A stretch of 64,000 nt of DNA, taken from contig CM059432.1 of the NCBI GenBank assembly GCA_030390025.1, positions 67,210,001-67,274,000 of the forward strand, written 5' to 3'. Source of the stretch: Squalus acanthias (Eukaryota). The stretch's first letter is position 1. Each line of letters starts with the position of its first letter. Made by a program: the position numbers and the translations under genes. This document shows, in pieces, positions 1 to 64,000 of this stretch. Under the pieces are notes generated by a model. It did no database searches. It was not told the origin of the DNA and saw nothing but the letters and a program-made list of their open reading frames with translations.

Positions 1-504
1 CACATTTATAATGGAAACTGTCTATGTAAATAGATCACACTGCATCACTCTCCCGTTAGCAACGGCAACGCATCCACTGGGAGGAGGGTGGGCCAATGTG
101 CAATTACAGCATCACAAGCTTCATTTGCGGTATCCAGTATAAATGTGATAATAGAAATTTAGAATAGAAACCATAGGGCAGCAGTGCACACAGATGCAAG
201 ATTTTTTTTAAAAATACAGACAAAATGCTTGCTCAGCAGTTGTATTTTTATAGGCAAACACTATTTTAAAACCTGTGAATGGCTGACAACCTAATATAGT
301 CATGCAAGATAACTTTAAAAAAAAGTTATTTGGTCCAGTCTATCATTAAAGGGCTTTGAATGTTTTTCTCTGGCTGATTGGCTATGACTAGGTCTATTCT
401 GAAACCATGAAGGTGATCATGATGGCCACACTATATATCCAGTAAGGCAAAATAAAGTGACAAAGTTTGCTACATTTATCTAGATATTGGGCAAGTAAAG
501 GCAC

Positions 505-1864
505 AAGATATCAAGAGACAACTGAACACACTCGATACAGCAAAGGCGATGGGCCCTGACAACATCCCGGCTGTAGTGCTGAAGACTTGTGCTCCAGAAC
601 TAGCTGCGCCTCTAGCCATGCTGTTCCAGTACAGCTACAACACTGGCATTTACCTTACATACTGGAAAATTGCCCAGGTATGTGCTGTCCACAAAAAACA
701 GGACAAATCCAATCCGGCCAATTACCGCCCCATCAGTCTACTCTCAATCATCAGCAAAGTGATGGAAGGTGTCATCAGCAGTGCGATCAAGCAGCACTTG
801 TTCACCAATAACCTGCTCACCAATGGGTCCTGACAGAACCCATTCGGCTCCAGACCTCATTACAGCCTTGGTCCAAACATGGACAAAAGAGCTGAATTCT
901 AGAGGTGAGGCAAGAGTAACTGCCCTCGACATCAAGGCAGCATTTGACCAAGTGTGGCATCAAGGAGCCCTAGTAAAATTGAAGTCAATGGGAATCAGGG
1001 GAAAATTCTCCACTGGCTTGAGTTATACACAGCACAAAGGATGATGATTGTGATTGTTGGAGGTCAATCATCTCAGCCCCAGGACATCGCTGCAGGAGTT
1101 CCTCAGGGCAGTATCCAAGGCCCAACCATCTTCAGCTGCTTCATCAATGACCTTCCCTCCATCACAAGGTCAGAAGTGGCTATGTTCGCTGATGACTGCA
1201 GTGTTCAGTTCCATTTGCAACTCCTCAGATAATGAAGCAGCCCTGGACAATATTCAGACTTGGCCTGATAAGTGGCAAGTAACATTCTCGCCACACAAAT
1301 GCCAGGCAATGACCAACTCCAACAAGAGAGTGTCTAACCACCTCCCCTCGACATTCAACGGCATTACCATCACTGAATCCCCCATCAACATCCTGGGGGG
1401 TCACCATTGACCAGAAACTTAATTGGACCAGCCACATAAATACTGTGGCTACAAGAGCGGGTCAGAGGCTGGGTATTCTGTGGCAAGTGACTCACCTCCT
1501 GACTCCCCAAAGTCTTTCCACCACCTACAAGGCACAAGTCAGGAGTGTGATGGAATACTCTCCACTTGCCGCAACTTCTGCCACCTAGGTCAATAGCAGC
1601 CGCTGCACGGGAACGCCACCACCGCCAAGTTCCCCTCCAAGTCACACACCACCCTGACTTGGAAATGTATTGCCGCTCCTTCACAGTCAGTCAAAATCCA
1701 GGAACTCCCTACTTAACAGCACCGTGGGAGACCTTCACCACCACATGGACTGCAGCGGTTCGAGGAGGCGGCTCACCACCACGTTTACAAGGGCAATTAG
1801 GGATGGGCAATAAATGCTGGCTTTGCCAGCAATGCTCACATCCCGTCAATGAATTAAAAAAAAT
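505..1864 (+). mobile_element. 5'-truncated LINE 'family A' (CR1-group-like RT), frameshifted, with 3' tail and A-run
   Basis: ORF fragments GPDNIPAVVLKTCAPEL, NYRPISLLS, LDIKAAFD, GVPQGS, MFADD; ends ...CATCCCGTCAATGAATTAAAAAAA; homologous to the copies at 25551-28249 and 54826-57823. Confidence 0.9.
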
Positions 1865-1949
1865 TACAAGTGCAGACACCTCTACTTTTTTTTAAAATTT
1901 TAAACCTAAACCACACATGATTTCTAGTTGTTCAGCCAACGGTACGTCA

Positions 1950-3050
1950 AATGTGCAAGTGAGACTGTGAATACGAGCCATCTTAACTACTAGTGACTGA
2001 TCATTCTGTAACAGATTATGGTTGTATCAGTGTTAGTTTGCACACGGTTATCCTTTGGTGTGCTGCCCGTTCAGTAAGATTTGGCATAGCAATACCATCA
2101 TAGTATTTACATTAGATGTAACTTCACACCTCGCTGTCTCGTGTCTCAAGATTGGATTTGGTTTTCATAACTGGGATCGACCCACTCACTAGACTAGCAA
2201 TCATTTGTACTATGCCCAACGTTATAGTTGGAGCACCTGAAATCTCTGGTATCATTCCATGGGTTTCTATTGAGGGCATTGCCTAGCTCCTGAGCAGAGG
2301 ACACAAAGCCAGCTGGGTAAATCTTGCCCGGCTGACTGGTGGAAGGAATCTAGCTGTCCATTCGGTTGCCAGGACTCTCAAAATGATCTGCTTGTTTGCT
2401 TAACTGCCTCAAGGTCTAACACTTCTTGTCAAGCAACCATATCCTGATAACCAAAACCACTTCCAGGAATTGATCAGTTAATATTAGTTGACAGACTATT
2501 ACAATCGGTTAGATTTTACCCACATAACCATAATTTCCAAATATCTTCCAGCTCTACGACTTCTCTGCAAGTACTATAACTCAGCTTTCTGTAACTTCTT
2601 AAATTTTTGTCTGTATGCTTCAGGCATTAAGTCATAAGCAATGACAACGCTTTACAATTTTTTCATCCACCTGGTCAGTCGGAGCAATGCAAAAAACACC
2701 AAACTTCTTGTTCACTTATGATGGTTTGCTAATTACTTTTATTTTTCATCCCCTTCTCTAAAATTTATCAAGTTGAAATTCATGAAATTAGTCCCAGCAT
2801 TATGGGCTAAATAAACTGCACCCTCACGATCAGATTCACGGTCAATACACCCTTCTCTGCCAGTTCAAGATCAAGCAGTGGTGTCTTCCTCTAGCTTCTG
2901 TTGTCCTGCTTCTTTACAATCTCCAATTTTAGCATCTCAAGCTGGAATTCACATCCTTTGCTATCTCCACAGCAACTAAACAAGCTAATTCTCTCAGTCT
3001 ATGTTTTTGAGCCCTTGTGGATATTAAATACCTTGAAAAATAAAGTGACC
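1950..3050 (-). mobile_element. Highly decayed Gmr1-like Gypsy gag/SCAN-related relic
   Basis: Minus strand of 2592-2639 translates AYDLMPEAYRQKFKKL, resembling the AYELVPEAYRQKF motif of Gmr1-like gag; surrounding frame broken; boundaries approximate. Confidence 0.5.
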
Positions 3051-4197
3051 AGGATCAAGCCAACTTTAGTATCTGTTTTCTAAATTTAAAAAAGCACCCA
3101 AACACACATTTCAACAAACCCCACAAGATCTCTATTTATATAACTTGACTCCTCAAATACGAAGCAAAGTGATTAAAATTTTTAACAATTGTATCAAATT
3201 AACTACACACGATTTATATGAGTGATGGCATTTTTTAATCCCTCGCATAACAGAATTAAAGTAGCCAATATCATTTTAAATCTTGGGCAAAATGCTTCAC
3301 TTTTCTCTGAGTTCACAAAGTGGAACATTTCATAATTCACTGGTTTGATTGCAAGTACTGTAAATCACAGTCTAAAGCATGGGGCATGACTCAAAAAAGT
3401 ACAACAGTTATTCAGTGCAACAAACACCTCACTATAAAACCAAACTGAAAATTCCCAACCTTGGACAAATCTGCCACAGAATCTACTTTGCCCTGCTGCA
3501 GAATTTGATAGTTTGCTGCAGAAATTGATCTTGGGCTGCTGCAGAATCCTAAGGGCTTGATCATAACATACTCTCCCACAACATACAACTGCAATAGGTT
3601 AATGGAACGATTTTGTATAACGTGAAAATTAAAATAAGCACGCTGTGTACAATAATATATTCAAATCAAAGGCTATCGCTAACCAGTATGTGGCGCCACA
3701 GTATAGTGGGATGCAGAATCAATCACTAAATACACCGAGTTTCCAATTTCAGCTACACTATTGCAGTGACCATACATTTTTGGCCACTCTTGTGCACCCC
3801 CTTGTGGTCAGCTGACAGCAAACAGCCATTGGTGAATAGCAGGAAGAGGGTTGGGGGAGAACTGAAGGATTCATACTCTCAAAAAAGAGAATGCCATGTG
3901 CCCATTATTGTTTGGCCTCTATCATACTCCCTGTCCAGATTAATTAAGCCCTGCAGAAACTAAGACACAATAATAAAGTGAAGTATTTTTCAAAAAACAG
4001 GATTAATTTAACAGACTAAAATATGCAATTCATAAACACTGCACAAAGATGAAGCCCAAGTGTCTAATCCTGAATAAAAAATTATGCATGAATGAATCAT
4101 GCACTTAGTAAGTCGTAGTGGATTCCTAGGTGAGAATCTGAGCTCCAACAGTATTTATTGTGGAACTACTGAACATTGATAATTCATGAAAACCTAC

Positions 4198-4400
4198 TTT
4201 GTGAGTTTTTGCTTAATATCCTCCACAGAACGTTCATAATTGCTGTATGCATTTTCAAACTTTGTCAGCAGTTTTTGAAAAGAATGGGTGCAGTCCTCCA
4301 AATTGGCCATAATGGCAGCCCAACCTTGATGCTGAAGATGTTCATCATGGACCAATCTTTCACAGAATGAACAAAGTTTCTTTGCAACCTCATACATCTC
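4198..4400 (-). CDS. RB1CC1: RB1-inducible coiled-coil protein 1 (FIP200), 4th coding exon (203 nt); gene continues beyond the left edge
   Basis: EMYEVAKKLCSFCERLVHDEHLQHQGWAAIMANLEDC...; acceptor ttggctag| and donor |gtaggt; phase 0 start fits the preceding exon. Confidence 0.95.
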
Positions 4401-4744
4401 CTAGCCAAGAAAACAAAAGCACAGAGCAAGTCAGCTTATTTCTATGGTAACTTAAGCAAATAGATCAGAATGCATTGCAATACTTTATTATCCAAATATT
4501 TCCACTAATATGCTGTCAATGCTTCAGATTTATATTCCTTTGATAGCAATAAAAAAAAAACTGAAAAAATGTGAGGATTTCTAATTAATAGGCTGACTGA
4601 AAAACATCAAGTATTCTAATCAAACAATTCAATCACAACATTTTTGTACATCATAGATCTGTATCTGGACTGGAACCTCACCAGAAATGTATCTGTACTT
4701 GTTTTTTGCATTGGTTTGTACATGGTGATTTTAGCATCATACAT

Positions 4745-5175
4745 TTAATAAAGACATATATTGCCTTTCATGATCTCAAGATGTCTAAAAGTGCTTCACA
4801 GCCAATAAATTACTTTTGAAACTTAGTAACTGTTTTGTAGGCAACATTGCAGCCAATTTGCACACAGCAAGTTCCACTAACGGCAAATGATATAAATCAC
4901 CAGTTCATCTGTTTTTGGCGGTGTCCATCAAGGGATAAATGTTGACCAGGAGAACTGCCCTGCTCTTCTTCAAATAGTACTACAAGATCGCTTACATCCA
5001 CCTAAACAGGCACACTCAGTCCAATATCACATCTGAAAGATGGCAACTCCAGCAATCGCTTAGTACGGCACTAAAGTGTCAGCCTAGATCATGTGTTTTA
5101 AGTCCTAGAGTGGGGCTTGAACTCACTATCTTCTGGCTTGAGGTGAGTGTGCCATTACTGAGCCAAGCTGACACT
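4745..5175 (-). mobile_element. tRNA-derived Deu-domain SINE, diverged
   Basis: Colinear with the better-preserved copy at 31162-31613; A-box/B-box-like head near 5115-5165. Confidence 0.75.
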
Positions 5176-5729
5176 GCAAGTTAGGGAAGAGCATTGACTA
5201 TATAACAAAAACCAAGAAATCACAATTATAATGTACAGAACCTGCTTGCAAAACTGACCAAAATTAATGGTCCAATGCTTTAAGATACGTTTTGCTGAAA
5301 TATAGACAGTATTTAGATGGAGATGAAAAGTGGAACTGAATAGATTGTATAGGTGTGAAGAATCCGGAGAAGAAAAAACAGTGTGTAATATGGCAACAGT
5401 CCTCCAGATCAGGCTGGTAACACAAACTCTGATGGGCAGATTCTCAAAGCACGCATCAAGCCTATCTTAAGTATACAAGGTAATATATGCACTAAAGGCC
5501 TAGAAAACTCAGGATGGCTTTGCAACTTGTCCACCTGATGCCATGACATTTTCTTGACTGGATCAGATTAGGCTTCATTAACACATTAATAAAAAACTTA
5601 TTCATTTTCAATATTCAGAGATAGCAATTAAAATCTACCTGTAGGCTAGTCACCATTTCAGCTTCACTGTATGATTTTGCATATCCTTAAAATATGGTTG
5701 CAAAAAAGTTGACAGAAAAGGGAGAAAGA

Positions 5730-7700
5730 GCTCATCAAGAATGAAACCTTAGGGACGTATGAAGTAACCTTGCCAGTGGAGGAAGAGAAGTCTTTGCAAG
5801 AAATGCGCTTGTTAGGCTGAATAAGGCAGAGTAGTCAACTGCATTAAAAGGAGTTGAAGAGGTGGTCAAGTAGGAACAATGTGTTGCATTTGCAGTCACA
5901 CAAGATATTGTCGGTGACTCTGACCAGGGCAATTTCAGTGTTGTGGCAAGACAAAAACAGGGACTAAAGGAATTCAAACAAGGAGTGTTGAGATTGTCAA
6001 TAATGTGTCCAGAATCTTGGGAGAGGAATGAAAGGTTAAGAATGGAGAGATAGCTGGAGTTCAACAATGAGCTTTTTTGAGGAGGGGGTTGCTGACATTA
6101 GTTCTAAAGGCTTGCGGCAGGGCGGGTGGGAACAGTACCCAAAGAAAGGAAGCAATTCACCCTGTACACAAGCAATGAACAAAGGACTGTTAGTTGATTG
6201 ATCAGGACCTGGATGAGCAGGAGTTCAAGGAGCAGCAGTGGATATCTCGTGGAGTTGAGTCTAATGCTAGCTGGGGGGCCATTTTTGTCTAGTATAGCAT
6301 TGTAGCAGTCCCTTTAACTTAGTCACAAGACTAAATGTAGTTTAAGAAAACAGGGTCATGCCCCCAGACGAATTTGAAACAAATATTTGAAAGATTTGAA
6401 AGTGTTTCCAAAGCTGAGGGAGGAGCCAAGCCACATTCAAATAAACAAATATTGTGTGGTTGGCTCAATGATGTATATGACTGGCAGTTACTTTTACTCA
6501 ACAAGTTGAGATGAATCAAGGTCAGAAACATCAGAAAGAAAGGTTAGACTAGTTTAGCTGCCACACTTAGAAAGACTAATGGAGGTCCAGGTAGCTGAAG
6601 GCTCCATCAACACCGGTGGGGAGAAGGGAAGAAGGGACATGTACAAGGTCAGATGAACAAAGCTCTCAGAAAGGGTTATAGGGCTGGAGTTAGAGTGGGC
6701 ATGACCATGGAAGGATTTATAGAGGAGGATGAGGATTTCAATTGCATACTGGATAGGGAGTCCAGTGGTCAATTAGAATAGGGTTGATGGCTGAGCAGGA
6801 CTTAAGTCTGGGACAGTATGCAAGTGGCAGATATTTAGACAAGCAGAGATTAGAGGTAGGAGGATGGGTAGATCAGCAAGGCGGCAGGTACGTGCAAGGG
6901 TTTCAGTTGCAGAAGGGCTGAGGCGGGCAATGTTGCAGAGGTGCAAGTAAGTGGTCTTGCACATACATAGAGTGTGGGGTTTAAAGCTCAGCTATGGATC
7001 AAAAAAGACAAGATTGTGACTGGTCTGGATCAGCTTGAGAGAATGGTCAGCTTAGAAGGAGATGGAATCAGTGGCCAAGAAGCAGAGTTCGTGGCTTCAG
7101 TCATACAGATATTGAGCTGAAGATAGTTGCGACAACATAGACTTGTGACAACATAGACTTAATGTCAGTCAAGAAGTCAGGACAGTGCAGAGGCAAATCA
7201 AAAAAAATCATGGCGACACAGAGCTAGGTGTCATCAGCATACAGGTGGAAGCTGACCCCATTCCTGAGGAAAACAGTACCAAGGACCAGTATGTAGACCA
7301 GGAGGAGGAAGTGGATTAAGAAATGACTCCAGTTGGATCCCTGGGGGGACTCAAGGCGACAGTGCAGAGAAAAGAGGCCACTGATAAAGATGCACTGGCT
7401 ACATTTGCAGAAGTAGGGACCACAAAGGGCAGCCCAATGGTGCTAAATGACAGAAGAGGCGCTATAGGATAGTGTGCTCAACCACGTTAAACACTGTAAA
7501 TAGATCAAAAACAAGGCGGCATAATGCACCGCAATCACAGGCTGTTTTTGTGCAGTGAAAAGGGCAGAAGGATTCAAACAGGCTTCTGGAGAGATCAGAG
7601 ATGACAATGCAGTGGAAAAGGAGAAGTTAGAAATGGGGCAAGAACTGGAGAAGACAGATGGGTCAAGTGTATAATAACAGCAATTTTGAGAGAGTATATC
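5730..7700 (-). mobile_element. Old decayed L2-like LINE fragments
   Basis: Degenerate RT motifs on the minus strand (HLYADD near 7230-7250; GSKLE/GS-LGP region near 7280-7350); similar to the plus-strand L2 relic at 19300-22600. Confidence 0.6.
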
Positions 7701-7763
7701 AACAGTAACTACAAAATAAGATTGTGATCATTTTCAACCCAAGATGGGATCTCAAAAGATATT

Positions 7764-8558
7764 GGCCTGGAACTTGCAGTCCTGATGACGGCGATCTGGC
7801 AGCGTTCGGCGTCATTTCACTTTTGAAAGTGACCACAACTTCAGGATTTAGGGCATGTGCAGCCCAATGCAGAAGTCCTGAAGTTGCGGTCTGTCATTCA
7901 CTGCTGCTCCACAGGCTGCGCTGTGGACCCCCTCCAATGCTGACAATCAGTGTAATCTGTCAAATCATGGAAACTGACAAAAACTTTGGCTCTTCCACGG
8001 TAATACTGCTATTAAATTCCCCATTAATACTGCTATTAAATTCCCCATTAAAAGTTGGACCATTTTGGATTAGGTGTAACTGGGGTTTTAACAGCATATT
8101 GACTGCTAAATAAGCGTTATGTATGGCCCTGAAAAACTAATTTTAATTTTGTGGAGTGTCAAATGTATCCATTTTAATAAAAATTACAAATTAAGAAACT
8201 TTTAGAAAAAAATTAATATTTTTAAAAAAATTGTTCATCTTTACTTCAGGTTTGCCTTTTCCCATGTGAGCCCTCATCTTTGTTTTGCTCTCGCTAACAT
8301 TTAAATAAAAATTAAAATCAAATCAAAAGGAGCTTACCCACTTCCTGGTTCCCTGTCTGAGAATTCTGCATTTTGATTGGCTGCTTAGACAGTCTGTTGA
8401 CGTCGCAGCAGCTTGCGTCAGGAATTTCCCATTAGCTTGCGTTGATTTCAATTACGCGTCGGAAAAGCCAAAATTCTCGCCAAAGATCTTTGTGCAAAGC
8501 TTACTTCAGGGCTAGCGGCAAACGCCTTTGCTTCGCCGCTGACCGCAAATTACTAGCA
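7764..8558. mobile_element. Harbinger-type MITE
   Basis: Degenerate TIRs GGCCTGGAACTTGC / GCAAATTACTAGCA, flanked by ATT on both sides; homologous to 19871-20827. Confidence 0.7.
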
Positions 8559-11550
8559 ATTAATTGTAAGATACAGGAACAATCCAATTTTTGATTCACA
8601 TCAGCACCTGGGGATCCTCAGCGATGCTATCAGTATGGAAGCATATTAATAAAGGATAATAGGGCACTTTGTTGTTATGAAGAAAGATGAAAAAAGCAGT
8701 CATAATGCAGGTCAAATTAAGTGTAAAAGGCATTATTTCTTCATGGTTCAGAACTCCTCGGCATGCAATAGAAAGAACTCCTCCAACCCAGGTGTGATAT
8801 CCAGGATCAAGTTGCAAAGCAGATTTGTACAAAAATGGGAAGCGGCTGCAGGGGAGGGAGGGCGGGCTCCAGTCCACATTGACCTATCACAGAACACTCT
8901 GGGGGGAAGTCAGCCTCACGGTGGGCATGTCTCTTTGAAAATGTTCCTTATAAAAAGGACCTGAATTATGCAGTTGCGGATTAATAAGCCTAGTATCAGA
9001 CTAGGTATAAAACATCATGGTGGCTGACACGATCCAAGCTGCCCTGTATAGGCCTTTCCACCACACTGAAAGCAGATGGCAATAATAAAGTTGAAAAAGA
9101 AACTGAGCTGCTGGAAGACATTATCTGGAAGCCAGATATTAGAACATACACAGATCCATCTCTTCCAGGTTGAGCGGTCTTCAAGATCACACACCTAGCA
9201 ATGGAAATTCAGAACCAAGTCAACTGTCTGTGTAATGCAGGCAGGTCTGCAGTACTCCAGGGTACTATTAACTGGCCAGCCAATCTCAATAATGGAACCT
9301 GGAGGGGTAGCCCCATCACTGGGATTCTTCACCCTCAGCTCCAGATAACCCTGCAAACCAAGGGGCAGCTAGATAAGTACATGAGGGACAAAGGAATAGA
9401 AGGATATGCAGGTAGAATTAGATGATGAAGTAGTCTTGTGTGGAGCATAAACTCCAGCATAAACCAGTTGGGCCAAATGGCCTGTTTCTGTGCTGTAAAT
9501 TCTATGTAGTGGGTAGGGTGGCACTGTGGCACGGTCTGGACAAGCAACTAGAAGATTAACGGTGCTCTGTACTGGTAAATTGTGTACTTTTAGCTGTTAA
9601 ACTCAGTGCACACTTGAGGATTTCATAAACTTTGGCTCTGCAAGCCTGCACAGAAGCTCTCCCATCTTAGGTAAGCAATATGTGTACCTATGGGACAGAG
9701 TGCACACTCTGTATAGGGAAAATACAATTCTACACATGCAGACCTCTCAGTTGGTTCAGAGACTGAAACAAGTGATGGCTTTTGCATGTGTCAGTGATCC
9801 AGCTGACAAAATGAAATTCAGCGCAGAAGCTAAGTGAGGACAGTAGGGAAGAGATGAGACGAAGTCATCAGTGGGCAAGGGGTGGGATTTGGGAAAGCAG
9901 TAAACAAAGAATTTTGCAGAACAGGTGGGAGGAATGGTAAAAGAAGCGCTAAAAAAGGAGGAAGTATCTGATGAAAAGAACAGGTTAAAACAGGGTTTGA
10001 AGGTGAATCTCTAATTCCTTAGGAGGTATGCTGTAAATATTTAATTATTTTGTGCTCCATCAACCACTTTGGACTGTAAGTTTTCAGAAAAAAATATAAT
10101 TGCCCCTCATAACGGACTACGACAGTAACTCGCTAGATACTAAGCAGGTTTACATGGCGCATGCACTGTTTGACAACTCCGATGACTGTGAACAAGGTTC
10201 CTCCTCATTAGCAATGCTGTACCATTATTGTACGTTCTTGTTGCAATTTTTTCATTTTAATTCATGTGCTGCATTTGAAGCAAGACAATAAAAAGGTTGG
10301 TTTCATCATTCTGGAGTCCCTTGCAAATGATTTTCATTTTCCATGTACAATATGCACCCCCTAAAAAGTGCACAACATAATTGATACGTTACTGTGGCAA
10401 GACTGCAGAAAAAAGTGAAAATTATTCAGATAGGGCGTTCAAACTGGAAAGAACTTCAGGGAGTAGCAAATGACATTTTTAATTTTTGGCCAGCATCATA
10501 AGGGAACTTGCACAAGTGCCTTACGTGAACAAAAAAAATAATTACTACAAAATCCAGTTCATAAATTGCATCTCCACATATTTTATTAATTGCACCCATA
10601 GATTTTTTTTTGGTTACGCTTCTGTGAACATTTTTGTACATTTAGGACATTTTTCTACATTGCAATGCTGTTCTTGGATTGGAAGTAGGGTACACTGATG
10701 CGATGTAATATTTTATATCTGTTTCAAGCCAGGGGGCATTCATTACTCTTTATTTGAAGACCACAGTTTATTCAAGCCTGAGCAATGACTTGCTCAAGAA
10801 CTACACTCCTGAACATTGATTTGTTTGAGGGTCACTTTTAAAGATTCACTATAAAATGATTGTGTGCTTATTTTCCCTTTTTCTTTTTAAAAAAAAGAAA
10901 ATATTGTTTCCCTACCTTCACTTGTTCTCTTTATCCCCAGCTCCAGCAACATGCAGAGCCGATGGCCAGTGAATTAGGATGCACATTCCCATTATAAATA
11001 TCCAAATATTAGTAAAGCACATTTAATTACAATTTTTGAACAGTCCAAAAATGTCATCGACCTCCACAGTGAGTACTCATGTGAGACTTCCACTCGCATT
11101 CTAGAAGCCCACTAGCCATTCAGGAAGGAGGGGTGGCGAGAGAAAGAGGAAGCAAGGTAGGAAGGAAGCTCTCCATCAAATTATTTTTTTATAAAATTGC
11201 ACCCAAATAGCATTAAGCTATAGAATATCTAACTAAAATCCTACAACAAAAAGGATCACCCTCATGCATTAACACTTTTAATTGGAGTGCTACAATCTAA
11301 CAAAAGTGGCCAAAAAACAAAATCGCTAGTAGAGCAAGGACAAACCAGGCATCTTTCTGCATAGAGTGTCACTTCTGTAGATCAGAAGCATCCTGATTGA
11401 TCAACAGTGCCACAATGATTTATAGAACCATTTGCACTCCATGACAGAGATTCAACACTTTACATTAACTCAGAAGATACATCAACAACTTTCAGTAACT
11501 TGTGTTAAATACAGACAAATTACATACATAGATATGTTTATTAACCTTAC

Positions 11551-11721
11551 CACAGCAAGCTGAGTTCTAGAGGCAACTGTGTGAAAGACAGCTGGCATCA
11601 TAAGGGACTCCTCCACTTTCAGCCCCATCTCATTTTCTGCAGAAAACGTCGTCTTAGGAATAGTTGGTGCACGGTCACACAGAATCATCTCTTTGTTGTA
11701 CAGAAATATGGGATTTGTATC
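11551..11721 (-). CDS. RB1CC1: RB1CC1 3rd coding exon (171 nt)
   Basis: DTNPIFLYNKEMILCDRAPTIPKTTFSAENEMGLKVEESLMMPAVFHTVASRTQLAV; cacag| and |gtaagg; phase 0/0. Confidence 0.95.
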
Positions 11722-11757
11722 CTGTGGTTTAAACATTTATAAAAAGGAGTGAAGCTT

Positions 11758-12812
11758 AACATAAAAACATAAGAAATAAGAGCAGGAATAGACCACTTGG
11801 CCCCTCGAGCCTGCTTCGCCATTCGATAAGATCATGGCTGATCTTGGGCTCAAAGCCACTTCCCCGCCTGCTCCCCATAACCCTTCACTCCCTTATCTTG
11901 CAAAAAACCTGTCTATCTCCATTTTAAATGTATTTAATGACCCAGCCTCCACAGCTCTCTGGGGCAGAGAATTCCACAGATTTACGACCCTCAGAGAAGA
12001 AATTCCTCCTCATCTCAGTTCTAAAAGGGCGACCCTTTATTCTAAAACTGTGCCCCCGCGTTCCAGATTTCCCCATGAGGGGAAACATCCTCTCTGCATC
12101 TACCTTGTCGTGCCCCCTCAGTATCTTATATGTTTCAATAAGATCACCTCTCATTCTTCTAAATTCCAATGTATAGGCCCAGCCTGCTCAACCATTCCTC
12201 ATAAGTCAATCCCCTAAGCTCTGGAATTAACCTAGTGAATCGTCTCTGAACTGCCTCCAATGCAAGTATATCCTTCCTTAAATAAGGAGACCAAAACTGT
12301 ACGCAGTACTCAAGGTGTGGTCTCACCAATACCCTGTACAGTTGTAGCAGGACTTCCCTGCTTTTATACTCCAACCTCTTTGAAATAAAGGCCAAAATTC
12401 CATTTACCTTTTTGATTACTTGCTGTACCTGCATGCTAACTTTGTGTTTCATGCACAAGGACCCCCAGGTCCCTCTGAACTGTAGCATTTTTGTAATCTC
12501 TCTCCATTTAAATAATAATTTGCTTTTTTATTTTTCCTGCCAAAGTGTATAACCTCGCACTTTCCCACATTACACTCCATCTGCCAAATGTTTGCCCACT
12601 CACTTAGCCTGTCTATATCCCTTTGCAGGTTCTTTGAGTCCTCTGCACAACTTGCTTTCCCACCCATCTTTGTATCATCCGCAAACTTGGCTACATTACA
12701 CTCGGTCCCTTCATCCAAGTCATTAATGTAGATTGTAAATAGTTGAGGCCCGAGCACTGATCCCTGTGGCACCCCACTAGTTACCTTTTGCCAACCGGAA
12801 AATTACCCATTT
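11758..12812 (-). mobile_element. CR1 LINE 3' fragment
   Basis: [35 protein letters not shown]; short-repeat 3' tail. Confidence 0.9.
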
Positions 12813-13104
12813 AAATTTAACTAAATGCATTCGAAGTGTCTTCTTACAGGACAGGAATGAGTAGCAGCTTAGTTATGGAAACTTATTAGAACACCCTGCT
12901 AGTCTTAAAGCATGACAACAGTAGAAATTTATATAAGTGATCATATCGTTAATGACTGTTCATCAATTAAAATGACTATACAGATCACATTCTATCATAT
13001 ACATTTCAAATTGATGCATGGATTCAATCCATATGTACTGTGCTAAATACTGAAAAAAAGTTGCAATTTAATAACAAAGGAGTAAAGCCAAGGCAACCAA
13101 TATT

Positions 13105-13968
13105 GGCAGATCATGGTGAGGTTAGTTATAGGCTTCAGGATGACATAGGCAGGATGGTGAAATGGGCAGAAGCATGGCAGATGGAGTTCAATGTGGAGAA
13201 GTGCGAAGTGATGCACTTTGGGAGGACTAATGAAAAGACAGTATATTATAAATGGTACAATTTTGAAAAGTGTAGATGAGCAGAGACACCTTGGTGTCCA
13301 CATACACAAATACTTAAAGGTGGCAAGGTTGATAGTGGTTGAAAAAACATAGGTTACTTGGGTTTATGAACAGAGGAATAGAATATAAAAGCAAAGACAT
13401 CATGCTAGAACTTTACAAACCACTGGTTAGGCCTCAGCTGGAGTATTGTGGAGAATTCTGGGCACCACACTTCAGGAAAGATGTAATGGCCTTACAAAAG
13501 GTACAGAAGGTTTACCAGGATGTTGCCAGGGATGAGACACTTCAGTTATGAAGAGAGGTTGGAAAAGTTAGTATTGTCCTCCTTGGAACAGAGATGGTTA
13601 AGAGGTGACCTAATAGAGATTTTCAAGATGATGAGAGGTTTTGATAAAGTAAATAGGGAAAAAGTATTTCCTATGGTGAGTGGGTCAATAACTAGAGGTC
13701 ATAGATTAAAAATCATCGCCAAAAGATCTAGAGGGGAGATGAGGAAAATTTCTTTCCAGAGTTGTCGGGATCTGGAATGTTCTACCTTAAAAAGGTGATG
13801 GAAGCAGATTCCATAAATAATTTTAAAAGGGAGGTGGACGGGTATTTGAGGATGAGGAACTTACAGGGTTACAGACAAAAATTGGGGATGTGGGACTAAG
13901 CACGACTGCTCTTTCAAAGAGCCAGCACAGGCACGAAGAGCCGAATGACCTCCTTCTATGATTCTATG
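13105..13968 (+). mobile_element. CR1 LINE 3' fragment
   Basis: WQMEFNVEKC, RPQLEYC, RGDLIE; ends TTCTATGATTCTATG. Confidence 0.9.
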
Positions 13969-15102
13969 AATATTAAAGACTGAGCACACCTAATTAAATT
14001 ATGGATAAATTGAAAAGGTCAAAATACTGGAGTTTTTGTTTGGTCACTTAGCAAAGTGCTAATCTTACATCATACATGTTATATTTTCGATCAATTACTT
14101 CCTGGGTATGACAATTCCATGGTCACAGTAACCACTTTGTTCCAAACAGACAGATCACCTCTACCTATACCTATCCTGATACACTTAATAGGTTTCCCAA
14201 GATATTTATCCAATTTTCTAAAAATTGACAGCATTTATTTTTTTGCTGAGAGTCTTTGCAGAAACATTACAGTGGGGCATGGAAAGAGAACACACAAATC
14301 TTCCTAATCCCCAAATCTTGCTGGAAGCTAATTCATTTTATACATATGTTCTCTAGTTCTACAATTCAAGTTAATGTGTTAGCATCTAAGTTACCCTTCC
14401 CTCATCATTTTCTGTTTCTATCTGCCTCTCTCTGGAAAAAAGATAGATAAGTGTAGCAAATCTCTCAAATTTTCAGATCTAAAAATTGCAGAAATCAATC
14501 TTGGCCACTTTACTCTGAATCCTCTCCAATGCACCAAGATCCTCCTAAAGTTAGGCTAGACAAAAATGCACAAGTTTCCAAATGTTGCCTCACTAATTGC
14601 CTATATATAGTTAGCACAGCTTGTTTCAATGTAAGATCAAGATGCCGGTGAATGCAGTTGAGGCAGAAGATCAGCCATGATCTCACTGAATGGCGGAGCA
14701 GGCTTGAAGGGCCGAATGGCCTACTCCTGCTTCTTATGTTCTTATGATATACCTGACTCATCTTACCGATAAGTGTTTTATATTGACTGGACACCTTTAG
14801 TACATAATCATCCCAAACCATTTTCCACATTTGCTAACATAATTCAGGCTTCCTGTAACAATGTTCATAGACTTTAATCTCTATTGAAGTCCATCTGCCA
14901 CTATGTAGTCCATCTACTTAATTGTCCCACATCTCTTTGAAAGCCAATCTCTCATACTCATTCCTGTCACATAGCTTGGGGTCTGCTGTGCACTGCTAAC
15001 CTAGTTTCCAACCTAATTAGCCATTAATTCCATGATCTTTAACCTCTTACAAGTTTTAAATCATGAATCTTTAAATGGCGTATAAATATCTAGGTAGATA
15101 GT

Positions 15103-15833
15103 GGCCCGTATTTTCCGGTCGCAGGCCTCCCGTGGGCGGAGGCCTGTGATCTGGAAAAATCTACGCCCTTACCCGAGGGCTCCCGGGACGCACACGCTTC
15201 CGATCCTGGGCCTCTCCAAACTGCAAGTGCGCAGGGCCCACGTATCCCAGAGGCGCATGTAGTTCGCAGCATCCCTGGGATCACGTGGGCCACGGGGAGC
15301 CAATCAAAGAAGGGAATCTCCCTTCATACACTTGACAGGAAGACCTGTCAAATATATGAATGGAGATCACCCCAAAAACATAGTAAAACTTTAAATAATT
15401 TTTTTTTTAAGTCACATTTTTAAAATGACTTGAAATTACAATAAATTAAGTATTTTAAACAAAAATTTAATTTTTTGAATAAAATTTAAGGTTTTTTTTA
15501 CAGGGCTAAAAATAAACTTAGTTTTTTTGAAGTATTTTTAAATGATAAATCAGTGAAATTTTTTTTTTTTTTTAAACTTTTTTTTCCAACTCTTATCCTG
15601 GTAAAAGCAGGCCTTAAGAATTGTAAGAGTTTTCTGCGGGCAGAGGTTCTCCAAAAAGCGGAACTACCCTCCCGCAGAGGCCCTTCTCCAGGGCAGCCGG
15701 AGGATCTGTCAAGACCATTCTTGACAGATCGGAAATGCCGGTTTTCAGCACATGCCTGAAACCGGCATTTCCGATGTCCCTACGGGTGGGTACACAGCGC
15801 GCACCCACCCGTAGGGATTGGAATATCTGGGCC
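15103..15833. mobile_element. Harbinger-type MITE, hairpin-array family, copy 1 (RB1CC1 intron)
   Basis: Termini GGCCCGTATTTTCC / GGAATATCTGGGCC; flanks AGT/AAT; colinear with 45037-45801 and 58104-58837. Confidence 0.8.
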
Positions 15834-16341
15834 AATACTCACTGAATTTACCAGAGTGCAAAATTGCCCAATAACACTGTCACATTAAGGAATCGGTGAC
15901 CTATGTAGTCAACTAACCCTTTCTAATTCTGCTATATAGAAGGCTTCATTTGGACTCTGCACCTAGTGCTTTAACCAGAGAAAGCAGCTTTGAAATTAAC
16001 AGCATGGACTATATAGTATAGAGTTTATTTGCCAACTGATAAAATCAGGAATGATTAATGCTGCAGTACCAGAGAGCTGATGGTACTATTCCACTGTACA
16101 GTAGAAAAAAAGCCTAAACTCCAATGGCAAATAAAAAAATTGAAATGCACATACATGATGAACAAAAAAAAGTTGTTTTAACAGTGCGTATTCTAATTAT
16201 GAAAGAAATTATTTGTCATTTTCTACCCTTCATCTGTATCTAAATGCAACATTTTTGCCCAATGCAGTGCAGTACCATAGAGCTCTTAATGGAACTTGCT
16301 TAAATCAAGGACTTGTTTGTACAGATTTAATGGTAACTTAC

Positions 16342-16468
16342 CGTCCCAGCACTGTAGCTACAAACACGCCTGTCTGCAACCATGCACTCTCCTCCATTGA
16401 CGACCAACACCTGATGCTGAGTCGCAATCTTATATTTAGCTTGGATGGCATGTTTAAGGTCTGCAACA
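16342..16468 (-). CDS. RB1CC1: RB1CC1 2nd coding exon (127 nt)
   Basis: (T)VADLKHAIQAKYKIATQHQVLVVNGGECMVADRRVCSYSAGT; cttcag| and |gtaagt; phase 2 start joins the 71-nt first coding exon (71+127=198). Confidence 0.95.
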
Positions 16469-17282
16469 CTGAAGTTACATATTTACAACATTTAACTAAA
16501 GAATAAAGTTGAAAATCTCAATTCTTATTAAGCTACCCCATGGGACTTAAATAGTAACTTTAAAAATTCAATTATTAATTGCAAATTATGTAATATATAC
16601 ATCAATTTTAAATATACTTAACATGAGATCAGACAAAAAACTTGTTCATAATTGATTTTTAAAACATTTTTAAGTAGAGACCTAAAAATTTTGTGCAAGG
16701 ATTGCTATATATTTGGCCAATCTGACCAGATAATAGTAACTTCAGCACCACTGCATGGCTGGTAACATGGTGATCGAAAATAAATGTTAAGAGTTCTGCA
16801 ATGTAAAACGCTATGGGTATTCAATGTTCCCTCTTTATCTCTGTCCCTCAAGTACACCACTTAGTTCAAGTACACCACTTAGTTCAACTGCAAAGAAGTT
16901 ACTTAAATATCAGCTGGGGTAGAAGAGAGGGGGAGGCAGGCTAGCAGTCTCGTGTTGAATTTATGACAAATTTAAGTGTGGAGTTTTTGCCAGCATCTAT
17001 AATGGCAGGAACTCCCAAATTAGAAAATTCAGAATATAATCCATCAATAAGTATGATTACCCACTTCCAGTTTATGTCATGATGCACACTGGATTATGGA
17101 TATTATGTCTGTTCCTTGTGCTGTAACAGAGCCAACATGACATTATTCCAAAGTCATACCAGGCCATGATGGAAGCAAAAAAGCCAAAGCTGCTTTAGAA
17201 TTAGTGTTCATAGATTTGAAATTTTGTAACTATAAGTGCAAATGTGTTGGGAAAAGCCCAGATCAAACGTGGCAATTTATAC

Positions 17283-17787
17283 TATAATAAAAACAGAAAA
17301 TGCTGGAAATACTCAGCTGAAACGTAAACTCTGTTTCTCTCTCCACAGATGCTGCCTCACCTGCTGAGTATTTCCAGCATTTTCTGTTTTATTTCAGATT
17401 TCCAGCATCCGCAGTACAGGAAACTCTTTATTAACCGGCACCCAAATATCCGGAAATCTCTCTTAACCGGCAAAATTCTTGAGTAGGTAACCGGGGTTTT
17501 CCTTCATCTCTCGTTTAAAATTAACTTAAAAAAAAACCCCGAGGCGTTTGCTTTGTATCGGAGCGTGTAGATTGGGAGGGGAATGTGCAGCCCGGGTAGG
17601 CAGCGAACACGACAGATGGTCAGCTGGCGGTCCCCGGGGAGACGGAGCTCCGAATGCAGGCGCATATCAATGTGTACGGCGCTCTCGTACGTTGGGAGAT
17701 ATAACTCTCCGTTATCCGGACTTTTTGATTAACCGGCACCACGCCGGTCCCGGTTAATAAAGAGTTTCCTGTATTTTGCTTTGGTAC
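17283..17787. mobile_element. Penelope-type terminal-repeat fragment, partly inverted, interrupted by a MITE
   Basis: AAAACAGAAAATGCTGGAAATACTCAGC plus its inverse; 12-bp direct repeat GGCAATTTATAC at 17271-17282 and 17788-17799. Confidence 0.65.
17417..17771. mobile_element. Tc1/mariner (pogo/Tigger-like) MITE
   Basis: Perfect 22-bp TIR CAGGAAACTCTTTATTAACCGG; TA on both sides; removal restores GCAGTATTTTGC of the host repeat. Confidence 0.9.
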
Positions 17788-18984
17788 GGCAATTTATACG
17801 TTCTGCTGTTAGTGATCTTCCCCAATTCATAGCTGTATTAAAAAAAATCTTAGATCATTTTGTACAATAGCAGCTTGTAGCACAGACTCTGTTTACACAG
17901 AGAAGGAACTAATCGTTCATCTTAACAGCACCAGTGATGGATCTCCTAAGTAAATTTGCAAAATCCACGAGTATTGAAGTGCAGAGCTTGGGCCATCCTG
18001 GCAAAGGTAAAACTTGACCCATTTCCCCCAGATATCTTTGAGATACAAGTGTCAGATGTAGTGTATCCTCATACTCATCTCATGTTTGTGATTCAGATAA
18101 TCTCAAAAGAATAAACTAAATCAGCAACACCCTTCAATCCTCTAATGTCATCATGCACAATAGACTGAACCAAAACTCAGAGTATGCCAGGTGCTGAAAA
18201 ACAGTATTTTTATTTAAATACAAGACTGCTATTCCAACTCTGAAGCTTCAGTGAAAGTATGCTATGCAAAAGTTATCGTCAAGAAAAAAAATGATGACAG
18301 GATGTCCAGAATATGAATCCAAGTTTTGGCATATATTGGAACACAAGCAAAAATAAAGTGCTCCATTGAGATTATCCTAATTTCATAAGCTGGAAATGGC
18401 AATTCAAGACAGAAAGTAGTTTGAGAATTTTTCCTACTGGGACAGGAACAGTAAGGCCATAAAACTAATTGTGGGGGAAAAGGGTAAAGAACTGAGGAAT
18501 GGTCTCTAGACAGGGTTTCTTTGTAGTATAGACATAGGGTAATTTAGAATACAGCTCTCAAAATTGATTTTTCCATGTTGAACTGATCATAAAATATATG
18601 CAGATAGAAGAATGAACCTCCCAAGAACCACTGAATGCAAATCCATAGGTATGTATTTTGGTTCATCGCTGTAGTTGAAGTTTTTTGTTCCTTTTAATGT
18701 TTAGTAAATATGCAAACAATAAAATTCTTTGTAAAAACAAAAAAGCAGCTGCATCAAATTTGGTTATTAAACACCTGTGCCACAAGAGAATGCAAAAACG
18801 CTAGTTATGTTTTTAAAGATGTGTAAATGTACTTATGGAGTAGTGAGTACAAAACATGTACTGCACAGGTCAGAAACAATGCAGACATACATCAATATCA
18901 CAGCAAACATTTTGAACTTATTTTCTGCATTACAAGTCTTTGGGAACTGTAGTTGTTGGTAAAATTCTGAAAGTATGTACTTAC

Positions 18985-19055
18985 GTCTGTACAGCAAGTT
19001 CTGTGTCAAATGTAAGGGTAGTTCCAGTGTTAACCAGAAATACATACAACTTCAT
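18985..19055 (-). CDS. RB1CC1: RB1CC1 1st coding exon (CDS part, 71 nt; the exon with 5'UTR probably starts at 19106)
   Basis: gcaacATG-KLYVFLVNTGTTLTFDTELAVQ(T), the recognised FIP200 N-terminus; donor |gtaagt; acceptor ttgatag| at 19107-19108. Confidence 0.95.
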
Positions 19056-19870
19056 GTTGCTACGACCACTTCCTGCAGCTTTCACTTTACTTTAGTCATT
19101 TATCACCTATCAACAAAATACATATTAAAAAGTATAAATTTATAAATGCATTCAAAAATAATGTACAAGATTACAGCAATGTGCAGATTTGCAAGCAGTA
19201 AGTGATTCAAATCTATAAAAAATAAAACTGTTCAACATGTTGCAAAATCAATAACTGAATACAATAATCTGAGTTTCTTCTGAAGCCGAGCACATACAAT
19301 TGTGCTGACAACTGCCTAATCTTTGGCCCTCCATTCATCAGGATACTCCTGCAGCTGTCAATCTGCTCAACCTCTCCCTCATCTCCACCTTTGATGCCAT
19401 TGTCTTCATTAATTCTCTCCCATTCTGATCACTCGACATCCCCCCAGACACCCCTGGCCTAGCACTGATCCTGCAACTTTCTCTAGTTTCTTTCCTACCT
19501 CTCAGCTTATCTTATCCATGAGACCCATCTCCTGACTACACTTCAAAAGTACTTCATTGGCTGTAAAGTGCTTTGGGACATCCTGAAGTTGTGAAAGGCA
19601 CTATATAAATGCAAGTTCATTCTTTCTTTTGCTCCCTTTCCACCTTGAACGTGCTGCAATTTCCTCCAGTTAAACATTGGGAAGAATAACACCATCATCT
19701 TTGGCCCCTGCCACAAATGCTGTACCCTCGTCATTTATTGCATCCCCCCTCCCCGACCACTGTCTTGCGTTGAACCAGACTGCTTGCAATCTCAGCATCC
19801 TATTTAACCCAGAGCCAGGCTTCCGACCCCATACCCTCTCCATCACAAAGATTGCCTACTTCCACATAAT

Positions 19871-20827
19871 GGGCCGGAATTTGCAGTGGGTAATAAAGAC
19901 GAACTAACAGCGTTCGCCATTATTACCCCTTTGAAACTGACCACAACTTCAGGATGTAGCACATGCGCATCTAAAGGCGGAAATCCTGAAGTTAGGATCA
20001 TAAAATAGTACAGCACAGAAGGAGGCCATTCGGCCCATCAAGTCTGCGCAGACTCTTTCAAAGAGCAATCCAGTTAGTCCCATTCCGCCACCCTTACCCC
20101 ATATCCCCGCAATTTTTTCTCCTTCAAGTATTTATCCAATTCCCTTTAAGGCTACTATTGAATCTATATCCACCACCCTATCAGGCAGTGCATTCCAAAT
20201 CCTAACCACTCTGAGTAAAAATGTTTTTCCTCATGTTGCCTCTGGTTCTTTTGCCAATCACCTTAAATCTGTGCCCGCTCATTATCAACCCTTCAGCCAT
20301 TGGAAACAGTTTCTCTTTATTTACTCTATCTAAATACTTCATGATTTTAAGCACTTCTATCAAATCTCCTCTTAGCCTTCTCTGCTCCAAAGAGAACAAC
20401 CCCAGGTTCTCTAGTCTATCCAAGTAACTGTATTCCCTCATCCCTGGAACCATTCTAGTAAATCTCTTCTGTACCCTGTCCAAAACCTTCATGTCCTTCC
20501 TAAAGTGTAGTGCCCAGAATTGGACACAGTACACCAGCTAGGCCAAACTAATATAACTTCCTGGTTTTCGTACTCTATGCCTCTATTTATAAAGCCCAGG
20601 CTCCCTGGTTCCCTGTCTGAGAATTCTGCAATGTAATTAGCTGCTTAGACAGTTTATTGATGTCAAAGCAGATCGCACTAGTGAATTCCCACTACAGAGC
20701 ACCGAAATCAATTATGCGGCAAAAAAGACAAACTTCTTGTCACAGGAGATTGGGATCTCTCTGGGCAGCTTTCTTCGAGGTCAGCAGCCAACGCCTTTGT
20801 TTCGCCGCTGATCGCACATTCCAGGCC
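19871..20827. mobile_element. Harbinger-type MITE (same family as 7764-8558) containing a CR1 fragment at ~19996-20600 (minus)
   Basis: Termini GGGCCGGAATTTGC / GCACATTCCAGGCC; internal homology to 7764-8558; CR1 ORF 20202-20534. Confidence 0.75.
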
Positions 20828-20904
20828 ATTAAGTAACATTGCCCATCTCCAACCCTGTCTGAGCCCATCTACTGCTCATTCATGCATTTATCACCTCCAG
20901 ACTC

Positions 20905-22130
20905 AAGGAGGGTCAATGAGGGTAGTGCGTTTGATGTAGTCTATATGGATTTTAGCAAAGCTTTTGATAAGGTCCTGCATGGCAGACTGGTCACGAAAGT
21001 AAAAGCCCATGGGAGCCAAGACAAAGTGGCAAGTTGGATCTGAAATTGGCTCAAAGGCAGGAAACAAAGGGTGATGGTCAAAGGGTGTTTTTGTGACTGG
21101 AAGGCTGTTTCCAATGGGGTTCCGCAGGGCTCAGTACTGGGTCCTTTGCTTTTTGTGCTATATATGAATGATTTGAACTTGGATGTAGGAAGTATGATTA
21201 AGAAGTTTGCAGATGATACAAAAATTGGCCGTGTGGTTGATAATGAAGAAGAAAGCTGCAGACGGCAGGAAGATGTCAATGGACTGGTCAGGTGGGCAGA
21301 ACAGTGGCAAATGGAATTCAATCTGGAGAAGTGTGAGGTAATGTATTTGGAGAGGGCCAACAAGGCAAGGGAATATACAATAAATGGTAGGACTCTGAGA
21401 AGTGCAGAGGATCAGAGGGACCTTGGAGTGCATGCCCACAGATCCCTGAAGGTCGCAGGACAGGTAGATAAGGCGGTTAAGAAGGCATACGGTATATTTG
21501 CCTTTATTAGCCGATGCATAGAATATAAGAGCAGGGAGGTTATGCTTGAACTATATAAACCTTGTGTTTTATTAGGCCGCAGATGGAATACTGCGTACAG
21601 TTCTGGTCACCACATTACAGGAAGGATGCGATTGCACTAGAGGGTGCAGAGGAGATTTACAAGGATGTTGCCTGGGCTGGGGAATTTTAGCTATGATGAA
21701 AGATTGGATAGGCTGGGGTTGTTTTCTTTGGAACAGAGAAGGCTGAGGGGAGACCTAATTGAGGTGTATAAAATTATGAGGGGCCCAGATAGAGTGGATA
21801 GGAAGAACCTATTTCCCTTTGCAGAGGGGTCAATAACCAGAGGGCACAGATTTAAAGTAATTGGTAGGAGGTTTAGAGGGGATTTGAGGAGAAGTTTTTT
21901 CACCCCAAGGGTGGTGGTGGTCTGGAACTCACTGCCTGAAAGGGTAGTCGAGGCAGAGACCCTCATCACATTTAAAAAGTACTTGGATGTGCACTTGAAG
22001 TGCCGTAACCTACAAGGATACGGACCAAGTGCTGGAAAGTGGGATTAGGCTGGATAGCTCTGTAAGACCGGCACGGACAAGATGGGCTAAATGGCCTGCG
22101 CTGTAAATTTCTATGATTTTATGATTCTAT
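20905..22130 (+). mobile_element. CR1 LINE 3' fragment
   Basis: ORFs 21071-21640 and 21644-22048 ([26 protein letters not shown]); (TTCTATGA)-like tail. Confidence 0.9.
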
Positions 22131-22699
22131 TCCAATGTTCTCCTGGCCAACCTCCCATCCTCCATAAGCTTCAGCACATACAAAATTCTGCTGCTAATAT
22201 TCTATCCCGCACCCATCAATACTGTCCTTGCTGAGCTCGGTTGGCTCCTTGTCATCCAATACCTCCAATTTAAAATTCTCATTGTTGTGTTCAAATCCCT
22301 TCATGGCCTCACCTCTCCCCGTCTCTAACCTCCTCCAGTTCTAATATCCCCCCATAACTCTGCAGTCCTCTTTTGTGAATCCTCTCTCCCTTCACATCAC
22401 CACAGGCAGCCGTTTAGGCCCAAAGTTCTGAAATTTCCTCCTTAAACCTCGCAGCCTCTCCTCCTTTAAGACCCACCTCTGTGATCAAGCTTTTGGTCAC
22501 CCTTGCCAATATCTCCTTCTTTGGTTTGATGTCCATGTTTGTCTGATTACACCGCTGAAGTGCCTTGCAGCATTTTTAATAGGTGCAATACAAATGCCTG
22601 CTGTTCTTTTCACCTTACACTGCCGGTCTTACCCATAAACACAAGAAAACAAAAAAGACAAAATGCTTCAGCACCAACATGCTTTACATTACATACAAG

Positions 22700-23290
22700 A
22701 GCAAGATCAATCAAGGATGAGTTAAAGGTGAGAAGGCTCTTAAGTTAACCTTACTCTTACAGCCTAACATTCAACTGAGTTTTGAACTCTCAAAGGCCTT
22801 GCCTCTGCTAACTTGTCGGTAGGTTATTCCAAACATTGATCACCCTTTGAGTAAAAAGAGCCTTGCTAATATTGGTTTTAAATGTACTTGGCACTAATTT
22901 AAATTAGTGTTATCTGGTCCTACTAACCTAATATTATTAACAAGTATTCCAGGTTTCGTATCTATACTATTTAATATTTTATATACAAGCCATTATACCT
23001 TTTTTCTCTCTAGGCTATACAACTTGAACTTCTTTATCTTTCCTTGTAGCTCATCCCCTGCACACGTCAATAAATTTGCATTGCTCTTTTCTGCACCCTT
23101 TCCCATGGAATTACATCTGTGGTAACCAAAAGCTGAACAAAGTATTCCAGTTGTGGTCTGAAGAAGACATTGTAATGCCTTAACAATCTCTGTAGACTTG
23201 TACTCTGCCAATCTGGCTATACATCCCAACATTCTACTATTATTAATGTCTTTGCCTCATTGTCTGTTACATCTGGGCTAATTCTGCTAC
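22700..23290 (-). mobile_element. Old CR1 fragment
   Basis: Degenerate LGCIAR..EYKS and LYSLERK motifs. Confidence 0.55.
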
Positions 23291-23596
23291 ATTTAAACTG
23301 GGTCGGAACTTGCTGGAAAAATAACAGCATGTTAACAATGCACGCCGTTATTAATGTGCAAATCGGCCAGTAAGTTCTGGGGATTAAGAGATACACCGTG
23401 AGCTGCGCATATCCAAAACTTGGTTGATTTATGCCATTCCGCTGTTTACATTGCACAAATAGTATCTCGACCTCAGCCTCCCCGTTAAGAACATGCTGGA
23501 TTTGCACATTAATTGCCCATTAAAGTCATCACAGAAAGTAAGGTCTGGTAATTAACAGCGCAAGAACCTTTTTAATGACATGATAATTGTTTATGC

Positions 23597-23849
23597 AGTG
23601 CCATGGGAACACCACCACCTCCAAGTTCCCCTCCAAGTCACACACCATCCTGACTTAGAGGTATATCACCGATCCTTCATCGTCACTGGGTTAAAATCCT
23701 GGAACTCCCTCCCTAACAGTACTGTGGGAGTACCTTCACCACACGGACTGCAGCGGCTCACCACCACCTTCTCAAGGGCAATTAGGGATGGGCAATAAAT
23801 GCTGGTCTTGCCAGCGACGCCCACATCCCATAAACTAATTAAAAAAAAA
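23597..23849 (+). mobile_element. Family A LINE 3' tail
   Basis: CAAGTTCCCCTCCAAGTCACAC...GGGCAATTAGGGATGGGCAATAAATGCTGG...A-run, as in the other family A copies. Confidence 0.9.
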
Positions 23850-23857
23850 CTCTTAAA

Positions 23858-25550
23858 AATCACAGAATGGTTACAGTACAGGAGGCTATTCGGCCTATCA
23901 AGCCGGCTCTCTGCAGAGCACTTCAGCTACTCCCACTCTCCCGCCCTTTCCCCGTAGCCTTGCAATTTTTTTTTCTTCAGGTACTTTCCCAATTCCCTTT
24001 TGAAAGCCACGATAGAGTATGCTTCCACCACCCTTTCAGGCAATGCATTCCAGATCCTAAACAATCGCTGCGTAAAAAGGTTTTTCCTCATGTCGCCTTT
24101 GGTTCTTCTGCCAATCACCTTGAATCTGTGTCCTCTGGTTATCGACCCTTCCGCCAATGGGAACAGTTTCTCTTTATCTACACTGTCCAGACCCCTCATG
24201 ATTTTGAACACCTCTATCAAATCTCCTCTCAATCTTCTCTGCTCCAAGGAGAACAACCCCAGCTTCTCCTGTCTATCCACGTAACTGAAGTCACTCATCC
24301 CTGGAATCATTCTCGTAAATCTTTTCTGCACCCTCTCCAAGGCCTTCACATCCTTCCTAAAGTGCGGTGCCCAGAATTGGACACAATACTCCAGTTGTAG
24401 CCGAACCAGTGTTTTATAAAGGTTCATCATAACTTCGTTGCTTTTGTACTCTATGCCTCTATTTATGAAGCCCAGGATCCCGTATGCTTTTTTAACCGCT
24501 TTCTCAACCTGCCCTGCCACCTTCAACGATTTGTGCACATGTACCCCCAGGTCTCTCTATTCATGCACCCACCTTTGGGATTGCACCCTTTAGTTTATAT
24601 TGCCGCTCCTCGTTCTTCCTACCAAAATGTCTCACTTTGCACTTTTCTGCATTAAATTTCATCTGCCACGTGTCCACCCATTTCACCAGCCTGTCTATGT
24701 CTTCTTGAAGTCTATCACTATCCTCCTCACTGTTCACTATACTTCCAAGTTTTGGGTCATCTGCTAATTTTGAAATGGTGCCCTGTACTCCCAAGTCCAA
24801 GTCATTAATATATATCAAGAAAAGCAGTGGTCCTAGTACCAACCCCTGGCAAACACCACTGTGTACCTTCCTCCAGTCCGAAAAACAACCGTTCACTACT
24901 ACTCTCTTTCCTGTCACTTAGCCAATTTCATATCTATGCTGCCACTGTCCCTTTTATTCCATGGGCTTCAAATTTGCTGGCAAGCCTATTATGTGGCACT
25001 TTATCAAATGCCTTTTGGAAGTCCATATACACCACGTCAACCGCATTGCCCTCATCAACCCTCTCTGTTACCTCATCAAAAAACTGAATCAAGTTAGTTA
25101 AACACGATTTACCTTTAACAAATCCATGCTGGCTTTCCTTAATTAATCCATACTTGTCCAAGTGACTGTTAACTTTGTCCTTGATTATTGTTTCCAAAAG
25201 CTTCCCCACTACTGAGGTTAAACTGACTGGCCTGTAGTTGCTGGGTTTATCCTTGCACCTTTTTTTTGAACAAGGGTGTAACATTTGCAATTCTCCAGTC
25301 CTCTGGCACCACCCCCATATCTAAGGAGGATTGGATGATTATGGAGAGTAGGTCTGCAATTGAATCCCATCCGGTCCTGGTGACTTATCAACTTTAAGTT
25401 CAGATAGCCTGACCATAACCTCCTCTATCAATTTGTATCTCATCCAGTATCTCCACGACCTCCTCTTTCACTATGACTTTGGCAGCATCTTCTTCCTTGG
25501 TGAAGACAGATGCAAATTACTCATTTGGTACCTCAGCCATGCCCTCCACC
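23858..25550 (-). mobile_element. CR1 LINE 3' half (part of a CR1/family A composite; upstream CR1 piece at ~28270-28380)
   Basis: ORFs 23927-24538, 24561-24917 and 24934-25290 carry CR1 RT motifs. Confidence 0.9.
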
Positions 25551-28249
25551 TTTTTTTTTTAATACTCGTTCATGGGATGTGGGCATTGCTGGCAAGGCCA
25601 GCATTTATTGCCCATACCTAGTTGCCCTCGAGAAGGTGGTGGTGAGCCGCCTTCTTGAACCGCTGCAGTCCGCTGTTAGGGAGGGAGTTCCAGGATTTTG
25701 ACCCAGTGACGATGAAGGAACGGCGATATACTTCCAAGTCAGGATGGTGTGCGACTTGGAGGGGAACTTGGAGGTGGTGGTGTTCTCATGCGCCTGCTGC
25801 CCTTGTCCTTCTAGGTGGTAGAGGTCGCGGGTTTGGGAGGTGCTGCCGAAGAAGCCTTGGCGAGTTGCTGCAGTGCATCTTGTGGATGGTACACACTGCA
25901 GCCACGGTACGCCGGCGGTGGAGGGAGTGAATGTTTAAGGTGGTGGATTGGGTGCCAATCAAGCGGGCTGCTTTGTCTTGGATGGTCGAGCTGCACTCAT
26001 CCAGGCAAGTGGAGAGTATTCCCTCACACTCCTGCCTTGTGCCTTGTAGATGGTGGAAAGGCTTTGGGGAGTCAGGAGGTGAGACACTCGCCACAGAATA
26101 CCCAGCCTCTGACCTGCTCTTCTTGCCACAGTATGCGTGTGGCTGGTCCAGTTAAGTTTCTGGTCAATGGTGACCCCCCCCAAGATGTTGATGGTGGGGG
26201 ATTTGGCGATGGTTATGCCATTGAATGTCAAGGGATGGTGGTTAGACTCTTGCTTGTTGGAGATAGTCATTGCCTGGCACTTGTGTGGCGCAAATGTTAC
26301 CTGTCACTTATCAGCCCAAGCCTGAATGTCGGCAGGTCTCAATGAAGCAGTCCATGCTTGCATGCAGCGCCTCATTATCGGAGGAGTTGCGAATGGCACT
26401 GAACACTGCAGTCATCAGCAAACATCCCCACTTCTGACCTTATGATGGAGGGAAGGTCCTTGATGAAGCAGCTGAAGATGGTTGGGCCTGGGACACTGCC
26501 CTTAGGAACTCCTGCAGCGATGTCCTGGGGCTGTGATGATTGACCTCCAACCACCACAACCATCTTCCTTTGTGCTAGGTATGACTCCGGCCAGTGGAGT
26601 GTTCCCCCCCACCCCCCGATTCCCATTGACTTCAGTTTTACTAGGGCTCCTTGATGTCACACTCGGTCAAATGCTGCCTTGGTGTCAAGGGCAGTCACTC
26701 TCACCTCACCTCTGGAATTCAGCTCCTTTGTCCATGTTTGGGCCAAGGCTGTAATGAGGTCGGGAGCCGAATGGTCTTGGCGGAACCCAAACTGGGCATC
26801 AGTGAGCAGGTTATTGTGAGTAAGTGCCGCTTGATAGCACTGTTGATGACACCTTCCCTCACTTTGCTGATGATTGAGAGTAGACTGATGGGGCAGTAAC
26901 TGGCCAGATTGGATTTGTCCTGCTTTTTGTGGACAGAACATACCTGGGCAGTTTTTCCACTTTGTCAGATAGATGCCAGTGTTATAGCTATACTGAAACA
27001 GCTTGGCTAGAGGTGCGGCTAGTTCTGGAGCACAAGTCTTCAGCACGACAGCCGGGATGTTGTCAGGGCCCACAGCCTTTGCTGTATCCAGTGCGCTCAG
27101 CCATTTATTGATATCACGTGGAGTGAATCAAATTGGCTGAAGACTGGCTTCTGTGGTGGTGGGGACCTCAGGAGGAGGCCGATATGGATCATCCACTCGG
27201 CATTTCTGGCTGAAGATGCTTGCAAACGCATCAGCTTTGTCTTTTGCACTCACGTGCTGAGCACCATCATGGAGGATGGGGATATTCAAGAAGCCTCCTG
27301 TTAGTTGTTTAATGGTCCACCACCATTCACGACTGAATGTTGCAGGACTGCAGAGCTTTGATCTGATCCGCTGACTGTGGGACCGCTTAGCTCTGTCTAT
27401 AGCATGCTGCTTCCGCTTTTAAGCATGCCTGTAGTCCTATGTTGCAGCTTCCCCAGGTTGGCACCGCATTTTTAGCTACGCCTGGTGCTGCTCCTGGCAT
27501 GCTCTTCTACACTCCTTATTGAACCAGGGTTGGTCCCCTGGCTTGATGGCAATGGTAGAGTGAGGGATATGCCGGGCCATGAGGTTACAGATTGTGGTGG
27601 AATACAATTCTGCTGCTGCACCTCATGGACTCCCAGTTTTAAGCTGCTAGATCTGTTATGAATCTATCCCATTTAGCATGGTGGTAAGTGCCACACAACA
27701 CGATGGAGAGCGTCCTCAGTGTGAAAACGGGACTGCGCCTCCACAATGACTGTGCGGTAGTCACTGCTACCAATGCTGCCATGGACAGATGCATCTGCGA
27801 CAGGTAGATTGGTGAGGACGAGGTCAAGTAGGTTTTTCCCCTCGTGTTGGTTCTCTCACCACCTTTCGCAAGCCCAGACTGGCAGCTATGTACTTCAGGA
27901 CTTGGCCAGCTCAGTCAGTAGTGGTGCTACCGATCCACTCTTGGTGATGAACATTGAAGTCCCCCATCCAGAGTACATTCTGAGCCCTTGCTACTCTCAG
28001 TGCTTCTTCCAAGTGGCGTTCAACATAGAGGAGTACTGATTTATCAGCTGAGGGAGGGCAGTAGGTGGTATCAGCAGGCGGTTTCCTTGCCCATGCTTGA
28101 CCTGAAGCTATTAGACTTCATGGGGTCCAGAGTCAATGTTGAGGACTCCCAGGGCCACTCCTTCCTGACTGTATACCACTGTGCTGCCACCCCTGGAGGG
28201 TCTGTCCTGCCGGTGGGACAGGACATACCCAGGGATGGTGATGGAGGAG
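25551..28249 (-). mobile_element. Family A LINE, 5'-truncated within the endonuclease region
   Basis: RT and APE fragments (LDLVLTNLP, GPDNIP, GVPKGS, MFADD); T10 at 25551-25560 is the poly(A) tail. Confidence 0.9.
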
Positions 28250-28881
28250 TTCTCCTTTTAAGTCCCTAATGCGTAGGTCTCCTTTTTGGTCCCTAATCAG
28301 CCCCACCACTCCTCTTACTACCTGTTTATTATTTAAATGCCTAAAAAAGACTTTTGAATTCCTTTTTATGTTAGCAAAAGAAAGCCAGTTATTTCCGATT
28401 TTTTCTTCTAGTCTTGCTAACCTGGTCCCTCTCCAAGGTCGAGAGCTGGATATTTACAAATAGCTGTAGTTTGTCTCTAATCTACCTCTTTGGCTCATAA
28501 ATTGAATAATTTAAACGGTGGTGTCTCATTCCTTCAGGTGGTAAATTGTTCTTACAGACTTTAAAAATGTCAAATTTTAAACTGTAATTTTTTTTCTTGT
28601 TTTTCATTTCTGTCTACTTTTTCTCTTTATCCAATCTTTCTTTCCCTCTCTATTTCTGTTTCCGTACCTAATTTGACTCTAATTCATGTTTTCTAATTCA
28701 CCCTCCTTCTTACTCAATCCTTAAATTTAATTGGTTATGGAGATACACTGTTTGCCCCACTGTTCAAGGGATATGGGGATAGTGCAGGAATTTTGAAGTG
28801 CAGTCACTGTTGTAAAGTAGGAAACACAGCAGCCAATTTGCACAAACACCAATGAGATAATGACCAGATAATCTGTTTTAG

Positions 28882-29128
28882 TGAAATAAAAACAGAAAAT
28901 GCTGGAGAAACTCAGCAGGTCAGGCAGCATCTGTGAAGAGAGAAATAGAGTTAACGTTTCAGGTCGATGACCTTTCGTCAGAACTGGAAAAAAAGCAGGA
29001 AATGGAACAGATTTTTAAGCAAGTGTAGCAAACACGAGAAGGGAGACAGAAAGCTGCCTGACCTGCTGAGTTTCTCCAGCATTTTCTGTTTTTATTTCAG
29101 ATTTCCAGCATCTGCAGTATTTTTTTTT
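28882..29128. repeat. Penelope-type terminal repeat with perfect 47-bp inverted arms (28882-28928 / 29053-29099)
   Basis: Arms are exact reverse complements; hammerhead-like core between them; related pieces at 17283, 40287 and 41243. Confidence 0.75.
28949..28985 (-). ncRNA. Minimal type I hammerhead ribozyme-like motif
   Basis: AGUU-CUGACGA-A-AGGUC(auc)GACCU-GAAAC-GUU-AACU: conserved core boxes, stem II, short stem I, palindromic AACGUU. Confidence 0.6.
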
Positions 29129-29868
29129 GTATCTGTTTAGTGATGTTGGTTGAAGGATAAATATTGGCCAGGACACTGGGAAGAACTCCCCAGCTCTTCT
29201 GCCAGTAATGGCATGGGATCTTTAACGTCTCATGCGAAAAACAGCACCTCTGACAGTGCAGCACACCCTCAGTACAGCCTAAATGATGTGAAGTCTATGG
29301 ATTGGGGCTTGAAAGTACAACCTTTAGACTCAGGAGAGAATGCGATCACTGAGTCAAGGCTGACAGTGTAAACAAAGTGAGCAAATAAGGGAACAGAAAG
29401 ATGGACAAAACATTCGGGTGGAGGTTGAAAACCACTGTAGCTGATAATGGGATTTATTATAGAATGCCACGCTATGACAAATCACTAGCCTTAACCATAG
29501 CTTTTTTTTAATCTTCATGAGCCAGTCTATTCACATCAATACAAATATAATATTCAGCTTAGAGAAATGCTTCTAAGGTGGACATGTTGCACTTCCCAAC
29601 CAATTCTACTACAATAAATCGGTCCTCCAGTTTCCAAAGAAACTATGGAAGAACACTGTGTAGGCGCTCCCCATTTCTTTTAGCCTCATCCATATTCAAA
29701 AAATGTCACGTGGCATGTTCACTTTAAGTGTATACAGTCTTTCGATTTTGCTTGTACTCTCATTGAATAGAACTTCATACACAATTGATTTTGGCAACGT
29801 GCCATACATAACCATTACAAGACTCTCAATGTTAATACACAGTTGACCTTAGCATCTAAATTGATATT

Positions 29869-30608
29869 GGGTCGGATGTTGCTGTAAAAAAAACGGCATG
29901 TAACCACACACACACGTTAATAATGTGTAAATCGGCCAGCAAGTTCAGGGGATTAAGATACGCCGTGAATTGCGAATCTCCAGAACTTGCTGGTCAAACG
30001 CTTTGTGTGCTTCACACAAACAGCATCTCGCAGTTAGCCTCACCGTTATTTTTAAGAAATTGCTGGATTTGCACATTAATTGCCCATTAAACTCGCCACA
30101 GAAAGTGAAGTTTGGTAATTAACAGCGCAAGTACCTTTTTAATGATTATGATAATTGTTAAGGCAGTGCCATTGAAACTCTCTGGCCCAGATATTGAACA
30201 ATTTAAACTGTGGAGTCTCATTCCTTCAGGTGGTAAATTGTTCTTGGAGATTTTAAAAATGTCAAATTTAAAATTGTAAAGTATTTTTTCTTTTCTTTTC
30301 TTGGTCTCCTTTTTCTCTCTTAATACAATCTTTCTTTCCCTCCATTTCTCTTTCTGTTTCTGATTTGGCTCTAATTCACCCTTCTCAGTTGTTCCTCTGT
30401 TTCTTTCTCAATCCTTATATCTCATTGGTTAAGGAGATACACTGTTGGTACCACTGTTAACCGAGGAGCCAGATGACCTGTTACCCTCGCCACACCGTTA
30501 TCAGCTTGCTCTTCCAGCAAGTTATGGTGTAAAAAAAAAAAAGAGCTGAAGGGTGCAAAAAAGTCTAACAGGACACGCGAGATGCCCCGCACCAGCAAGA
30601 TCTGGTAC
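29869..30608. mobile_element. Harbinger-type MITE
   Basis: Degenerate TIRs GGGTCGGATGTTGCTG / CAGCAAGATCTGGTAC; homologues at 23300 and 40503. Confidence 0.65.
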
Positions 30609-30739
30609 ATCTCGTATGGTACAGGTCATTTATTGCTATTTTTACTGTTTAAATCAGTATTTACCTATTATTCACTGAAAAAATGCATGAAACCAGTGGC
30701 AGCTGTACTGAAGCTTAGGAGTTGAAGCAGAGAAGGTGG

Positions 30740-32830
30740 CAATTTGGACTATTATGTCTTCACAGGCTCTTTGCTAAAGCAATCCACCAAAATGAATCCC
30801 ACAGCTCCACATTCCTCCCATAGCCTATCATCTGCTTCAAATATTTACCCAATTTTCCCTTAAAAGATGCAACTGTCTTGACCTCAACCACTCCTTGGTG
30901 ATAAAGCATTCCATGCTGCAACAACCCTTTCTATCAAGAAATTTCTTTGAACCTCCCTCCTCACTCTCAGCAACAATTTTAAATTGATGACCTTTTGTCA
31001 CCGACTCCCTAATCGGAGGAAACAGTCTCCCTATTCAAAACCCTTCATAATTTAAAAAAACACATTAAATCTCCTAGTTGCATTCTCTGCTCCAGTGGAT
31101 ATAGTTCCATATATGATGGCGGGTGGAGTGTGTATGTAGTGTGATGCACAAGACATCAAAAAGAAAGACTTGCATTTATATAGCGCCTTTCACGACCACC
31201 GGACGTCTCAAAACGCTTTACAGCCAATGAAGTACTTTTGAAGTGGAGTCACTGTTGTAATGTGGAAAACGCGGCAGCCAATTTGCACACAGCAAAGTCC
31301 CACAAACAGCAATGTGATAACGACCAAGATAATCTGTTTGTTATGTTGGTTGAGGGATAAATGTTGGCCAGGACACCGGGGATAACTCCCCTGCTCTTCT
31401 TTGAAATAGTGCCATGGGATCTTTTACATCCACCTGAGAGAGCAGACGGGGCCTCGGTTTAACATCTCATCCGAAAGACGACACCTCCGATAGCGCAGCA
31501 CTCCCTCAGCACTGCACTGTCAGCCTAGCTTTATGTGCTCAAGTCCCTGGAGTGGGACTTGAACCCACAACCTTCAGAGGAGAGTGTGTTACCAACTGAG
31601 CCACAGCTGACACATATGTGGGACAGATGGAACAGCAAGTCTTTTCCTCTCAGTCAGTTTGTGTGTGTTTGTATGCAAGTTTCTCCTCATAACTATAATT
31701 TCCCATCCTTTGCATTATGTTGGTGAATATGCACTGTATGCTCTCTATGGCTTTAATGTATTTTCTATAATGGGGCAACTAAAACTGGATATTCCCAACT
31801 GTGGCCTAACCATTCATTGCCGTGTACAAATTTTTTATTGCCGCTTTTACTCTTTACGCTGTGCCCCTATTTAGAACAACCAAAATGCTACCGGCTTTTT
31901 ATGGCTTTATGACCCTGCACTCGCACTTTTTGGATAGTATACATGAACCTCTAGGTCCCTCTCTTCACCTACACCATTCAGTCCCTTTCCATTTAGTGTA
32001 TACCCTCATTCTTTGTTTTGCAAACTTTCCAGAATGTATTACTTTCTACTTATCCACAATGGGCTGCATCTGCCACCTGTTGCCCATTCCACTAACCTGT
32101 CTATATCTTCGGAAGACTTTTACAGTCTACATCGCTGTTTTCAAAGACCCATTCTTTTGTGTCATTAGCAAATTTTGAGATCGTGCTCCCATGACAAAGT
32201 CAAATAACCTCAATATGTATTCAAGCCCCGATTCCTGGGGTACACCATTTCCAATCCTTGTCCACATCGAGGAACATTCACTAATCCTATCTGTCAACCA
32301 ACTTTATATCCATGCTATTACATTTCCTCTTATATTATGCACATGAATCTTTGTAATAACATCCTGAGACATTTTATTGATTGCCTTCTGAAAACCCAGA
32401 TGCACATCTACTGCATTCCCTTATTCCATTTAATTAGTCATTTCTTCAAAAACATACATTTGTCAAATACAACTTTCCTTTAACAAATCATTGTTGAATG
32501 CCCTTGATTAACCAGCACATTTCTAAATACTTACAAATTTTATCTCAAATTATGGATTCTGGGGGTTTCCCCACACTGACATTAAACTAACTCATCTACA
32601 AGTTTATCCTGCTTTCTTTCTTAAGGAAAACCGTTGGACTGAGAACCCTACCCAGTCCCCTAGCACAATCCGCATATCTAAGGAAAACAGAAAAATTGTG
32701 GTCAAGTCTCGTACCTTCTCTCTAACCTTTCAACAGCCTAAAGTGCATGACAGCAGGGCCCAGTGACTTATCCACCGAGTTCTGCTATTTTGTTTAGAAC
32801 CAATTACTTTTCTACAGTTACCTCTAACTA
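30740..32830 (-). mobile_element. Old CR1 LINE fragment interrupted by a SINE
   Basis: Degenerate CR1 ORF2 segments (SKFANDTK near 32155-32180; DFQKAI near 32380-32400). Confidence 0.6.
31162..31613 (-). mobile_element. tRNA-derived Deu-domain SINE (SacSINE1-like), well preserved
   Basis: Head with A-box TGGCTCAGTTGG and B-box GGTTCAAGTCCC; Deu-like core CGGAGGTGTCGTCTTTCGGATGAGATGTTAAACCGAGGCCCCGTCTG; (CTTT)n tail. Confidence 0.8.
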
Positions 32831-33779
32831 TTATTTTACTTTTTAAAGAAAAGAAAGACTTGCACTTATATAGCACTTTTCACGACCACCGGCCATCCCA
32901 AAGTGCTTTACAGCCAATGAAGTACTTTTGAAATGTAGTCACTGTTTTATTGAGGACAGATGACTTATAAATTTAACCCTGGTATCTCAACACCATAGAA
33001 CAACCTGAAAATTGAACAATGCCAAAATATTAATATGAGAAAAATAACTCAAATAAAGTCCATATCGTGAGAATGTTCAGTCTTTAGACATTTAACGAAA
33101 AGGAATTTAAGCAACAAGGACGAGCCTATCACCATTAAACACTCCTCAGAATTTTACCAATGAAGCTCAAGGTTAATAAGGACAAGCGGCATGTCTACCA
33201 GAAGAGCAGGGGCAAATATAGTGGTGCTGCATGCAGCGGGCACTACAAATTTTGTATTTGGAAAACATAGTAGGGTATATAATTTACAAAGTTCCATGGA
33301 TATAATGTAGATAGCTGTGTAAAACAATGTATTTGTATTAAAAGGTAGTTACGGTGATGAACACAAAAGGTAGAGGTGAATAGGGACTAGCCTTTGAAAA
33401 TAAGTATTACAAAGTCAGGCAGGTTGGTCAGCAGTTTAAGGTTTTACTTGATATATAAATGATATGACAGTCATGATATTGCGAGTGCAGTATTACACAT
33501 TAGCTTTTAGAGTTGTAGATACTGCACTTTTTTTAAAACTTATAGTAAATGCTCTGTTTCCAAGTACAGGAAACTCTTTATTAACCAGGCACCGTGTATT
33601 GCTGCAATGTGCAGTGTGCACTGAATACGACACTTCCATTTTGCACCTTAAATACTACCCTAAAAGTTTGTATTATAAACTTGCAATTAACTCAATCACT
33701 CCAGGTTACATTGCTCAGATAGAAGGCAAAATTTGGTTTTACAAAATTAAAAAAGCCATTTTATGAAAGAGCTTTCCTG

Positions 33780-34220
33780 ATAGAGGTTTATGAAATAATG
33801 AAACGGGTGGATAGCGTGCCTGTTGATAGATTATTCCACTTTGACAGATGGGGGCTGACTAGATGACCTGTGGACATGATTTTAAACTATGCAAGATTAT
33901 GAATAGACTGGATGTTAGGCGGTGGTATTTTCCTAAAGAGTAGTGAGCTTCTGGAATGCAACGCCCGCTGGTGTGGTGGGTTCTGACTCTTCGCCTTCAA
34001 GAGGGAGCTGCACCGGTTCTTGACTGAGGCAGCGATGGCATCCAGAAGGCAAGTGGCTTTACAGATAACACATGGTCCATGTGATCACCTTAAAAAAGGT
34101 CTTAAGGCTGCGGGGGTGGTATAAAGCATTTAGTCAGGATGCTCCAACCATCATGTCGAATGGGCAGGCTTGATGGACCAGCTGGTCTTTTCCTGCCCGT
34201 CATTTTCATATGCTCATGTT
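33780..34220 (+). mobile_element. Old CR1 3' fragment
   Basis: IEVYEIMK..D-like and RVVSFWNA-like segments with a CR1-type 3' end. Confidence 0.55.
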
Positions 34221-34959
34221 GGTAAAGTTTTTGAAAATTCAATCCTAAAATTTGAGGCAGCACTCAAATACTGAAAATATCAAGCCATAGAAACTTTTAA
34301 AATGTATAATGAGCCTTCCCTCGCTAGTTAATCAAACCAAAATTTTAAGTTACCAATTATGCTATTATCTTTCTAAACAACATTTCTACATACGTATTAC
34401 AGTTCAAGACATCAGCAATTTCTTTATGATAAGGATAACAACTATATACCCAACAAACATTTTTTGTGCTCCTCCCTAAACATTTGAACCTAAAAATGCA
34501 TCCACATTAAAAAGGACACTCCTTGTCTTAACTGTAATGTTTCCCAATGGTAGGAAAGCATAACAAATAAGCAATATCAGTTGGTGTACATTTCAGAGAA
34601 ACACCATCTCCTAGGGCTGGCACTGGTGTCTTGTTTATAAAGCTCTTACAGAATATACACACTGAAGTCTACACAGTAACGCAAGCTAAATATACCAGAA
34701 GGGCAAATAACTGACAGGCTTTTATATTGCTAAAGCAAAATATTAAGCAAAGAGAAAAATCCTTATTAAAAATGTTAATTTTCGTTCAGTTTCTTTCTAG
34801 CTAAAGCCTGCACTTGCATAAACAACGTTTGATAATTACAAAGGTCCTCATCACCAGTACTTCCAATAAACAGCCGACTGTGTTTACTGTATGTGAAACT
34901 CATTTCTATTAAGTGTTGTGAATCCTACAAACTACAACCATAAAACTTAACCATATTAA

Positions 34960-35800
34960 TTCCGCTGGCGAACCAGACAAAGCTGCTCGAACTTTTCTTT
35001 AACTGTTGTTGTTAAACGGCAGGGAGGGATCGCCTCAGAGGCTGAGTCATTCCTGGTGCAAATCTCCTGCCCAAAGCGGCTCCACTGCCCGACCGTCCCC
35101 AGCAGTGCGGTAACCGACTTGTGTGGAGGGGCCGAGCACTTCAGAGCGACAGCGGACACATACCGCCGAATGTGACCGGGCTCGGCGGCGATACCGCCCG
35201 GTCACACGGTCCCTGTCGCAATCCGCGGCTCTTCACTTCACCTGCCAGCTCTAGGCCCAAATCAAGGCCCCGGCGCTGAGCCATCAAACCTCAGGCCTAC
35301 CTCAGACGCGCCGCCACAGCCCCAATCCCGGGCCCCACGGATCCAGCTCCCCGGGGGCGGTGTTTGGGGTTCGATTAGTGGAGCCGAGTTTGGGCCCAGT
35401 TCTGCTGCTGCTGCTGCTGCTCCTTCACCACCCGCCTGCCTGGACTCTAAGCCCCGGGGGCGCGGGCACTCACCTCAGGTCTCGCAATCAGTCGCCGTCG
35501 CAAGCCGCCGCCTGCTCACATGAACTGCAGTCGGTAGGGAGTGGGCAGCTGCCCCGGACCGGATCGGTTTGGTTCGGGTTCTCGCTCAAGCGCCGCGGCC
35601 GCGCGCTCCGACTCCGGTTTTTTTTCTCTGTTTTTGTTTCAGAGTCAACACCCGACAGGCAGCTGTGACGTCACCACGCCGGCCGCGCGGCATTGTGGGC
35701 GTCCGTGCGCGCGCCCGAGAGCAGACAGGTGGCGCGCGCAGCATTCCGTTCAGTCAGTCGCTGGAGCTGCCTCGTGCGTTGTGACGTGCTGGTTGTTGAG
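34960..35800 (-). promoter_or_regulatory. RB1CC1: CpG island / promoter of RB1CC1
   Basis: The only non-repeat CpG-dense island upstream of the first coding exon; palindrome GTGACGTCAC (CRE) at 35665-35674, GTGACGTG at 35781-35788, GCGCGCGC motifs. Confidence 0.8.
35474..35660 (-). other. RB1CC1: Probable non-coding first exon of RB1CC1 (TSS approximate)
   Basis: Strong donor GAG|GTGAGT (35468-35473) inside the CpG island, in the RB1CC1 orientation. Confidence 0.6.
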
Positions 35801-35843
35801 GGAGGAACAGCTTATGGCCAGCAGCAACAACAACTTGTATTTA

Positions 35844-36333
35844 CAGGAAACTCTTTGGTATCCGGCACCGACCGGACCGGCGTGGTGCCGGTTGATCGAA
35901 AGTTCCGGATAATGGAGAGTTATATCTACTGAGGCTATTTTTAACATAAAAAAATCAAGAAATGTGCAGTATACAGTATTTGGTTACTCACCTACAGAAT
36001 GTTGTGTTAAATGGATGGTGGAAGATGCTTGATTAAGTACAGTACTGCCAGTTGAGGGTAATCCATAACTCTTTAATTACTTAACAGTAAGTGAGACTCC
36101 CGGCAGCGCGGGAGAATCAGACTCCTGTTACTGCAGTGTTCGGACTTCCGACAGCGCCAGGAGGCCGAGTAGTGGCACTTTGGAGAACTACCCCCACTGA
36201 CTAACTCGGCGTTCGCGGGAGACTCGGACTCGGCAACATTGCCGGTTATTTGAGAGGAGTTTTCGGAGTATGATTTTTGCCGGTTAAGAGAGAATTCCGG
36301 ATATTTAGGTGCCGGTTAAACAAGAGTTTCCTG
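35844..36333. mobile_element. Tigger-like MITE (family of 17417-17771, opposite orientation)
   Basis: TIRs CAGGAAACTCTT / AAGAGTTTCCTG; TA flanks. Confidence 0.85.
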
Positions 36334-36486
36334 TATATAGTCCCTTTAACGTGGTGAAACGTTCCAAGTCGCTTCACAGGACTATTATAAGACAAAAAAA
36401 AAGTAACAGCGAGCCACATCATGAGAAATTAGGGCAGGTGACCAAAAGCTTGGCCAAGAGCTAGGTTTTAAGGAGCGTCTTAAAGG

Positions 36487-39470
36487 AGGCACAAGTCAGG
36501 AGTGTGATGAAATACTCTCCACTTGCCTGGATGAGAGCAGCTCCAACAACACTCAAGAAGCTCAACACCATCCAAGACAAAGCAGCCCACTTGATTGGCA
36601 CCCCATCCACCACCTTAAACATTAATTCCCTCCACCACCGGTGTACCGTGGCTGCAGTGTGTACCATCTACAAGATGCACCGCAGCAACTCGCCAAGGCT
36701 TCTTCGCCAGCATCTCCCAAACCTGTGATCTCTACCATCTAGAAGGACAAGGGCAGCAGGCGCATGGGAACACCACCACCTCCAAGTTCCCCTCCAAGTC
36801 ACACACCATCCTGACTTGGAAATATATCGCCGTTCCTTCATAGTCTCTAGGTCAAAATCCTGGAACTCCCTCCCTAACAGCACTGTGGGAGTACCTTCAC
36901 CACACGGACTGCAGCGGTTCAAGAAGGCGGCTGACCACCACCTTCTCGAGGGCAACTAGATATGGGCAATAAATGCTGGTGTTGCCAGCAACGCCCACAT
37001 CCCATGAACGAGTATAACAAAAAGGCAGAGGGCATGGCTGAGGTACTAAATGAGTACTTTGCATCTGTCTTCACCAAGGAAGAAGATGCTGCCAAAGTCA
37101 CAGTGAAAGAAGAGGTCGTGGAGATACTGGATGAGATAAGAATTGATAAAGAGGAGGTACGAGTAAGGCTGTCTGAACTTAAAGTTGATAAGTCACCAGG
37201 ACCGGATGGGATGCTGAGGGAGATTAAGGAGGAAATTGCGGAGGTAATTGCCATAATCTCCCATTCCTTAGATACGGGGGTGGTGCCAAACGACTGGAGA
37301 ATTGCAAATGTTACACCCTTGTTCAAAAAAGGGTGTAAGGATAAACTCAGCAACTACAGGCCAGTCAGTTTAATCTCACTAGTGGGGAAGCTTTTGTAAA
37401 CGATAATCAGGGACAAAGTTAACAGTCACTTGGACAAGTATGGATTAATTAAGGAAAGCCAGCACGAATTTGTTAAAGGCAAATTGTGTTTAACTAACTT
37501 GATTCAGTTTTTTGATGAGGTAACAGAGAGAGTTGATGAGAGCAATGCGGTTGATGTGGTTTATATGGACTTCCAAAAGGCATTTGATAAAGTGCCACAT
37601 AATAGGCTTGCCAGCAAAGTTGAAGCCCATGGAATAAAAAGGACAGTGGCAGCATGGATATGAAATTGGCTAAGTGACAGGAAAGAGAGAGTAGTGGTGA
37701 ATGGTTGTTTTTCAGACTGGAGGAAGGTACACAGTGGGGTTCCCCAGGGGTTGGTACTAGGACCACTGCTTTTCTTGATATATATTAATGACTTGGACTT
37801 GGGAGTACAGGGCACAATTTCAAAATTTGCGGATGACACAAAACTTGGAAGTATAGCGAACAGTGAGGAGGATAGTGATAGACTTCAAGAAGACATAGAC
37901 AGGCTGGTGAAATGGGCGGACACGTGGCAGATGAAATTTAATGCAGAAAAAGTGCGAAGTGAGACATTTTGGTAGGAAGAACGAGGAGAGGCAATATAAA
38001 CTGAAGGGTACAATCCCAAAGGTGGGTGCATGAACAGAGAAACCTGGGGGTACATGTGCACAAATCGTTGAAGGTGGCAGGGCAGGTTGAGAAAGCGGTT
38101 AAAAAGGCATACGGGATCCTGGGCTTCATAAATAGAGGCATAGGGCTCAATTTTCACCGGCCCGTGGAGGCGGGAGTGGTGTGAAAATAGCAGATTCGGT
38201 GGTCCTGAACCCATCCCACCTCCATGCCAGTTTCCCAGGAGGCGGGTACCCGACCTGTGCTGGGACCTGCCTCCCCGAGGCGGGAAGGGGATTAGTGCCA
38301 ATAAACTGCCTGTTAACAGGCAGTTTTCTGCCTAATCCCTATTTTTAGCCGTTAAGTGTGGGCTTCCTGACAGGTCCGAACCACGCCGATTTAGCGAGGC
38401 GGACCGTCGGTCTGGAGGGCTTGGAGGGGTCAAGATGTCCGGTGTGCAGGTGAGTGATGAGTGCAGAGGTAAGTGTGTTTGGTGTGTGTAAAGTGTTTTA
38501 AGAACTTTTACTTACCTTAACTTTGTCCTGCAGGCTAGCTTCCTTAAGGTGTCGGGACGGCACAGAAAGCAGAATGGCCGCGGAGCTGTCAAAAGCTGCA
38601 GTCTCTGCTTTCTGTGCTGGATTGATTTCTAACTGACTCACGTTAGAAATCATATTGTCAGTGTTTGACAGCTTCACACAGCTCTTGACATATGAAATTT
38701 CAATGGCTGACGTCACCTGTATCCAAGGGACCCTTGATTGGCCTGCTAAGCCCACTGGGCGGGCTTAACAAGGTCAATCAAGGGAAAATACAGTGGGTTG
38801 GCCACAAGTCGATGGAGGCGGGACTACAACCCAAAAAGTGGGAGTCCCGCCTCCATCACGTCCCCATTGACAAAATCCAGCCCATAGAGTACAAAAGCAA
38901 GGAAGCTATGATGAACCTTTATAAAACACTGGTTCGGCCACAACTGGAGTATTGTGTCCAATTCTGGGCACCGCATTTTAGGAAGGATGTGAAGGCCTTA
39001 GAGAGGGTGCAGAAAAGATTTACAAGAATTGTTCCAGGGATGAGGGACTTCAGTTACATGGATAGACTAGAGAAGCTGGGGTTGTTCTCCTTAGAGCAGA
39101 GAAGATTGAGAGGAGATTTGATAGAGGTGTTCAAAATCATGAGGGGTCTGGACAGAGTAGATAGAGAGAAACTATTCCCATTGGCAGAAGGGTCGAGACA
39201 GATTCAAGGTGAAAGAACCAAAGGCGACATGAGGAAAAACTTTTTTACGCAGCGAGTGTTTAGGATCTGGAATGCATTGCCTGAAAGGGTGATGGAGGCA
39301 AATTCAATCATGGCTTTCAAAAGGGAATTGGATAAGTACCTGAAGGAAAAAAAAATTGCAGGACTATGGGTAAAGGGCGGGGGAGTGTGACGAGCTTAAG
39401 TGCAGAGAGCCGGCCTGGGCTCGATGGGCTGAATGGCCTCCTGTGCTGTAACCATTCTATGATTCTATGA
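36487..39470 (+). mobile_element. Composite: family A LINE 3' part (36487-37022) fused to a CR1 3' half (37023-39470)
   Basis: Family A tail runs directly into CR1 AEGMAEVLNEYFASVF; CR1 RT ORFs to 39390; ends ATTCTATGATTCTATG. Confidence 0.9.
38143..38883. mobile_element. Harbinger-type MITE inserted in CR1
   Basis: TIR GGGCTCAATTTT / AAAATCCAGCCC; TSD ATA; removal restores the CR1 frame G-I-E-Y-K. Confidence 0.85.
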
Positions 39471-40038
39471 AAGAAAGGTAGAAAGACGGAGAGGTTTGGG
39501 AGGGAATTCCAGAGCTATGGCCACCAATGGTTGCGCTATTAAAATCAGGGATGCACAAGAGGGCAGAATTAGAGGAGCGCCGATATCATGCGGAGTTGTG
39601 GTGCTGGAGGTGATTACGGAGATGGGGGGGCGAGGCCATGGAGGGATTTGAAAACAAGGATGAGAATTTTGAAATCGAGGTGTTGCTTAACCGGAGACAG
39701 GCAAGAGAGACAGGTTGCAAATCCACTTCAACCTAGAGACTTGCATTTAGATTTCAGAGCGAGATGGAGCCATCGAAAATAGATGGACTACTGCTCCTAA
39801 TTCTTATGGTCTTATTCCATTTTTAAACTAAAAATAAGTGAGATTTTACAGTTTTTGGAACCTGGTCACCAGACTTCATAGTCAGCTGGTGTTGCCAACA
39901 TAAAAGACCCTGGGCATTTGCATAACAACAACATACGTGACAAGTGTCACTCACTTGGAGGTGCAGTTTCTCAAAATAAAAGTCTTGAAGTACATATTTT
40001 GAAGTATCTTGTTGAAAGTAAACACAAGCATAGTCCGT

Positions 40039-40224
40039 GGCCCCGATTTTGCAATCCCGAAAAAATTGAGAGTGTGCATACCACTGCCAGGGTAACAGGG
40101 GCACGGCACACCAAATATTGCACTGTAAGGCAGGCCCTTTCACGCGCCGAGTCACCCTACCCAAAAAACGGGCAAAGAGAGTGAGGCTTGCAAGTTGACT
40201 GGTTGCCAATTGCAAAATCGGGCC
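40039..40224. mobile_element. Short MITE (~186 bp)
   Basis: TIRs GGCCCCGATTTTGCAAT / ATTGCAAAATCGGGCC. Confidence 0.65.
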
Positions 40225-40286
40225 GACTAGCAGCATTTAAAGAGTGGATATTTGTCCAGTTTTTATGGGCAAGGCATGAACTCATC

Positions 40287-40392
40287 AAAGATCATCGACT
40301 TGAAACGTTAACTCTGTTTCTCTCTCCACAGATGCTGCCTGACCTGCTGAGTATTTCCAGCATTTTCTGTTTTTATTTCAGATTTCCAGCGT
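40287..40392. repeat. Penelope-type terminal-repeat fragment
   Basis: Same sequence family as 28882-29128; direct repeat ATGAACTCAT on both sides. Confidence 0.65.
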
Positions 40393-42000
40393 CCGCGGTA
40401 TTTTGCTTTTGTATGAACTCATGAAATCTGGTGTAGGTCCAAATTAGCATAATTTTGCCATTTAAATGAGGACCATGCATGCCAGGAGCATTGAGGCTTA
40501 TGAGATAGAATTTCCATGGGGTTTCTCCCGATCTCCCGCCGTAACTTCGGCAGTATATTGAAATCCAACAATGCCGTGAGTTGCGAATCACCACAAATTG
40601 CAGGACGATTTGCGTCACTCCGCCATTGTCCTCATGAAAACCAGAGCTCGCCGTGAACCGCCCCATGAGTTTCAAGAAATTGCTGCATTTGCACAGTTTA
40701 AACAAATTAAATTCACCTCAGAAGGTTAGGGCTGGTACTTAATGACATAAGGACCCTTTTAATGACAAACTTTATGGACTAAAAATCCAGGGGCTCAACG
40801 CCACTCGTTACCGGCAAAAACTAGCGTAAAGAGGGCGGCCTCTGCTCTTTCGCCAGCTGGTGGTGGGTCCCGCGCCGTCTGTCATTTTCCAAGGCCCGGC
40901 AGCGCTGCCAATAAGATCGATGGCCCTGCAGATTTAAATGAGGGAGAGGTGACGTGCACGCCGACATAACGTCACCCCGATACTGGGTCCTAAGCTCACC
41001 ATGTAAAGCTAGCATGCAGCAGAGTGATAGAGGTGCTGTCAGCACTGCTTAAAGGGACACACACATCTTGCAGGTAAGTTTGCATTTAAGCATTTGGATT
41101 GGATTTTTTTGATTTTATTGAAGTAGTGGTTTGGTGCAATACATGTTAAAAGTTTTTTAAGTGTGTAGGGAGCGCTGCTGTGTAGGGAGCGCTGCTGGAC
41201 TCTTGCAAGGCCTCGGATGGTAAAGGAAGGCTTCTGAGAAGACAGAAAATGCTTCAAATACTCAGCAGGTCAGGTTACATCCGTGGAGAGAGAAACAGAG
41301 TTCACGTCTCAGGTCAAGATGTTCCCTGACCTGCTGAGTACTTCCAGAATTTCCTGCTGTCATTTCAGATTTTCAGCATCTGCTCACAGAGGGAAGAGGA
41401 AGAAGCAGAATAGGCAGAAGCAGAAGCGGAAGAAACAGAAGAGAAAGAAACAGAAGAAGCAGAAGGAAGTATGCAACCCAGACCGGGATATTTCTGCTCG
41501 GGATATCCGGGATGGAATCATCTGCCTGCGGTACCAGTGACAACAACCCCAATTCCCCTTTCAACATTTGTCCCGCACCTTAGCTTCCCTCTGTTACTGA
41601 CCTGCACAGAGCAGGATTAAACGGAGTGGAGTTGAACAGAGTGTTTTATTTGGGAATTTGGAAACAGTGGGAATTTCTGGTAAGTATTGGGTAAGTAGAA
41701 GCTGTAAAAAGTGAAATTTAGTTTAAGATTTTGATTTTAACCTAGAACTTTAAAAACTGTAGTTAACAGAAGCTGACTGCCAGTGGCAGCTGTCAGTCAG
41801 CTGTAAGTTTTTGTCTTGAATAGGCGCTAATCACCAGGAGCAGGGGAGCTGAGTCAACACTTGTGAATTGGGTGAGGCTCCTCGTCTGGTGGACTTGAAC
41901 AGAGTGTTTCATTTTGGAATTTGGAAAGAGTGGGAATTTGGAGAAGAGGTGGAAGGAATTGTTGGTTTTTGCCTACACTACTTGTAGTGCTTTGTGTTAC

Positions 42001-43723
42001 TGTAAGGGATTCCTGACCCTGCGTGTCTCGCAGCCTGTGAGATTCACGCGGCTCTGTGCAGCCTGTATGTCAGTGCGGGTCTAGGCCTTGTTGCCTGTTC
42101 TGGTCTCCAGCCAGTCTGGGAACACTAGACACACCTGTGAGTGGTTCGAATCACTCTCCCTTACGGTTCTAGACACTGGACTTAGATGCGAGAGCAGTAA
42201 TGGAGATAAAACTCATGTAGACTTGGTTTGAATGGTACGAAATGGAAAATCTTTATTGCATGATACTTAAGATTATGAAATACATGTCATAAGCACAGAT
42301 TAATGACAGTACAATCTTACAAACAGTTATATAGTCGATCTTAGGGAAACGAGGAACGAACGGCACAAAGTAAATAGGGGCACACATTACAAATATCCTT
42401 AATCCTTAAACCCTCCCCTATCAATATCTATCCTAAACTAGATTCGTAGGATCTCGAGACTCATGCTCACCACTCGTGATAACTCGGAGAAATTCCGAAT
42501 AGCTGATCGGATGTTTTTCACCGCAGCACCCACGTGTCGGTCAGGAGATCTCCTGGTCCCACTTGTTTACTTGCTTCTGCTGCTCCGGCTAGCAGGCTGG
42601 ACCGTCTGCTGTGATGAAGACCTGTGTTGGTTGGTTTAACAGGTACTCTTGGAGCACAGTTGTCAATATCGTCGATACGATATGTTTTCACATTCCAGTT
42701 ACTTTGGGCACAGTCCAGTTATCGTCGATGCAATATGTTTCGTTGCAAGTTCAAAGAAGTCTTCCTGGCGAGGAAAACTTGGCTAATCGACCTACAGGCG
42801 CGGTCGGGATTTACTGACCGTGGCGATGGATATGGTCTTCCTCTCTTCTCATCTCATCTCATCTCATCTCATCTCATCTCGGGCCTTCGGTTCCGCTGCC
42901 AGTTACCAACATAGGTCTTCGTTACGTGACACGAGGTAGATCCGAACGGATCAGAAAGTTCAACAGTCTTTTCAGAAGAGGCAACAGGCAAGCAGGAGCG
43001 AGCCCAACTACGAGTACACAGGAGCAGCCACGAGGTTACGAATCGACCGGATAAAAGCACAGGAGCAAGAGAGCAAGAGCAAGAACAAGAGAGCGAATGG
43101 ACGGTTTGGAGCCTGCAATTATAGTGCAAAATCTTCCGTTTCCCGCCCAACTATAATGTCCATTCTTTTGTTTAGGGTTTGGCGCCCAAATGTCTTGTAT
43201 GGGTGATCTCCGTTCTTAATGGGTTTCGGGGCTACTCGTAAATGTCTGAGTACCTGTTAATATTTCTCCCATTGTTAAATCGGTCGGTGTTCTCCCTGGA
43301 GGGGTTTGGGGCTTCCAAGTGTCCTGTATAACTACCTGCTAACGGCTCTCTCATCGTAGAGTCGTTGGGATTTTACATATTAATGTCTTTTGGATGGGCC
43401 CTTGATTACTCGGTACAATGGCTTTCCTTTGTACCTGGGAGACCGATTTCAGTATCTATGTGTATACTGCAAACCCATAATGTCTCGTGTATTATCTTCA
43501 CTGTGCTGAATCTTAATCGATCTTGCACAAATGTTTATTGGAACGCCATCTTGTCTGCCTGTTGAAAAGTCTAGAATGTTCTGTCACGAGGTGCGGCGGC
43601 CATTTTACAGGCTGCTTGTGTCCACTTTAAACCTGCCAGCATTCTGCTGAAATAAAAGCTGTTTGAACGAAACTTTGTGTTTTCTCCTTATTATTGAAAT
43701 CGCGATATATTGCGAATTCTACA
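42001..43723 (-). mobile_element. Solo-LTR-like insertion, 1723 bp
   Basis: TGTA...TACA termini; TAC(T) duplicated; interrupts the CR1 5'UTR; minus-strand AATAAA near 42252-42257; no long ORF. Confidence 0.65.
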
Positions 43724-43836
43724 TACTGGTAAAGATTTAATTTCAGTACCCTTAATTTAAGCTAGATCAAGTAACTACACTGTAAACTAAGTTACCTAAT
43801 TACAAATTTAATTAAATAAAACAAGGTCATATAGGG

Positions 43837-44785
43837 ATGGCAGTGCAGGTGGTGTGCCGCAACTGCAGCATGTGGGAGTTTGTGGAGAGCATTGTGATCC
43901 CGGACAACCACGTTTGCAGTAAGTGCCTGCATCTTGAGCTTCAGCTCAGAGTTTTTGAGCTGGAGTTTGAGGTGCAGACATTGCGGGGCATCAGGGATCG
44001 GGAGAGTTACCTGGACAGGATCCAGGAGGTAGTCACACCCCTTAGGTTAGGTAGTGGTACAGGTCTGGTTAGTGGTCAAGAACAGGAGGGTGTGACTACA
44101 ACTCAGGCAAGTAAGGGGACCCCAGGTGCAGTGCTGGAGGAGCCTCAGCCTTTGCCCTTGTGCAACAGGTATGAAGTTCTTGCTGCCTGTGTGGATGAGG
44201 GAAAAGCCTGCAAGGTGGATGAGCAAGCTGACCATGGCACCATGGTGCAGGAGGCCATTCAAGTGGGGGGCGTGAAAGGGAATGTAGTTGTGGTCGGGGA
44301 CAGTATAGTCAGGGGGATAGATATGGTTCTCTGCAGCCGCGACCGAGAGTTCCGAAGGTTGTGTTGCCTGCCCAGTGCCAGGGTTAAAGACATCTCGTGG
44401 CTGGAGGAGAACTTGGAGTGGGAGGGGGAGGATCCAGTTATCGTGGTCCACATAGGAACCAATGACATAGGTAGAACTAGGAATGAGGTTCTGCTGAGGG
44501 AGTTTGAGGAGCTAGGATCCAAATTAAAAAGCAGAACCTCAAAGGTAATAATCTCTGGATTGTCACCTGAGCCACGTGCAAATTGGCATAGGGACAAACA
44601 TTAGAAGTTTAAATGCGTGGCTCAAAGAGTGGTGTGGGAGGAAGGTGTTTCAGTTCATGGGGCACTGGCACCAGTACTAGGGAAAGAGGGAGCTGTTCTG
44701 TTGGTACGGGCTCCACTTAAACCAGGCTGGGACCAGTGTCCTGGCGAACCGAATAACTAGGGCAATAGACAGGGCTTTAAACTAA
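43837..44785 (+). pseudogene. CR1 ORF1 (Cys-rich zinc finger/zipper plus SGNH-type esterase), frameshifted near 44600
   Basis: CRNC..CSKC, LELQLRVFELE, VVGDSIVRG, VHIGTND and, in the shifted frame, GLHLN; TAA at 44783-44785. Confidence 0.85.
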
Positions 44786-45036
44786 TGAAGGGGGGTGGGG
44801 GGGTGGGAGGATTCAGGAAAGAGTAAATTTTAAAGCAGTGAGAGAAATGTCAAGGCTCTAGAGCAGAGTAGAGTTTTGATTAAAAATAAGCAGAGTGGGT
44901 CAGGAAGGAGAGAGAGTAACAAAAGTAATAAGGCATCAGTGACTAAGGTGATATCAGGGAAAAATAGAAATAAGTCAAAGCTATAGGCACTATATCTGAA
45001 TGCGCGAAGCATTCGCAACAAAATAGATGAATTAAT

Positions 45037-45801
45037 GGCCCAGAAATTAAACATGGATGGTTCCCGCGGGGGTAAGGATTCCCCGCGATATCGCACTCCG
45101 CGCCTACCTTTTTGCTCCGGGCCCACACGAACTTTAGTTTCAAAGGCTCTCTCTGTTGGAACCGTGCAGTGCTTGCGTGACCCAGAGGCGCAATTAGTTC
45201 GTGCGAGCTCTGGGATCACGTGATTCAGTTAGAGCCAATGGCAGCACACCATCTTTCATTCATAGTTTTGACGGCAAGAGCTGTCAAAGCTATGAATACT
45301 AAAAACCTCCAAAAGAACAGCTAAACCTCAATTAATTTTTTTTAAAAAGCCATCACATTAATAAAATAAGTATAGTTAAATAAATTAACCACTTTAAACA
45401 AAAAATTAAACTTTTGAAAAAATTTAAAATCTTTTTAAAAGTTATAAAAATCAACTTACCTTTCTTTAAAGTCTCTAAAAAAGATAAACCTGTTGAAAAA
45501 AATTTAAAATAACACTTAATTAACTACTTACCTTGTTAAAAGGGGGTCCTACGCCTGCTTTCTTTGTGTGTAAAATCTTCACCACTTACCTGCGCGTTCA
45601 AAGCTGAAAAAAAACCTAAGTGCACTGCGTGCGCACAGCCTGTAGTGCGCACGCGGTTCACTTAGGAACCGCCCCCTTTTCAATTCACGAAGTGCCGGTT
45701 TCCCGCGCATGCGCAGTGCATGCAGGAAACCGACAATTCGGGATCTAATACGCGAGAGTACACAGTGCGTACTCTCGCGTATTAGGTTTAATTTTCGGGC
45801 C
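45037..45801. mobile_element. Harbinger-type MITE, hairpin-array family, copy 2
   Basis: TIR GGCCCAGAAATTAAAC / GTTTAATTTTCGGGCC; TSD AAT; removal restores CR1 E-L-I-A-Q-I-E. Confidence 0.9.
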
Positions 45802-47188
45802 AATAGCGCAGATAGAAATTAACAGGTTTGATCTAACAGCCATTACGGAGACGTGGTTGCAAAGTGGCCAAGGTTGGAAACTAAATATTCCAGGATACTA
45901 AACTTTTAGAAGAGATAGGCAAAAGGGAAAATGAGGAGGGGTAGCCCTGATAATAAAGGATGGGATAAAGACAGTAGAGAGAAAGGATCTTAGCTCCGAA
46001 AATCAAGACGTAGAATCAGTTTGGGTGGAGCTAAGAAACAGCAAGGAGCAGAAAACATTGGTGGGAGTGGTTTATAGGCCCCCAAACAGTAGTTGTAATG
46101 TAGGGCAGAGAATAAATCAGGAAATTAGAGGCGCATGTAACAAGGGTAATACAGTGATCATGGGGGACTTTAATCTACATATAGACTGGGCAAACCAAAT
46201 TTGCAGTAATAGTGTGGAGGACGAATTCATGGAATGTATGCAAGATAGTTTTCTCGATCAGTATGTTGAGGAACCAACTAGGGAACAGGCTATTTTAGAT
46301 CTAGTATTGTGCAATGAGAAAGAGTTAATTAATAACCTTGTAGTAAAGGGGCCTTTGGGGAAGAGTGACCATAATACGAAAGAATATTATATCGAGTTTG
46401 AAAGTGATTTAGTTAAATCAGAAACTCGGGTCTTAAATCTAAACAAAGCAAACTACATCGGTGTGAGGGGTGAGTTGGCTACGGTAGATTGGGAAACTAC
46501 ATTAAAAGGTATGACAGTAGACAAGCAATGGCTAGGGTTTAAAGAATTAATACATAATTTACAACAAATATACATTCTTTAAGGCACAAAAACCCCACAG
46601 GAAAAGTGGTCCAACCGTAGTTAAGAAGAGAAGTTAAAGATAGTATTAGATCAAAGGAAGAGGCTTATAATGGTCCCGAAAAGAATAGAAAGCCTGAGGA
46701 TTGGGAGGATTTTAGAATTCAGCAAAGGAGGACCAAGAAATTGATAAAGAAAGGGAAAATGGAACATGAGAGTAAACTAACGAGAGACATAAAAATAGAC
46801 TGTAAAAGCTTCTATAGGTATGTAAAAAGGAAAAGATTAGCAAAAGTAAATGTGGGTGAGACAGGAGAAATTATAATGGGGAATAAGGAAATGGCAGAGA
46901 AATTAAACAAATACTTTGGGCTCGATTTTAATGGAGGATGCGGGATGGAGTCGGGTTGCCTGGTGGGCGAGTTTCGGACGTGCTGCCGGTTTCAGCCGCT
47001 CCCGGTGTCCCATTTTGAGTTAATTGGTCCAATTAGCCCCATCGTGCACGCTGCCTGCTGCAATGAGTTGCAACGGGTCTGTTGGTCTGCACTGATGAGA
47101 TCTCTGCTGCACTTGTTTTTAAGGGCTCCATGTAGCCTCAGCCTCTCATTTCTCACTGCTGCTGCTGTTGGAAAGGGCCAGGATCACC

Positions 47189-49165
47189 ATGAGTGCTGCC
47201 ACAGGCAAGAAGGCTGCTCCTAGATTCAATGACGACTCCCTGCAAGCTCCTGTAGAGGGAGTAAGAGGGCGCAGGGACATTCTCTTCCCTGCCGATGGCC
47301 GCAGGATGCCTCCTCAACAGACGAAGGCAGCCTAGCTGGAGATAGCTGAGGAAGTCAGCACAAGGTCGCTGTGTGGACGCACCTGGCTCCAGTGCCGCAA
47401 ACGCTTCAATGATCTTGTCCGAACATCAAAAGTGAATTTCATATCACACTTACCTTCACCCTGCTTCCCTTCTCTTCTCATCACCAGCACTCTGCTTTGT
47501 CAGCCTGCTCCTCCACATCCCACCTTACCCTTACTTCCCTTGCGCCCTTACCTTTCTATCTCTCTGTACTGAATCACTTCACCATCCTGCTATGCAGCCC
47601 TCACACTTGCTCTCAGTGTTATGCAATGACAACAACTAACAGCTCACAGGTAGGCTCCTTTCTCTTGCCACCTCACTCCATTGTGATTTCAAATAAAACT
47701 GTTGGACTATAACCTGGTGTTGTGCGACTTCTCATTTTTTTCACTCCATCCTGACCTCCCTCTAAGATTCTACCTTATGGATTCTTCACATTCACTCCAT
47801 CACTCTCGCTGAAACTCCACTTGTGTCCCTCCATGCAGGAAAAGATAGCCCACAATAAGAGGGAGAGATCCAAGACAGGAGGAGGCACACCATCACTCGC
47901 CACATTAAATCATGCTGAGGAGGCTGCTCGCGACATCTTGGGAGGTGGCGAGGAGCTGGAAGTGGGGGACAGAGAGACGGGCGCACTAGAGAAGCTGGTG
48001 ACAAAATGCATTTTCATCCCTCGCTTTTACAATTCCTAATTGACTGCAATGGCATATGTTGCTCATAGAGATTTAATTCTGATCATCTGCACAATAGGAT
48101 GTGTCTGCTACCTCCAAATTTGATGTCTAACTCATGCCTTTACTCTCCCACAGGACCATCGAGAGCCACCCTCCCCACTGTCCAGGAGGAAGAGCCAGTC
48201 GAATCCTCAGAGGAACCTGGAGCCTCTGAGGGAGCAGTGTCACCAGGACTCGGCACACCCAGCAACAGCGCAGATACGCACACCTCGATGGGACGTTCGC
48301 GACATAGAGTAGTGTTGTCACCTGGTGTACCACAGCTCACAAGTGAGCATCAGCAAATGCTGGAGACAGCGACAGCAGTGGAGAGTCCTCGTTGGAGGTC
48401 GCAGGACTCTCCTAGCTCAGCTCAGCTGCATGTAGACCCTGTGCCTCTGGGGCCATCCAGAAAGAGAGCGGTGCTGGAACTCCAGGAACAAGTGCAGTAG
48501 TCTCTGACAGGGTTTGCATCCAGGGTAACTGTGAGTGTGGAGAGAATGGAGGAGTCCATCTCTAACATGAGCACTGCCTTTGTGGAGGCAATGGCGCATG
48601 AACGTGCCACCATGGAGAGGGTGGCAACCTCCTTGGAGGACATAAGTTGCCACACTCAACAGAGCATGGTGACTCTTCTAAATAGATGGTCTACTATGGA
48701 GGATAGATGGGCATCTATTGAGGAGAGACACGAGAGGTACATGGATGTCCCCGTTATGAGGACTGTCAGTACAGAGATGGGTCCTCATGGCCCCACTGAG
48801 GTGCAGCAGGTTGCTCTCCAGCCACTTGCTAGCAGTGAAGTGCAGGCGACCCATGAGAGGGATGTTGGTGGCAGACAACAAGGAAGTGTGGGTTCCTCTC
48901 CAAGCGCTCACACAACCATGTCACTGCGGAGCCCTCGGTCAGAGCCCCAGGTTCCTCACCCAACTGAGATAGTCGTCTCAGCCCCTGCACAGCTGCAGGA
49001 AGAGCAGACTGGAGGAGCTCTCACAGACTCCCAAACCCAGAGGACGCCCGCCAAAGGCGTCTAAGCAGGCGCAGCACCAAAGTGAGCAAGGTGCCTCTAC
49101 ATCTGCTGAAGCCACAGGGGAAGTACCACGTTGGAGCACACATAATCGGAAGTTAAAGCACTAAT
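47189..49165 (+). pseudogene. Harbinger Myb/SANT-like DNA-binding protein, 3 exons (47189-47431, 47839-47997, 48154-~49165), disrupted
   Basis: MSAATGKKAAPRFNDD...AA*LEIAEEV...QCRKRFNDL; EKIAHNKRERSKTGGG; premature TAG codons and a phase mismatch between exons 2 and 3. Confidence 0.85.
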
Positions 49166-49449
49166 AGTCACAAGGGTAGTCACTTGGGTGTCTTATAGTG
49201 TTCAATATCGAGTGTCATCCTTTTGTGATGTAATTAAAAAAAAGTGATGGCAAAGAGTTGACGTTCTAGCTTATGTATTCTGGGAAATGGAAGTTCAAGA
49301 GTGAGGGCTCAGGGCTAATTCCATTTATAATGATGGTGGTGAGAGTGAGCGGACACCACCGTTTATTGGACAGATGATGCATGAGGTTTTGAGAATGTCG
49401 GCCTTATATTCATCTCCATCTGCCAGCCACCTGTGTTTGAAGCGTAAGA

Positions 49450-50688
49450 TTACGTGAATCTGGCATGGATGAGTGATTCCCTTGCCAGACGGCCAGCAAT
49501 GTAGTCGCGTGCGGCTGCATTGGCCACTTACGGCCCCCTGTCCTCCTCGTCCTCTTCCTATTCTTCCGAGGAGTGTGTGTGCTGAGCCACTTGTTCATCC
49601 GGCAGCACTAAGCCGCGCTGCTGTGCGATGTTGTGCAGGGCACAGCAGACCACGATGATTCTGGACACCCTGGCTGGTGCATACTGCAAGGCTCCACCAG
49701 ATCTGTCCAGGCATTGGATGCGCATTTTGAGCAAGCCGATGGTTTGCTCGATGATGCTTCTGGTGGATAAGTGACTCACATTGTGGCGCTCCTCAGCCTC
49801 GTTTGTTGGCCTCCTCATCAGTGTCATAAGCCACTTTTTCAGGGGATAGCCCTTGTCGCCAAGTAGCCATCCGCAAAGTTCGGCTGGCGGATTGAAGAGC
49901 TGAGGCACAGTAGACTGGTGCAGGATGAAGGAGTCATGGCAACTGCCAGGGTACTTAGCGCAAACATGCATGATGATCTTCCTGTGGTTACACACCAGCT
50001 GGACGTTCAGGGAGTGTAATCCCTTGCGGTTGACAAATACAGCTGGGTTGTGATAGGGGGCCCTAATGGCTACATGTCTGCAGTCTATGACGCCCTGCAC
50101 CATTGGCAAGCCTGCCATACTGGCAAAGCCAACCGCTCGCGCGGTCACACTTGGGCCATCCATGAAGAAGTGGATGTAATTATGGGCCTTTGCAAAGAGG
50201 GCATCGGTGACCTGCGTGATGCAGGTGTGTGCGGCCGACTGGGAGATGCCACTGATGTCTGCAGCTGATCCCTGGAAGGAGCCCGAAGCAAACAAGTTGA
50301 GTGCGGTGGTGACTTTGACAGCCAATGGTAAGGAGTGTCCACCCGCTCCTCTGGGCTCCAGGTGTTGGTGCAGCATTGCGCAGATGTCAGCGACTACGTC
50401 TCTCGAAAGTCTCAGCCTCCTTTGGCACTGCTGCTCAGTCATGCTGAGGAAGCTGAACCTCTGCCTGTAAACCCTGTGTTGGGGGTATCTCCTGCGGCGA
50501 GGTGCAGCCCTGCGCTGCTGCTCTCCGCCCTGTGCAGCATCAGGTGGGTGAGGAGGAGGTTGGCGCTCCTGGTGCTGGTGCTGCTGTTGTGGCTGGTTGT
50601 GGTGCTGTTGTGGCTGGTTGTGGTGCTGCCGCGGCTGCTCTTCCTCCAAATCTGACGACTAGGATGAGAGGATATAAATGGTTCCCAT
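49450..50688 (-). pseudogene. Harbinger DDE transposase (HARBI1-like) with three in-frame stops
   Basis: ATG at 50688; stops at 50659-50661, 49558-49560 and ~49528-49530; motifs [29 protein letters not shown]; terminal ARFT* at 49450. Confidence 0.9.
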
Positions 50689-53600
50689 ACCGTTGCTATA
50701 GATTTCAGTTGAGGCAAGAAGCTTGCAAGCGCACAGTCAAAGTGGCCTGAGATTATTCCAATCAGGTCACACTCCAGATGGCTGTCAGCTTGAACAGTCA
50801 CAAGGTCAGTAGAGTTGCAAAATCTTATCCCAAACCTCCAACAACAAAGTTGTGGCATTTGAATGCCAGCCATTTTGCAAGAGCACTTTTAAAGAGCTGC
50901 AGCAATTGACAACAAATCATGTCCTCGAGAAACCCGACTCAATGCAGCTGGCGTGTTTCTCGGAAGATGGGAAACAGGAGCCAAAAGCACCAAAATCGGA
51001 ATCGCAACTTAAAATAGGATTAGCAAGGCTCTTAACTGCCTGTTCCGCCGTTTGCTGTCAGGCCAGTTCGGGAGCGGCTGACCCGACACTTACGAAATTA
51101 GCGTGGGGGCGGGTTGGAGGCGAGTTCGCAGCCAACCGGCATTTTTTCCAATTTTCGCTGCCAACCCGCCTACAAACCCGCCCTCTGAGTTCAGTTTAAA
51201 ATCGAGCCCTTTGTGTCTGTCTTCAGTGAAGAAGATGCAAAAAACTTCCCGGAAATAGTGGGAAACATGAGGAACTGAAAGAAATTAGTATTAGTTAAAA
51301 AATAGTTCTGGAGAAATTAATGGGACTGAAAGCCGATAAATCCCCTGGACCTGATGGCCTACATCCTAGGGTTTTGAAAGAAGTGGCTATAGAGATAGTG
51401 GATGCATTGGTTGTCATTTTCCAAAATTCCATTGATTCTAGAATGGTTCCCCCGGATTGGAAGGTAGCAAATGTAACCCCGCTATTTAAGAAAGGAGGGA
51501 GAGAGAAAACGGTTAGCCTGACATCAGTAGTAGGGAAAATGCTAGAATCTATTATTAAGGACGTGGTAACAGGGCACTTAGAAAATAATAATAGGATTGG
51601 GCAGAGTCAACACGGATTTACGAAAGGGAAATCGTGTTTGACAAATCTGTTACAGTTTTTTGAGGTAACTAGCAGAATACATAAGGGGGAACTAATGGAT
51701 GTGGTGTATTTGGATTTTCAGAAGGCATTCGATAAGGTGCCTCACAGGTTATTAAACAAAATTAGGGCTTATGGGATTGGGGGTAATATACTAGTATGGA
51801 TTGAGGATTGGTTAACGGACAGAAAACAGAGAGTAGGAATAAATGGGTAATTTTCGGGTTGGCAGGCTGTAACTAGTGGGGTACCGCAAGGATCAGTGCT
51901 TGGGCCTCAGCTATTCACAATCTATATCAATGATTTGGATGAGGGGACCAAATGTAATATATCCAAGTTTGCTGATGATACAAAGCTGGGTGGGAATGTA
52001 AGTTGTGAGGCGGATGCAAGAAGGCTTCAAGGGGATATAGACAGGCTATGTGAGTGGGCAAGAACATGACAAATGGAATATAATGTGGAGAAATGTAAAG
52101 TTATCTACTTTGGTAGGAAAAGTAGAAAAGCAGAGTATTTTTTGAATGGTGAGAGATTGAGCAATGTTGGTGTTCAGAGGGACCTGGATGTCCTTGTACA
52201 CAAATCAATGAAAGTTAACATGCAGGTACAGCAAGCAATTAGGAAAGCAAATGGTATGTTGGCCTTTATTACAAGAGGATTTGAGTATAAGAGTAAAGAC
52301 GTCTTACTGCAATTATATAGGGCCCTGGTGAGACCACACCTTGAGTATTGTGTACAGTTTTGGTCTCCTTACCTAAGGAGGGATATACTTGCCATAGAGG
52401 GAGGGCAATGAAGGTTCACCAGACTGGTTCCTGGGATGGGGGGGATTGTCCTGTGAGGAGAGATTGAGTAGACTAGGCCTATATTCTCTAGAGTTTAGAA
52501 GAATGAGAGGTGATCCCATTGAAACATACAAAATTCTTACAGGGCTTGACAGGGTAGATACAAGGAGGATGTTTCCCCTGGCTGGGGAGTCTAGAACCAG
52601 GGGTCACAGTCTCAGAATAAGGGTCAGCCATTTAGGACTGAGATGAGGAGATATTTCTTCACTCAGAGGGTGGTGAATCTTTGAAATTCTCCACCCCAGA
52701 GGGCTGTAGAGGCTCAGTTGTTGAGTATATTCAAGACAGAGATCAATAGACTTTTGGATATGAAGGGAATCAAGGGATATGGGGATAATGCAGGAAAGTG
52801 GAGATGAGGTAGAAGATCATCCATGATCTTATTGAATGGCAGAGCAGGCTCGAGGGGCCAAATGGCCTACTGCTGCTCCTTTTTCTTATGTTCTTATTAT
52901 CACAGCATCCTCTTGGCCACGATGCTGAAATAAAAGCCACCACAAAGCAAACATTCTAATCCAACTTTATACATCTATCCATCCAGTAAGACATCAAGAA
53001 ATCAACTCGTCACCCTTATACATTCCCTTAGTGACTGTCTCGTGTGTGCCTTTGCCTATCCTAGTGATGTCACGCAGTGCTACCCCAGTGGCTGCAGCAT
53101 GGCTGGTGGAAGGCTGCTGACGTTCAGTGGGGGACAATTTTTGTCGGTCGACCTTGAGGAGCTGGTGGCTGGGAATGTGAAATTGAGTGACAATGATTCT
53201 TCTTCTTCACTCTCCTCTCCCTCTTCTTGATCAACCACTGGCTAGACAGGCTGCATTGCTTGGGTGTGTGAAATTAGGAAGGCATAAGGGTGGAGTTGTG
53301 GTGAGAGGAGGGCGGGAATGCAAGAGGTGCATGCGAGAAGGAGTATAACTTATGAGGATACCAGCGTCTTGTATCCTTTCTGCCCCGCAGCTGGCCAGGG
53401 GCTCAGCCATGCCCCTGCCAAGAATGGCCTGCACTACCTCCTCTAAGGGGATAAGTGAGGCTAGGAATGGGAGGTGTGCCTCGTCATTGGTACAGATTAC
53501 TAGTAGGTGAGTGATTGGAGAGTGCGGGGAGTCGTGCATTGAGAAGTGTGTGAGGCTAGTGATGCAGTTGGTAGGAGACGGCTTTTGAAGATGCATTCAC

Positions 53601-54825
53601 TGACCTTGACCAGTGGTCTGAGGTCATGAAGCTTCTTTGGGCACTGGAGCCAGGTCGTGGGGGCAACACTGCTGGCAATGACGGCATCGGTGACCTGGTA
53701 TCACTTCCTTCTTTCTGGAGGGCCCCCTGGCCCCTGTGGGTAGAGGACCTGTCTTGCAGTGTTGACCTCCTGCACAAAACTGGAGTGCTACGTGCGAGAC
53801 CCTGGATGCCCCTTCCCTGGCTTGCTGAGCCATTTGTGTTGGTGCTGAAGCACTTTTACCATTTTTTATGTGCAGAAGGCAGTTCAGCTTTAATAGTTGA
53901 AGACTCCCATTTGGGATTTCTTTTTAATGTTAATTTTTTTTAAAGGCAGTAAGGGCCTTAATTTTTATTTTTATTAGTTCAAAAGGCATTGCCCTTTTAA
54001 TGCATTGCCTTTTTAATGTCCCACGATGCCTAGTGAACTCATTGCCTCGCTTCCAGAGGCTGTTGGAAGGTGGAACGCCGCTTCTAAAAGGCAACTTCAC
54101 CTTCGATGCCTGCAGTAACGCCACCAGGTGAGTTAGTGCTGGGCAAATAATCTTTAGTCCCCAGAGCGACATTTTCTCATCATTTCAACCATTTTTAGCG
54201 GCCGTTACCCCGAGGCCACGATGACACCGGCAACTCTTATGCCAGCCACAAATTTTTAGCCCTAAGTTCCTGCAATGCTTCAGAACCTCAGAGGCCCCAA
54301 AAGGGAACAATTAAAAGTCTGGAGTCACATTGCTGCAGGTTCCTAGAAGATATTAAAATTTAAAATGTCTTAATTTTTTTTCTTACTTTTCCTTTCTATC
54401 TCTTTTTTTTAATCTCTCTCTTAATCAAATCTTTCTTTCCTTCTCTTTATTTCTCTTTCTGTATCTAATTTGACCCTAATTCACCCTATTTCCTTCTCGG
54501 TCATTCCTCTGTTTCTTTATCCCTAATTTAATTAGTTAAGGTGATAAACCATTGGTCCCATCATTCACCAAGGTCCCTGATGCCCCATTGACCTCGCCCC
54601 GCCATTAGCAGCTGGCACTTCTAGCAATTTGCGGGCAAAAAAATTTCCAGCTGAAGGGTGAGGAAAAAAATCTAACAAATGGGGCACGCTGTAAGATCTC
54701 CCGCTCCAGCAAATTCTGAACCATTGCTTCACCCACTCCACAGATGTGGAAGAAAGTCAGAAAAATAATGTTAAACTTGAAGAAAAGCTCAAATGTAAGC
54801 AGTGAATATGCATCTAATTGACATA

Positions 54826-57823
54826 TTCCTGCTGACCTTGTCTTCTAGGTTGTAGAGGTCGTGGGTTTGGGAGGTGCTGTCGAAGAAGCCTTGGCGAATT
54901 GCTGCAGCGCATCTTGTTGATGGTACACACTGCAACCACTGTGCGCCGGTGGTGGAGGGAGTGAATGTTTAAGGTGCTGGATGGGGTGCCAATCAAGCGG
55001 GCTGCTTTGTCTTGGATGGTGTCGAGCTTCTTGAGCGTTGTTGGAGCTGCACTCATCCAGGCAAGAGGAGAGTATTCCATCAGACTCCTGACTTGTGCCT
55101 TGTAGATGGTGGAAAGACTTTGGGGAGTCAGCAGGGGAGACACTCATTGCAGAATACCCAGCCTCTGGCCTGCTCTTGTAGCCACAGCATTTATCTGGCT
55201 GATCCAGTTAAGGTTCTGGTCAATGGTGACCCCCCAGGATGTTGATGGTGGGGGATTCGGCGATGGTAATGTCGTTGAATGTCAAGGGGCGGTGATTCGA
55301 CTCCCTCTCGTTGGAGATAGACATTGCCTGGCACTTGTGTGGTGAGAATGTAACTTGCCACTTAACAACCAAAGTCTGAATATGTCGCCCATGTCTTGCT
55401 GCATGCGGGCATGGACTGCTTCATTATCTGAGGAGTTGTGAATGAAACTGAACACTGTGCAATCATCAGCGAACATCCCCTCTTCTGACCTTACGATGGA
55501 GGGAAGGTTATTGATGAAGCAGCTGAAGATGATTGGGCCTAGAGCACTACCCTTAGGAACTCCTGCAGCGATGTCTTGGGGCTGAGATGATTGGCCTCCA
55601 ACAACCACAACCATCTTCCTTTGTGCTAGGTATGACTCCAGCCAGTGGAGAGTTTTCCCCTATTCCCATTGACTTCAATTTTATTAGGGCTCCTTGATGC
55701 CACATTCAGTGCTGCCTTGATGTCAAGGGCAATCACTCTCACCTCACCTCTGGAATTCAGCTCTTTTATTCATGTTTAGACCAAGGCTGTAATGAGATCT
55801 GGAGCCAAGCGGTCCTGGCAGAACCCAAACTGAGCATTGGTGAGCAGGGTATTGGTGAGTAAGTGCCGCTTTATAGCACTGTCAATGACACCTTCCATCA
55901 CTTTGCTGGTAATGGAGAGTAGATTGATGGGGCAGTAATTGGCCAGATTGGATTTGTCCTGCCTTTTGTGGACAGGACATACCTGGGCAGTTTTCCACAT
56001 TGTAGATGCCGGAACAGCTTGGCTAGAAGCGCAGCTAGTTCTCGAGCACAAGTCTTCAGCACGACAGCCGGGATGTTGTCGGGGCCCATAGCATTTGCTG
56101 TATCCAGTGCGCTCAGCCGTTACTTGCTATCACGTGGAGTGAATCAAATTGGCTGAAGACTAGCTTCTGGGATGGTGGGGACCTCAGGAGGAGGCCGATA
56201 TGAATCATCCACTCGGCACTTCTGGCTGAAGATGGTTGCAAACACTTCAGCCTTGTCTTTTGCACTCGTGTGCTGGGCTCCGCCATCATTGAGGATGGGG
56301 ATGTTCATGGAGCCTCCTCCTCCCATTAGTTATTTAACTGTCCACCACCGTTCAAAACTGGATGTGGTAGGACTGCAGAGCTTTGATCTGATCCATTGGT
56401 TGTGAGATCATTTAGCTTTGTCTATAGGATGCTGCTTCCGCTGTTTAGCATGCATGTAGTCCTATGTTGCATCTTCTCCAGGTTGGCACCTTCATTTTAT
56501 GTACACCTGGTGCTGCTCCTGGCATCCTCTTCTACACACCTCATTGAACCAGGGTTGGTCCCTTGGTTTTATGGTAATGGTCGAGTGAGGGACATGCCGT
56601 GCCATGAGGTTGCAGATTGTGGTGGAATACAATTCTGCTGCTGTTGCTCCACCGCGCCTTATGGATGCCCAGTTTTGAGCTGCTAGATCTGTTCTGAATC
56701 TATCCCATTTAGTGCGGTGGTAGTGCCACACAACACGATGGAGGGTGTACTCAGTGTGAAGACGGGACTTCATCTCCACAAGGACTGTGCGGTCACCGCT
56801 ACCAATACTGTCATGGACAGATGCATCTGCGACAGGTAGATTGGTGAGGACGAGGTCAAGTAGGTTTTTCCCTCGTGTTGGTTCTCTCTGCACCTGCTGC
56901 AGGCCCAATCTGGCAGCTATGTCCTTCAGGACTCGGCCAGCTCAGTCAGTAGTGGTGCTACCGAGCCACTCTTGGTGATAGACATTGAAGTCCCCCACCC
57001 AGAGTACATTCTGTGCCCTTGCTATACTCAGTGTTTCTTCCAAGTGGTATTCAACGTAGAGGAGTACTGATTCTTCAGTTGAGGGAGGGCGGTAGGTGGT
57101 AATCAGCGGGAGGTTCCTTGCTTGACCTGAAGCCGTCAGACTTCATGGGGTCCGGAGTCAATGTTGAGTACCCTCAGGGCCACTCCCTCCTGACTGTATA
57201 CCACCTCTGTCCTGTGGGTGGGTCTGTCCTGCCAGTGTGACAGGCATACCCAGGGATGGTGATGGAGGAGTCTGGGACATTAGCTGAAAGCTATGATTCT
57301 GTGAGTATGACTGTCAGGCTGTTGTTTGACTAGTCTGGGACAGCTCTCCCAATTTTGGCACAAGTCCCCAGATGTTAGCGAGGAGGACTTTGCCAGGTCG
57401 ACTGGGCTGGGTGTGCCTTTGTCATGTCCAAAGCCGGTGTCTAGGTGGTCCATCTGGTTTTATTCTTATTATTGTTTTTTGTAGCGGATTAGTACAACTG
57501 AGTGGCTTGCTAGGCCATTTCAGAGTCAATCACATTGCTGTGGGTCTGGAGTCACATATAGGCCAGACCAGGTAAGGGCAATCATGGAACTACCGGATTG
57601 TCGTAAAAACCCACTACTAGTGAACCAGATGGGTTTTTATGACAATCCGCTAGTTTCATGGTCAACATTACTGATGCTAGCTTCTTTTTTATATTCCAGA
57701 TTTATTTATTTATTTAACTGAATTTAGAATTCCGTGGTGGGATTTGAACTCACATCTCCGGATCATTTGTGCATGCCTCTGGATTACTAGTCCAATAACA
57801 TAACCGCTATGCTACCGTACCCC
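54826..57823 (-). mobile_element. Family A LINE with intact 5' end (tRNA-derived head plus APE-RT, no ORF1), lacking its 3' tail
   Basis: Head 57823-~57500 leads into KVLLANIWGLVPKLGELS (APE start), then GDFN, LDLVLTN, GPDNIP and MFADD motifs. Confidence 0.85.
57740..57814 (-). promoter_or_regulatory. Pol III type-2 internal promoter (tRNA-like head)
   Basis: A-box TAGCATAGCGG (57804-57814); B-box AGTTCAAATCC (57740-57750); anticodon-like arm TGGA-CTAGTAA-TCCA. Confidence 0.8.
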
Positions 57824-58103
57824 TTGTTAAATGAATATATGCTATCTGGGGAATGTAAAGGAAATCACAGCAGATAAAAACTGACAGTAAAACAAAATCC
57901 AACAGTGTCGGTTTTGACTATAATGTCTGAGAAGTGCAGAATTAAGCCATTGCCTTTCACTATCCATGATGTCAAATATAATATGCTGTATGTTTGCATT
58001 ATCAGTGTGCTACACCTTTTTAAACAATGTATATAGGTCTTTTCAAGAAATTCTGCCTGTAGTGTGTAGCTGCGCTCTGGCAGAGGGCCAGCTTAGAGAC
58101 AAT

Positions 58104-58837
58104 GGGCCAGAAATTCAGCTTTCAGGCTTCCTGCGGGTGCAAGCATCGCGCACGTACTTGCCTACCACGCCTGCAGTTGTGCTTTGGGCCCACGAGGACT
58201 TCGGGTCCTGGGCCTCCTCCAGCTGCCGGCGCGCAGTGCTTGTGTATCCCAGGGGTGCAGTTAGTTCGAAGCGTCCCCTGGGATCACGTGGGCCATGGAG
58301 AGCCAATCCTAGCAGGGCATTTTCATTCATAGATTTGACAGGAAGACCTGTCAAATCTATGAATAGAGATCAGCCCCAAAACCACACTTAAACTTCAAAT
58401 AAATTGAAAAAAAAAACATCACATTTTTAAAATAACTATAAGTTAAATAAATTAACTACTTTAAACAAAAATTAAAATTTTTGAAAAAATTAATTATACT
58501 TTTTAACGGTGCTAAAAATAAACTTACCTTTCTTTAAAGTATCTAAAAAAGATAAACCTGTTGAAAAAATGTTTAAATTGTAATTAATTAACCACTTACC
58601 TTGTTAAAAACAGGCCTTGCGCCTCCTTTTTAAAAGTGCAGCTTCTTCATACTTACCTTCCCGGAGAAACCTGAAAAAAAACTGAAGTTCGCTGCGTGCG
58701 CGCAGCCTCTCCCGCGCACGCGTTCGACTTCTGAACCGCTCCCTTCAGGGGAACGGAAGTTCCGGTTTCCCACGCATGCGCATTGCATGCAGGAAACCGG
58801 CACTTCAGGTGGCCTTACGGGTGAGTACACAGCACCC
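58104..58837. mobile_element. Harbinger-type MITE, hairpin-array family, copy 3 (right end lost)
   Basis: aat-GGGCCAGAAATTC start; colinear with 45037-45801; followed by a SINE tail. Confidence 0.8.
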
Positions 58838-59844
58838 TTTAGCAATAGCAATAGCAACAAATTGCATTTATATAGTGAATTTCACGTAGAGAAACATCCC
58901 AAGGCACTTCACAGAAATGTTTGCTTTCAAAATTCAAACACTAGATCAGGCTGCAAGGGAGCAGACACCACTGCTGCCTGCTCCCAACGCACAATGTCAA
59001 TTTCTTCAGGGTAGAGACCTGGCATTACCATCTATCCCAATCCCTCAGGAAATTCAAGATACCAGTTGAAAGTTTGAAATGTTACCTTTCAATAGTCCTG
59101 TTTACGTCTTTGGCGTCCAAGAAAATTCACAATTTACCAGACCTTCTGCCAAAAATTATTAATGATTACCCAATTGCTTTAATTTTTGACCTCCAGCTAT
59201 TACATCTACATATGATTCCCCAAAGTGACTTTTTTCCATTTCATGCACCTGATTATGCCTGTTTTGTAATTGTTACTTCTTGCATACTGGTTTATTCTGA
59301 CACACATTATGTATGCCTTATCCAGAGACTAGGGGGTAAAAATTCAGTTGGTTGCGCCTCCCGTTAGCGCCTTAAGAGGGCGCTAATGGGGCGCAAAGCC
59401 GCTAACGCCCGGGCGCAGCGATGTTTGCGCCGCTCGGGAACTTAACTAGAGATTGTGCGGCGGCGCTAAAACTTACCGCTGCGACCACCTGCGCGCGCAG
59501 ATTGTGACGTCATTCCATGGTGCAACGCCCTTGTGGCGCCCCGGAGCGGAAATTGAGTGGCGCCCCCTGCCTTACCGCCTGGCGCATCCAACGACCGGAA
59601 GACTGGAACGCTATCAATCGCTGTGGGGCTGGGGGGGGGCGCTATTTAAAGGGGGCCTCTTCCTGTCTTTTTCTGTGGTCGACATTTTTGCACCACTCGT
59701 TCTGAGAGAGAGAGAGAGATTCGGAGAGAGAGAAAGAGAGACTTCTACATTGACTCAACGCTTTGTGAGGTAGTTTTGCTTATTGATCCTAACTTCGCTG
59801 GTCCTTTAGTTGCTGTCCTTCATTACTTTGCTTGCAAAGAGAAT

Positions 59845-60996
59845 ATGGGGGCTGCACTGATTGGGGGCGTCGTCCTGCTCCAGCTGAATCGGAGGATACA
59901 GAGACGCAGAGAGAGAGTGGCAATGATGGCCAGACGGAGGAGGGCCATCAGGCGTATGTACAGGAGAGCTTACCCTCCCAGGGTATATCGTGAACAGCTC
60001 TCCTACATCCATATGTCTGAGGAGCTGTGTTTGCAAAGGCTGCGATTCAGCAAGGAGGTGGTCACTGAGCTCTGCCACCTGCTGCAGCCAGATCTGCAGC
60101 CTCAACTGAGGTCCAGGACGTCTCTGTCGGTGGCAGTGAAGGTCACAGTGGCTCTCAACTTTTACGCTACTGGCTCATTTCAAGCTGCTGCTGGGGACCT
60201 CGCCAATATCTCCCAGTTCGCGGTGCATTGCTGCATCCGGCAGGTCACAAATGCCCTCTTTAAAAGGAGACGAGAGTTCATCTCTTTCCCCATGACCCCA
60301 GACAAGCAGCGTGACCGCACTCTGGGCTTTGCGAGGGTAGCGGGCTTCCCCATGGTGCAGGGCGCCATTGACTGCACGCATGTGGCTTTGCGTGCTCCGC
60401 ATGAGAATGCCGAGGAATTCAGGAACAGAAAGGGGTTCCATTCCTTGAATGTTCAGTTGGTCTGTGACCACAGACAGCTGATACTCGCTGTCAATGCCCA
60501 GTATCCTGGCAGCTGCCACGATGCTTTTATCCTGCGCCAGACTACTGTGACAGGACTTTTCGAGGCACCGCATCAGCCAGTTGGTTGGCTTCTCGGGGAC
60601 AAGGGGTATGCATTGAGCACCTGGCTGATGACACCGCTCCGTACGCCCAACACCCCTGCTGAGCTGCGGTACAATGAGAGCCATCAAGCTACCAGGAACA
60701 TAATTGAGCGCACAATCGGCGTGCTGAAGCAACGGTTCCGCTGTCTCGACCATTCTGGAGGAGCCCTGCAGTACTCGCCTGAGCGAGTATCGAACTTCGT
60801 AGTCGTGTGCTGCATGTTGCATAACATGGCAATCCTCAGGACCCAGCCAATGCCACCAGGCCTTGGAGCACCACCAGAGGAGGAGGAGGAAGAGGACGAG
60901 GAGGATGATCATCAGCAGCACCAAGGCGGGAGGGCGGCCCACAATGGTCAAACTGCAAGGGCCGTCCGTCAACGGCTAATAGCAAGCCGCTTCTAG
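59845..60996 (+). CDS. Harbinger DDE transposase (HARBI1-like), 383 aa from the first ATG
   Basis: Open frame with [57 protein letters not shown]-like TATTTAAA at 59643. Confidence 0.93.
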   Translation: MGAALIGGVVLLQLNRRIQRRRERVAMMARRRRAIRRMYRRAYPPRVYREQLSYIHMSEELCLQRLRFSKEVVTELCHLLQPDLQPQLRSRTSLSVAVKVTVALNFYATGSFQAAAGDLANISQFAVHCCIRQVTNALFKRRREFISFPMTPDKQRDRTLGFARVAGFPMVQGAIDCTHVALRAPHENAEEFRNRKGFHSLNVQLVCDHRQLILAVNAQYPGSCHDAFILRQTTVTGLFEAPHQPVGWLLGDKGYALSTWLMTPLRTPNTPAELRYNESHQATRNIIERTIGVLKQRFRCLDHSGGALQYSPERVSNFVVVCCMLHNMAILRTQPMPPGLGAPPEEEEEEDEEDDHQQHQGGRAAHNGQTARAVRQRLIASRF

Positions 60997-61290
60997 GGCC
61001 CCTGCCATTGGTAACAACATTAATGAACCCAGCACGCAACCCCTAAGCCGGCCAAGGCACCAATAATTCCAACCACCAACCATGTATATTTTGAATACAG
61101 AAACTTATTTATTTTACAAACTCTGTGTGTGTCAATTCCTCATGACAAACTCATAGAAATAAACACAAAAAAACAGTCAATAACATAACTGGTTCTCACA
61201 ACCTGGAGATAATGTCCAAAACACTAAACAAAAGTTGGACCATGAACCTCGACCTTTAATAAAAAAATGACCAGCATTTTGTCACACCTC

Positions 61291-62273
61291 CTACTTTTTG
61301 CCCTTCGAGGGTGATCTCCTTCCCTTGCGCACTTCCCCCCTTCTAACCCTACTGCTCCTCCGTAATGAGACCTCAGTGGCTGCAGCAAGGCTGGTGGAAG
61401 GCTGCTGCTCGTCAGACCCTGACACTGCAGATGCCCCTGAAAGACGGCCTCGACCAGTTCTGGGCCTGGAGGGCCCGGCTGCAGACTGCACCAACTCTGC
61501 ATGGGCGGCAGCAGTCTGTCCTACAGGCGGTGGCAAGTGCAGTGGAGAAGTGACAGTGTTGGCAGCAGGAATGCTGTCATCGTGAGAGAGGACAGCAACT
61601 CCCTGCTCGCCCGACACACTGGCACTCCCACGGGGCAGCACTTCAGCATCCGGAGCAATCTGCCGGAGAACAGATTGCTGGCCTGCTGCGGCGCGGTGAC
61701 AGCCCCGGGGACATGTGCACGAACCATCGAGGTTGGCAGCAGTCTGTGCTCGCGTGGCCTCAATCTGAGTCTGTATGAGAGCAGTCAGAGATGGGATCAC
61801 GGCAGCCAGTGACTGAATTGCAGCACTAAGCGTTAGTGTGGCATCCGCCTGTGCTACAGCGAAGTGCTCCACACTCCTTGCCAGTGACTCAATGCATTCG
61901 GGCACCCTTCCCACTGCACCCATGAGCTCAGTGTGCATGCCCACCGCCTGGGTGTTCATTTCTGCGATCAGCCGCTCCTCCTCTGCGTCCATTGCAGTAG
62001 GAGTGTCTGGCATACTCTCCCTCTGGGGAGAAGGCCCCCGTTCTTCCCTACCCCCCCCCCCATGGCGTTGCTGCAGCCCGCTGGGTCCTGGAGCTTCACC
62101 CTCATCAGACCCTTCCCCCCTGCTCCCCTCCAGGGAAGGCGTGTTCCCAGTGTGGGCATGGGCTTCCTCGGGAGAGGGTGGCACTGATGCTCCGGCTTCC
62201 TCTTCCTCCTCAGCTGCAGCATCACTCCCAGTGGCAGCTTCAGGGCCCGTCTCCTCAGCTGGTGAATCACCAT
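61291..62273 (-). CDS. Harbinger Myb/SANT protein exon 3
   Basis: Acceptor ctttcag|; phase 1 joins exon 2 and is in frame with ORF 61291-62184; basic tail RRSSRVRR..KGKK*. Confidence 0.8.
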
Positions 62274-62432
62274 CTGAAAGCAGGGAGGTACAAGAGTGGC
62301 TTTAGCGTGAGGACAGGGTGGCAGTAAGGGAGGAATAAGTGCAGCGAGTTAGCAAGTTGGATTGAAAGTGTCAAAGGCTGGTGTTGTGAGGGACAAGTGG
62401 AAGGACAGAGGACAAAAAGGTGATGACCTTAC

Positions 62433-62595
62433 CATTGCTGTCCAGAACGGGGTCGGCGTCTCCAGTGGCGACGGGACCAATCACCCGGCTTGCCACAATC
62501 CTGTGGACGCGCTCCTCAAGATCGCTGAGGGGTTGCAGCTGAGGCCGCCCTCCACCTGTCCGTTGCTGCTGTCTCCGATTATGCGCCAGCTTGGC
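62433..62595 (-). CDS. Harbinger Myb/SANT protein exon 2
   Basis: ttacag|AKLAHNRRQQQRTGGG...DSN-G|gtaagg; 163 nt. Confidence 0.85.
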
Positions 62596-62629
62596 CTGTA
62601 AGAAAAAGGACAGCATCTGAGTAAATATA

Positions 62630-62739
62630 CAGCCATGGTCTTGCCTGATGTGCCTCCCATAGGTGAATAGCCCTTACTGTATGCAGCCATGGTCTTGCCT
62701 GATGTGCCTCCCATAGGTGAATAGCCCTTACTGTATGCA
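62630..62739. repeat. Perfect 54-bp tandem duplication in Myb-gene intron 1
   Basis: CAGCCATGGTCTTGCCTGATGTGCCTCCCATAGGTGAATAGCCCTTACTGTATG x2. Confidence 0.95.
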
Positions 62740-62879
62740 AAGTGTGGAATGTGTGTGTGTGTTTCATGAAAGGGCCATAGGTGTTGGATGAGTGTTGTGC
62801 ATTGGGGTTTTAAGACCCTCTGGCCATAGAGTGAGGTTGAGATTGTTGGATGGAGAGGTATTGAGAAAAAGCCACTCAC

Positions 62880-63116
62880 CCTGACGACCCGAGTGAGGTC
62901 GTTGAACTTTTTGCGGCATTGAGTATGGGTCCTGGGCACCATGCTCCTGGAGGAGACGCTCTGAGCCACCTCCCTCCACACTCTTCTGAACTCGCGTGGC
63001 AAAGGCCTCCTGCCACTCTCAGGGAAGAGCATACATCTTCTGCGCTCCACCGCGCCAACCAGAGCATCCAAGGCCCGCTCGGTGAAGCGATGAGCACGTT
63101 CTCTCACCCTCTCCAT
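62880..63116 (-). CDS. Harbinger Myb/SANT protein exon 1
   Basis: MERVRERAHRFTERALDALV...WREVAQSV...QCRKKFNDLTRVVR|gtgagt; 237 nt, phase 0; spliced product 460 aa. Confidence 0.88.
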
Positions 63117-64000
63117 GCTTGGCAGCAAAATGGATTCACAGGTCTCTCCAGGCCGAGATTCAAGGCTGCAATGAGCAGGGTGTGGCTGGGGAGCAAGTTG
63201 GCCCCCCCCCGCTTTAAGAAGTGGCCGGCGCCAGTGTGTCTGTGTTCCCTCGCTAACTGGCAGCAGCTGCGCTGCGCTCGCGCGCTGAGTTAGCGCCTCA
63301 CTCCTTGGCCTTTGCGCCTTAAGACAGGTGTGCAGCGCCTGATTTAGCGCTCCACTCACCTCCCGGGGCGGTAAAAGTGAAGTTTCCAGTCAGTGCCGAT
63401 AATTAGCGCCAGGCGCTAATATTTGCGTCCAGACGATATTTGCGCCCCAAATGGGGCGCGACCTAATTTTTACCCCTAGGTCTATGTTGCATTCCCCATT
63501 GTTCACACAATTTTCTCTTTGTTCACTTAACTTGAGCATTTCAGAGTTTTTATTTGGTTGTTTCACATCCCATTTTCTGACAACCACTTTAGTACAGAAT
63601 TCTTTGTTTGCTTTTTATTGTTTCTTCTGCCCGACTTAACTGTACTGCTTTGTTAAGGGTCAAGAGAATTATTTGATTTTCCATAAATTATTTTTCCTTT
63701 ATTAGAGATTCTGTCAATTCACCAAAATCACAGGTCCTAATGAGTCTTTAAGAAGATTGCATGCTGATTAATTGATTCTCCTATTTTCTGTTCCATTATA
63801 TAAAAAAAAGTTACCATTTATAGGTCATATTTCATTTAAGATTGAAGTGCCTGTCAAAATTATTCATTATAACAGTTACGTTTTGGTGTGTACTCAGATA
63901 TTTATTCTCATGCTTAGAATCAAGGAAGAATCCTGCAAGCAAACTTACTCCTTATGAAACATTCACATTATCTGGTATGTAGCATTGCCCAAGGGTGGAA

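Follow-up and report, generated by a model that had tools for sequence, protein, structure and literature searches.

The closest described relatives of the element analysed here are the elasmobranch Zenon LINEs (SquAca_Zenon-1, CarCar, HypSab, RhiTyp and ScyCan; PMC13343379), which belong to the same family and are presented in that source as Zenon elements without ORF1 and with a poly-A tail. By eye, the first 400 nt of SquAca_Zenon-1 match our family consensus almost letter for letter (length 3314 versus 3306 nt). The family is already published under this name; the architecture described below (a tRNA-like head, avoidance of T-runs, a missing AUG and SINE-like derivatives) is family-wide and shared across species, and is apparently unremarked in the main text of PMC13343379, where tRNA, promoter, polymerase III and start codon have 0 occurrences. 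Invertebrate CR1-Zenon elements and the lepidopteran SIDE Persaeus likewise feature a single EN-RT ORF, a poly-A tail and derivatives formed by internal deletion, yet Persaeus, which carries the Zenon 5' UTR, is described without tRNA homology or a Pol III promoter, unlike the shark element (PMC6740152). tRNA-derived SINEs (SINE2; T+ SINEs such as B2) resemble the shark element in their A/B-box head, a start about 8 nt 5' of box A, the lack of an internal terminator, an A tail and an AATAAA near the end (PMC8466645). The shark element differs from SINE2 in being 3.3 kb long and coding, and its SINE-like forms appear to be LINE deletion products rather than tRNA-tail fusions. RTE-1_DAn and elements related to it are also LINEs with a tRNA-like sequence, but they belong to the RTE clade of Drosophila, and the position of that sequence, its promoter role and T-runs are undescribed in what we cite of PMC5786205. 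The SINEs that PMC5499810 describes from sharks end in L2 tails and are apparently different elements. Within the openly available full-text literature, we found no report of a Pol III-transcribed autonomous LINE or of such a head.

Here we analyse a decayed copy of this family in a 64-kb stretch of Squalus acanthias DNA (hereafter the window, meaning the whole stretch). Taking the sequence comparisons below together, we read it as a copy of an autonomous shark Zenon LINE with a tRNA-type head, which was probably transcribed by Pol III and translated from a non-AUG start. The focal copy comprises the following features.

54828..57822, (-): decayed Zenon-type LINE copy, 89.2% match to family consensus 1-3052 of 3306
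57736..57822, (-): tRNA-like head with the family start GGG at 57822; Rfam tRNA 22 bits, E 0.056; start common to 117 copies
57804..57814, (-): Pol III box A, TAGCATAGCGG, consensus positions 9-19
57740..57751, (-): Pol III box B, GAGTTCAAATCC, consensus positions 72-83
57572..57616, (.): locally inverted patch, matching consensus 150-191 on the opposite strand
57496..57635, (-): leader block of ~140 nt, by eye near-invariant in five shark/ray consensuses (first 400 nt, PMC13343379 supplement) and retained by SINE-like derivatives
57483..57523, (-): candidate anticodon-like hairpin plus in-frame GCT (stem 57517-57503, 7-nt loop 57513-57507, GCT 57485-57483), a speculative IRES pseudoknot
54828..57482, (-): single ORF, with stops and frameshifts in the focal copy, open in the consensus
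56700..57391, (-): AP-endonuclease domain (approximate), PF03372 and PF14529 on a sister copy, mapped by tblastn
55200..56150, (-): approximate extent of the reverse transcriptase domain, from PF00078 in a sister copy and tblastn mapping

The 5' end of this copy is intact, while its last ~250 nt (3' UTR and poly-A) have been lost. An initial annotation of the window had placed an A-box and a B-box in the head and the endonuclease about 450 nt downstream with no ORF1; the boxes lie at 57814-57804 and 57751-57740, the endonuclease starts (KVLL) at 57391, 431 nt from the 5' end, and there is no ORF1 between head and KVLL. The same annotation had assigned a T5 in the head to a local inversion, and this T5 (57605-57609) indeed falls in the inverted patch, which is private to the focal copy and missing in 39 others. 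ARAGORN called no tRNA in the window, a result that, together with an Rfam tRNA score of just 22 bits, is what a SINE-type head would give. With relaxed settings ARAGORN did make calls in the consensus and in metagenome loci, which we dismissed as noise.

Four further stretches of the window derive from the same family.

25563..28251, (-): second copy, consensus 564-3306, 5'-truncated, tail present, inserted in CR1
507..1854, (+): third copy, consensus 1722-2819 and 3015-3305, 5'-truncated with an internal deletion
36487..37014, (+): 3' fragment, consensus 2779-3306, CR1 junction identical to that of the second copy
23602..23839, (+): fifth, short 3' fragment, consensus 3055-3305

The shared insertion junction makes 36487-37014 a local duplicate of 25563-28251 and no independent copy; the Zenon-tail/CR1 junction recurs on opposite strands in 24451-26044 and 36487-38143 (89.7% over 1664 nt), which constitute an old local inverted duplication. 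In many decayed family copies (for example L032, L037, L041 and L310), stretches of 10-30 nt have often been deleted at short direct repeats, and small local inversions are frequent too.

Other residents of the window include a Harbinger-type DNA transposon, which may be young, where a DDE_Tnp_4 frame (E 2e-39), open over 448 codons, and a Myb/SANT frame face each other (59650-60996, (+), and 61291-63389, (-)). A second Harbinger-type transposase frame at 49558-50658, (-), (DDE_Tnp_4 E 9e-35) shares 66% identity with the first across 656 nt, with its likely partner frame opposite at 48069-49064, (+). At 43816-47223, (+), lies a near full-length CR1 in which a 262-codon frame with a GDS motif precedes the endonuclease; the motif hints at an esterase ORF1, for which Pfam gave no hit at 1e-3. 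An island of 60% G+C against a 40% background at 35001-36000 is possibly a host promoter.

The family consensus, a majority sequence of 24 copies refined on 80 aligned segments, is 3306 nt long and has one open frame of 970-973 codons with a basic N-terminal arm, followed by an A tail. Sister copies yield Pfam matches to an AP endonuclease (PF03372/PF14529) and a reverse transcriptase (PF00078), and end in poly-A. Exact 21-mer matches in the genome number 5,691 for the leader, 6,695 for the endonuclease start and 26,472 for the 3' part of the RT. Target-site duplications of >=5 nt were absent from 24/37 copies and near chance in the others. A search of the S. acanthias genome for an old divergent lineage recovered only one that is 97.7% identical, and viral contigs and prokaryote genomes yielded no related locus.

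Could the head simply be a SINE that happens to abut a 5'-truncated LINE at the focal locus? SINE-like elements with the same head are indeed common, accounting for 32/77 leader loci. The same junction, however, recurs in 41/77 unselected leader loci, in 36/40 endonuclease-start loci and in five species, a sharing across loci and species that refutes chance adjacency and leaves it a negligible probability. In a search for the head-endonuclease junction, which gave 10,300 first-look candidates in the 3.7-Gb genome with 40 scored, 15/39 other best junction matches were unbroken from head to query 3' end. A second sample was selected on the endonuclease-start motif alone (40 loci from the first 100 listed, skipping places previously fetched): 36/40 extend into the leader and 23/40 reach consensus nt 1-5, so that the head is not confined to the focal copy, while the remaining 17/40 end at scattered points (49-403). 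No alternative common 5' end and no ORF1 were found among these 40 loci, nor did any full-length copy among them carry the Pol II 5' UTR that the initial annotation had named as a possible contradiction. Across 117 distinct 5' ends, G occupies each of positions +1 to +3 in 76-82%, with background composition upstream, and the start GGG sits sharply 8 nt 5' of box A. In this family the tRNA-like head is the native 5' end, and the family shows the Pol III type 2 layout of internal boxes A and B with a start just 5' of A.

A like head opens the consensuses of white shark, stingray, whale shark and catshark in the PMC13343379 supplement (first 400 nt; 30/41 places), three of which contain the box B GGTTCGAATCC, and it is missing from the first 400 nt of the hagfish and coelacanth Zenons given there. 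The five elasmobranch Zenons diverge by up to 16%, and for the stingray supplement table 3 gives 3/612 ORF2 as intact. In a quick IQ-TREE reconstruction of the RT (75 rows, excluding named Repbase references) the shark element is set apart from its own genome's CR1 and falls into a clade of 26 rows (SH-aLRT 96), among ORF1-less invertebrate relatives. Twelve relatives in the Zenon clade, found in other animals, possess in-frame ATGs but lack an A/B box pair at their 5' ends, and an Rfam scan of 17/80 related metagenome loci found a tRNA head in none.

The leader is also found outside full-length elements. Among 77 consecutive loci bearing a leader motif, 41 run on into the ORF, in 32 the leader is joined to the 3' tail, and 4 are of other kinds; the jumps to the tail exit at nt 325-356 and land at nt 3141-3255, which indicates that several SINE-like families are deletion products keeping exactly the leader. 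Only these 0.4-0.5 kb derivatives are short and non-coding as SINE2 elements are; the full element has 3.3 kb and an ORF under purifying selection. At the A-tail junction we also observed T4-T5+ at 13/91 parsed 3' ends (e.g. L067, L068, L264 and L266), T3 at 2 and T1 at 60, with 30/121 unparsed; a T4-T5+ before the A tail may act as a terminal Pol III terminator of the kind found in T+ SINEs, or may result from palindrome formation after insertion.

A tRNA-type 5' end need not mean Pol III transcription. The family may instead have captured a SINE 5' end while being transcribed by Pol II, with head or leader serving as the promoter, into a capped, polyadenylated RNA, being T-poor for unrelated reasons and translated by leaky reinitiation at a near-cognate codon, an explanation that we regard as rather unlikely. 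It fits with LINEs being generally Pol II units, and with the Drosophila RTE whose tRNA-like sequence is on record with no Pol III claim in the cited part of the source (PMC5786205 for both). An AATAAA 46 nt 5' of the A tail is likewise compatible with Pol II 3' processing. It fits less well with a start fixed 8 nt before box A, the same in the SINE-like derivatives, or with the retention of both boxes in the first 400 nt of the five species' consensuses (PMC13343379) though flanking head sequence diverges.

The distribution of T-runs bears on the same choice. The initial annotation had counted sense-strand T4 runs in four copies by eye; its counts are exact (one at 56354-56357 in the focal copy, one at 27724-27727 in the second copy, none in 505-1855 or 36487-37010), but the last of these intervals is the local duplicate noted above. 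Each of the two runs is private to its copy and missing at the aligned site of the other, and the T4-free ancestor that was proposed on this basis agrees with the family consensus, whose sense strand holds 0 T4 and 7 TTT in 3306 nt, as do both main subfamilies; these are ~2% apart and so add little independent evidence. Against null models the proposed depletion holds in part. T4 alone falls short of significance under a synonymous shuffle (0 observed versus 1.95 expected, P=0.10), a point in favour of the Pol II alternative, and gives P=0.17 under a Markov-1 model and P=0.013 under a base shuffle (4.1 expected). TTT runs are depleted under the synonymous shuffle (5 observed versus 11.9 expected, P=0.002). 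TCTTT, TATTT and TGTTT are reported to stop Pol III too (PMC8466645), and the combined class of T4 or TVTTT is absent where the synonymous shuffle would give 3.5 (P=0.0125), the base shuffle 7.2 (P=0.0008) and the Markov-1 model 3.6 (P=0.03).

The depletion is sense-strand-specific, with 21 T4/TVTTT sites on the antisense strand, and the A, C and G analogues show none in the shuffle null; this specificity for T and strand, and its extension to TVTTT, argue against Pol II transcription. So does CR1 of the same genome, which has a similar T content and is not depleted: a control consensus from 29 loci (2246 nt, 21.5% T) has 6 T4+ runs (P=0.004 versus 0 in 3306), and the CR1 copies in the window, noted from the outset as rich in sense T4 runs, have 2-9 sense T4+ runs per 0.6-1.7 kb. 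Related metagenome loci contain 2-56 T4 runs in the longest ORF (80/80 loci), and the 12 Zenon-clade relatives contain 170 in 29.9 kb, or 5.7 per kb, of which L115 (1/12) is itself under its codon null (19 versus 30.9). The sense strand is somewhat T-poor, as had been cautioned (19.9% T in the family), and its product Phe-poor (18/973 residues); P0009, a Zenon-clade protein of 954 aa from contigs of 3.4-4.0 kb, with its called start directly at the endonuclease motif, is equally Phe-poor (1.7%). The composition may thus have other causes, and P0009 is possibly an independent T-avoiding lineage.

The family ORF evolved under purifying selection. Variants in >=8 copies (non-CpG) divide into 44 synonymous, 26 missense and 0 nonsense, against 412:1326:75 for singletons, and this synonymous bias among common variants implies translation of the master elements. 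In frame, no Met occurs before codon 284, which lies beyond the endonuclease and is preceded by 20 ATGs (8 in the leader and 12 more) that would hinder cap scanning of a Pol II transcript. Read in the endonuclease frame, the variants at nt 390, 401, 410, 414 and 455 are silent, and subfamily length changes in the nt 390-455 region are of 3 or 6 nt; the silent variants from nt 390 on suggest that translation began between nt 330 and 390. An AUG start by read-through of an in-frame ATG-GCC-TAG was rejected because the main subfamilies add a second in-frame stop (exact motif counts: TAA-type 1132 versus TAC-type 357) yet show purifying selection: between two subfamilies that both have TAG and TAA just upstream, we count 29 synonymous versus 14 missense differences. 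Frameshifting from an out-of-frame 76-codon uORF was also set aside, there being no X-XXY-YYZ site by inspection, the main-frame variants being silent and the uORF being closed in the stingray consensus, as was a conserved ACG start, which is missing in an older subfamily and in the stingray (first 400 nt, PMC13343379 supplement). The non-AUG initiation anticipated in the initial annotation is therefore supported as a need of this ORF, given its late first Met and the selection seen in subfamilies with upstream stops.

How might such a start be set? Consensus nt 304-318 can form a candidate tRNA-mimic hairpin, with a 4-bp stem and a 7-nt loop, CUAGCAA, that we take to fit the anticodon-loop pattern. 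Its AGC is able to pair with a GCU at nt 336-338, in frame beyond a 10-nt linker, a geometry for which a post-hoc shuffle gave P 0.017-0.027. Judged by eye, all five elasmobranch species retain GCTA, and in the whale shark a 9-nt linker leaves GCTA in frame while shifting the upstream ATG out (first 400 nt, PMC13343379 supplement). Three other runs showed hairpin and GCTA unchanged with a varying linker (40/44 rows). In the youngest subfamily, variants common to several copies include one wobble, one mismatch within the stem and a U-to-C change in the loop, with no compensatory pair seen. Leader folding energy is ordinary (z about 0), and no Rfam IRES family matched the leader at E<10. PMC3894237, in the part cited, speculated that dicistrovirus-type IRESs might occur in non-LTR elements. 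The proposed arrangement would resemble PKI of the dicistrovirus IGR IRES (PMC4132737, as far as cited here) in a non-AUG start and in an anticodon-like hairpin that could pair with an in-frame codon past a variable linker, and differs from it in having no Rfam match, PKII/PKIII or covariation, and 4 possible pairs instead of 5. That the hairpin sets the frame as in dicistrovirus IGR IRESs is a tentative proposal, doubtful on balance.

Returning to the reading of a Pol III-transcribed LINE, the combination of a tRNA-type promoter, no terminator T-runs and no normal start codon makes Pol III transcription likely. TFIIIC would bind the internal boxes A and B, and Pol III would start at GGG and transcribe 3.3 kb, passing the A tail and continuing up to the next T-run, a read-through that T-run loss would have made possible. 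Translation of the uncapped RNA would begin somewhere between consensus nt 330 and 390, probably via the conserved 140-nt leader block; reinitiation after short uORFs could take the place of frame-setting by the hairpin. The RNA of R2 offers a parallel as an uncapped LINE RNA not made by Pol II, with the difference that it is cut from a Pol I transcript. The protein would then bind the 3' tail, with new copies inserted by target-primed reverse transcription, and, as the promoter is internal, loss of the middle would give ready-made tRNA SINEs. We consider the complete scheme (a protein-coding 3.3-kb Pol III retrotransposon with purged terminators, dicistrovirus-like pseudoknot initiation and SINEs arising by middle loss) unlikely in all of its parts at once. 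RNA-labelled runs contain the family sequence as contigs, uninformative on polymerase, strand, start or level, and no match to the family appeared in one DNA run or in one RNA run.

Pol III RNAs are normally untranslated, and labour might be divided, with Pol III making the copied RNA of a giant SINE and the protein coming from rare copies that Pol II reads as part of host transcripts, or from a master whose 5' end is a different one. The start codon that is not evident and the hairpin changes tolerated in the youngest subfamily would be in keeping with such a division. Purifying selection on the ORF in head-bearing copies, however, indicates that the copied RNA is the translated RNA or closely linked to it, no other 5' end appeared in the 40 endonuclease-start loci, and the AUG problem is identical for a Pol II transcript; we thus judge this arrangement improbable.

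If the reading of an autonomous, Pol III-transcribed Zenon LINE is true, it would break the textbook split between LINEs as coding Pol II elements and SINEs as non-coding Pol III elements, and would represent a natural vertebrate protein-coding Pol III transcript as well as a cellular candidate for cap- and AUG-independent initiation. It would also provide a one-step route from a LINE to a tRNA SINE, in a large family (26,472 exact matches to one 3' 21-mer) that is common to sharks and rays.
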